From Mobula hypostoma (lineage: Eukaryota), in NCBI RefSeq assembly GCF_963921235.1, contig NC_086108.1, positions 9,734,001-9,798,000 of the forward strand: 64,000 nucleotides of DNA, given 5' to 3'. Numbering within the stretch: the stretch's first letter is position 1; the number at the start of each line of letters is the position of its first letter. Below, in pieces: positions 1 to 64,000 of the stretch. The translations under genes were made by a program, and so were the position numbers. The notes under the pieces were generated by a model that saw only the letters and a program-made list of their open reading frames with translations, searched no databases and was not told the DNA's origin.

Positions 1-3000
1 TCGCAGAGGGCAAGGTGGACTATAGTCGTCACAGAGGGTGATTTGGAGTCTATAGTCATCACAGAGGGTAAGGTGGACTATAGTCATCGCAGAGGGTGAG
101 GTGGAGTATTGTCATCACAGAGGGTGATTTGGAGTCTATAGTCATCACAGAGGGTGAGGTGGACTATAGTCAGCGCGGAAGGTGAGGTGGAGGCTATAGT
201 CATCGCAGAGGATGAGATGGACTCTAGTCATCACAGAGGGTGAGGTGGACGATAGTCATCACAGAGGGTGAGGTGCAGTCTACAGTCATTGCAGAGGGTG
301 AAGTGGACTATCGTCTTTGCAGAGAGTGAGTTGGACTATAGACTTCACAGAGGGTGAGGTCGACTATAGTCATCGCAGAGGGTGAGGTGGAGTCTACAGT
401 CATCACAGAGAGTGAGGTGGAGTCTATAGTCATCGTAGAGGGTGAGGTGAACTATAGTTATCACAGAGGGTTAGGTGGAGTCTATAGTCATTGTAGAGGG
501 TGTGGTAGAGTCTATAGTCATCGTAGAGGGTGAGGTGAACTGTGATCATCACAGAGGTTGAGGTGGAGTCTATAGTCATCACGGAGGGTGAGGTGGAGCC
601 TATAGTCATCACAGAGGATGAGGTGGGCTATATTTATCGCAGAGGGTGAGGTGGACTATAGTCATCGCAGAGGGTGAGGTGGACTGTTGTCATCACTGAG
701 GGTGAGGTGGACTATAGTCATCACAGAGGGTGAGGTGTAGTCTATAGTCATTGCAGAGGGTGAGGTGGACTAGAGTGTTTGCAGTGGGTGAGATGGACAA
801 GAGTCATCGCAGAGGGTCAGGTGGACTATAGTCATCTCGGAGTGTGAGGTGGACGATAGTCATCACAGAGGGTGAGGTGGACTATCGTCATCACAGAGTG
901 TGAGGTGGATTATAGTCTTTGCAGAGGCCGAGGTGGCCTATAGTCATCACAGAGGGTGAGGTGGAGTCTATAGTCATCGCAGAGGGTGAGGTGGACTATA
1001 GGTATCGCAGAGGGTGAGGTGGAGTATTGTCATCACAGAGGGTGATTTGGAGTCTATAGTCATCACAGAGGGTGATGTGGACTATCGTCATCACAGAGGG
1101 TGAGGTGGACTATAGTCATCACAGAGGGTGATTTGGAGTCTATAGTCATCGCAGAGGGTGAGGTGGACTATAGGTATCGCAGAGGGCAAGGTGGACTATA
1201 GTCACCACAGAGGGTGATTTGGAGTCTATAGTCATCACGGACGGTGAGGTGCAGTCTATAGTCATCGCAGAGGGCAAGGTGGACTATAGTCACCACAGAG
1301 GGTGAGGTGGACTATAGTCACCACAGAGGGTGATTTGGAATCTATAGTCATCACAGAGGGTGAGGTGCAGTGTATAGTCATCGCAGAGGGCAAGGTGAAC
1401 TACAGTCATCACAGAGGGTGATTTGGAGTCTATAGTCATCACAGAGGGTGAGGGGCAGTCCATAGTCATCGCAGAGGGCAAGGTGGACTATAGTCATCAC
1501 AGAGGGTGATTTGGAGTCTATAGTCATCGCAGAGGGTGAGGTGCAGTCTATAGTCATCGCAGAGGGCAAGGTGAACTATAGTCATCACAGAGGGTGATTT
1601 GGAGCCTATAGTCATCACAGAGGGTGAGGGGCAGTCTATAGTCATCGCAGAGGGCAAGGTGGACTATAGTCATCACAGAGGGTGAGGTGGACTGTTGTCA
1701 TCACAGAGGGTGATCTGGAGTATAGTCATCACAGTGGGTGAGGTGGACTGTTGTCATCACAGAGGGTGATGTGGACTATAGTCATCACAGACGGTGAGGT
1801 GGAGTCTATGGTCATCACAGAAAAGGAGGTGGACTGTAGTATTTGCAGAGGCCGAGGTGGACTATAGTCATCGCAGAGGGTGAGGTGCAGTCTATAGTCA
1901 TTGCAGAGGGTGAGGTGGACTATTGTCTTTGCAGAGGATGAGGTGGACTATAGTCGTCACAGTGGGTGCTGTGGAGTCTGTAGTCATTGCAGAGGGTGTG
2001 GTGGACTAGAGTAATCACAGAGGGTGAGGTAGACTACAGGCATCGCAGAGGGTGAGGTGGAGTCTATAGTCATCGCTGAGGGTGAGGTGGAGTCTATATT
2101 TATCACAGAGTTTGAGGTGGACTATAGTGATCGCAGAGGGTTTGGTGAACTTTAGTCATCACAGGGGGTTAGGTGGAGTTTATTGTCATCGCAGAGGGTG
2201 AGGTGGACTATAGTCATCGCGGAATGTGAGATGGACAATAGTCATCGCACAGGGTGAGGTGGACTATAGCCATCACAGAGGGTGAGGTGGAGTCTATAGT
2301 CTCTGCAGAGGGTGAGGTGGTCTATAGTCATCACAGAGGGTGAGGTGGAGTCTATAGTCTCTGCAGAGGGTGAGGTGGTCTATAGTCATCACAGAGGGTG
2401 AGGTGGAGTCTATAGTCATCGCAGAGGGTGAGGTGGACTATGGTCATCACAGAGGGCGAGGTGGAGTCTAGAGTCATCATAGCGGAGGAGGTGGACTGTA
2501 GTCTTTGCAGAGGGTGAGGTGGACTTTAGGCATCACAGAGGGTGAGGTGGACTACAGTCATCACAGAGGGTGAGGTGGAGTCTATAGTCATTGCAGAGGG
2601 TGTGGTGGAGTCTATAGTCATCGCAGAGGGTGAGGTGAACTGTGATCATCACAGAGGTTGAGGTGGAGTCTATAGTCATCACAGAGGGTGAGGTGGAGCC
2701 TATAGTCATCACGGTGAGCTGGACTATAGTCTTTGCAGATGGTGATGTGGAGTCTATAGTCATCGCAGAGGGCAAGGTGGACTATAGTCACCACAGAGGG
2801 TGATTTGGAGTCTATAGTCATCACGGACGGTGAGGTGCAGTCTATAGTCATCGCAGAGGGCAAGGTGGACTATAGTCACCACAGAGGGTGAGGTGGACTA
2901 TAGTCACCACAGAGGGTGATTTGGAATCTATAGTCATCACAGAGGGTGAGGTGCAGTGTATAGTCATCGCAGAGGGCAAGGTGAACTACAGTCATCACAG

Positions 3001-6000
3001 AGGGTGATTTGGAGTCTATAGTCATCACAGAGGGTGAGGGGCAGTCCATAGTCATCGCAGAGGGCAAGGTGGACTATAGTCATCACAGAGGGTGATTTGG
3101 AGTCTATAGTCATCGCAGAGGGTGAGGTGCAGTCTATAGTCATCGCAGAGGGCAAGGTGAACTATAGTCATCACAGAGGGTGATTTGGAGCCTATAGTCA
3201 TCACAGAGGGTGAGGGGCAGTCTATAGTCATCGCAGAGGGCAAGGTGGACTATAGTCGTCACAGAGGGTGATTTGGAGTCTATAGTCATCACAGAGGGTA
3301 AGGTGGACTATAGTCATCGCAGAGGGTGAGGTGGAGTATTGTCATCACAGAGGGTGATTTGGAGTCTATAGTCATCACAGAGGGTGAGGTGGACTATAGT
3401 CAGCGCGGAAGGTGAGGTGGAGGCTATAGTCATCGCAGAGGATGAGATGGACTCTAGTCATCACAGAGGGTGAGGTGGACGATAGTCATCACAGAGGGTG
3501 AGGTGCAGTCTACAGTCATTGCAGAGGGTGAAGTGGACTATCGTCTTTGCAGAGAGTGAGTTGGACTATAGACTTCACAGAGGGTGAGGTCGACTATAGT
3601 CATCGCAGAGGGTGAGGTGGAGTCTACAGTCATCACAGAGAGTGAGGTGGAGTCTATAGTCATCGTAGAGGGTGAGGTGAACTATAGTTATCACAGAGGG
3701 TTAGGTGGAGTCTATAGTCATTGTAGAGGGTGTGGTAGAGTCTATAGTCATCGTAGAGGGTGAGGTGAACTGTGATCATCACAGAGGTTGAGGTGGAGTC
3801 TATAGTCATCACGGAGGGTGAGGTGGAGCCTATAGTCATCACAGAGGATGAGGTGGGCTATATTTATCGCAGAGGGTGAGGTGGACTATAGTCATCGCAG
3901 AGGGTGAGGTGGACTGTTGTCATCACTGAGGGTGAGGTGGACTATAGTCATCACAGAGGGTGAGGTGTAGTCTATAGTCATTGCAGAGGGTGAGGTGGAC
4001 TAGAGTGTTTGCAGTGGGTGAGATGGACAAGAGTCATCGCAGAGGGTCAGGTGGACTATAGTCATCTCGGAGTGTGAGGTGGACGATAGTCATCACAGAG
4101 GGTGAGGTGGACTATCGTCATCACAGAGTGTGAGGTGGACTATAGTCTTTGCAGAGGCCGAGGTGGCCTATAGTCATCACAGAGGGTGAGGTGGAGTCTA
4201 TAGTCATCGCAGAGGGTGAGGTGGACTATAGGTATCGCAGAGGGTGAGGTGGAGTATTGTCATCACAGAGGGTGATTTAGAGTCTATAGTCATCACAGAG
4301 GGTGATGTGGACTATCGTCATCACAGAGGGTGAGGTGGACTATAGTCATCACAGAGGGTGATTTGGAGTCTATAGTCATCGCAGAGGGTGAGGTGGACTA
4401 TAGGTATCGCAGAGGGCAAGGTGGACTATAGTCACCACAGAGGGTGATTTGGAGTCTATAGTCATCACGGACGGTGAGGTGCAGTCTATAGTCATCGCAG
4501 AGGGCAAGGTGGACTATAGTCACCACAGAGGGTGAGGTGGACTATAGTCACCACAGAGGGTGATTTGGAATCTATAGTCATCACAGAGGGTGAGGTGCAG
4601 TGTATAGTCATCGCAGAGGGCAAGGTGAACTACAGTCATCACAGAGGGTGATTTGGAGTCTATAGTCATCACAGAGGGTGAGGGGCAGTCCATAGTCATC
4701 GCAGAGGGCAAGGTGGACTATAGTCATCACAGAGGGTGATTTGGAGTCTATAGTCATCGCAGAGGGTGAGGTGCAGTCTATAGTCATCGCAGAGGGCAAG
4801 GTGAACTATAGTCATCACAGAGGGTGATTTGGAGCCTATAGTCATCACAGAGGGTGAGGGGCAGTCTATAGTCATCGCAGAGGGCAAGGTGGACTATAGT
4901 CGTCACAGAGGGTGATTTGGAGTCTATAGTCATCACAGAGGGTGAGGTGGACTATAGTCAGCGCAGAAGGTGAGGTGGAGGCTATAGTCATCGCAGAGGA
5001 TGAGATGGACTCTCGTCATCACAGAGGGTGAGGTGGACGATAGTCATCACAGAGGGTGAGGTGCAGTCTACAGTCATTGCAGAGGGTGAAGTGGACTATC
5101 GTCTTTGCAGAGAGTGAGTTGGACTATAGACTTCACAGAGGGTGAGGTCGACTATAGTCATCGCAGAGGGTGAGGTGGAGTCTACAGTCATCACAGAGAG
5201 TGAGGTGGAGTCTATAGTCATCGTAGAGGGTGAGGTGAACTATAGTTATCACAGAGGATAAGGTGGAGTCTATAGTCATTGTAGAGGGTGTGGTAGAGTC
5301 TATAGTCATCGTAGAGGGTGAGGTGAACTGTGATCATCACAGAGGTTGAGGTGGAGTCTATAGTCATCACGGAGGGTGAGGTGGAGCCTATAGTCATCAC
5401 AGAGGATGAGGTGGACTATAGTCATCACAGAGGGTGAGGTGTAGTCTATAGTCATTGCAGAGGGTGAGGTGGACTAGAGTGTTTGCAGTGGGTGAGATGG
5501 ACAAGAGTCATCGCAGAGGGTCAGGTGGACTATAGTCATCTCGGAGTGTGAGGTGGACGATAGTCATCACAGAGGGTGAGGTGGACTATCGTCATCACAG
5601 AGTGTGAGGTGGACTATAGTCTTTGCAGAGGCCGAGGTGGCCTATAGTCATCACAGAGGGTGAGGTGGAGTCTATAGTCATCGCAGAGGGTGAGGTGGAC
5701 TATAGGTATCGCAGAGGGTGAGGTGGAGTATTGTCATCACAGAGGGTGATTTGGAGTCTATAGTCATCACAGAGGGTGATGTGGACTATCGTCATCACAG
5801 AGGGTGAGGTGGACTATAGTCATCACAGAGGGTGATTTGGAGTCTATAGTCATCGCAGAGGGTGAGGTGGACTATAGGTATCGCAGAGGGCAAGGTGGAC
5901 TATAGTCACCACAGAGGGTGATTTGGAGTCTATAGTCATCACGGACGGTGAGGTGCAGTCTATAGTCATCGCAGAGGGCAAGGTGGACTATAGTCACCAC

Positions 6001-9000
6001 AGAGGGTGAGGTGGACTATAGTCACCACAGAGGGTGATTTGGAATCTATAGTCATCACAGAGGGTGAGGTGCAGTGTATAGTCATCGCAGAGGGCAAGGT
6101 GAACTACAGTCATCACAGAGGGTGATTTGGAGTCTATAGTCATCACAGAGGGTGAGGGGCAGTCCATAGTCATCGCAGAGGGCAAGGTGGACTATAGTCA
6201 TCACAGAGGGTGATTTGGAGTCTATAGTCATCGCAGAGGGTGAGGTGCAGTCTATAGTCATCGCAGAGGGCAAGGTGAACTATAGTCATCACAGAGGGTG
6301 ATTTGGAGCCTATAGTCATCACAGAGGGTGAGGGGCAGTCTATAGTCACCGCAGAGGGCAAGGTGGACTATAGTCGTCACAGAGGGTGATTTGGAGTCTA
6401 TAGTCATCACAGAGGGTGAGGTGGACTATAGTCAGCGCGGAAGGTGAGGTGGAGGCTATAGTCATCGCAGAGGATGAGATGGACTCTAGTCATCACAGAG
6501 GGTGAGGTGGACGATAGTCATCACAGAGGGTGAGGTGCAGTCTACAGTCATTGCAGAGGGTGAAGTGGACTATCGTCTTTGCAGAGAGTGAGTTGGACTA
6601 TAGACTTCACAGAGGGTGAGGTCGACTATAGTCATCGCAGAGGGTGAGGTGGAGCCTACAGTCATCAGAGAGAGTGAGGTGGAGTCTATAGTCATCGTAG
6701 AGGGTGAGGTGAACTATAGTTATCACAGAGGGTTAGGTGGAGTCTATAGTCATTGTAGAGGGTGTGGTAGAGTCTATAGTCATCGTAGAGGGTGAGGTGA
6801 ACTGTGATCATCACAGAGGTTGAGGTGGAGTCTATAGTCATCACGGAGGGTGAGGTGGAGCCTATAGTCATCACAGAGGATGAGGTGGACTATAGTCATC
6901 GCAGAGGGTGAGGTGGACTGTTGTCATCACTGAGGGTGAGGTGGACTATAGTCATCACAGAGGGTGAGGTGTAGTCTATAGTCATTGCAGAGGGTGAGGT
7001 GGACTAGAGTGTTTGCAGTGGGTGAGATGGACAAGAGTCATCGCAGAGGGTCAGGTGGACTATAGTCATCTCGGAGTGTGAGGTGGACGATAGTCATCAC
7101 AGAGGGTGAGGTGGACTATCGTCATCACAGAGTGTGAGGTGGACTATAGTCTTTGCAGAGGCCGAGGTGGCCTATAGTCATCACAGAGGGTGAGGTGGAG
7201 TCTATAGTCATCGCAGAGGGTGAGGTGGACTATAGGTATCGCAGAGGGTGAGGTGGACTATAGTCATCACAGAGGGTGATTTGGAGTCTATAGTCATCGC
7301 AGAGGGTGAGGTGGACTATAGGTATCGCAGAGGGTGAGGTGGAGTATTGTCATCACAGAGGGTGATTTGGAGTCTATAGTCATCACAGAGGGTGAGGTGA
7401 ACTATAGTCAGCGCAGAAGGTGAGGTGGAGGCTATAGTCATCGCAGAGGATGAGATGGACTATCGTCATCAGAGAGGGTGAGGTGGACTATAGTTATCAC
7501 AGAGGGTGAGGCAGAGTCTTTAGTCATCACAGAGGGTGAGGTGGACGATAGTCATCACAGAGGGTGAGGTGCAGTCTACAGTCATTGCAGAGGGTGAAGT
7601 GGACTATCGTCTTTGCAGAGAGTGAGTTGGACTATAGACTTCACAGAGGGTGAGGTCGACTATAGTCATCGCAGAGGGTGAGGTGGAGTCTACAGTCATC
7701 ACAGAGAGTGAGGTGGAGTCTATAGTCATCGTAGAGGGTGAGGTGAACTATAGTTATCACAGAGGGTTAGGTGGAGTCTATAGTCATTGTAGAGGGTGTG
7801 GTAGAGTCGATAGTCATCGTAGAGGGTGAGGTGAACTGTGATCATCACAGTGGTTGAGGTGGAGTCTATAGTCATCACGGAGGGTGAGGTGGAGCCTATA
7901 GTCATCGCAGAGGGTGAGCTGGACTACAGTCTTTGCAGATGGTGATGTGGAGTCCATAGTCATCGCAGAGGGCGAGGTGGACTATAGTCATCACAGAGGG
8001 TGATTTGGAGTCTATAGTCATCACAGAGGATGAGGTGGGCTATATTTATCGCAGAGGGTGAGGTGGACTATAGTCATCGCAGAGGGTGAGGTGGACTGTT
8101 GTCATCACTGAGGGTGAGGTGGACTATAGTCATCACAGAGGGTGAGGTGTAGTCTATAGTCATTGCAGAGGGTGAGGTGGACTAGAGTGTTTGCAGTGGG
8201 TGAGATGGACAAGAGTCATCGCAGAGGGTGAGGTGGACTATAGTCATCTCGGAGTGTGAGGTGGACGATAGTCATCACAGAGGGTGAGGTGGACTATCGT
8301 CATCACAGAGTGTGAGGTGGACTATAGTCTTTGCAGAGGCCGAGGTGGCCTATAGTCATCACAGAGGGTGAGGTGGACTATAGTCTTTGCAGAGGGTGAG
8401 GTGCAGTCTATAGTCTTTGCAGCGGGTGAGGTGGACCATAGTCATCACAGAGGGTGGGGTGGCATCTATAGTCATCGCAGAGGGTGAGGTGGACTATAGG
8501 TATCGCAGAGGGTGAGGTGGAGTACTGTCATCACAAAGGGTGAGGTGGAGTCTATAGTCATCGCAGAGGGTGAAGTGGACTATAGTCATCGCGGAGTGTG
8601 AGATGGACAATAGTCATCGCACAGGGCGAGATGGACTATATTCATCGCAGAGAGTGAAGTGGACTATAGCCATCACAGAGGGTGAGGTGGAGTCTATAGA
8701 CATCACAGAGGGTGAAGTGGACTATAGTCAACACAGAGGGTGAGGTGGACTATAGTCATCACAGAGAGTGAGGTGGACTGTTGTCATCACAGAGGGTGAG
8801 ATGGACTATAGTCATCACAGAGAGTGAGGTGCAGTCTATAGTCATTGCAGAGGGTGAGGTGGAGTCTATATTCATCACAGAGTTTGAGGTGGACTATAGT
8901 GATCGCAGAGGGTTTGGTGAACTTTAGTCATCACAGTGGATGAGGTGGAGTTTATCGTCATCGCAGAGGGTGAGGTGAACTATGGTCATCACAGAGGGTG

Positions 9001-12000
9001 AGCTAGTGTCTATAGTCATCGCAGACTGAGGTGGACTATAGTCTTTGCAGAGGGTGAGGTGGACTATAGTCATCGCGGAGTGTGAGATGGACAATAGTCA
9101 TCGCACAGGGTGAGGTGGACTATAGCCATCACAGAGGGTGAGGTGGAGTCTATAGTCTCTGCAGAGGGTGAGGTGGTCTATAGTCATCACAGAGGGTGAG
9201 CTGGAGTCTATAGTCATCGCAGAGGGTGAGGTGGACTACAGTCATCACAGAGGGTGAGGTGGAGTCTATAGTCATTGCAGAGGGTGTGGTGGAGTCTATA
9301 GTCATCACGGTGAGCTGGACTATAGTCTTTGCAGATGGTGATGTGGAGTCTATAGTCATCACAGAGGGCAAGGTGGACTATAGTCATCACAGAGGGTGAT
9401 TTGGAGTCTATAGTCATCACAGCAGATGAGGTGGGCTATAGTCATCGCAGAGGGTGAAGTGGACTATAGACATCACAGAGGCTGGGGTGGCATCTATAGT
9501 CATCGCAGAGGGTGAGGTAGAATATAGTCATCACAGCGGGTGAGGTGGACTATAGGCATCGCAGAGAGTGAGGTGGGCGATAGTGATCACAATGGGTGAG
9601 GTGGACTGTAGTCATCACAGAGGGTGAGGTGGAGTCTACAGTCACCATAGAGGAGGAGGTGGACTGTAGTCTTTGCAGAGGCCAAGGTTGACTATAGTCA
9701 TCACAGAGGGTGAGGTGCAGTCTATAGTTATTGCAGAGGGTGAGCTGGACTATCGTCTTTGCAGAGAGTGAGGTGGACTATAGACATCACAGAGGGTGAG
9801 GTCGAATATAGTCATCACAGAGGGTGAGGTGGACTATAGTCATCACAGAGGGTGAAGTGGAGTCTCTGGTCATCGCAGAGGGTGAGGTGGACTATAGGCA
9901 TCACAGAGGGTGAGGTGGAGTCTATAATCATTGCAGAGCGTGTGGTGGAGTCTATAGTCATCATAGAGGGTGAGGTGAACTGTGATCATCACAGAGGTTG
10001 AGGTGGAGTGTCTCGACATCACGGACGGTGAGGTGGAGCCTATAGTCATCACAGAGGGTGAGGTGGACGATAGTCATTGCAGAGGGTGTGGTGGAGTCTA
10101 TAGTCATCGTAGAGGGTGAGGTGGAGTCTATAGTCATCGCAGAGGGCGAGGTGCACTGTAGTCATCACAGAGGGTGAGGTGGTCTATAGTCATCACAGAG
10201 GGTAGGGTGGACTATAGTCTTTGCAGAGGGTGAGGTGGAGTATAGTCATCACTGAGGGTGAGCTGGAGTCTATAGTCATGGCAGAAGGTGAGGTGGAGTC
10301 CATAGTCTCTGCAGAGGGTGAGATGGACTATAGTCATTGCAGAGGGTGAGGTGAACTATGGTCATCACAGAGGGTGAGGTGGACTATAGGCATCACAGAG
10401 GGTGAGGTGGAGTCTATAATCATTGCAGAGCGTGTGGTGGAGTCTGTAGTCATCGTAGAGGGTGAGGTGAACTGTGATCATCACAGAGGTTGAGGTGGAG
10501 TGTCTCGATATCACGGACGGTGAGGTGGAGTCTATAGTCATTGCAGAGGGTGTGGTGGAGTCTATAGCCATCGTAGAGGGTGAGGTGAACTGTGATCATT
10601 ACAGAGGTTGAGGTGGAGTCTATAGTCACCACAGAGGGTGAGGTGGAGCCTATAGTCATCACAGAGGATGAGGTGGGTTATAGTCATCACAGAGGGTGAT
10701 GTGGACTATAGTCATCGCAGAGGATGAGGTGGAATATAGTCATCACAAGGGGTGAGGTGGAGCCTATAGTCATCACAGAGGGTTAGCTGGACTACAGTCT
10801 TTGCAGATTGTGATGTGGAGTCTATAGTCATCGCAGAGGGCGAGGTGGACTGTAGTCATCACAGAGGGTGAGGTGGAGTTGATAGTTATTGCAGAGGGTG
10901 TGGTGGAGTCTATAGTCACCGTAGAGCGTAAGGTGAACTGTGATCATCACAGAAGTTGAGGTGGAGTCTATAGTCATCACGGAGCGTGAGGTGGAGCCTA
11001 TAGTCTTTGCAGAGGGTGACGTGGACTATAGTCACCACAGAGGGTGATGTGCAGTCTATAGTTATCTTAGAGGGTGAGGTGGACTATACTCTTTGCAGAG
11101 GGTTAGGTGGACTATAGTCATCACCGAGGGTGAGGTGGAGTCTGTAGTCTTTACTCAGGGTGAGGTGGACTATAGGCATCGCAGAAGTTGACATTGACTT
11201 TAGCCATCACAGAGAGTTTAGTGGACTATTGTCATCAAAGAGGGTGAGGTGGACTATAGTCATCACAGAGGACAAGGTGGTGTCTATAGTCATCACAGAG
11301 GGTGAATTGGTGTATAGTCATCACAGTGGGCGAAGTGAGGTCTGTAGTCATCGCAGAGGGTCAGGTGGACTAGAGTGTTTGCAGAGGGTGAGGTGGACTA
11401 TAGTCATCGCCGAGGGTGAGGTGGAGTCTATCGTCATCACAGACGGTGAGGTGGACTATAATCATCACAGAGGGTGAGGTCGACTAGCGTCATCACGGAG
11501 GGTGAGGTGGAGCCTATAGTCATCGCAGAGGGTGAGCTGGACTACAGTCTTTGCAGATGTAGTTGTGGTGTCTATAGTCATCGCAGAGGGCGAGGTGGAG
11601 TCTATAGTCATCGCAGAGGGTGAGGTGGACTATAGTCATCACAGAGGGTGAGGTGGACTATAGTCATCACAGAGTTTGAGGTGGACTATAGGCATCGCAG
11701 AGAGTGAGGTGGGCGATAGTGATCACAGAGGGTGAGGTGGACTATAGCGATTGCAGAAGTTGAGGTTGACTTTAGCCATCACAGAGGGTTTAGTGGACTA
11801 TTGTCATCAAAGAGGGAAGGTGGACTATATCTTTGCAGAGGCTGCCGTCGACAGTAGTCATCACAGAGGGTGAATCGGTCTATAGTTATCGCAGAGGGTG
11901 AGGTGGACTATCGTCATCACAGAGGTGAGGCGGACTATAGTCATCGTAGAGGGTGAGGTGGAGTATATAGTCATTGCAGAGGTTGAGGTGGACTATCGTC

Positions 12001-14543
12001 TTTGCAGAGGGTGAGGTAGACTATAGTCATCACAGAGGGTGAGGTCGACTATAGTCATCACAGAGGGTGAGGTGGAGTCTATAGTCATCACAGAGGGTGA
12101 GGTGAACTATGGTCATCACAGAGGGTGAGGTGGACTATAGGCATCACAGAGGGTGAGGTGGAGTCTATAATCATTGCAGAGCGTGTGGTGGAGTCTGTAG
12201 TCATCGTAGAGGGTGAGGTGAACTGTGATCATCACAGAGGTTGAGGTGGAGTGTCTCGATATCACGGACGGTGAGGTGGAGTCTATAGTCATTGCAGAGG
12301 GTGTGGTGGAGTCTATAGCCATCGTAGAGGGTGAGGTGAACTGTGATCATTACAGAGGTTGAGGTGGAGTCTATAGTCACCACAGAGGGTGAGGTGGAGC
12401 CTATAGTCATCACAGAGGATGAGGTGGGTTATAGTCATCACAGAGGGTGATGTGGACTATAGTCATCGCAGAGGATGAGGTGGAATATAGTCATCACAAG
12501 GGGTGAGGTGGAGCCTATAGTCATCACAGAGGGTTAGCTGGACTACAGTCTTTGCAGATTGTGATGTGGAGTCTATAGTCATCGCAGAGGGCGAGGTGGA
12601 CTGTAGTCATCACAGAGGGTGAGGTGGAGTTGATAGTTATTGCAGAGGGTGTGGTGGAGTCTATAGTCACCGTAGAGCGTAAGGTGAACTGTGATCATCA
12701 CAGAAGTTGAGGTGGAGTCTATAGTCATCACGGAGCGTGAGGTGGAGCCTATAGTCTTTGCAGAGGGTGACGTGGACTATAGTCACCACAGAGGGTGATG
12801 TGCAGTCTATAGTTATCTTAGAGGGTGAGGTGGACTATACTCTTTGCAGAGGGTTAGGTGGACTATAGTCATCACCGAGGGTGAGGTGGAGTCTGTAGTC
12901 TTTACTCAGGGTGAGGTGGACTATAGGCATCGCAGAAGTTGACATTGACTTTAGCCATCACAGAGAGTTTAGTGGACTATTGTCATCAAAGAGGGTGAGG
13001 TGGACTATAGTCATCACAGAGGACAAGGTGGTGTCTATAGTCATCACAGAGGGTGAATTGGTGTATAGTCATCACAGTGGGCGAAGTGAGGTCTGTAGTC
13101 ATCGCAGAGGGTCAGGTGGACTAGAGTGTTTGCAGAGGGTGAGGTGGACTATAGTCATCGCCGAGGGTGAGGTGGAGTCTGTAGTCTTTACTCAGGGTGA
13201 GGTGAACTATAGGCATCGCAGAAGTTGACATTGACTTTAGCCATCACAGAGAGTTTAGTGGACTATTGTCATCAAAGAGGGTGAGGTGGACTATAGTCAT
13301 CACAGAGGACAAGGTGGTGTCTATAGTCATCACAGAGGGTGAATTGGTGTATAGTCATCACAGTGGGCGAAGTGAGGTCTGTAGTCATCGCAGAGGGTCA
13401 GGTGGACTAGAGTGTTTGCAGAGGGTGAGGTGGACTATAGTCATCGCCGAGGGTGAGGTGGAGTCTATCGTCATCACAGACGGTGAGGTGGACTATAATC
13501 ATCACAGAGGGTGAGGTCGACTAGCGTCATCACGGAGGGTGAGGTGGAGCCTATAGTCATCGCAGAGGGTGAGCTGGACTACAGTCTTTGCAGATGTAGT
13601 TGTGGTGTCTATAGTCATCGCAGAGGGCGAGGTGGAGTCTATAGTCATCGCAGAGGGTGAGGTGGACTATAGTCATCACAGAGGGTGAGGTGGACTATAG
13701 TCATCACAGAGTTTGAGGTGGACTATAGGCATCGCAGAGAGTGAGGTGGGCGATAGTGATCACAGAGGGTGAGGTGGACTATAGCGATTGCAGAAGTTGA
13801 GGTTGACTTTAGCCATCACAGAGGGTTTAGTGGACTATTGTCATCAAAGAGGGAAGGTGGACTATATCTTTGCAGAGGCTGCCGTCGACAGTAGTCATCA
13901 CAGAGGGTGAATCGGTCTATAGTCATCGCAGAGGGTGAGGTGGACTATCGTCATCACAGAGGTGAGGCGGACTATAGTCATCGTAGAGGGTGAGGTGGAG
14001 TATATAGTCATTGCAGAGGTTGAGGTGGACTATCGTCTTTGCAGAGGGTGAGGTAGACTATAGTCATCACAGAGGGTGAGGTCGACTATAGTCATCACAG
14101 AGGGTGAGGTGGAGTCTATAGTCATCACAGAGGGTGAGGTGGACTATAGTCATCACAGTGGGTGATGTGGAGTCTGTAGTCATCATAGAGGGTGATGTGG
14201 ACTAATTCCTGAGGGTGAGGTGGACTATAGTCATTGCAGACGGTGAGGTGGACTTTAGTCTTTGCAGAGGGTGAGGTGGACTATAGTCGTCACCGAGGGT
14301 AAGGTGGACTATAGTCATCGCAGAGGGCAAGGTGGAGTGTATAGTCATTGCAGAGGTTGAGGTGGAGTCTATAGTCTTTGCAGAGGGTGAAGTGGACTAT
14401 AGACATCACAGAGGGTGAGGTGGAGTCTATAGTCATCACAGAGGATGAGGTGGACTGTTGTCATCACAGAGGGTGAGGGGGACTATAGTCATCACAGAGA
14501 GTGAGGTGCAGTCTATAGTCATTGCAGAGGGTGAGGTGGACAA

Positions 14544-15080
14544 TAGAAACAAAGAAACATAGAAACATAGAAAATAGGTGCAGGAGTAGGCCATTCGGCC
14601 CTTCGAGCCTGCACCGCCATTTATTATGATCATGGCTGATCATCCAACTCAGAACCCCGCCCCAGCCTTCCCTCCATACCCCCTGACCCCCGTAGCCACA
14701 AGGGCCATATCTAACTCCCTCTTAAATATAGCCAATGAACTGGCCTCAACTGTTTCCTGTGGCAGAGAATTCCACACATTCACCACTCTCTGTGTGAAGA
14801 AGTTTTTCCTAATCTCGGTCCTAAAAGGCTTCCCCTCTATCCTCAAACTGTGACCCCTCGTTCTGGACTTCCCCAACATCGGGAACAATCTTCCTGCATC
14901 TAGCCTGTCCAATCCCTTTAGGATCTTATATGTTTCAATCAGATCCCCCCTCAATCTTCTAAATTCCAACGAGTATAAGCCCAGTTCATCCAGTCTTTCT
15001 TCATATGAAAGTCCTGCCATCCCAGGAATCAATCTGCTGAACCTTCTTTGTACTCCCTCTATGGCAAAGATGTCTTTCCT
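14544..15080 (-). mobile_element. 5'-truncated CR1-clade LINE (ORF2 C-terminus, 3' UTR and microsatellite tail) inserted in array A
   Basis: Minus-strand ORF 14649-15119 reads EGVQRRFSRLIPGMAGLSYEERL...RRLRGDLIETYKIL...RTRGHSLRI...FFTQRVVNVWNSLP, the CR1 ORF2 C-terminus. The tail appears on + as (CATAGAAA)n-like repeats at ~14543-14573. Satellite monomers resume at 15080. Confidence 0.95.
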
Positions 15081-17942
15081 AGTCATCACAGAGGGTGAGG
15101 TGGAATCTATATTCATCACAGAGTTTGAGGTAGACTATAGTGATCGCAGAGGGTTTGGTGAACTTTAGTCATCACAGTGGGTGAGGTGGATTTTATCGTC
15201 ATCGCAGAGGGTGAGCTAGGGTCTATAGTCATCGCAGAGTGAGGTGGACTATAGTCTTTGCAGAGGGTGAGGTGGACTATAATCATCGCGGAGTGTGAGA
15301 TGGACAATAGTCATCGCACAAGGTGAGGTGGAGTCTATAGTCTCTGCAGAGGGTGAGGTGGACTATAGGCATCGCAGAGGGTGAGGTGGACTACAGTCAT
15401 CACAGAGGGTGATTTGAAGTCTATAGTCATCACTGAGGGTGAGGTGGACTATAGTCATCACAGAGGGTGAGGTGCAGTCTATAGTTATTGCAGAGGGTGA
15501 GCTGGACTATCGTCTTTGCAGAGAGTGAGGTGGACTATAGACATCACAGAGGGTGAGGTCGAATATAGTCATCACAGAGGGTGAGGTCGAATATAGTCAT
15601 CACAGAGGGTGAGGTGGACTATAGTTATCACAGAGGGTGAGGTGGAGTCTATAATCATTGCAGGGCGTGTGGTGGAGTCTATAGTCATCGTAGAGGGTGA
15701 GGTGAACTGTGATCATCACAGAGGTTGAGGTGGAGTGTATCGTCATCACGGACGGTGAGGTGGAGCCTATAGTCATTGCAGAGGGCGAGGTGGACTAGAG
15801 TCATCGCAGAGGGTGAGGTGGACTATAGTCACCACAGAGGGTGATTTGGAGTCTATAGTCATCACAGAGGGTGAGGTGCAGTCTATAGTCATCGCAGAGG
15901 GTGTGGTGGAGTCTATAGCCATCGTAGAGGGTGAGGTGAACTGTGATCATCACAGAGGTTGAGGTGGAGTCTACAGTCATCACGGAGGGTGAGGTGGACT
16001 ATCGTCTTTGCAGAGGGTGAGGTAGACTATAGTCGTCACAGTGGGTGATGTGGAGTCTATAGTCATCGCAGAGGGTGAGCTGGACTACAGTCTTTGCAGA
16101 TGGTGATGTGGAGTCTATAGTCATCGCAGAGGGCGAGGTGAACTGTGATCATCACGGAGGGTGATGTGGAGTCTATGGTCATCGCAGAGGGCGAGGTGCA
16201 CTGTAGTCATCACAGAGGGTGAGGTGGTCTATAGTCATCACAGAGGGTAGGGTGGACTATAGTCACCACAGAGGGTGAGGTGGACTATAGTCATCACAGA
16301 GGGTGAGGTGGACTATAGGCATCTCAGAGGGTGAGGTTGACTATAGGCATCTCAGAGGGTGAGGTGGACTATAGTCACCACAGAGGGTGAGGTGGAGTCT
16401 GTAGTCTTCACTTAGGGTGAGATGGACCATAGGCATCGCAGAAGTTGACGTTGACTTTAGCCATCACAGAGAGTTTAGTGGACTATTGTCATCAAAGAGG
16501 GTGAGGTGGACTATATCTTTGCAGAGGCTGAGGTGGACTATAGACATCACAGAGGACAAGGTGGTGTCTATAGTCATCACAGAGGGTGAATTGGTGTATA
16601 GTCATCACAGTGGCGAAGTGGAGTCTGTAGTCATTGCCGAGGGTGAGGTGGACTAGAGTCACCACAGCGGGTGAGGCAGAGTCTATAGTCATCGCAGAGG
16701 GTGAGGTGGACTATAGTCATCGCAGAGGGTGAGGTGCAGTCTATAGTCATCGCAGAGGGTGAGGTGGACTATAGGCATTGCAGAGGGTGTGGTGGAGTCT
16801 ACAGTCATTGTAGAGGGTGAGGTGAACTGTGATCATCACGGAGGGTGAGGTGGAGCCTATAGTCATCGCAGAGGGTGAGCTGGACTACAGTCTTTGCAGA
16901 TGGTGATGTGGAGTCTATAGTCATCACAAAGGTTGAGGTGGAGTCTACAGTCATCATGGAGCGTGAGGTGGACTATAGTTTTTGCAGAGGGTGATGTGGG
17001 CTATAGTCACCACAGAGGGTGATGTGGAGTCTATAGTCATCTCAGAGGGTGAGGTGGTCTATAGTCTTTGCAGAGGGTGACATGGACTATAGTCACCACA
17101 GCGGGTGAGGCAGAGTCTATAGTCACCACAGAGGGTGATGTGCAGTCTACAGTTATCTTAGAGGGTGAGGTGGACTATAGTCTTTGCAGAGGGTGAGGTG
17201 GAGTCTATAGTCATCACAGAGGGTGAGGTGGACTATAGTCATCACAGAGGGTGAGGTGGAGTCTGTAGTCTTCACTTAGGGTGAGGTGGACTATAGGCAT
17301 CGCAGAAGTTGACGTTGACTTTAGCCATCACAGAGAGTTTAGTGGACTATTGTCATCAAAGAGGGTGAGGTGGACTATATCTTTGGAGAGGCTGAGGTGG
17401 ACTATAGTCATCACAGAGGACAAGGTGGTGTCTATAGTCATCACAGAGGGTGAATTGGTGTATAGTCATCATAGTGGGAGAAGTGGAGTCTGTAGTCATT
17501 GCCGAGGGTGAGGTGGACTATAGTCATCGCAGAGGATGAGATGGACTATAGTCACCACAGCGGGTGAGGCAGAGTCTATAGCCATCGCAGAGGGTGAGGT
17601 GGAGTCTATCGTCATCACAGAGTGTGAGGTGAAGTCTATCATCATCACAGAGGGTGAGGTGGAGTCTATCGTCATCACAGAGGATGAGGTGGAATATAGT
17701 CATCACAGAGGGTGAGGTGGACTATAGTCATCACAGCGGGTGAGGTGGACTATAGGCATCGCAGAGAGTGAGGTGGGCGATAGTGATCACAGAGGGTGAG
17801 GTGGACTATAGGGATCGCAGAAGTTGAGGTTGACTTTAGCCATCACAGAGGGTTTAGTGGACTATTGTCATCAAAGAGGGAAGGTGAACTATATCTTTGC
17901 AGAGGCGGACGTCGACAGTAGTCATCACAGAGGGTGAATCGG

Positions 17943-18655
17943 TCTATAGTCATCACAGAGGGTGAGGTGGACTATAGACATTACAGTGGGTGAGGTAGAG
18001 TCTATAGTCATCACAGAGGGTGAGGTGGACTATAGACATTACAGTGGGTGAGGTAGAGTCTATAGTCATCACAGAGGGTGAGGTGGACTATAGACATTAC
18101 AGTGGGTGAGGTAGAGTCTATAGTCATCGCAGAGGGTTTGGTGGACTATAGACATTACAGTGGGTGAGGTAGAGTCTATAGTCATCGCAGAGGGTTTGGT
18201 GGACTATAGACATTACAGTGGGTGAGGTAGAGTCTATAGTCATCGCAGAGGTTTTGGTGGACTATAGACATTACAGTGGGTGAGGTAGAGTCTATAGTCA
18301 TCACAGAGGGTGAGGTGGACTATAGACATTACAGTGGGTGAGGTAGAGTCTATAGTCATCACAGAGGGTGAGGTGGACTATAGACATTACAGTGGGTGAG
18401 GTAGAGTCTATAGTCATCACAGAGGGTTTGGTGGACTATAGACATTACAGTGGGTGAGGTAGAGTCTATAGTCATCACAGAGGGTTTGGTGGACTATAGA
18501 CATTACAGTGGGTGAGGTAGAGTCTATAGTCATCACAGAGGGTTTGGTGGACTACAGACATTACAGTGGGTGAGGTAGAGTCTATAGTCATCACAGAGGG
18601 TTTGGTGGACTATAGACATTACAGTGGGTGAGGTAGAGTCTCTAGTCATCGCAGA
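17943..18655. repeat. Homogeneous 58-bp (28+30) dimeric sub-array, about 12 copies
   Basis: ACTATAGACATTACAGTGGGTGAGGTAGAGTC recurs every 58 bp from 17971 to 18609. Confidence 0.95.
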
Positions 18656-19204
18656 GCGTGAGATGGACTATTCTCATCACAGCGGATGGGGTGGGGTCTA
18701 TAGTCATCACAGAGGGTGAGGTGGAGTTTATAGTCATTGCAGAGGGTGAGGTTGAGTATAGTCATCACAGAGGGTGAGGTGGAGTCTATAGTCATCACAG
18801 AGGGTGAGGTGGACTATAGCCATCATAGAGGGTGAGGATGACTATAGTCATCACAGAGGGTGGGGTGGACTATAGTCCTCACAAAGAGAGACGTGGAGTC
18901 TATATTCATCACAGAGGGTGAGGTGGACTATAGTTATCGCAGAGGGTGAGGTGGAGTCTATGGTCATCGCTGAGGGTGGGGTGGACTATAGTCATCACAG
19001 AGGGTGAGGTGGAGTCTATGGTCATCTGAACGATTCAATGAACACTCTGGTTCAAATGAAAACTTACCTGCAACAGCATCACAGACTCATGGTATCAAAT
19101 AAGCAGCACTCAAAAGGAAAACTTAAACATATTGCACACAGATTTTACCAATACTGAAATGGTGTAAAGTGGTCACAGTGTCATTAAACTATGTTAATTT
19201 GAAG

Positions 19205-20250
19205 GAACACACAGAGAAAACACAGGAGGAACTCAGCAGGTCAGGTAACATCTATGGAAATCAATAAACAGTTGACATTTCAGGCCGATACCCTTGTAAA
19301 GGACCGGAGAGGATAGGGGGAGATGCCGGAATAAAAAGGTGGGGGCTGGGGTATGATGCTAGCTGGAAAGTGATAGGCGAGTGGAAAGGTGAAGGGCTGG
19401 AGAGGAAAGAATCTGATAGGGGAGGAGAGTTGCTCAGAGGTGAAAGGAAAGGAGGAATGGATGCAGGGGGAGGTGACAGGCAAATGGGAAGAGGTAAGAG
19501 GCCAGAGTATGGAATAGAAGAATAGAAGAGGGGGAGGGAAGTTTTGTTTTACCAGAAAGAGAATTTAATGTTCATGCCATCAGGTTGGAGGCCACCCAGC
19601 GAGAATATAATGTGTTGCTCCTCCACCTCTCAGGCCAAGATGAGGCCATGGACTGACATGTCGGAATGGGAATGGGAATTAAGATGTATGACCACTGGGA
19701 AGTTCCATTTGTGGTGGTTGGAGTGGAGGTGCTTGGCGAAGCAGTCCCCAGTTTATGACAGGCCTCACCAATGTAGAGGAGGCTGCATTGGGATCACTGG
19801 ACACAGCAGATTGGTCGGTGAAGTGTTGCCTCACCTGGAAGGGTCTGAATGGAGGTGAGGGAGGAGGTGAATGGACAGGTACAGCACTTTGGCTGCTTGC
19901 AGGGATAAGTGCCGGTGGAGGGGGGGGGGGAAGATCATCGTGGAGGAAGAGATCCCTGTAGGAAGTCGAGTAGGTGGGGGGAGGTGGATAGGATCCTTTG
20001 GAGATGATGGAAGTTGTGGAGGATGATGTGTTGGATGTGAAGGCTCATGGGGCGGAAGGTAAGGGCAAGAGGATCTCTATCACTGTTAAGGCAGGAGGAA
20101 GATGGGGTGAGCCAGAAGCTCGGGAAATGGAGGAGGTGCGGGTGAGGATAGCATCAATGAAGGGAAACCCCGTTCATCTCTAATGTCGTGGAAAGGAAAG
20201 TGACATTCTGGGAGCAAATGCACTGAAAAAAGGAAATAGCATTTTCCCTA
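19205..20250 (-). mobile_element. Old, decayed Penelope-like element 3' remnant (C-terminal region, GIY-YIG, 3' UTR)
   Basis: The reverse complement gives fragments matching the PLE protein seen at 21995-22348 (EEQHIIFSLGGLQPDGMNI near 19565-19625, LLYIGE near 19765-19785, FQVRQHF near 19820-19840). A degenerate hammerhead-like region lies near 19270-19305. Boundaries are approximate. Confidence 0.8.
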
Positions 20251-21100
20251 ATGTAATAATTAGAGTTGTAGTGGTTTTATTCAGGAATGAGGGAAGACCC
20301 TGTTCTTGAACTTGCTGGTGTGGAACCTCAGTTGGAACAGGCCGAGGATGGGGTGCAACTTTTTGCTTGTCTGTTTCCCAGATAGTGAAGATCTCATTCC
20401 ACAGGTGAGCTCAGTCTGATCTCTCATCCTCGGCAGAATTATATTTCCAATCAATCCATTCAATGGTTTTAATGAAAATGAAGTGAAATACTTCCTCCAA
20501 CCACAGCTGACTTGATAGAGGCAGACAGAAAATTGCTTGTGATGCTGGTATAAATGAGTAGTAAAGTATTCGTTCGCCTCTCTCTGGCGATTAACTCCCT
20601 AATTGGAAGTAATTTGATTGCAAATGAGATCTCGGTTGACAGGCCATTTTTCAGTCTTTTTTTCCCAGTGACTTGAGGAGTGAATTAGAAAGTGGTTTTA
20701 AATTTTTCTTTTTAAATTAATCAGAGCAGCTTTTGAAGCTTAGTGATCAAGGAAAATTGATTTGGAATAAGCTACCCCGAGTGATCTTGCATGCTTGGCT
20801 GACTGGTTGCGAAACAGGGTCTGCCTTCTTACTCCGGGTATTTGTGCTCAGCGATGTGAACATACGAGACGTGGTTGGTGGTACCCGAAGGATTTCTGCT
20901 GCCTGGGGAATGGAATTAAACTTCATATGAGTCATTCAGTGCCCAAACAGGCCCTTCCGTGCAGACTGTGTTGCCCAGTAAGCTGATCCTATTCAAAAAC
21001 GTAAACACGAGGAATTCTGCAGATGCTGGAAATTCAAGCAACACTTATCAAAGTTGCTGGTGAACGCAGCAGGCCAGGCAGCATCTCGAGGAAGAAGTGC

Positions 21101-21136
21101 AGTCGATGTTTCGGGCCGAGACCCTTCGTCAGGACT
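21101..21136 (-). ncRNA. Minimal type I hammerhead ribozyme motif, variant (GAAACAUC; stem III palindrome lost)
   Basis: Reverse complement is AGTC CTGACGA A GGG TCTCGG CCC GAAAC ATC GACT. Core boxes are intact but a G>A change breaks the ACGU palindrome. Confidence 0.6.
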
Positions 21137-21456
21137 AACTGAAGGAGGAACTAGTAAGAGGATCATGGGCCACCTTCCCCTAGTACCCCATCCGTAATTT
21201 ATTTATATACACACATTCTTTCTCTCTCTCTCCTTTTTCTCCCTCTGTCCCTCTGACTATACCCCTTGCCCATCCTCTGGGTTCCTCCCCCCCTTCCTTC
21301 TCCCTGGGCCTCCTGTCCCATGATCCTCTGATATCTCTTTTGCCAATCACCTGTCCAGCTCTTGGCTCCATCCCTCCCCCTCCTGTCTCCTATCATTTCG
21401 GATCCCCCCCCCTCACCCTCCCACTTTCAAATCTCTTATTAGCTCATTTTTCAGTT

Positions 21457-21492
21457 AGTCCTGACGAAGGGTCTCGGGCCGAAACGTCGACT
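21457..21492 (+). ncRNA. Minimal type I hammerhead ribozyme motif (weakened stem II)
   Basis: AGTC CTGACGA AGGGTCTCGGGCC GAAAC GTC GACT; predicted cleavage after C21488. Confidence 0.7.
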
Positions 21493-21994
21493 GTATCTCT
21501 TCCTAGAGATGCTGCCTGGCCTGCTGTGTTCACGAGCAACTTTGATGTGTGTTGCTGATCCTATTTGCCTGATTTCAATGGTTCAACAGTTCCATTTAAT
21601 ATCAGAGAACGTATACAGTATACAACCTGAAATCCTTACTCTTCACAGACTTCCACGGAACAGAAGAAAAACCCCAGAGAATGAATGACCGAAAAACTTT
21701 AGAACCCCAAAGCACCCCTCCCCCCTCACACACGAGTGGTATTAACCCTCCCCCTCACCCTGTCCCAACTTGTTCCAGCAGAAAGCATCAACCCCTCCCC
21801 CGCCACCGTCCACTGTGCAAGCAGTATCAAAGCCCTTAAAGAGATTATGGTCTAGGCTCGATCAAAAAATACAGCCCATAACGCAGCACTTTGACATGCC
21901 ACAGGCTCTCTCTCTCACCAACAAGGGAGAGAGAGGTACCTCAGTGAGAGGGGAGGCCAACAGCTTGTGTTTCAAAGTTACAGTCTGCAGCATC

Positions 21995-22348
21995 ATTCAG
22001 GGCCCCAGACAGTCCTTCCAGGTGAGGCGACACTTCACCTGTGAGTCGGCTGGGGTGATATACTGCGTCCGGTGCTCTCGATGTGGCCTTCTATATATTG
22101 GAGAGACCCGGCGCAGACTGGGAGACCACTTTGCTGAACACCTACGCTCTGTCCGCCAGAGGAAGCAGGATCTCCCAGTGGTCACACATTTTAATTCCAC
22201 ATCCCATTCCCATTCTGATATGTCTATCCATGGCCTCCTCTACTGTAAAGATGAAGCCACACTCAGGTTGGAGGAACAACACCTTATATTCCGTCTGGGT
22301 AGCCTCCAACCTGACAGCATAAACATCGACTTTTCTAACTTCCACTAA
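21995..22348 (+). pseudogene. PLE GIY-YIG endonuclease domain, reading frame open but with no RT and no native start
   Basis: FTCESAGVIYCVRCSRCGLLYIGETRRRLGDHFAEH...RLEEQHLIFRLGSLQPDSINIDF shows VIY and YIG motifs separated by CxxC, as in PLE endonucleases. The upstream part of ORF 21770-22348 is unrelated flank. Confidence 0.9.
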
Positions 22349-22635
22349 AGCCCCACCTCCCCCTCGTACTCCATCCGTTATTTATTTATATACACACATT
22401 CTTTCTCTCACACTCCTTTTTCTCCCTCTGTCCCTCTGACTATACCCCTTGCCCATCCTCTGGTTCCCCCCCAACTTGTCTTTCTCCCCGGACCTCCTGT
22501 CCCATGATCGTCTCATATCCCCTTTGCCAATCACTTGTCCAGCTCTTGGCTCCATCCATCCCCCTCCTGTCTTCTCCTATCATTTTGGATCTCCCCCTCC
22601 TACTTTCAAATCTTTTACTAACTCTTCCTTCAGTT

Positions 22636-22671
22636 AGTCCTGACGAAGGGTCTCGGCCTGAAACGTCGACT
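22636..22671 (+). ncRNA. Minimal type I hammerhead ribozyme motif
   Basis: AGTC CTGACGA AGGGTCTCGGCCT GAAAC GTC GACT. Stem I is AGTC/GACT, stem II is AGG/CCT (or GGG/CCT with a wobble), and stem III is a loopless palindromic ACGT. Predicted cleavage after C22667. Confidence 0.8.
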
Positions 22672-23395
22672 GTACCTTTTCCTAGAGATGCTGCCTGGCC
22701 TGCTGCATTCACCAGAAACTTTGATGTGTGTTGCTTGAATTTCCAGCATCTGCAGAATTCCTGTTGTTTGCGTTTTTAAAATTCACTACTGCGAAGCCTC
22801 TTCCGGTGATGCCTACACCGAAGAAGTTTAGATCCTCTCTTCGACAGGAGTTCAGTGAAACCATCTCCCACTGCTCCCCATCTGTAATTTCTTCAGCTCT
22901 TCAACTTTATTTCGAGTTCCCTCAACTCGAGAATCGGCAGCAAACTCTCTCCATTGAGAGAGAGAGATTGATTGATTGATTGTTTGAGCTGGACCCAATG
23001 TCTCAATGCTTCAATCCCCTGCCACCCTTCAGTCAGCAACAGCGCTGAAGAATCGGGTCGTCTACAGGGCTGCAGAGCCGTCGAGTCTCCAAGGCTGCTC
23101 CTGTGTAAAGACCTGCTGTCTGAGTGCGGGTGTAGATTACAGACTCAGACAGGACCCCAGCCGCATTGAAAAGGAAAGAACAGCCATTAAAGAGAAGAAT
23201 TTATTTTTCAGATTAATTCAAAGGAGTCACCCTCTGGTTCCGACTTTAGCTCCTCCTCCCTCTGTATCCATGCAGTTGGTCCATATCCTTCAAAGCCTTT
23301 GATTTTGTATCCCAATGCTTTTGTGATCCAGTGCTCCTTCTCTCTCTTGCTCTGTCACTTGTTGCTCCGCGAAGAAGCTGCCTGTGTTCGATTGG

Positions 23396-23425
23396 TCTCT
23401 CTCTCTTTCTCTCTCTCTCTCTCTC
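23396..23425. repeat. (CT)n microsatellite
   Basis: Direct reading. Confidence 0.9.
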
Positions 23426-24348
23426 CAGCTTGCTTGATGCTGCCAGACCGTTAGGTTCTTTCTGGAGTTAGGCTATATAGCAAATACTAGCTTCAACAAC
23501 AGCCAGTCTTCAGACCTGAATGTGGATTGTAGTTTGAATTTAAAATGCAGCTCTAAACAACAGTCTTCTCCGAGTTGCATTTTGGGGTCGAATGCAAACA
23601 CATAAACAGTCAGTTTGACTCAGGTGCCTGCATATGCATGAATGTGGCCCAGAGTCAGTGAGAATTAGCACTCAGTTTGGGTGTCTGGAGAGTGGGTGTG
23701 AAGATGAAGGTGTTTGAAAACTATAGGTAACTCATAGGAAACATTGTAGATACATTGTAACTATAGAATTGTCCTGATGTTACCTTTGATCTTTAGCATA
23801 TAAAAACGTCATGTAATATTGGGTCAGGCAGCCCTCTTCTTCCAAGGGTGTCTCAAATATGATGCCCTGATGCTCATTTTGCTGAATAAGCACTTCTGTA
23901 TCCATTAGCTTCAGTGTCTCTTTGGTGACTTTGTTCACAGTCACAACACAGAGGATGGTGCCAGAGTCTTGGGTCTTGGGCAAGAGCTAATCGACATGAT
24001 TTGTTGATTGGACTCTGTAGTTCACGTTATGATGTGTTTCTGGTTTGTGGCCTGCTCCTTTTTGTCGCCATTTTGATTGGGGCGGGCTGGCTCTTCAGCC
24101 TGCAGTCGACGAATGACAAAGGACTAAATTGAACTGAACTGAGCTAAAGCTAAATGTTCCTGGACTGTTCCAATGACTTTGTGGTTTGATGTTTTATATT
24201 CTGTGCTTCTTGCTCATTTTTGCCATTTCTGTGATTTGTTCTTTTTTTGGGGGCATTGTTTATTTTATGTTTTCTTTGAACAGGTTCCCTGGTGTTTATT
24301 TATTTTGTGGTTGTCTGTGGATTGTATTCTGCAAGCATTCTTTGATAA

Positions 24349-25137
24349 CACTGGACAATAAATTATTTGGATAGTATATGCAGTATTTTCTGTTTATGCT
24401 TGAAGCTGAACACTATTAAAATTTCAGACTACTTGTATCATGTAGGAATTTGGAGAAACAAGAAATTAGCTTTTATTTAATATGATTCATTTAATTGTAT
24501 AATGGTGCTGTTGCTTTGCAAAAGTTCAACTAAGCTAAAAATGTTTTGTTGATGATTTTCAAATGTACTCAGTGTCTGAGGCTTCTCACTTAAGTGTCCA
24601 ACAATAATCAGCCAGCATTGACGGATTCCAGTTGCCCCGATATCATTTCTTCATGGCTGCAATGTCCTGGTGAAACCTTTCACCATACTCATCACTGACA
24701 ACACAAGATTTGCAGGGAAGAAGGCTAAATGGGAATGCAGAAAATGAATCTTTAGTGATAAGTTGCACTTCATGGTTTTGTGTGCTTGAAGCATGTTGTC
24801 AATCAGCTGCACATAGTTTGGTGCTCTGCAGTTGCCAGAAAAACTTTCAACAACATCTTGAATGCCTTCCATGCAATTTTCTCCAGTCCCACTAGAAGTT
24901 CTTCGAATTGCCTGACAATGATGACCTGTTTGATTTGAGGACCAATAAAAAAATGCTTTTCATCATCTTGGTGTCAGTTATTCTGACTTGAATTATGAAT
25001 TGAAATAACAAATATAGGTGATTTAATAAAAATGGTGTGTGATAGGGAAATTTCACGGTGATTTTCATGTTCAACAGCCCGAAATCCATAAGATACACCC
25101 AAAAGTGTTCAGGAAGCAAAATATTTGTTATCTAGTG
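24349..25137 (-). mobile_element. Internally deleted DNA transposon, probably Chapaev3-type (CMC group), with both TIRs
   Basis: Termini CACTGGACAATAAATTATTT and AAAATATTTGTTATCTAGTG are imperfect inverted repeats with CAC...GTG ends, flanked by TAA and TGA. The decayed minus-strand transposase C-terminus reads GPQIKQV...AWKAFK...NLSLKIHFLHSHLAFFPANL..VSDEYGERFHQDIAAM...MLADYCWTL across frameshifts. The superfamily name is from recall of termini and motifs. Confidence 0.8.
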
Positions 25138-25257
25138 TGATAAATGTACTTTGAATTTTAAATCTTTGAATCCATAGAAACCATAGAAACCATAGAAAAA
25201 CTACAGCACAGAAACAGACCTTTTGGCCCTTCTCGGCTGTGCTGAACGATTTTCTGC

Positions 25258-28199
25258 CTAGTCCCACTGACCTGCACACGGACCATATCCCTCCATACAC
25301 CTCCCACCCATGTATCTGACCAATTTATTCTTAAATGTTAAAAAAGAACCAGCATTTACCACCTCGTCTGGCAGCTCATTCCATACTCCCACCACTCTCT
25401 GTGTGAAGAAGCCCCCGCTGATGTTCCCTTTAAACTTTTCCCCCCTGAACCTTAACCCATGTCCTCTGGTTTTTTTCTCCCCTTGCCTCAGTGGGAAAAG
25501 CCTGCTTGCATTCACTCTATCTATACCCATCATAATTTTATTTACCTGTATCAAATCTCCCCTCATTCTTCTCGTTCCAGGGAATAAAGTCCTAACCTAT
25601 TCAACCTTTCTCTGTAACTTGAGTTTCTCAAGTCCCGGCAACATCCTTGTAAACCTTCTCTGCACTCTTTCAACCTTATTTATATCCTTCCTGTAATTTG
25701 GTGACCAAAACTGAACACAATACTCCAGATTCGGCCTCACCAATGCCTTATACAACCTCATCATAACATTCCAGCTCTTATACTCAATATTAATTGAGTA
25801 TACTTATACTCAAGATTAATAAAGGCCAATGTACCAAAAGCTCTCTTTACGACCCTATCTACCTGTGACGCCACTTTTAGGGAATTTTGTATCTGTATTC
25901 CCAGATCCCTCTGTTCTACTGCACTCCTCAGTGCCTTACCATTAACCCTGTATCTTCTACCTTGGTTTGTCCTTCCAACGTACAATACCTCACACTTGTC
26001 TGTATTAAACTCCATCTGCCATTTTTCAGCCCATTTTTCCAGCTGGTCCAAGTTCCTCTGCAGGCTCTGAAAACCTTCCTCACTGTCTACTACACCTCCA
26101 ATCTTTGTATCATCAGCAAATTTGCTGATCCAATTTACCACATTATCATCCAGATCATTGATATAGATGACAAATAACAATGGACCCAGCACTGATCCCT
26201 GTGGCACACCACTAGTCACAGGCCTCCACTCGGAGAAGCAATTCTCTACCACCACTCTTTGGCTTCTTCCATCGAGCCAATGTCTAATCCAATTTACCAC
26301 CTCTCCATGTATACCTAGCGACTGAATTTTCCTAACTAATCTCCCATGCGGGACATTGTCAAAGGCCTTACTGAAGTCCATGTAGACAATATCCACTGCC
26401 TTCCCTTCATCCACTTTCCTGGTAACCTCCTCAAAAAACTCCAATAGATTGGTCAGACATGACCTACTAAGCACAAACCATGTTGACTCTCCCTGACAAG
26501 TCTCTGTCTATCCAAATGCTTGTAGATTCTGTTTCTTAGTACTCCCTCCAATAACTTATCTACTACCGACGTTAAACTTACCGGCCTATAATTTCCCAGA
26601 TTACTTTTCGATCCTTTTTTAAACAACGGAACAACATGAGCCACTCTCCAATCCTCCGGCAACTCACCTGTAGACAGCAACATTTTAAATATTTCTGCCA
26701 GGGCCCCTGCAATTTCAACACTAGTCTCCTTCAAGGTCCGAGGGAACACCCTGTCTGGTCCCAGGGATTTATCCACTTTAATTTTCCTCAAGACAGCAAG
26801 CACCTCCTCCTTTTCAATCTGTACAGTTTCCATGATCTCACTACTTGTTTCCCCTAATTCCATAGACTTCATGCCAGTTTCCTTAGTAAATACAGACGTA
26901 AAAAACCTATTTAAGATCTCTCCCATTTCCTTTGGTTCTGCACATAGCTGGCCACTCCGATCTTCAAGAGGACCAATTTTATCCCTTACAATCCTTTTGC
27001 TTTTAATATACCTGTAAAAGCTCTTTGGATTATCCTTCACTTTGACTGCCAAGGCAACCTCATGTCTTCTTTTAGCCCTCCTGATTTCTTTCTTAAGTAT
27101 TTTCTTGCACTTCTTATACTCCTCAAGCGCCTTATTTACTCCCTGTTTCCTATACATGTCATACAACTCCCTCTTCTTCTTTATCAGGGTTGCAATATCC
27201 CTTGAGAACCAAGGTTCCTTATTCCTATTCACTTTGCCTTTAATCCTGACAGGAACATACAAACTCTGCACTCTCAAAATTTCTCCTTTGAAGGCTTCCC
27301 ACCTACCGACCACATCTTTGCCAGAGAACAATCTGTCCCAATCCACGCTTTTTAGATCCTTTCTCATTTCTTCAAATTTGGCCTTCTTCCAGTTCAGAAC
27401 CTCAACCCTAGGACCAGATCTATCCTTGTCCATGATCAAGTTGAAACTAATGGTGTTATGATCACTGGAACCAAAGTGCTCCCCTACGCAGACTTCCGTC
27501 ACTTGTCCTAACTCGTTTCCTACCAGGAGATCCAACATTGCATCCCCTCCAGTTGGTCCCCCTATATATTGATTTAGAAAACTTTCCTGAACACATTTTA
27601 CAAACTCTAAACCATCTAGACCCCTAACATTATGGGAGTCCCAATCAATATATGGAAAATTAAAATCCCCTACCACCACAACTTTATGTTTCCTGCAGTT
27701 GCCTGCTATCTCGCTGCAGATTTGCTCTTCCAATTCTCGTTGACTATTGGGTGGTCTGTAATACAATCCCACTAATGTGGCCATACCTGTTTCTCAGCTC
27801 CACCCATAAGGACTCAGTAGACAAGCCCTCTAATCTGTCCTGCCTGAGCACTGCTGTAATATTTTCCCTGACAAGCAATGCTACTCCCCCACCTTTCATT
27901 CCTCTGCCTCGATCACACCTGAAACATCGGAACCCTGGAATATTAAGCTGCCAGTCCTGCCCCTCCTGTAGCCAAGTTTCACTAATTTCTATAACATCAT
28001 AATTCCAGGTGTCAATCCATGCCCTCAACTCATCCGCCTTCCCCGCAATACTCCTAGCATTGAAATATATACACCTCAGAAGATTTTTACCACCACTCAC
28101 AACCTTTCTATTAGCGGATTTGCTTAAACTTTCAACATCATTTATTTTCACCCCAGCCACACTGTCAGCTCTGGCACTCTGGTTCCCATCCCCCTGCAA
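25258..28199 (-). pseudogene. CR1 ORF2 (AP endonuclease plus reverse transcriptase), broken into several frames
   Basis: APE motifs YFNARSI, ISETWL, GGGVALLV, VGDFNFP, SSDHNTI (ORFs 27744-28199 and 26453-27784). RT motifs NYRPVSLTS, YMDFSKAFD, GVPQGSVLGP, KFADD (25761-26474). C-terminus RGDLIQV...FFTQRVVGVWNELP (25258-25566). Confidence 0.95.
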
Positions 28200-28201
28200 A
28201 T

Positions 28202-28398
28202 CTAGTTTAAAGCCTCCCCAACCGCACTAACAAACCTCCCTGAAAGGATATTGGTCCCCCTGTAGTTCAAGTGTAACTCGTCTCTCTTGTACAGGTCCCA
28301 CCTGCCCCAGAAAAGGTCCCAATGATCCTGAAATCTGAAACCCTGCCCCCTACACCAGTTCCTCAGCCACTTGTTCATCGTCCAGAGCATCCTATTCT
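28202..28398 (-). pseudogene. C-terminal fragment of CR1 ORF1 (SGNH esterase-like domain)
   Basis: WLRNWCRGQGFRFQDHWDLFWGRWDLYKRDELHLNYRGT has the DxxH-L-N block typical of CR1 ORF1 esterases and lies immediately upstream of ORF2. Confidence 0.85.
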
Positions 28399-28619
28399 TC
28401 AGAAATCTTCAGAATCTTCAGAAATCAAGAAGGAAGCACAAAACTTATTGCTTCAAGAACAAAGAACGAACAAAGAGCTGGAGGAACAAAGAAAAGAAAA
28501 AGAAAAATGTAGCTATACTTGTCTTATACTCAGACTAGAGATAATGCAAATTCCAGTGATAACTATTAATTTATAAAATTGACGGATTCAAACCGCATGA
28601 CACCTGACACCAAAAACTA

Positions 28620-28750
28620 TAAAAGTTTTGAGAAAAATACAGACGCAGATGTATTAGTTGGGGGGGGGGGGGCGGGGTTTAAAGGTTACGGGGAAAAGAC
28701 AGGAGAATGGGTTGAGAGGGATAGTAATCAGCCATGCTGAAATGGACAGC
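28620..28750 (+). mobile_element. Short decayed CR1 3' end
   Basis: AAAGGTTACGGGGAAAAGACAGGAGAATGGGTTGAG...ATCAGCCATG resembles the reverse complement of the CR1 3' region at ~14630-14690. Confidence 0.55.
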
Positions 28751-29049
28751 CACCACATGGTCCTTCATAGATCATGCTCAGGGTCCGGTAGCATGGAACG
28801 TAAGAAAAATGGGGACCCTTCACTGCTACAGCCTTCCTGTGCCTTTGCAGCCTCGTGATGTGTCAACATCTTCCACTAGCTCCACTACTGAGATCTTGGT
28901 TGGCTTGCTTCTTGTCTGGAACCTCCCCCTTGACCCTACTCCCATGGTTGACCTTACCAGGGGAGCATCACTCTTGAGATTTCAGGAACTCACAGACCTC
29001 TCAACCATGATGAGGTGACGACCCTCGGAGAAAAACAAGTAGGTAATAT

Positions 29050-29350
29050 GCTTGTCACACTCAGATACACAAAGCCATATACATCAGGGGCAGGGGCTCC
29101 TTCTCCACCATTTAACAATATCATGGTTGGTCTGATTTTTGCCTTAATCCTGCATTTCTGTGGTGACCTTTCACCTTTGCTTGTTGAGAATCACTATCAA
29201 CCTCACTTTAAACACACTCTTTCCACAGTGAGGCCCTCTGAGAGAGGAAAGCTCACCTCCTCCTGTCCTTGAGTAGCTGGCCTTCATTGCTTTGGTCTGA
29301 GGTTCTCCTTCAAGAGCAAATACCCTCTCCACATTCATTCTGTCAGGACC
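29050..29350 (-). mobile_element. Highly decayed CR1 3' fragment
   Basis: Minus-strand residues DRMNVERVFALEGEPQTK resemble the CR1 ORF2 C-terminus, next to 3' UTR-like sequence. Confidence 0.5.
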
Positions 29351-29351
29351 C

Positions 29352-29992
29352 CATAAGACAAAGGAGCAGTAATATGCCATTTGGTGGGCTCATCATGGCT
29401 GATTCATTTCCCTTTGAACCCCAATCTCCTGCCTTTTCCCTGTAAACTTTCATGCCAGGACTAATCTTAAATCTCTGCCTTAAGTCCGCCCAATGACTTC
29501 GCCTCCATAGCCGTCTGTGGCAACAAATTCCACCATCCTCTGGGCAAAGAGATTCCTCCTCATCTCTGCTCCTTCTATTCTGAGGCTGTGTCCTCTGGCC
29601 TTAGGCTCCCTCAGTATAGGAAACATCCTCTCCACATCCACTCTATTGAGGCCTTTCAGCATTCAACAGGTTTCAATGAGATCCACCCTCATTCTTAGAA
29701 TTCCAGTGGGTATAGGTCTAAAGCCATCATTTGCCGATAAGCCTTCCAATCCCAGAATCGTTTTCTTGAACCTTCTTTGAACCCTCTCCAATGTCAGCGC
29801 ATCCTTTCTTAGATAAGGGGCCCAAAACTTCTCATTATACTCCATGTGAGGCCTCCCCAGTCCTGTATAAAGCCTCAGAATTACATTCTTATTTTTATAT
29901 TCTAGTCCTCTTGAAATGAATGCAAACATGGCATTTGCCTTCCTCACCCCAACTCAACCTGCAAGTTAACCTTTAGGGAATCCTGCATGAGG
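29352..29992 (-). mobile_element. Decayed CR1 3' fragment
   Basis: ORFs 29663-29947 (KANAMFAFISRGLEYK...RPHMEY..KFWAPYLRKD.LTLERVQRRF) and 29480-29662 (LKGLNRVDVERMFP...RGHSLRI). Confidence 0.9.
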
Positions 29993-31002
29993 AATAGTTC
30001 AAACCCTGTGTAACCAAGTGACTGTCGAATCTTATTCAGTATCGTTAAAAATGTACTTAGGCATCCATCCAGGTAATGCTAGAATAGTTGTCTGTGCCTT
30101 TAAGTGGAGATGGTGATGTCATGATGCACTCGCGGGATAGTGGGGAGACCATTTTGTTTTCTGCGGGAGAAGCTGGTAGGGCCTTGGAATCGAGTTCCTC
30201 CCCGAGATTCTGGGCATGGTGAGGAGAGGTGAGCATTAATTTACAATATCCAAGTGAATTCATTTATGCTTGTTGGCGAATCGAGAATATCGGTACTTTG
30301 ACATGTTCTCCATGTGGATGCTTTAGATTTTCACGAGTGAAGGCACCGGTGCTGGATGGCGTGGCTTGTGCGAAGTTCCTCACCAGCCAAGTAGGTCAGT
30401 CTTCCTGTAATTTAACTACCAGGCAATACCTTGTAAAGTTGTGTCAAAGTGTACCTTTTGTCTAACTTTATTGTATCAGGACTGATTGAGCATGTAACCG
30501 CGTAACATGAATGTTTAGTCTCTGTTTGGAAGTTCAGCACGTGTGTACGTCTTAGATGAGATGTATTCGCTTACATTTTCGCTGCTACGTATAAGATACA
30601 GGGTTGGGGGGGGATTCTAATGTTTATATTGCGTTCCTTCAGGATTGCCAGTACCATATTAGTTCTGTATTAGTTTTGTGCGGTGTGCTTTATGTATTTT
30701 TATACTGCATACGCAGTTTGCTGCTACACAAGGGTGTGGATCGAAAGTTAAATGGAGATTGTAACAGCAAGAACTGGTTATAAATTCGTTCGTTTTGTTT
30801 TGTGACCCTCTTCTGGCACTTAAACATCTAAAACAGATAAAGGAATTAAAACCGGAAAAAGTGCTTGTTGTCCTGAGTGTGTACTTTTCCCCAGGCTACA
30901 TTTGCAATATTCCATCTTGACTCTCCCGCAGAGTTGTTGTGCAGAAGCTGGGAGATAACTGGCACCTTTGATGGTCTGGTTATAGAGTCATACAGTCTTA
31001 CT

Positions 31003-31240
31003 TTTATTTTATGTAGAGATACAGCACTGAAACAGGCCCTTCTGGCCCAATGAGCCCAGGCCAACCAATTCCAGCCACATGATCAATTCACCTCCTAAAG
31101 CCTTTGGACTGTGGGAGGAAACCAGAGCACCCAGAGGAAATCCACATGGCCAATTACGAACTCCTTACAGACAGCGTGAGGAGTTGACCCAAGTCCTGTA
31201 CTGTAAAGGGTTACGCTAATGGCTGTGCTATCATGTCACC
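31003..31240 (-). mobile_element. Decayed tRNA-derived V-SINE (HE1-like)
   Basis: TGTGGGAGGAAACCAGAGCACCCAGAGGAAATCCACA (~31110-31146) is the reverse complement of the V-SINE central domain. A CR1-like tail (TACAGCACTGAAACAGGCCCTTC) lies to its left. Boundaries are approximate. Confidence 0.75.
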
Positions 31241-31672
31241 ACAAAGGAGCCCTACTGCAATGAAAGAAGGCCTTTCGGCCCTTCCAGTCCATGCCAGTCT
31301 GGTTTTCTGCCCAGTCCCATCTTCCCGCACCTACACTTTAACCCTCGCTACCCCTCCCATCTGGTCTGACAGAAACTGGGAAATGCTTCTGTATACTAAG
31401 GGGGTCGACAGAGAAGCATTTGGTGGAGAAAGTGGCACCGAAGGTCAGACGTGAACCCACTGTACATGGAGCAGGGGTGAGGGGCCGAACCTTCCCTGCA
31501 TTCACAGTCACTGGAATGTGGTAAGCGAGAAGGGAACACAGCTGACCAGTGCACAGCAAGATCCCACAGGCGCTGGCACCAAGCTGCCAGAGAGATTCCG
31601 TTCAGCCCAAGGATCCCCTCTGTGTTCCACAGTTAGCTGTCAGCTGACATCTTAGTCAGGAGAACAGATGTA

Positions 31673-31674
<2 letters not shown>

Positions 31675-31748
<74 letters not shown>

Positions 31749-31760
31749 GGAGAGAGGGAG
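31675..31760. repeat. (GA)n microsatellite
   Basis: Direct reading. Confidence 0.97.
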
Positions 31761-32337
31761 ATGGGGAGGAGAGGAAGAGAGGGTAAGAGAATCATGATTT
31801 GAGTGCTGGAGTAGAAGAATAAGAAAGACAAGGCAGGAATTTGACAAACTCTGTTCTGGAGAGGAGAATTGGCCATCTCGCTGAGTCACTGAGTCTTGGT
31901 AGTTTCGGTAGTCTCGTTGAGTAAGTGTTAGCTACCAGCTGCCCCGTGTTCACATTCTATTTCCTGACCGTGGTTGACGGACCTGATGAGATTTGTATTG
32001 AAGTGAAGCTGAAGTAATTAAAGCTCTTAATAATGGGGAATAAGGGGAGTGCTGTAAACAGATTTAGACTGAGGGCGATACTAATTCCTTATTTATCTCT
32101 GTTATTCCCTCCATAACAAGAAGCCGGAATGTGCTGGGGTTTCTGATTCAGCTAATCTATTTGAAAAGGGAATGTAGATGAGTGGAGGTGTGCCTGCGCA
32201 CCCAGTCAGGCCTTTGACTGAATCACATATCAGTGGCTGCGCAAAATCCCGGGATTTTCTAAGGGAGGGGATTATGTTTGGAGATCAGACTGGCTCCTGT
32301 GGGTCTGTTCCCTTCCAACTGAAACGAATGCCTTGCA

Positions 32338-32692
32338 AAAGACACAAAATGCTGGAGGAACTCAGCAGGCCGGGCAGTGTCTATGGACAACACCAAACAG
32401 GCGACATTTCAGACTGAGACCTCTCATCGGGAATGGAAAGGAAGGGAGAAGATGCCAGAAGGAAAAAGGTGGGGAGGAGGGGAAGAATGCTAGATGGGGG
32501 TGATAGATGAAGCCGGGTGGGTGGGAAAGGTAAAGGGCTGGAGAGGAGGGAATCTGATGGAAGAGGAAAGTGGACCATTGGAGAAAGGGGCGGAGGAGGG
32601 GACCCAAGGTGAGGAGAGGTCAGAGTTGGGAACAGAAGAATGGGGGCGGGGGGTGGGAATGTTTTTACCAGAAGGAGAAATCAATTTTAATG
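32338..32692 (-). mobile_element. Old PLE 3' UTR remnant with a degenerate hammerhead
   Basis: Starts CACAAAATGCTGGAGGAACTCAGCAGG like the 19205 remnant. The reverse complement near 32400-32443 reads CCGATGA GAGGTCTCAGTCT GAAAT GTC, with the core box mutated. Confidence 0.75.
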
Positions 32693-32719
32693 TCCACTTA
32701 TCCAGCTTCTTTTTATTAA

Positions 32720-32982
32720 AACAGATTCTTCCCTCCTCCATAAGATTTCTGAATGGGCAGTGAACCCATGAACACTCTTTGGTTATATTATTCCCTCTCT
32801 TTTTGCACGAATTGTTTAATTTAATCTAAAAATGTGAAGTAAATTATATTTAAATTATTTTAATCTAAAATCTAAAATAAATTAATTTAATCTAAAATGT
32901 TAAATAAATTATTAAATTTAATCAGGAAAATGGTCAAGGATCCCACTCCCTGCTCATGGACTGTTTGTCCCACTTCCATCAG
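32720..32982 (+). mobile_element. Possible Rex1/Babar-type LINE scraps separated by an AT-rich stretch
   Basis: AACAGATTCTTCCCTCCTCCATAAGATTTCTGAAT resembles the C-terminal NSFFPxAIRxLN motif. AAGGATCCCAC...GCTCATGGACTGTTTGTCCCACTTCCATCAG resembles KDPTHPAHGLFVPLPS. The matches are short and recognised by eye. Confidence 0.45.
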
Positions 32983-35900
32983 AATCACCCTACTCCACAC
33001 CAGGACCACACTCAACAACAGAGTCACCATATTCCACAACAGGACCACATTCCACACCAGGATCACTCTACTCCACATCAGGATCACCCTTCTCCACACC
33101 AGGATCACACTCCACACCAGGATGACACTTCTCCACACTAGAATCACACTCCACACCAGGATCACCCTACTCCACACCAAGATTGCCCTACTCCATACCA
33201 GGATCACCCTACTCCACAACAGGAACACACTCCACACCAGGATCACACTCCACACCAGGATCATCCTACTCCACACCAGGACCACCTTACTCAACGCCAG
33301 GATCACACTCCACACCAGGATCACACTCCACATGAGGATCACACTACTCCACACCAGGATCACCCTACTCCACACCAGAATCACTCTACTCCACACCAGG
33401 ATCACCCTACTCCACACCAGGACCACCCTACTCCACACCAGGATCACCCTACTCCACACCAGGATCACCCTACTCCACACCAGAATCACTCTACTCCACA
33501 CCAGGATCACCCTACTCCACACCAGGAACACACTCCACACCAGGATAACACCTCACACCACGATCACTCTTCTCCACAACAGAATCTCCCTACTGCACAC
33601 CAGAAACACCCTACTCCACACCAGGATCACACACCACACCAGAATCACCCTACTCCACACCAGGATCACACTACTCCACATCAGTATCACACTCCACACC
33701 AGGATCACTCAACCCCACACCAGGATCACTCTACCCCACACCAGGACCACCCTACTCCACACCAAGATTGCCCTACTCCACAACAGGAACACACTCCACA
33801 CCAGGATCACACTCCACACCAGGATAACACCTCACACCACGATCACTCTCCTCCACAACAGAATCTCCCTACTGCACACCAGAAACACCCTACTCCACAG
33901 CAGGATCACACACCACACCAGAATCACCCTACTCCACACCAGGATCACCCTACTCCACACCAGAATCACTCTACTCCACACCAGGATCATCCTACTCCAC
34001 ACCAGGACCACCTTACTCAACACCAGGATCACACTCCACACCAGGATCACACTCCACACCAGGATCACACTACTACACACCAGGATCACCCTACTCCACA
34101 CCAGAATCACTCTACTCCACACCGGGATCACCCTACTCCACACCAGGACCACCCTACTCCACACCAGGATCACCCTACTCCACACCAGGATCACCCTACT
34201 CCACAGTAGGTTCTCACTCCACACCAAAATCACACTACTCCAAACCAGAATCACCCTACTCCACACCAGAATCACCCTACTCCACACCAGGACCACCCTA
34301 CTCCACACCAGGATCACCCTACTCCACACCAGGATCACCCTACTCCACACCAGGATCACCCTACTCCACACTAGGATTGCCCTACTCCAAACCAGTATCA
34401 CACTCCACACCAGGATCACTCTACACTACACCAGAATCAACCTACTCCACACCAACACCACCCTATTCCACAACATGACCACCCTACCCGACACCAGGAT
34501 CACTGTACCCCACACCCGGATCACCCTCCACACCAGGATCGCCCTACTCCACACCAGAATCACCCTACTCCACACCAGTATCACTCTACTCCACACCAGG
34601 ATCACCCTACTCCACACCAGGATCACACTACACACCAGGATCATTGTACTCCACACCAGGATCCCCCTACTCCACAGCAGGATCACTCTACTCCACACCA
34701 GGGTCACCCTACTCCACACCAGGATCCCCCTACTCCACAGCAGGATCACTCTACTCCACACCAGGGTCACCCTACTCCACACCAGGACTACCCTACTCCA
34801 GACCAAGATTGCACTTCTCCACACCAGGATCACCCTACTCCGCACCAGGATCACAGTTCACTCCAGGATCACCCTTCTCTACACCAGAATCACCCTACTC
34901 CACAACAGAATGACCCTACTCCACACCAGGACCACCCTACCCCACATCAGGATCACACTCCAGACCAGGATCACCATACTCCACACCAGAATCACTATAC
35001 TCCACACCAGGATCACCCTATTGCACACCACAATCGCACTCCACCCCAGGATCACCCTACTCCACACCGGGATCACCATACTCCACACCAGAATCACTAT
35101 ACTCCACACCAGGATCACCCTACTGCACACCAGAAACACTCTACTGCACTCCATGATCACACTACTCCACACCAGGATCACACATTTCCACACCAGGATC
35201 ACACTACCCCACACCAGGATCACACTCCACACCAGGATCACCCTACTCCACACCAGGATCACCCTACTCCACACCAGAATCACTCTACTCCACACCAGGA
35301 TCACCCTACTCCACACCAGGATCACCCTACTCCACACCAGAATCACTCTACTCCACACCAGGATCACCCTACTCCACACCAGGACAACCCTAATCTACAC
35401 CAGGATCACACTCTGCACCAGGATCTCAGTCCACACCAGGATCGCCCTTCTCCACACCAGGATCACCCTACTCCACACCAGGATCACCCTACTCCACACC
35501 AGGATCGCCCTACTCCACACCAGGATCACCCTACTCCACACTAGGATTGCCCTACTCCAAACCAGTATCACACTCCACACCAGGATCACTCTACACTACA
35601 CCAGAATCAACCTACTCCACACCAACACCACCCTATTCCACAACATGACCACCCTACCCGACACCAGGATCACTGTACCCCACACCCGGATCACCCTCCA
35701 CACCAGGATCGCCCTACTCCACACCAGAATCACCCTACTCCACACCAGTATCACTCTACTCCACACCAGGATCACCCTACTCCACACCTGGATCACACTA
35801 CACACCAGGATCATTGTACTCCACACCAGGATCCCCCTACTCCACAGCAGGATCACTCTACTCCACACCAGGGTCACCCTACTCCACAGCAGGATCACTC

Positions 35901-38900
35901 TACTCCACACCAGAATCACCCTACTCCACACCAGGACTACCCTACTCCAGACCAAGATTGCACTTCTCCACACCAGGATCACCCTACTCCGCACCAGGAT
36001 CACAGTTCACTCCAGGATCACCCTTCTCTACACCAGAATCACCCTACTCCACAACAGAATGACCCTACTCCACACCAGGACCACCCTACTCCACATCAGG
36101 ATCACACTCCAGACCAGGATCACCCTACTCCACACCAGAATCGCACTCCACCCCAGGATCACCCTACTCCACACCAGAATCGCACTCCACCCCAGGATCA
36201 CCCTACTCCACACCGGGATCACCATACTCCACACCAGAATCACTATACTCCACACCAGGATCAACCTACTGCACACCAGAAACACTCTACTCCACACCAG
36301 AATCACTCTACTCCACGCCAGGATTACCCTACTGCACACCAGAAACACTCTACTGCACTCCATGATCACACTACTCCACACCAGGATCACACATTTCCAC
36401 ACCAGGATCACTCTACTCCACACCAGGATCACCCCACTCCACACCAGGACCACCTTACTCAACGCCAGGATCACACTCCACACCAGGATCACACTCCACA
36501 TGAGGATCACACTACTCCACACCAGGATCACCCTACTCCACACCAGAATCACTCTACTCCACACCAGGATCACCCTACTCCACACCAGAATCACTCTACT
36601 CCACACCAGGATCACCCTACTCCACACCAGGACAACCCTAATCTACACCAGGATCACACTCCACACCAGGATCACACTCAACACCAGGATCACACTCCAC
36701 ACCAGGATAACACCTCACACCACGATCACTCTTCTCCACAACAGAATCTCCCTACTGCACACCAGAAACACCCTACTCCACACCAGGATCTCACACCACA
36801 CCAGAATCACCCTACTCCACACCAGGATCACACTACTCCACATCAGTATCACACTCCACACCAGGATCACTCTACTCCACACCAGAATCACACTACTCCA
36901 CACCAGGATCATCTTACTCCACATCAGGACCACCTTACTCAACACCAGGATCACACTCCATACCAGGATCATACTCCACACCAGGATCACACTACTCCAC
37001 ACTAGGATCACCCTACTCCACACCAGAATCACTCTACTCCACACCAGGATCACCCTACTCCACACCAGGACCACACTACTCCACACCAGGATCACCCTAC
37101 GCCACACCAGAATCACTCTACTCCACACCAGGATCACCCTACTCCACACCAGGATCACCCTACTCCACACCAGAATCACTCTACTCCACACCAGGACCAC
37201 CCTACTCTACACCTGGATCACACTCTGCACCAGGATCTCACTCCACACCAGGATCGCCCTTCTCCACACCAGGATCACCCTACTCTACACCTGGATCACA
37301 CTCTGCACCAGGATCTCACTACACACCAGGATCTCCCTTCTCCACACCAGGAACACCCTACTCCACACCAGAATCACCTTACTCCACACCAGGACCACAC
37401 TCCACACCAGAATCACCCTACTCCATACGAGAATCACCCTACTCCACACCAGAATACCTTACTCCACTCCAAGACCACCCTATTCCACACCAGGACCACC
37501 CAACCCCACAGCAGGATCACACGACCCCACACCAGGATCACACTCCACAACAGGGTCGCCCTACTCCACACGAGCATAACCTTACTCCACTCCAGGATCA
37601 CACTCCACACCAGTATCATCCTACTCCACACCAGGACCACACTCCACACCAGGTTCATACTCCACACCAGGATCTCCCTACTCCACACCAGAAGCACCCT
37701 ACTCCACACCAGGATCACCCTACTCCATACCAGGACAACCCTACACCACAACAGGATCTCCCTACTCCACATCAGGAGCAGCCTACTCCACACCAGGATC
37801 ACCCTACTCCACACCAGGACAACCCTACACCACAACAGGATCTCCCTACTCCAGATCAGGAGCACCCTACTCCACACCAGGACCACCCTATTCCACACCA
37901 GGACCACCCTATTCCACACCAGAATCACACTGCACACCAGGATCACACTACTCCACACCAGGACCACCTAACCCCACACCAGGATCACACTCCACACCAG
38001 GATCACACTACTCCACAGTAGGTTCTCACTCCACACCAAAATCACACTACTCCAAACCAGAATCACCCTACTCCACACCAGAATCACCCTACTCCACACC
38101 AGGACCACCCTACTCCACACCAGGATCACCCTACTCCACACCAGGATCACACTACTCCACAGTAGGTTCTCACTCCACACCAAAATCACACTACTCCAAA
38201 CCAGAATCACCCTACTCCACACCAGAATCACCCTACTCCACACCAGGACCACCCTACTCCACACCAGGATCACCCTACTCCACACCAGGATCGCCCTACT
38301 CCACACCAGGATCACCCTACTCCACACTAGGATTGCCCTACTCCAAACCAGTATCACACTCCACACCAGGATCACTCTACACTACACCAGAATCAACCTA
38401 CTCCACACCAACACCACCCTATTCCACAACATGACCACCCTACCCGACACCAGGATCACTGTACCCCACACCCGGATCACCCTCCACACCAGGATCGCCC
38501 TACTCCACACCAGAATCACCCTACTCCACACCAGTATCACTCTACTCCACACCAGGATCACCCTACTCCACACCAGGATCACACTACACACCAGGATCAT
38601 TGTACTCCACACCAGGATCCCCCTACTCCACAGCAGGATCACTCTACTCCACACCAGGGTTACCCTACTCCACACCAGGACTAACCTACTCCAGACCAAG
38701 ATTGCACTTCTCCACACCAGGATCACCCTACTCCGCACCAGGATCACAGTTCACTCCAGGATCACCCTTCTCTACACCAGAATCACCCTACTCTACAACA
38801 GAATGACCCTACTCCACACCAGGACCACCCTACTCCACATCAGGATCACACTCCAGACCAGGATCACCCTACTCCACACCAGAATCGCACTCCACCCCAG

Positions 38901-40960
38901 GATCACCCTACTCCACACCGGGATCACCATACTCCACACCAGAATTACTATACTCCACACCAGGATCACCCTATTGCACACCACAATCGCACTCCACCCC
39001 AGGATCACCCTACTCCACACCGGGATCACCATACTCCACACCAGAATCACTATACTCCACACCAGGATCACCCTACTGCACACCAGAAACACTCTACTCC
39101 ACACCAGAATCACTCTACTCCACGTCAGGATTACCCTACTCCACACCAGGATCACCCTACTGCACACCAGAAACACTCTACTGCACACCATGATCACACT
39201 ACTCCACAGCAGGATCGCACATTTCCACACCCGGATCACACTACCCCACACCAGGATCACCCCACTCCACACCAGAATCACTCTACTCCACACCAGGATC
39301 ACACACCACACCAGAATCACCCTACTCCACAGCAGGATCACCCTACTCCACACCAGGATCACACTCCACACCAGGATCACCCTACTCCACACCAGGATCA
39401 CCCTACTCCACATAAGTATCACACTCCTAACCAGGATCACCTTACTCCACACCAGGATCACAATACTCCACACCAGAATCACACTCCACAACAGGATCAC
39501 CCTACTCCACACCAGAATCACCCTACTTCATACCAGGATCACACTCCACACCAGGATCAGCCTTCGCCACACCAGAATCACCCTACTCCACACCAGAATC
39601 ACCCTACTCCACCCCAGGACCACCCTACTCCACACCAGAATCTCACTCCACACCAGGATCACCTTACTCCTCACCAGGATCAGCCTACGCCACACCAGAA
39701 TCACTCTACTCCACACCAGGATCACCCTACTCCACACCAGAATCACTCTACTCCACACCAGGATCACCCTACTCCACACCAGGACCACCCTACTCCACAC
39801 CAGGACCACCCTACTCCACACCAGGACCACCCTACTCCACACCAGAATCACACTCCACACCAGGATCTCACTCCACACCAGGATCCCCGTACTCCACACC
39901 AGGATCACACTCCACACCAGGATCACCCTACTCCACACCAGAATCACTCTACTGCACACCAGAATCACACTACTGCAGACCAGGATCACCCTACTCCACA
40001 CCAGGATCACACTCCACACCAGGATCACACTACTCCACACCAGGATCCCTGTACTCCACACCAGGATCACACTCCACACCAGGATCACTCTACTCCACAC
40101 CAGGGTCACCACACTCCACTCCATGACTACCCTACTCCACACCAGGATTGCACTTCTCCACACCAGGATCACCCTACTCCACACCAGGATCACAGTTCAC
40201 ACCAGGATCACCCTTCTCTACACCAGAATCACCCTACTCTACAGCAGAATGACCCTTCTCCACACCAGGACCACCCTACTCCACATCAGGATCACACTCC
40301 AGACCAGGATCACCCTACTCCACACCAGAATCGCACTCCACCCGAGGATCACCCTACTCCACACCGGGATCACCATACTCCACACCAGAATCACTCTACT
40401 CCACACCAGGATCACCCTACTGCACAACAGAAAAACTCTATTCCACACCATGATCACACTACTCCACACCAGGATCTCATTCCATACCAGGATCACACTA
40501 CTCCACACCAGGATCACACATTTCCACATCAGGATCACACTACTCCACACCAGGACCACCCTACTCCACACCAGAATCACCCCACTCCACAGCAGGACCA
40601 CCCTACTCCACACAAGGATCACACTACACCACACCAGGATCATACTCCACACCAGGATCGCCCTATTGCACACCAGCATCACCCTACTCCGCACCAGGAT
40701 CGCTCTACTCCACATCAGGATCAACCTACGCCACACCAGAATTGCTCTACTGCACACCAGGATCACCCTACTCCACACCAGAATCACTCTACTCCACACC
40801 AGGATCACTCTACTCCACACCAGGACCACCCTACTCCACACCAGGATTGCCGTTCTCCACACTAGGATCACACTACTCCACACCAGCATCACCCTATTCC
40901 ACACACATCAAAGTTGCTGGTGAACGCAGCAGGCCAGGCAGCATCTCTAGGAAGAGGTAC

Positions 40961-40996
40961 AGTCGACGTTTCAGGCCGAGACCCTTCGTCAGGACT
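40961..40996 (-). ncRNA. Minimal type I hammerhead ribozyme motif
   Basis: Reverse complement is AGTCCTGACGAAGGGTCTCGGCCTGAAACGTCGACT. Confidence 0.8.
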
Positions 40997-41454
40997 AACT
41001 GAAGGAAGAGTGAGTAAGGGATTTGAAAGCTGGAGGGGGAGGGGGAGATGAAGATCTAAGATGAAGCCACACTCAGGTTGGAGGAACAACACCTTATATT
41101 CCGTATGGGTAGCCTCCAACCTGATGGCATGAACATTGACTTCTCTAACTTCCGCTAGGCCCCACCTCCCCCTCGTACCCCATCTGTTACTCTTTTTTAT
41201 GCACACATTCTTTCTCTCACTCTCCTTTTTCTCCCTCTGTCCCTCTGAATATACCTCTTGCCCATCCTCTGGGTCACCCCCCCCCCCCCGTCTTTCTTCC
41301 CGGACCTCCTGTCCCATGATCCTCTCGTATCCCCTTCTGCCTATCACCTGTCCAGCTCTCGGCTCTATCCCTCCCCCTCCTGTCTTCTCCTATCATTTTG
41401 CATCTCCCCCTCCCCCTCCAGCTTTCAAATCCCTTACTCACTCTTCCTTCAGTT

Positions 41455-41490
41455 AGTCCTGACGAAGGGTCTCGGCCTGAAACGTCGACT
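41455..41490 (+). ncRNA. Minimal type I hammerhead ribozyme motif
   Basis: AGTC CTGACGA AGGGTCTCGGCCT GAAAC GTC GACT; predicted cleavage after C41486. Confidence 0.8.
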
Positions 41491-43830
41491 GTACCTCTTC
41501 CTAGAGATGCTGCCTGGCCTGCTGCGTTCACCAGCAACTTTGATGGGTGTTGCTTGAATTTCCAGCATCTGCAGAATTCCTGTTGTTCACCCTATTCCAC
41601 ACCAGGATCACTCTACTCCATACCAGGATCATCCTACTCAACACCAGGACCACCTTACTCCACACCAGGATCACACTCGACACCAGGATCACACTACTCC
41701 ACACCAGGATCACTCTACTCCACACCAGAATCACTCTACTCCACACCAGGATCACCCAACTCCACATCAGGACCACCTTACTCCACACCAGGATCACACT
41801 TCGCACCAGGATCTCACTCCACACCAGGATCGCCCTTCTCCACACCAGGATCACCTTACTCCACAGCAGGATCACCCTACTTCACACCAGAATCACATTC
41901 CACAACAGGATCACCCTACTCCACACCAGAATCACCCTACTTCACACCAGGATCACCTTACTCCACAGCAGGATCACCCTACTTCACACCAGAATCACAT
42001 TCCACAACAGAATCACACTCCACACAAGGATCACCCTACTCCACACCAGAATCACGTTACTCCACACCAGGACCACACTCCACACCAGGACAACCCTACT
42101 CCATACGAGAATCACGATACCCCACACCAGAATCACCTTTCTCCACTCCAAGACCACCCTATTCTACACCAGTACCACCCTATCCCACACCAGGATCACA
42201 CTACCCCACACCAGAATCACCCCACTACACAGCAGGACCACCCTACTCTACACCAGGATCACACTCCACACCAGGATCGCCATATTGCACACCAGCATCA
42301 CCCTACTCCGCACAAGGATTGCCCTACTCCACATCTGGATCAACCTACGCCACACCAGAATAGCTCTACTGCACACCAGGATCACTCTACTCCACACCAG
42401 AATCACTCTACTCCACACCAGGATCACCCTACTCCACACCAGAATCACTCTACTCCACACCAGGATCACCCTACTCCACACCAGGACCACCCTACTCCAC
42501 ACCAGGACCACCCTACTCCACACCAGGACCACCCTACTCCACACCAGGATCACTCTACTCCACACCAGGATCACTCTACTCCACACCAGGATCACCCTAC
42601 TCCACACCAGAATCACTCTACTCCACACCAGGATCACCCTACTCCACACCAGGACCACCCTACTCCACACCAGGACCACACTACTCCACACCAGGACCAC
42701 CCTACTCCACACCAGAATCACACTCCACACCAGGATCTCACTCCACACCAGGATCCCCGTACTCCACACCAGGATCACACTCCACACCAGGATCACCCTA
42801 CTCCACACCAGAATCACTCTACTGCACACCAGAATCACACTACTGCAGACCAGGATCACCCTACTCCACACCAGGATCACACTCCACACCAGGATCACAC
42901 TACTCCACACCAGGATCCCCCTACTCCACACCAGGATCACACTCCACACCAGGATCACTCTACTCCACACCAGGGTCACCCCACTCCACACCAGGACTAC
43001 CCTACTCCACACCAGGATTGCACTTCTCCACACCAGGATCACCCTACTCCACACCAGGATCACAGTTCACACCAGGATCACCCTTCTCTACACCTGAATC
43101 ACCCTACTCTACAGCAGAATGACCCTACTCCATACCAGGACCACCCTACTCCACATCAGGATCACACTCCAGACCAGGATCACCCTACTCCACACCAGAA
43201 TCGCACTCCACCCCAGGATCACCCTACTCCACACCGGGATCACCATACTCCACACCAGAATCACTCTACTCCACACCAGGATCACCCTACTGCACAACAG
43301 AAAAACTCTATTCCACACCATGATCACACTACTCCACACCAGGATCTCATTCCATACCAGGATCACACTACTCCACACCAGGATCACACATTTCCACACC
43401 AGGATCACACTACTCCACACCAGGACCACCCTACTCCACACCAGAATCACCCCACTCCACAGCAGGACCACCCTACTCCACACAAGGATCACACTACACC
43501 ACACCAGGATCATACTCCACACCAGGATCGCCCTATTGCACACCAGCATCACCCTACTCCGCACCAGGATCGCTCTACTCCACATCAGGATCAACCTACG
43601 CCACACCAGAATTGCTCTACTGCACACCAGGATCACCCTACTCCACACCAGAATCACTTTACTCCACACCAGGATCACCCTACTCCACACCAGGACCACC
43701 CTACTCCACACCAGGATTGCCGTTCTCCACACTAGGATCACACTACTCCACACCAGCATCACCCTATTCCACACACATCAAAGTTGCTGGTGAACGCAGC
43801 AGGCCAGGCAGCATCTCTAGGAAGAGGTAC

Positions 43831-43866
43831 AGTCGACGTTTCAGGCCGAGACCCTTCGTCAGGACT
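43831..43866 (-). ncRNA. Minimal type I hammerhead ribozyme motif
   Basis: Identical to 40961-40996. Confidence 0.8.
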
Positions 43867-44323
43867 AACTGAAGGAAGAGTGAGTAAGGGATTTGAAAGC
43901 TGGAGGGGGAGGGGGAGATGAAGATCTAAGATGAAGCCACACTCAGGTTGGAGGAACAACACCTTATATTCCGTATGGGTAGCCTCCAACCTGATGGCAT
44001 GAACATTGACTTCTCTAACTTCCGCTAGGCCCCACCTCCCCCTCGTACCCCATCTGTTACTCTTTTTTATGCACACATTCTTTCTCTCACTCTCCTTTTT
44101 CTCCCTCTGTCCCTCTGAATATACCTCTTGCCCATCCTCTGGGTCACCCCCCCCCCCCGTCTTTCTTCCCGGACCTCCTGTCCCATGATCCTCTCGTATC
44201 CCCTTCTGCCTATCACCTGTCCAGCTCTCGGCTCTATCCCTCCCCCTCCTGTCTTCTCCTATCATTTTGCATCTCCCCCTCCCCCTCCAGCTTTCAAATC
44301 CCTTACTCACTCTTCCTTCAGTT

Positions 44324-44359
44324 AGTCCTGACGAAGGGTCTCGGCCTGAAACGTCGACT
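44324..44359 (+). ncRNA. Minimal type I hammerhead ribozyme motif
   Basis: Identical to 41455-41490; predicted cleavage after C44355. Confidence 0.8.
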
Positions 44360-47017
44360 GTACCTCTTCCTAGAGATGCTGCCTGGCCTGCTGCGTTCAC
44401 CAGCAACTTTGATGTGTGTTGCTTGAATTTCCAGCATCTGCAGAATTCCTGTTGTTCACCCTATTCCACACCAGGATCACTCTACTCCATACCAGGATCA
44501 TCCTACTCAACACCAGGACCACCTTACTCCACACCAGGATCACACTCGACACCAGGATCACACTACTCCACACCAGGATCACTCTACTCCACACCAGAAT
44601 CACTCTACTCCACACCAGGATCACCCAACTCCACATCAGGACCACCTTACTCCACACCAGGATCACACTTCGCACCAGGATCTCACTCCACACCAGGATC
44701 GCCCTTCTCCACACCAGGATCACCTTACTCCACAGCAGGATCACCCTACTTCACACCAGAATCACATTCCACAACAGGATCACCCTACTCCACACCAGAA
44801 TCACCCTACTTCACACCAGGATCACCTTACTCCACAGCAGGATCACCCTACTTCACACTAGAATCACATTCCACAACAGGATCACCCTACTCCACACCAG
44901 AATCACACTCCACACAAGGATCACCCTACTCCACACCAGAATCACCCTACTTCACACCAGGATCACACTCCACACCAGGATCACCCTACTCCACACCAGC
45001 ATCACCCTATTCCACACCAGGATCACTCTACTCCATACCAGGATCACTCTACCCGACATCAGGATCAACTTACTCCGCAGCAGGATCACCCTACTCCACG
45101 CTAGGATCACACTCCAAACCAGGATCACCCTACTACACACCAGGATCACCCTACTCCACACCAGGATCGCCTTACTCCACACCAGGATCACCCTACTCCA
45201 CACCAGGACCACCCTACTCCACACCAGGATCACACACCACACCAGAATCACCCTACTCCACAGCAGGATCACCCTACTCCACACCAGGATCACTCTACTC
45301 CACACCAGGATCACCCCACTCCACACCAGAATCACTCTACTCCACACCAGGATCACCCTACTCCACACCAGAATCACCCTACTCCACAGCAGGATCACCC
45401 TACTCCACACCAGGATCACACTCCACACCAGGATCACCCTACTCCACACCAGGATCACCCTACTCCACATAAGTATCACACTCCTAACCAGGATCACCTT
45501 ACTCCACACCAGGATCACAATACTCCACACCAGAATCACACTCCACAACAGGATCACCCTACTCCACACCAGAATCACCCTACTTCATACCAGGATCACA
45601 CTCCACACCAGGATCAGGCTTTTCCACATCAGAATCACACTACTCCACACCAGAATCACCCTACTCCACACCAGGACCACCCTACTCCACACCAGAATCA
45701 CACTCCACACCAGGATCACCTTACTCCATACCAGGATCACCCTACGCCACACCAGAATCACTCTACTCCACACCAGGATCACCCTACTCCACACCAGAAT
45801 CACTCTACTCCACACCAGGATCACCCTACTCCACACCAGGACCACCCTACTCCACACCAGGACCACCCTACTCCACACCAGGACCACCCTACTCCACACC
45901 AGAATCACACTCCACACCAGGATCTCACTCCACACCAGGATCCCCGTACTCCACACCAGGATCACACTCCACACCAGGATCACCCTACTCCACACCAGAA
46001 TCACTCTACTGCACACCAGAATCACACTACTGCAGACCAGGATCACCCTACTCCACACCAGGATCACACTCCACACCAGGATCACACTACTCCACACCAG
46101 GATCCCTGTACTCCACACCAGGATCACACTCCACACCAGGATCACTCTACTCCACACCAGGGTCACCCCACTCCACACCAGGACTACCTTCTTCCACACC
46201 AGGATTGCACTTCTCCACAGCAGGATCACCCTACTCCACACCAGGATCACAGTTCACACCAGGATCACCCTTCTCTACACCTGAATCACCCTACTCTACA
46301 GCAGAATGACCCTTCTCCACACCAGGACCACCCTACTCCACATCAGGATCACACTCCAGACCAGGATCACCCTACTCCACACCAGAATCGCACTCCACCC
46401 GAGGATCACCCTACTCCACACCGGGATCACCATACTCCACACCAGAATCACTCTACTCCACACCAGGATCACCCTACTGCACAACAGAAAAACTCTATTC
46501 CACACCATGATCACACTACTCCACACCAGGATCTCATTCCATACCAGGATCACACTACTCCACACCAGGATCACACATTTCCACACCAGGATCACACTAC
46601 TCCACACCAGGACCACCCTACTCCACACCAGAATCACCCCACTCCACAGCAGGACCACCCTACTCCACACAAGGATCACACTACACCACACCAGGATCAT
46701 ACTCCACACCAGGATCGCCCTATTGCACACCAGCATCACCCTACTCCGCACCAGGATCGCTCTACTCCACATCAGGATCAACCTACGCCACACCAGAATT
46801 GCTCTACTGCACACCAGGATCACCCTACTCCACACCAGAATCACTTTACTCCACACCAGGATCACCCTACTCCACACCAGGACCACCCTACTCCACACCA
46901 GGATTGCCGTTCTCCACACTAGGATCACACTACTCCACACCAGCATCACCCTATTCCACACACATCAAAGTTGCTGGTGAACGCAGCAGGCCAGGCAGCA
47001 TCTCTAGGAAGAGGTAC

Positions 47018-47053
47018 AGTCGACGTTTCAGGCCGAGACCCTTCGTCAGGACT
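47018..47053 (-). ncRNA. Minimal type I hammerhead ribozyme motif
   Basis: Identical to 40961-40996. Confidence 0.8.
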
Positions 47054-47510
47054 AACTGAAGGAAGAGTGAGTAAGGGATTTGAAAGCTGGAGGGGGAGGG
47101 GGAGATGAAGATCTAAGATGAAGCCACACTCAGGTTGGAGGAACAACACCTTATATTCCGTATGGGTAGCCTCCAACCTGATGGCATGAACATTGACTTC
47201 TCTAACTTCCGCTAGGCCCCACCTCCCCCTCGTACCCCATCTGTTACTCTTTTTTATGCACACATTCTTTCTCTCACTCTCCTTTTTCTCCCTCTGTCCC
47301 TCTGAATATACCTCTTGCCCATCCTCTGGGTCACCCCCCCCCCCCGTCTTTCTTCCCGGACCTCCTGTCCCATGATCCTCTCGTATCCCCTTCTGCCTAT
47401 CACCTGTCCAGCTCTCGGCTCTATCCCTCCCCCTCCTGTCTTCTCCTATCATTTTGCATCTCCCCCTCCCCCTCCAGCTTTCAAATCCCTTACTCACTCT
47501 TCCTTCAGTT

Positions 47511-47546
47511 AGTCCTGACGAAGGGTCTCGGCCTGAAACGTCGACT
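47511..47546 (+). ncRNA. Minimal type I hammerhead ribozyme motif
   Basis: Identical to 41455-41490; predicted cleavage after C47542. Confidence 0.8.
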
Positions 47547-50500
47547 GTACCTCTTCCTAGAGATGCTGCCTGGCCTGCTGCGTTCACCAGCAACTTTGAT
47601 GTGTGTTGCTTGAATTTCCAGCATCTGCAGAATTCCTGTTGTTCACCCTATTCCACACCAGGATCACTCTACTCCATACCAGGATCATCCTACTCAACAC
47701 CAGGACCACCTTACTCCACACCAGGATCACACTCGACACCAGGATCACACTACTCCACACCAGGATCACTCTACTCCACACCAGAATCACTCTACTCCAC
47801 ACCAGGATCACCCAACTCCACATCAGGACCACCTTACTCCACACCAGGATCACACTTCGCACCAGGATCTCACTCCACACCAGGATCGCCCTTCTCCACA
47901 CCAGGATCACCTTACTCCACAGCAGGATCACCCTACTTCACACCAGAATCACATTCCACAACAGGATCACCCTACTCCACACCAGAATCACCCTACTTCA
48001 CACCAGGATCACCTTACTCCACAGCAGGATCACCCTACTTCACACCAGAATCACATTCCACAACAGAATCACACTCCACACAAGGATCACCCTACTCCAC
48101 AGCAGAATCACGTTACTCCACACCAGGACCACACTCCACACCAGGACAACCCTACTCCATACGAGAATCACGATACCCCACACCAGAATCACCTTTCTCC
48201 ACTCCAAGACCACCCTATTCTACACCAGTACCACCCTATCCCACACCAGGATCACACTACCCCACACCAGAATCACCCCACTACACAGCAGGACCACCCT
48301 ACTCTACACCAGGATCACACTCCACACCAGGATCGCCATATTGCACACCAGCATCACCCTACTCCGCACAAGGATTGCCCTACTCCACATCTGGATCAAC
48401 CTACGCCACACCAGAATAGCTCTACTGCACACCAGGATCACTCTACTCCACACCAGAATCACTCTACTCCACACCAGGATCACCCTACTCCACACCAGGA
48501 TCACACTCCGCACCAGGATCTCACTCCACACCTGGATCGCCCTTCTCCACACCAGGATCACACTACCCCACACCAGAATCACCCCACTACACAGCAGGAC
48601 CACCCTACTCTACACCAGGATCACACTCCACACCAGGATCGCCATATTGCACACCAGCATCACCCTACTCCGCACAAGGATTGCCCTACTCCACATCTGG
48701 ATCAACCTACGCCACACCAGAATAGCTCTACTGCACACAAGGTTCACCCTACTCCACACCAGAATCACTCTACTCCACACCAGGATCACCCTACTCCACA
48801 CCAGGATCACACTCCGCACCAGGATCTCACTCCACACCTGGATCGCCCTTCTCCACACCAGGATCACCCTACTACACACCAGAATCAGGTTACTCCACAC
48901 CAGGACCACACTCCACAGCAGGACAACCCTACTCCATACGAGAATCACGATTCTCCACACCAGAATCACCTTACTCCACTCCAAGACCACCCTATTCCAC
49001 ACCAGTACCACCCTATCCCACACCAGGATCACACTACCCCACACCAGAATCACCCTACTCCATACCAGGATCACTCTACCCCACACCAGAATCACCCTAC
49101 TGCACACCAGAATCACACTACTGCACACCAGGATCACCCTACACCACACCAGGATCACCCTACTCCACACCAGGATCGCCCTACTCCATACCAGAATCAC
49201 TCTACTCCACACCAGGATCGCCCTACTCCACACCAGAATCACTCTACTCCACACCAGGATCATCCCACTCCACACCAGGATCACACTACTCCACACCAGG
49301 ATCACCCTACTCCACACCAGAATCACTCTACTCCACACCAGGATCACTCTACTCCACCAGGACCACCCTACACACCAGGATCACACTCCGCACCAGGATC
49401 TCACTCCACACCAGGATCGCCCTTCTCCACACCAGGATCAACTTACTCCACACCAGAATCACCCTACTCCACACCAGAATCACCCTACTTCACACCAGGA
49501 TCACACTCCACACCAAGATCACCCTACTCCACACCAGAATCATCCTACTCCACAGCAGGACCACCCTACTCCACACCAAAATTGCCCTTCTCCACACTAG
49601 GATCACCCTACTCCACACCAGCATCACCCTATTCCACACCAGAATCACTCTACTCCATACCAGGATCACTCTACCCCACATCAGGATCACCTTACTCTAC
49701 ACCAGGATCACCCTACTCCACACCAGCATCACCCTATTCCACACCAGAATCACTCTACTCCATACCAGGATCGCCCTACTCCACACCAGAATCACTCTAC
49801 TCCACACCAGGATCATCCTACTCCACACCAGGACCACCCTGCTCCACACCAGGATCACACTCCACACCAGGATCACACTACTCCACACCAGGATCACCCT
49901 ACTCCGCACCAGAATCACTCTACTCCACACCAGGATCACTCTACTCCACACCAGAATCACCCTACTGCACACCAGAATCACACTACTGCACACCAGGATC
50001 ACCCTACACCACACCAGGATCACCCTACTCCACACCAGGATCGCCCTACTCCATACCAGAATCACTCTACTCCACACCAGGATCATCCTACTCCACACCA
50101 GGAATACCCTGCTCCACACCAGGATCACACTCCACACCAGGATCACACTACTCCACACCAGGATCACCCTACTCCACACCAGAATCACTCTACTCCAAAC
50201 CAGGATCACCCTACTCCACAACAGGACCACCCTACTCCACACCAGGATCACACTCCGCACCAGGATCTCACTCCACACCAGGATCGCCCTTCTCCACACC
50301 AGGATCGCCCTACTCCACACCAGAATCACCCTACTCCACACCAGAATCACCCTACTTCACACCAGGATCACACTCCACACCAAGATCACCCTACTCCACA
50401 CCAGAATCATCCTACTCCACACCAGGACCACCCTACTCCACACCAAGATTGCCCTTCTCCACACTAGGATCACCCTACTCCACACCAGCATCACCCTATT

Positions 50501-53500
50501 CCACACCAGAATCACTCTACTCCATACCAGGATTACTCTACCCCACATCAGGATCACCTTACTCCACACCAGGATCACCCTACTCCACACCAGCATCACC
50601 CTATTCCACACCAGAATCACTCTACTCCATACCAGGATCGCCCTACTCCACACCAGAATCACTCTACTCCACACCAGGATCATCCTACTCCACACCAGGA
50701 CCACCCTGCTCCACACCAGGATCACACTCCACACCAGGATCACACTACTCCACACCAGGATCACCCTACTCCGCACCAGAATCACTCTACTCCACACCAG
50801 GATCACTCGACTCCACCAGGACCACCCTACAAACCAGGATCACACTCCGCACCAGGATCTCACTCCACACCAGGATCGCCCTTCTCCACACCAGGATCAA
50901 CTTACTCCACACCAGAATCACCCTACTCCACACCAGAATCACCCTACTTCACACCAGGATCACACTCCACACCAAGATCACCCTACTCCACACCAGAATC
51001 ATCCTACTCCACAGCAGGACCACCCTACTCCACACCAAAATTGCCCTTCTCCACACTAGGATCACCCTACTCCACACCAGCATCACCCTATTCCACACCA
51101 GAATCACTCTACTCCATACCAGGATCACTCTACCCCACATCAGGATCACCTTACTCTACACCAGGATCACCCTACTCCACACCAGCATCACCCTATTCCA
51201 CACCAGAATCACTCTACTCCATACCAGGATCGCCCTACTCCACACCAGAATCACTCTACTCCACACCAGGATCATCCTACTCCACACCAGGACCACCCTG
51301 CTCCACACCAGGATCACACTCCACACCAGGATCACACTACTCCACACCAGGATCACCCTACTCCGCACCAGAATCACTCTACTCCACACCAGGATCACTC
51401 TACTCCACCAGGACCACCCTACAAACCAGGATCACACTCCGCACCAGGATCTCACTCCACACCAGGATTGCCCTTCTCCACACCAGGATCAACTTACTTA
51501 ACACCAGAATCACCCTACTCCACACCAGAATCACCCTACTTCACACCAGGATCACACTCCACACCAAGATCACCCTACTCCACACCAGAATCATCCTACT
51601 CCACAGCAGGACCACCCAACTCCACACCAAAATTGCCCTTCTCCACACTAGGATCACCCTACTCCACACCAGCATCACCCTATTCCACACCAGAATCACT
51701 CTACTCCATACCAGGATCACTCTACCCCACATCAGGATCACACTCCACACCAGGTTCAGCCTTCTCCACACCAGAATCACCCTACACACCAGAATCACCC
51801 TACTCCACACCAGGACCACCCTACTCCACACCAGGATCACACTCCGCACCAGGATCTCACTCCACACCTGGATCTCCCTTCTCCACACCAGTATAACCCT
51901 ACTCCACACCAGAATCACCTTACTCCACACCAGAATTACTCTACTCCACACCAGTATCACCCTACTCCACACCAGGACAGCCCTACACCACACACGTATC
52001 ACACTCCACACTAGGATCACCGATCTCCAGACCAGATTCACCCTACTCCGTACCAGAATCACCTTACTCCACACCAGGATCACCCTAATCCACACCAGGA
52101 TCGCCTTACTCCACACCATAATCACTCTACTCCACACCAGGATCACCCTACTCCACACCAGAATCACCCTACTCCACACCAGAATCACCATACTCCACAC
52201 CAGGATCACCCTACTCCACACCAGGATCACCCTACTCCACACCAGAATCACTCTACTCCACACCAGGAGCACCCTACTCCACACCAGGATCACCCTACTC
52301 CACACCAGGATCAACCTACTCCACACCAGGATCACACTACTGCACACCAGGATCACCCTACTCCACACCAGGATCACCTTACTCCACACCAGGATCACCT
52401 TACTCCACATCAGGATCACGCTACCCCCCACCAGGATCCCCCTACCCCACACCAGGATCACACTCCACACCAGGATCTCTCTATTCCACACCAGGGTCAC
52501 CCCACTCCACACCAGGACTACCCTACTCCACACTAGGATTGCACTTCTCCTCACCAGGATCACGCCACTCCACACCAGGATCACAGTTCACACCAAGATC
52601 ACCCTTCTCTACACCAGAATCACCCTACTCTACAGCAGAATGACCCTACTCCATACCAGGAACACCCTACCCACATCAGGAATACACTCCAGACCAGGAT
52701 CACGCTACTCCACACCAGAATCGCACTCCACCCCAAGATCACCCTACTCCACACCGGGATCACCATACTCCACACCAGAATAGCTCTACTGCACACCAGG
52801 ATTACCCTACTCCACACCAGAATCACTCTACTCCACACCAGGATCACACTCCGCACCAGGATCTCACTCCACACCTGGATCGCCCTTCTCCACACCAGGA
52901 TCACCCTACTACACACCAGAATCACGTTACTCCACACCAGGACCACACTCCACACCAGGACAACCCTACTCCATACGAGAATCACGATACTCCACACCAG
53001 AATCACCTTACTCCACTCCAAGAACACCCTATTCCACACCAGTACCACCCTATCCCACACCAGGATCACACGACCCCACACCAGAATCACCCTACTCCAC
53101 ACCAGGATCACTCTACCCCACAGCAGAATCACCCTACTGCACACCAGAATCACACTACTGTACACCAGGATCACCCTACACCACACCAGGATCACCCTAC
53201 TCCACACCAGGACAACCCTACTCCACACCAGGATCACCCTACTGCACACCAGGATCACACTACACACCAGGATCATGCTACTCTACACCAGGACCACCCT
53301 ACTCCACACCAGGATCACACTCCACACCAGGATCACCCTACTCCACACCAGGATCACTCTACCCCACACCAGAATCACCCTACTGCACACCAGGATCACC
53401 ATACACTACACCAGGATCTCCCTACTCCACACCAGAACCACCCTACTCCACACCAGGATCACCCTACACCACACCAGGATCACCCTACTCCACACCAGGA

Positions 53501-56500
53501 CAACCCTACTCCACACCAGGAATACCCTACTGCACACCAGAATCACTCTACTCCACACCAGGATCATCCTACTCCACACCAGGACCACCCTACTCCACAC
53601 CAGGATCACCCTACTCCACACCAGGATCACTCTACCCCACACCAGAATCACCCTACTGCACACCAGGATCACCATACACTACACCAAGATCTCCCTACTC
53701 CAGACCAGAACTACCCTACTCCACACCAGGATCACCCTACTCCACACCAGGATCGCCCTACTCCACACCAGGATCACCCTACTCCACACCAGGATCGCCC
53801 TACTCCACACCAGGATTACTCTACTGCACACCAGGACCACCCTACTCCAGACCAGGACCACCCGACTTCACACCAGGATCACACTCCGCACCAGGATCTC
53901 ACTCCACACCTGGATCACCCTTCTCCACACCAGAATCACTCTACTCCACACCAGAATCACCCTACTCCACACCAGAATTACTCTACTGCACACCAGGACC
54001 ACCGTACTCCACACTAGGACCACCCGACTTCACACCAGGATCACACTCCGCACCAGGATCTCACTCCACACCTGGATCACCCTTCTCCACACCAGAATCA
54101 CTCTGCTCCACACCAGAATCACCCTACTCCACACCAGGATTACTCTACTGCACACCAGGACCACCGTACTCCACACTAGGACCACCCGACTTCACACCAG
54201 GATCACACTCCGCACCAGGATCTCACTCCACACCTGGATCGCCCTACTCCACACCATGATCACCCTACTCCACACCAGGACCACCCTACTCCACACCAGG
54301 ATCGCCCTACAACACACCAGGATCACCCTACTCCACACCAGGATCACACTCCACACCAGGATCTCACTCCACACCTCGATCGCCCTTCTCCACACCAGGA
54401 TCACCCTACTCCACACCAGCATCACCTTACTCCACACCAGGACCACACTCCACACCGGGACAACCCGACTCCATACGAGAATCACCATACTCCACACCAG
54501 AATCACACTACTCCACACCAGGATCGCCCTACTCCACACCACGATCACTCTACCCCACACCAGGATCACACTACCCCTCACCAGAATCACCCTACTCCAC
54601 ACCAGGATCACTCTACCCCACACCAGAATCACCCTACTGCACACCAGAATCACACTACTGCACACCAGGATCACCCTACTCCACACCAGGATCACCTTAC
54701 TCCACATCAGGATCACGCTACCCCACACCAGAATCACTCTACTCCACACCAGAATCACCCTACTGCACACCAGAATCACACTACTGCACACCAGGATCAC
54801 CCTAGTCCACACCAGGATCACCTTACTCCACATCAGGATCACGCTACCCCACACCAGGATCCCCCTACTCCACACCTGGATCACACTCCACACCAGGATC
54901 TCTCTATTCCACACCAGGGTCACCCCACTCCACACCAGGACTACCCTACTCCACACTAGGATTTCACTTCTCCACACCAGGATCACGCCACTCCACACCA
55001 GGATCACAGTTCACACCAGGATCACCCTTCTCTACACCAGAATCACCCTACTCTACAGCAGAATGACCCTACTCCATATCAGGAACACCCTACTCCACAT
55101 CAGGAATACACTCCAGACCAGGATCACGCTACTCCACACCAGAATCGCACTCCACCCCAGGATCACCCTACTCCACACCGGGATCGCCATACTCCACACC
55201 AGAATCACTCTACTCCACACCAGGATCACCCTACTGCACACCAGAAACACTCTACTGCACACCATGATCACACTACTCCACACCAGGATCACACATTTCC
55301 ACACCAGGATCACACTACTCCACACCAGGACCACCCTACTCCACACCAGAATCACCCCACTCCACAGCAGGACCACCCTACTCTAAACCAGGATCACACT
55401 CCACACCAGGATCGCCATATTGCACACCAGCATCACCCAACTCCGCACAAGGATTGCCCTACTCCACATCTGGATCAACCTACGCCACACCAGAATAGCT
55501 CTACTGCACACCAGGATCACCCTATCCACACCAGAATCACTCTACTCCACACCAGGATCACCCTACTCCACACCAGGATCACACTCCGCACCAGGATCTC
55601 ACTCCACACCTGGATCGCCCTTCTCCACACCAGGATCACCCTACTACACACCAGAATCACGTTACTCCACACCAGGACCACACTCCACACCAGGACAACC
55701 CTACTCCATACGAGAATCACGATACTCCACACCAGAATCACCTTACTCCACTCAAAGACCACCGTATTCTACACCAGTACCACCCTATCCCACACCAGGA
55801 TCAAACTACCCCACACCAGAATCACCCTACTCCATACCAGGATCACTCTACCCCACACCAGGATCACCCTACTCCACACCAGGACAACCCTACTCCACAC
55901 CAGGACAACCCTACTCCACACCAGGATCACCCTACTCCACACCAGGATCGCCCTACTCCACACCAGAATCACTCTACTCCACACCAGGATCATCCTACTC
56001 CACACCAGGAGCACCCTACTCCACACCAGGATCACACTCCACACCAGGATCACACTACTCCACACCAGGATCACCCTACTCCACACCAGAATCACTCTAC
56101 TCCACACCAGGATCACTCTACTCCACCAGGACCACCCTACACACCAGGATCACACTCCGCTCCAGGAACTCACTCCACAACAGGATCGCCCTTCTCCACA
56201 CCAGGATCAACTTACTCCACACCAGGATCACCCTACTCCACACCAGAATCACCCTACTTCACACCAGGATCACAATCCACACCAAGATCACCCTACTCCA
56301 CACCAGAATCATCCTACTCCACAGTAGGACCACCCTACTCCACACCAAAATTGGCCTTCTCCACACTAGGATCACCCTACTCCACACCAGCATCACCCTA
56401 TTCCACACCAGAATCACTCTACTCCATACCAGGATCATTCTACCCCACATCAGGATCACCTTAGTCCACATCAGAATCACCCTACTCCACACCAGGATCA

Positions 56501-59500
56501 CTCTACCCCACACCAGAATCACCCTACTGCACACCAGGATCACCATACACTGCACCAGGATCTTCCTACTCCACACCAGAACCACCCTACTCCACACCAG
56601 GATCACCCTACTCTACACCAGGATCGCCCTACTCCACACCAGGATCACCCTACTCCACACCAGGATCGCCCTACTCCACACCAGTATCACACTCCACACC
56701 AGGATCACTCTACACCACACCAGAATCACCCTACTCCACACCAGGATTACTCTACTGCACACCAGGACCACCGTACTCCACACCAGGACCACCCGACTTC
56801 ACACCAGGATCACACTCCGCACCAGGATCTCACTCCACACCTGGATCGCCCTTCTCCACACCATGATCAACCTACTCCACACCAGAATCAGACTACTCCA
56901 CACCAGAATCAACCTACTCCACACCAGAATCACCCTGATCTACAGCAGAATGACCCTGCTCCATACCAGGACCACACTAATCCACATCCGGATCACACTC
57001 CACGCCAGGATCACACTACCCCACACCAGAATCACCCTACTCCACACCATGATCACTCTACCCCACACCAGAATCACCCTACTGCACACCAGAATCACCC
57101 CACTCCACAGCAGGATCACCCTACTCTACACCAGGATCACACTCCACACCAGGATCGCCCTATTGCACACCAGCATCACCCTACTCCGCACAAGGATCGC
57201 CCTACTCCACATCCGGATCAACCTACGCCACACCAGAATAGCTCTACTGCACACCAGGATCACCCTACTCCACACCAGAATCACTCTACTCCACACCAGG
57301 ATCACACTCCGCACCATGATCTCACTCCACACCTGGATCGCCCTTCTCCACAGCAGGATCACCCTACTACACACCAGAATCACGTTACTCCACACCAGGA
57401 CCACACTCCACACCAGGACAACCCTATCCCACACCAGAATCAAACTACCCCACTCCAGAATCACCCTACTCCACACCAGGATCACCCTACCCCACACCAG
57501 AATCACCCGACTGCACACCAGAATCACACAACTGCACACCAGGATCACCCTACACCACACCAGGATCTCCCTACTCCACACCAGGACAACCCTACTCCAC
57601 ACCAGGATCACCCTACTCCACACCAGGATCGCCCTACTCCACACCAGGACCACACTCCACACCAGGACAACCCTACTCCACACCAGAATCACTCTACTCC
57701 ACACCAGGATCATCCTACTCCACACCAGGACCACCCTACTCCACACCAGGATCACACTCCACACCAGGATCACACTACTCCACACCAGGATCACCCTGCT
57801 CCACACCAGAATCACTCTACTCCACACGAAGATCACCCTACTCCACACCAGGTCCACCCTACACACCAGGATCACACTCCGCACCAGGATCTCACTCCAC
57901 ACCAGGATCGCCCTTCTCCACATCAGGATCAACTTACTCCACACCAGGATCACTCTACCCCACACCAGAATCACCCTACTGCACACCAGAATCACACTAC
58001 TGCACACCAGGATCACCCAACTCCACACCAGGATCACCTTACTCCACATCAGGATCATGCTACCCCACACCAGGATCCCCCTACTCCACACCAGGATCAC
58101 ACTCCACACCAGGATCTCTCTATTCCACACCAGGACTACCCTACTCCACACTAGGATTGCACTTCTCCACACCAGGATCACGCCACTCCACACCAGGATC
58201 ACAGTTCACACCAGGATCACCCTTCTCTACACCAGAATCACCCTACTCTACAGCAGAATGACCATACTCCATACCAGGAACACCCTACTCCACATCAGGA
58301 ATACACTCCAGACCAGGATCACGCTACTCCACACCAGAATCGCACTCCACCCCAGGATCACCCTACTCCACACCGGGATCGCCATACTCCACACCAGAAT
58401 CACTCTACTCCACACCAGGATCACCCTACTGCACACCAGAAACACTCTACTGCACTCCATGATCACACTACTCCACACCAGGATCACATATTTCCACACA
58501 AGGATCACACTACTCCACACCAGGAACACCCTACTCCACACCAGAATCACCCCACTCCACAGCAGGACCACCCTACTCTACACCAGGATCACACTCCACA
58601 CCAGGATCGCCATATTGCACACCAGCATCACCCAACTCCGCACAAGGATTGCCCTACTCCACATCTGGATCAACCTACGCCACACCAGAATAGCTCTACT
58701 GCACACCAGGATCACCCTACTCCACACCAGAATCACTCTACTCCACACCAGGATCACCCTACTCCACACCAGGATCACACTCCGCACCAGGATCTCACTC
58801 CACACCTGGATCGCCCTTCTCCACACCAGGATCACTCTACTCCACACCAGGATCACCCTACTCCACACCAGGATCACCCTACTCCACACCAGGATCACAC
58901 TCCACACCAGGATCACCCTACTCCACACCAGGATCACCCTACTCCACACCAGAATCACTCTACTCCACACCAGGATCACCCTACTCCACAACAGGACCAC
59001 CCTACTCCACACCAGGATCACACTCCGCACCAGGATCTCACTCCACAACAGGATCGCCCTTCTCCACACCAGGATCAACCCTACTCCACACCAGGATCAC
59101 CCTACTCCACACCAGCATCACCCTATTCCACACCAGAATCACTCTACTCCATACCAGGATCACTCTACCCCACATCAGGATCACCTTAGTCCACACCAGA
59201 ATCACCCTTCTCCACACCAGGATCACCCTACTCCACACCAGAATCACTCTACTCCACAAAAGTATCACTCTACTCCACCAGGATCACCCTACACACCAGG
59301 ATCGCACTCCGCACCAGGATCTCACTCCACAACAGGATCGCCCTTCTCCACACCAGGATCAACTTACTCCACACCAGGATCACCCTACTCCACACCAGAA
59401 TCACCCTACTTCACACCAGGATCACAATCCACACCAAGATCACCCGACTCCACACCAGAATCATCCTACTCCACAGTAGGACCACCCTACTCCACACCAA

Positions 59501-62500
59501 AATTGGCCTTCTCCACACTAGGATCACCCTACTCCACACCAGCATCACCCTATTCCACACCAGAATCACTCTACTCCATACCAGGATCATTCTACCCCAC
59601 ATCAGGATCACCTTAGTCCACACCAGAATCACCCTACTCCACACCAGGATCACTCAACCCCACACCAGAATCACCCTACTGCACACCAGGGTCACCATAC
59701 ACTACACCAGGATCTCCCTACTCCACACCAGAACCACCCTACTCCACACCAGGATCACCCTACTCCACACCAGGATCGCCCTACTCCACACCAGGATAAC
59801 CCTACTCCACACCAGGATCGCCCTACTCCACACCAGTATCACACTCCACACCAGGATCACTCTACACCACACCAGAATCACCCTACTCCACACCAGGATT
59901 ACTCTACTGCACACCAGGACCACCGTACTCCACACCAGGACCACCCGACTTCACACCAGGATCACACTCCGCACCAGGATCTCACTCCACACCTGGATCG
60001 CCCTTCTCCACACCATGATCACCCTACTCCACACCAGAATCACCCTACTCCACACCAGAATCAACCTACTCCACACCAGAATCAGACCAGAATCACCCTA
60101 CTCCACACCAGGACCACACTCCACACCAGGACAACCCTACTCCACACCAGAATCACCCTACTCCACACCAGCATCACCCTGATCTACAGCAGAATGACCC
60201 TACTCCATACCAGGACCACACTAATCCACATCAGGATCACACTCCACGCCAGGATCACACTACCCCACACCAGAATCACCCTACTCCACACCATGATCAC
60301 TCTACCCCACACCAGAATCACCCTACTGCACACCAGAATCACCCCACTCCACAGCAGGACCACCCTACTCTACACCAGGATCACACTCCACTCCAAGATC
60401 GCCCTATTGCACACCAGCATCACCCTACTCCGCACAAGGATCGCCCTACTCCACATCCGGATCAACCTACGCCACACCAGAATAGCTCTACTGCACACCA
60501 GGATCACCCTACTCCACACCAGAATCACTCTACTCCACACCAGGATTACACTCCGCACCATGATCTCACTCCACACCTGGATCGCCCTTCTCCACAGCAG
60601 GATCACCCTACTACACACCAGAATCACTCTACTCCACAACAGGATCACCCTACCCCACACCAGAATCACCCTACTGCACACCAGAATCACACAACTGCAC
60701 ACCAGGATCACCCTACACCACACCAGGATCTCCCTACTCCACACCAGGACAACCCTACTCCACACCAGGATCACCCTACTCCACACCAGGATCGCCCTAC
60801 TCCACACCAGGACCACACTCCACACCAGGACAACCCTACTCCACACCAGAATCACTCTACTCCACACCAGGATCATCCTACTCCACACCAGGACCACCCT
60901 ACTCCACACCAGGATCACACTCCACACCAGGATCACACTACTCCACACCAGGATCACCCTGCTCCACACCAGAATCACTCTACTCCACAAGAGGATCACC
61001 CTACTCCACACCAGGTCCACCCTACACACCAGGATCACACTCCGCACCAGGATCTCACTCCACACCAGGATCGCCCTTCTCCACACCAGGATCAACTTAC
61101 TCCACACCAGGATCACCCTACTCCACATCAGAATCGCACTCCACAACAGGATCACCCTACTTCACACCAGGATCACACTCCACACCAAGATCACCCTACT
61201 CCACACCAGAATCATCCTACTCAAAAGCAGCACCACCCTACTCCACACCAAAATTGCCCTTCTCCACACTAGGATCACCCTACTCTACACCAGCATCACC
61301 CTATTCCACACCAGGACCACCCTACTCCACACCAGGATCACACTCCACACCAGGATCTCACTACCCACCTCGATCGCCCTTCTCCACACCAGGATCACCC
61401 TACTCCACACCAGAATCACCTTACTCCACACCAGGATCACTCTACCCCACACCAGAATCACCTTACTGCACACCAGAATCACACTACTGCACACCAGGAT
61501 CACCCTACTCCACACCAGGATCACCTTACTCCACATCAGGATCACGCTACCCCACACCAGGATGCCCCTACTCCACACCAGGATCACACTCCACACCAGG
61601 ATCTCTCTATTCCACACCAGGGTCACCCCACTCCACACCAGGACTACCCTACTCCACACTAGGATTGCACTTCTCCACACCAGGATCACGCCACTCCACA
61701 CCAGGATCACAGTTCACACCAGGATCACCCTTCTCTACACCAGAATCACCCTACTCTACAGCAGAATGACCATACTCCATACCAGGAACACCCTACTCCA
61801 CATCAGGAATACACTCCAGACCAGGATCACGCTACTCCACACCAGAATCGCACTCCACCCCAGGATCACCCTACTCCACACCGGGATCGCCATACTCCAC
61901 ACCAGAATCACTCTACTCCACAACAGGATCACCCTACTGCACACCAGAAACACTCTACTGCACACCATGATCACACTACTCCACACCAGGATCACACATT
62001 TCCACACCAGGATCACACTACTCCACACCAGGACCTCCCTACTCCACACCAGAATCACCCCACTCCACAGCAGGACCACCCTACTCTACACCAGGATCAC
62101 ACTCCTAACCAGGATCGCCATATTGCACACCAGCATCACCCTACTCCGCACAAGGATTGCCCTACTCCAAATCTGGATCAACCTACGCCACACCAGAATA
62201 GCTCTACTGCACACCAGGATCACTCTACTCCACACCAGAATCACTCTACTCCACACCAGGATCTCCCTACTCCACACCAGGACAACCCTACTCCAGACCA
62301 GGATCACCCTACTCCACACCAGGATCGCCCTACTCCACACCAGGACCACACTCCACACCAGGACAACCCTACTCCACACCAGAATCACTCTACTCCACAC
62401 CAGGATCACCCTACTCCACACCAGGACCACCCTACTCCACACCAGGATCACACTCCACACCAGGATCACACTACTCCACACCAGGATCACCCTGCTCCAC

Positions 62501-64000
62501 ACCAGAATCACTCTACTCCACACGAGGATCACCCTACTCCACACCAGGTCCACCCTACACACCAGGATCACACTCCGCACCAGGATCTCACTCCACACCA
62601 GGATCGCCCTTCTCCACACCAGGATCACCTTACTCCACACCAGGATCACCCTACTCCACACCAGGATCACACTCCACACCAGGATCACCCTTCTCCACAC
62701 CAGAATCAACCGACTCCACACCAGAATCAACCTACTCCACACCAGAATCATCCTACTCAAAAGCAGCACCACCCTACTCCACACCAAAATTGCCCTTCTC
62801 AACGCTAGGATCACCCTACTCTACACCAGCATCACCCTATTCCACACCAGGACCACCCTACTCCACACCAGGATCACACTCCACACCAGGATCTCACTCC
62901 CCACCTCGATCGCCCTTCTCCACACCAGGATCACCCTACTCCACACCAGAATCACCTTACTCCACACCAGGATCACTCTACCCCACACCAGAATCACCTT
63001 ACTGCACACCAGAATCACACTACTGCACACCAGGATCACCCTACTCCACACCAGGATCACCATAGTCCACATCAGGATCACGCTACCCCACACCAGGATG
63101 CCCCTACTCCACACCAGGATCACACTCCACACCAGGATCTCTCTATTCCACACCAGGGTCACCCCACTCCACACCAGGACTACCCTACTCCACACTAGGA
63201 TTGCACTTCTCCACACCAGGATCACGCCACTCCACACCAGGATCACAGTTCACACCAGGATCACCCTTCTCTACACCAGAATCACCCTACTCTACAGCAG
63301 AATGACCATACTCCATACCAGGAACACCCTACTCCACATCAGGAATACACTCCAGACCAGGATCACGCTACTCCACACCAGAATCGCACTCCACCCCAGG
63401 ATCACCCTACTCCACACCGGGATCGCCATACTCCACACCAGAATCACTCTACTCCACAACAGGATCACCCTACTGCACACCAGAAACACTCTACTGCACA
63501 CCATGATCACACTACTCCACACCAGGATCACACATTTCCACACCAGGATCACACTACTCCACACCAGGACCTCCCTACTCCACACCAGAATCACCCCACT
63601 CCACAGCAGGACCACCCTACTCTACACCAGGATCACACTCCTAACCAGGATCGCCATATTGCACACCAGCATCACCCTACTCCGCACAAGGATTGCCCTA
63701 CTCCACATCTGGATCAACCTACGCCACACCAGAATAGCTCTACTGCACACCAGGATCACTCTACTCCACACCAGAATCACTCTACTCCACACCAGGATCA
63801 CCCTACTGGACACCAGGATCACACTCCGCACCAGGATCTCACTCCACACCTGGATCGCCCTTCTCCACACCAGGATCACCCTACTACACACCAGAATCAC
63901 GTTACTCCACACCAGGACCACACTCCACACCAGGACAACCCTACTCCATACGAGAATCACGATACTCCACACCAGAATCACCTTACTCCACTCCAAGACC

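What the first reader, a model, noticed from the sequence alone, without database searches (positions are those of the whole stretch)
40889..47658. Satellite array punctuated by hammerhead ribozyme cassettes on both strands (retrozyme-like architecture)
Seen: three near-identical ~680-bp cassettes inside the 21-bp minisatellite. Each carries AGTC-CTGACGA-AGGGTCTCGGCCT-GAAAC-GTC-GACT once on each strand, giving six intact motifs, with + strand copies 2869 and 3187 nt apart. Known: CUGANGA / GAAA / NUH is the hammerhead core. PLEs carry minimal type I hammerheads whose tiny palindromic stem III favours cleavage as dimers, and tandem hammerheads in newt satellite 2, schistosome Sm-alpha and retrozymes process multimeric transcripts into monomers or circles. 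Inference: read-through transcription on either strand would place several motifs in cis and could cut the satellite RNA into ~2.9- and ~3.2-kb units, so a passive satellite may have acquired a self-processing module. The motif itself is a known PLE feature; its co-amplification with an unrelated minisatellite on both strands is the unusual part.
Basis: partly seen in the sequence, partly recalled or inferred. Interest (0 to 1): 0.8.

Follow-up and report, generated by a model that had tools for sequence, protein, structure and literature searches.

The report
Triplicated Penelope fragment inside a minisatellite
One broken, folded-back scrap of a very common jumping gene landed in a repetitive DNA array and was later copied twice with the surrounding repeats; its ribozyme motifs and their two-strand layout are ordinary features of such elements, not a new RNA-cutting module.

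Summary
The six motifs and their spacing are real. Each 681-682-bp cassette is the 3' end of a young Penelope-like retrotransposon (PLE): 32 GIY-YIG codons, the 3' region with a minimal type I hammerhead, and an inverted ~150-nt copy at the 5' end, within a 16-bp target-site duplication. The three share one junction found nowhere else in the genome, plus 0.4-1.6 kb of flanks: one insertion, two DNA duplications, in an array that also duplicates blocks without the cassette. The two-strand layout is ordinary. The exact motif has 32,886 genomic copies, 8 of 27 sampled dispersed insertions carry it on both strands, and the layout is in print. Cis-processing into 2.9- and 3.2-kb units is unlikely: on either strand each hammerhead follows its own antisense arm and folds into a 150-bp duplex, so a contiguous transcript leaves at most one motif free, whereas minimal hammerheads need a partner. 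The two intervals are not copies of each other. RNA ends and assembly accuracy could not be tested. Earlier notes of this scan reported the same family, and one similar two-strand cassette, elsewhere in this genome.

The parts
32980..63995 (.). 21-bp minisatellite host array; single locus, continuing to about 22 kb beyond the window end
   Evidence: TRF, 1513 copies; all 44 exact 51-mer consensus matches in the genome lie on C50 at 9767433-9820104, + strand
40889..40904 (+). Left copy of the 16-bp target-site duplication (also 43759-43774 and 46946-46961)
   Evidence: longest flanking repeat is 16 bp
40905..41050 (-). Cassette 1 inverted arm: reverse-complement copy of the PLE 3' end, without the terminal tail
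   Evidence: arms 40901-41050 and 41401-41550, 150 nt, 99% complementary; the outer 4 nt overlap the TSD
40961..40996 (-). Minimal type I hammerhead motif, predicted cleavage after C40965
41051..41057 (.). 7-nt filler at the inversion junction; marks this single insertion event
   Evidence: gap between arms read; the 39-nt junction occurs 3 times in the genome with up to 2 mismatches, all in this array
41060..41158 (+). Last 32 codons and stop of the PLE ORF (end of the GIY-YIG region)
   Evidence: translation equals the C-terminus of the RT plus GIY-YIG ORF of L006
41058..41586 (+). Cassette 1 direct body: 5'-truncated PLE 3' end
   Evidence: 98.5% identical to L006; the 40 dispersed-plus-local candidates scored of 1782 are 97-100% identical
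41455..41490 (+). Minimal type I hammerhead motif (stem I 4 bp, extra A after A9, stem II closed by G.U, palindromic ACGU in place of stem III); predicted cleavage after C41486
41551..41586 (+). 36-nt terminal tail, present on one arm only
   Evidence: the inverted arm stops at the equivalent of 41550, the body runs to 41586; same asymmetry in dispersed inverted copies
41587..41602 (+). Right copy of the 16-bp target-site duplication (also 44456-44471 and 47643-47658)
43775..44455 (.). Cassette 2, DNA duplicate; motifs at - 43831-43866 and + 44324-44359
44986..45046 (+). Uninterrupted counterpart of the insertion site (one copy of the 16-mer, no cassette)
   Evidence: exact match for 32 nt leftwards, 16-mer included, and 29 nt rightwards
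46962..47642 (.). Cassette 3, identical to cassette 2; motifs at - 47018-47053 and + 47511-47546
39306..48504 (+). Span of the duplicated blocks: 39306-42448, 42515-44885 and 45363-48504
   Evidence: self-alignment at 98.8-99.7% identity
21001..21556 (.). Independent, older insertion of the same family with the same two-strand inverted layout, in non-satellite DNA, with a 12-bp TSD
21991..22768 (+). Independent direct 5'-truncated copy with the GIY-YIG region and one motif

Best explanation
A young, very abundant endonuclease-bearing Penelope-like retrotransposon with a Neptune-type linker inserted once into a single-locus 21-bp minisatellite. It left a 5'-truncated copy with an inverted 3'-end segment at its 5' side and a 16-bp TSD (shown). 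The inversion puts the element's hammerhead on both strands (shown). Two later DNA duplications, with breakpoints in the satellite flanks, carried the cassette along as a passenger (duplication shown; unequal exchange as the mechanism is inferred). If the array is read through, the likeliest RNA product is a 150-bp stem that buries each hammerhead, a double-stranded RNA rather than a processing signal (predicted, not measured). The cassette is most likely inert.
For: Identity: the body is 98.5-98.9% identical to L006. L006 has an open 532-aa stretch with RVT_1 (E 6.8e-07, at cutoff) and GIY-YIG (E 4.4e-04, 20.9 bits, below the 22.6 cutoff). Abundance: 32,886 exact motifs, one per 106 kb, so 0.5 expected in a 53-kb array. 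Inversion is ordinary: among the first 100 listed matches there are 9 minus-then-plus pairs within 3 kb, against one each of the other three orientations. Of 27 distinct dispersed insertions, 11 have an adjacent 5' inverted arm and 8 carry the motif on both strands. L040 is a near twin (677 bp, 13-bp TSD). TSDs of 10-16 bp occur in 14 of 24 measurable insertions, against 0 of 300 null pairs above 8 bp. One event: the same junction 3 times, only here; shared flanks of 1.2-1.6 kb left and 0.4-0.9 kb right; an empty counterpart at 44986-45046. Cassette-free parts of the array are also duplicated, 35% and 62% covered. Folding: arm duplex -325.5 kcal/mol; all 36 motif bases pair with the antisense arm in the + strand fold; stem I probability is 0.0 on both strands and in nascent transcripts. 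In a 3.1-kb model starting inside cassette 1, the second motif is fully duplexed. Literature: PMC8557442, PMC4209133 and PMC11167929.
Against: All six motifs are intact, though the insertion is young (about 1-1.5% from dispersed copies), so this needs no selection. Folding ignores kinetics, tertiary contacts, nuclear RNA-binding proteins and helicases. A related PLE hammerhead cleaves when its ORF protein is added (PMC11167929), so help in trans is conceivable. The 27 insertions are the first matches on contig C1, selected on an exact motif, not a random genome-wide sample. Transcription of this locus was not measured.
Confidence: 0.86

Rival explanations
1. One reading: read-through RNA is cut at the hammerheads into 2.9- and 3.2-kb satellite RNAs or circles, in cis as dimers or with help from the PLE protein or abundant family RNA in trans; a proto-retrozyme.
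For: Intact core, palindromic ACGU for dimer pairing, and stems I and II form in the isolated 36-mer (pair probabilities 0.65-0.95). PLE hammerheads show low dimer activity (PMC4209133) and protein-assisted activity (PMC11167929). Retrozymes are argued to derive from PLE terminal repeats (bioRxiv 10.64898/2026.07.22.740005).
Against: Sense and antisense motifs alternate on both strands, so a contiguous transcript has at most one unpaired motif (from the coordinates; modelled). Even without the arm, local context lowers stem probabilities to about 0.002. The two inter-motif intervals differ in their middles, 42017-42514 against 44886-45701, so one is not a copy of the other. Known animal retrozyme units are 51-972 bp or 150-450 bp. 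The natural G-C variant of the stem II closing pair is more stable than this G.U form (-7.9 against -6.0 kcal/mol). PMC11167929 found no RNA-seq ends at its PLE's cleavage site.
Confidence: 0.04
2. One real insertion, but one or both extra copies are assembly artefacts of a long tandem array.
For: Cassettes 2 and 3 are identical over 681 bp, and right flanks differ by only 1 base in 424-856. Long minisatellites are hard to assemble (general knowledge).
Against: Left flanks differ at 11-21 positions over 1.2-1.6 kb, in a mosaic pattern, and the blocks have different end points. This looks like recombination among real copies more than read duplication.
Confidence: 0.07
3. The inverted repeat is not passive at the DNA level: it forms a hairpin during replication and promoted the local duplications.
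For: The 150-bp, 99% arms; 94% of 39306-48810 is duplicated against 35% and 62% elsewhere in the array.
Against: That interval was drawn from the duplications themselves, so the 94% is circular. Breakpoints lie 0.4-1.6 kb from the arms. The 350-nt spacer should weaken hairpin-driven instability (recalled). Cassette-free blocks duplicate too.
Confidence: 0.03

Closest known systems
5'-truncated, 5'-inverted insertions of EN+ Penelope-like elements (Neptune/Nematis linker type), PMC8557442
   Same: RT plus C-terminal GIY-YIG in the parent family; CX2-5CxxC linker; 5' truncation; adjacent inverted copy; 30-40-bp tail at one end only; hammerhead near the 3' end.
   Different: Only the host site (a 21-bp minisatellite) and two later DNA duplications. 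Neptune against Nematis was not resolved.
Minimal type I hammerheads of metazoan PLEs, PMC4209133
   Same: Core, 4-bp helix I, extra base between 9 and 10.1, palindrome in place of helix III; pairs 100-700 bp apart on opposite strands are already reported there.
   Different: G.U rather than the conserved G10.1-C11.1 pair in the dominant variant (32,886 against 5,931 copies for the C variant); 4-bp helix II against 7-8 bp in schistosomes; far more copies than the 4,000-9,000 reported for coelacanth and Xenopus.
   Same: Type I hammerhead motifs repeated in direct orientation along a tandem array; PLE ancestry.
   Different: Intervals are 2.9 and 3.2 kb and not copies of one unit; every motif has an adjacent antisense copy; minimal rather than canonical hammerhead; no dispersed copies of the unit; no circular RNA shown.
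Retroelement insertions carried along by segmental duplication inside satellite arrays (recalled, not read here)
   Same: One insertion with shared flanks, multiplied by array turnover.
   Different: The passenger happens to carry a ribozyme motif.

Membership tests
EN+ Penelope-like element (fragment) | Parent family encodes RT with C-terminal GIY-YIG | tested here: met
   L006 532-aa open stretch: RVT_1 at cutoff, GIY-YIG E 4.4e-04 but below cutoff; cassette 98.5-98.9% identical to its 3' end
EN+ Penelope-like element (fragment) | 5' truncation with adjacent inverted copy | tested here: met
   11 of 27 dispersed insertions alike
EN+ Penelope-like element (fragment) | 30-40-bp tail on one end only | tested here: met
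   36 nt, 41551-41586; family ends cluster near reference positions 1993-2003 and 2029-2032
EN+ Penelope-like element (fragment) | Target-site duplication as in sister copies | tested here: met
   16 bp; 10-16 bp in 14 of 24 measurable dispersed insertions, null maximum 8 in 300
Neptune clade | CX2-5CxxC linker before GIY-YIG (shared with Nematis) | tested here: met
   C-X4-C-X2-C in the L004, L006, L007, L009 and L010 translations; definition from PMC8557442
Neptune clade | RT phylogeny groups with Neptune, not Nematis | not tested
   no reference RT set or tree was run
Minimal type I hammerhead | CUGANGA, GAAA and NUH core | tested here: met
   6 of 6 motifs
Minimal type I hammerhead | Helices I and II, extra base after A9, palindromic 15.2-16.2 | tested here: met
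   pair probabilities 0.65-0.95 in the isolated 36-mer in the extra-A register
Minimal type I hammerhead | Conserved G10.1-C11.1 pair | tested here: not met
   G.U here; the G-C form exists as a minority variant, 5,931 matches
Minimal type I hammerhead | Rfam hammerhead model match | tested here: not met
   no hammerhead family at gathering score or up to E 10; whether these models can detect motifs lacking helix III was not checked
Minimal type I hammerhead | Self-cleavage | not testable with these tools
   needs an in vitro assay or raw RNA reads
Non-LTR retrozyme | Short tandem unit (150-450 bp; 51-972 bp in the wider survey), one motif per unit | tested here: not met
   intervals of 2869 and 3187 nt with non-matching middles and two motifs per cassette (definitions)
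Non-LTR retrozyme | Unit dispersed as monomers or multimers elsewhere in the genome | tested here: not met
   junction found 3 times, all here; satellite at one locus
Non-LTR retrozyme | Two motifs free to fold in one transcript | tested here: not met
   predicted duplex with the antisense arm; prediction only
Non-LTR retrozyme | Unit-length linear and circular RNAs | not testable with these tools
   only contigs were available for candidate RNA runs

The most novel reading that the evidence does not exclude
The array is transcribed, the family's own RT-endonuclease protein or abundant family RNA frees the hammerheads from their antisense arms, and 2.9- and 3.2-kb satellite RNAs or circles are released: a kilobase-unit retrozyme caught at birth from a PLE end and an unrelated minisatellite.
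Probability: 0.04. Interest if true: 0.6.

Novelty: new member of a known kind. Interest (0 to 1): 0.15.

Why it matters
As it stands it matters little: it is one of probably thousands of two-strand PLE fragments in this genome (extrapolated from 9 pairs per 100 listed matches). Two points carry over. A 5'-inverted PLE insertion always puts an antisense arm ahead of the hammerhead, so two-strand motifs predict a buried ribozyme and double-stranded RNA, not bidirectional processing. And the family, with over 32,000 identical motifs and copies with long open ORFs, is a good system for the open question of whether PLE hammerheads cleave in vivo; that question belongs to the family, not this locus. 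If unit-length RNAs were found here, they would show how retrozyme-like satellites can arise from PLE ends.

Tried and rejected
Rfam scans gave no hammerhead hit. The promoter scan is for bacterial sigma-70 sites and says nothing here. Stem II was first modelled with A10.1-U11.1; that register is less stable than the extra-A register (-4.6 against -6.0 kcal/mol), so the stem II probabilities and the -8.9 kcal/mol dimer energy are set aside, while its stem I and duplex results stand. Sequencing runs: 20 of 24 listed hold part of the stretch; the four same-species runs from other samples are only guessed to be RNA and are contigs. In 4 laid runs the family body is covered in all. The last bin, in the satellite flank, has depth 47.9 (X1), 4.9 (X6) and 0 (X5, X8); a hole in contigs proves nothing, and X1 may be the source sample, so this is not used as evidence. 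Contigs cannot show RNA ends, strand or copy number. The region upstream of L006 (L041) shows the PLE ORF continuing in a 334-aa open stretch, CR1-like RT fragments further up (by recall) and no hammerhead, so no complete tandem element was seen. The DNA beyond the window end was not read, so other insertions in the last ~22 kb of the array are unknown; one search excludes further copies of this junction. The idea that the cassette is itself a mobile non-autonomous family was rejected (two 88-89% junction look-alikes on C18 were taken as independent inversions and not read). Targeting of the rare TATT unit variant (36 of 689 units) fits the ATT preference reported for another PLE but is one event. 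Paper searches listed no title or abstract on a PLE hammerhead cassette duplicated within a minisatellite; two searches were seen as listings only, and no supplements were opened.
Full report
Observation. The cassettes are 40905-41586, 43775-44455 and 46962-47642; the second and third are identical and the first differs at two positions. The host is a 21-bp minisatellite at 32980-63995. All 44 exact matches to a 51-nt consensus lie at one place on contig C50, so it is a single array of about 53 kb, not a dispersed satellite family. Rfam reports no hammerhead, so the ribozyme call rests on anatomy: an intact core, a 4-bp helix I, an extra A after A9, a 4-bp helix II closed by G.U, and a palindromic ACGU in place of helix III. 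This matches the minimal hammerhead of PMC4209133 (parts 1-2 of 4 read: introduction, results, discussion) except for the G.U pair.

What the cassette is. From 41058 to 41586 it is the 3' end of a Penelope-like element: 32 codons and a stop that end a GIY-YIG region, then the untranslated end with the motif. It is 98.5-98.9% identical to locus L006. L006 holds an open 532-aa stretch with an RT domain at the Pfam cutoff and a GIY-YIG domain just below it, and a C-X4-C-X2-C linker that PMC8557442 assigns to the Neptune and Nematis clades (12 of 26 passages read). The left 146-150 nt are a 99% inverted copy of the same 3' end, which is the only reason the motif is on both strands. A 36-nt tail is on one arm only, and a 16-bp direct repeat flanks the whole. 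That the host is a cartilaginous fish, probably a ray, comes from recall and earlier AI notes and was not tested.

The two-strand layout is ordinary. The exact 36-mer occurs 32,886 times in the 3.48-Gb assembly, with 0 for the control, and a variant with the G-C closing pair 5,931 times. Among the first 100 listed matches, 9 neighbour pairs within 3 kb are minus-then-plus, as here, against one each of the other three orientations. The 30 fetched loci are 27 distinct insertions after merging three pairs. Of these, 11 have an adjacent 5' inverted arm and 8 have the motif on both strands. TSDs of 10-16 bp were found in 14 of the 24 with both ends inside the locus (3 left out), against a null maximum of 8 bp in 300 pairs. 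L040 is nearly a twin, and the window has another at 21001-21556 in non-satellite DNA. These loci are the first on contig C1 and were selected on an exact motif, so the fractions are rough. PMC8557442 calls the adjacent inverted copy and the one-sided 30-40-bp tail typical of PLEs; PMC4209133 reports dual motifs 100-700 bp apart on opposite strands.

How it became three. The inversion junction occurs three times in the genome, all here. The copies share the TSD and 1.2-1.6 kb of left and 0.4-0.9 kb of right flank at about 99%. A 61-nt uninterrupted counterpart of the target lies at 44986-45046. So one insertion was followed by two duplications whose ends lie in satellite DNA, far from the cleavage sites. 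The blocks are 39306-42448, 42515-44885 and 45363-48504, so the two inter-motif intervals differ in their middles and are not copies of one unit. Cassette-free parts of the array hold their own duplicated blocks, at offsets of 0.3-8.8 kb, covering 35% and 62%. At the genomic density 0.5 exact motifs are expected in 53 kb, so one insertion needs no special cause. Unequal exchange is inferred, not shown. An assembly duplication is not excluded: left flanks differ at 11-21 positions in a mosaic way, which argues for real copies, but no long reads were available.

Would it cut RNA? On either strand a read-through transcript meets the antisense arm before the sense motif, with 350 nt between the arms. 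The arm duplex is predicted at -325.5 kcal/mol. All 36 motif bases pair with the arm in the + strand fold, and helix I has probability 0.0 on both strands, also in transcripts ending just past the motif. Because sense and antisense motifs alternate, any contiguous transcript has at most one unpaired motif. In a 3.1-kb model starting inside cassette 1, the second motif is fully duplexed and the first is misfolded. Minimal hammerheads showed no monomer activity and low dimer activity in PMC4209133. In PMC11167929 (parts 1-2 of 4 read) a PLE hammerhead cleaved only with its protein, was not needed for insertion in vitro, and left no RNA-seq ends. Against my reading: the isolated 36-mer folds helices I and II well, folding ignores kinetics and proteins, and protein assistance is documented, so cleavage is not excluded. 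The available runs were contigs and could not show ends or locus-specific transcription.

Comparison. It is a member of the PLE fragment class on every structural feature tested. It resembles animal retrozymes only in having repeated motifs. It fails on unit size and identity, dispersal of the unit and freedom of two motifs to fold, as defined in PMC7229834 (12 of 18 passages) and bioRxiv 10.64898/2026.07.22.740005 (parts 1-2 of 5; supplement closed). Four searches listed nothing on this exact combination, but both ingredients are known: the inverted PLE layout from the papers read, passenger duplication in arrays from recall. Eight of 59 matching earlier notes on this genome were shown; they reach the same family call, one for a similar two-strand cassette in an intron. 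They are not independent evidence. No note lay near this locus.

Verdict. Real, correctly seen and ordinary: a new member of a known kind, interest 0.15. The boldest reading not excluded, protein-assisted release of kilobase satellite RNAs, gets probability 0.04.

Noticed in passing
window 14542-15080: A single ~540-bp insertion interrupts the other, 28-bp minisatellite (4-19026). It starts with short A-rich repeats and looks like the 3' end of a CR1/L2-type LINE on the minus strand (by recall). So both arrays in the window take up retro-insertions.
   Followed up: no
window 19229-20140: Older minus-strand PLE remnant, 67-76% identical to L006, with a decayed hammerhead region.
   Followed up: partly
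window ~32340-32640: Purine-rich stretch that reads like another decayed minus-strand PLE tail; not picked up by the BLAST.
   Followed up: no
window ~25170-28400: Long minus-strand stretch that looks like a LINE RT remnant with a short-repeat tail (by eye).
   Followed up: no
genome-wide: The dominant hammerhead variant has G.U in place of the conserved G10.1-C11.1 pair and outnumbers the G-C form about 5.5 to 1. The weaker-looking motif amplified more, which fits relaxed or absent need for cleavage; CpG decay could also contribute and was not tested.
   Followed up: partly
L019 and other loci: Many truncation and inversion points fall at or next to the motif. One inverted arm starts at reference 1930, within 2 nt of the predicted cleavage site (1928/1929). 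The sample is biased by selection on an intact motif.
   Followed up: no
L038/L039 (G000:C1:2546804-2546875): Two motifs abut back to back with no spacer, a perfect palindrome centred at the motif's 5' end.
   Followed up: no
L006 3-1598: Natural copy with an open RT-linker-GIY-YIG stretch of at least 532 aa that continues upstream in L041, consistent with a recently active family.
   Followed up: partly
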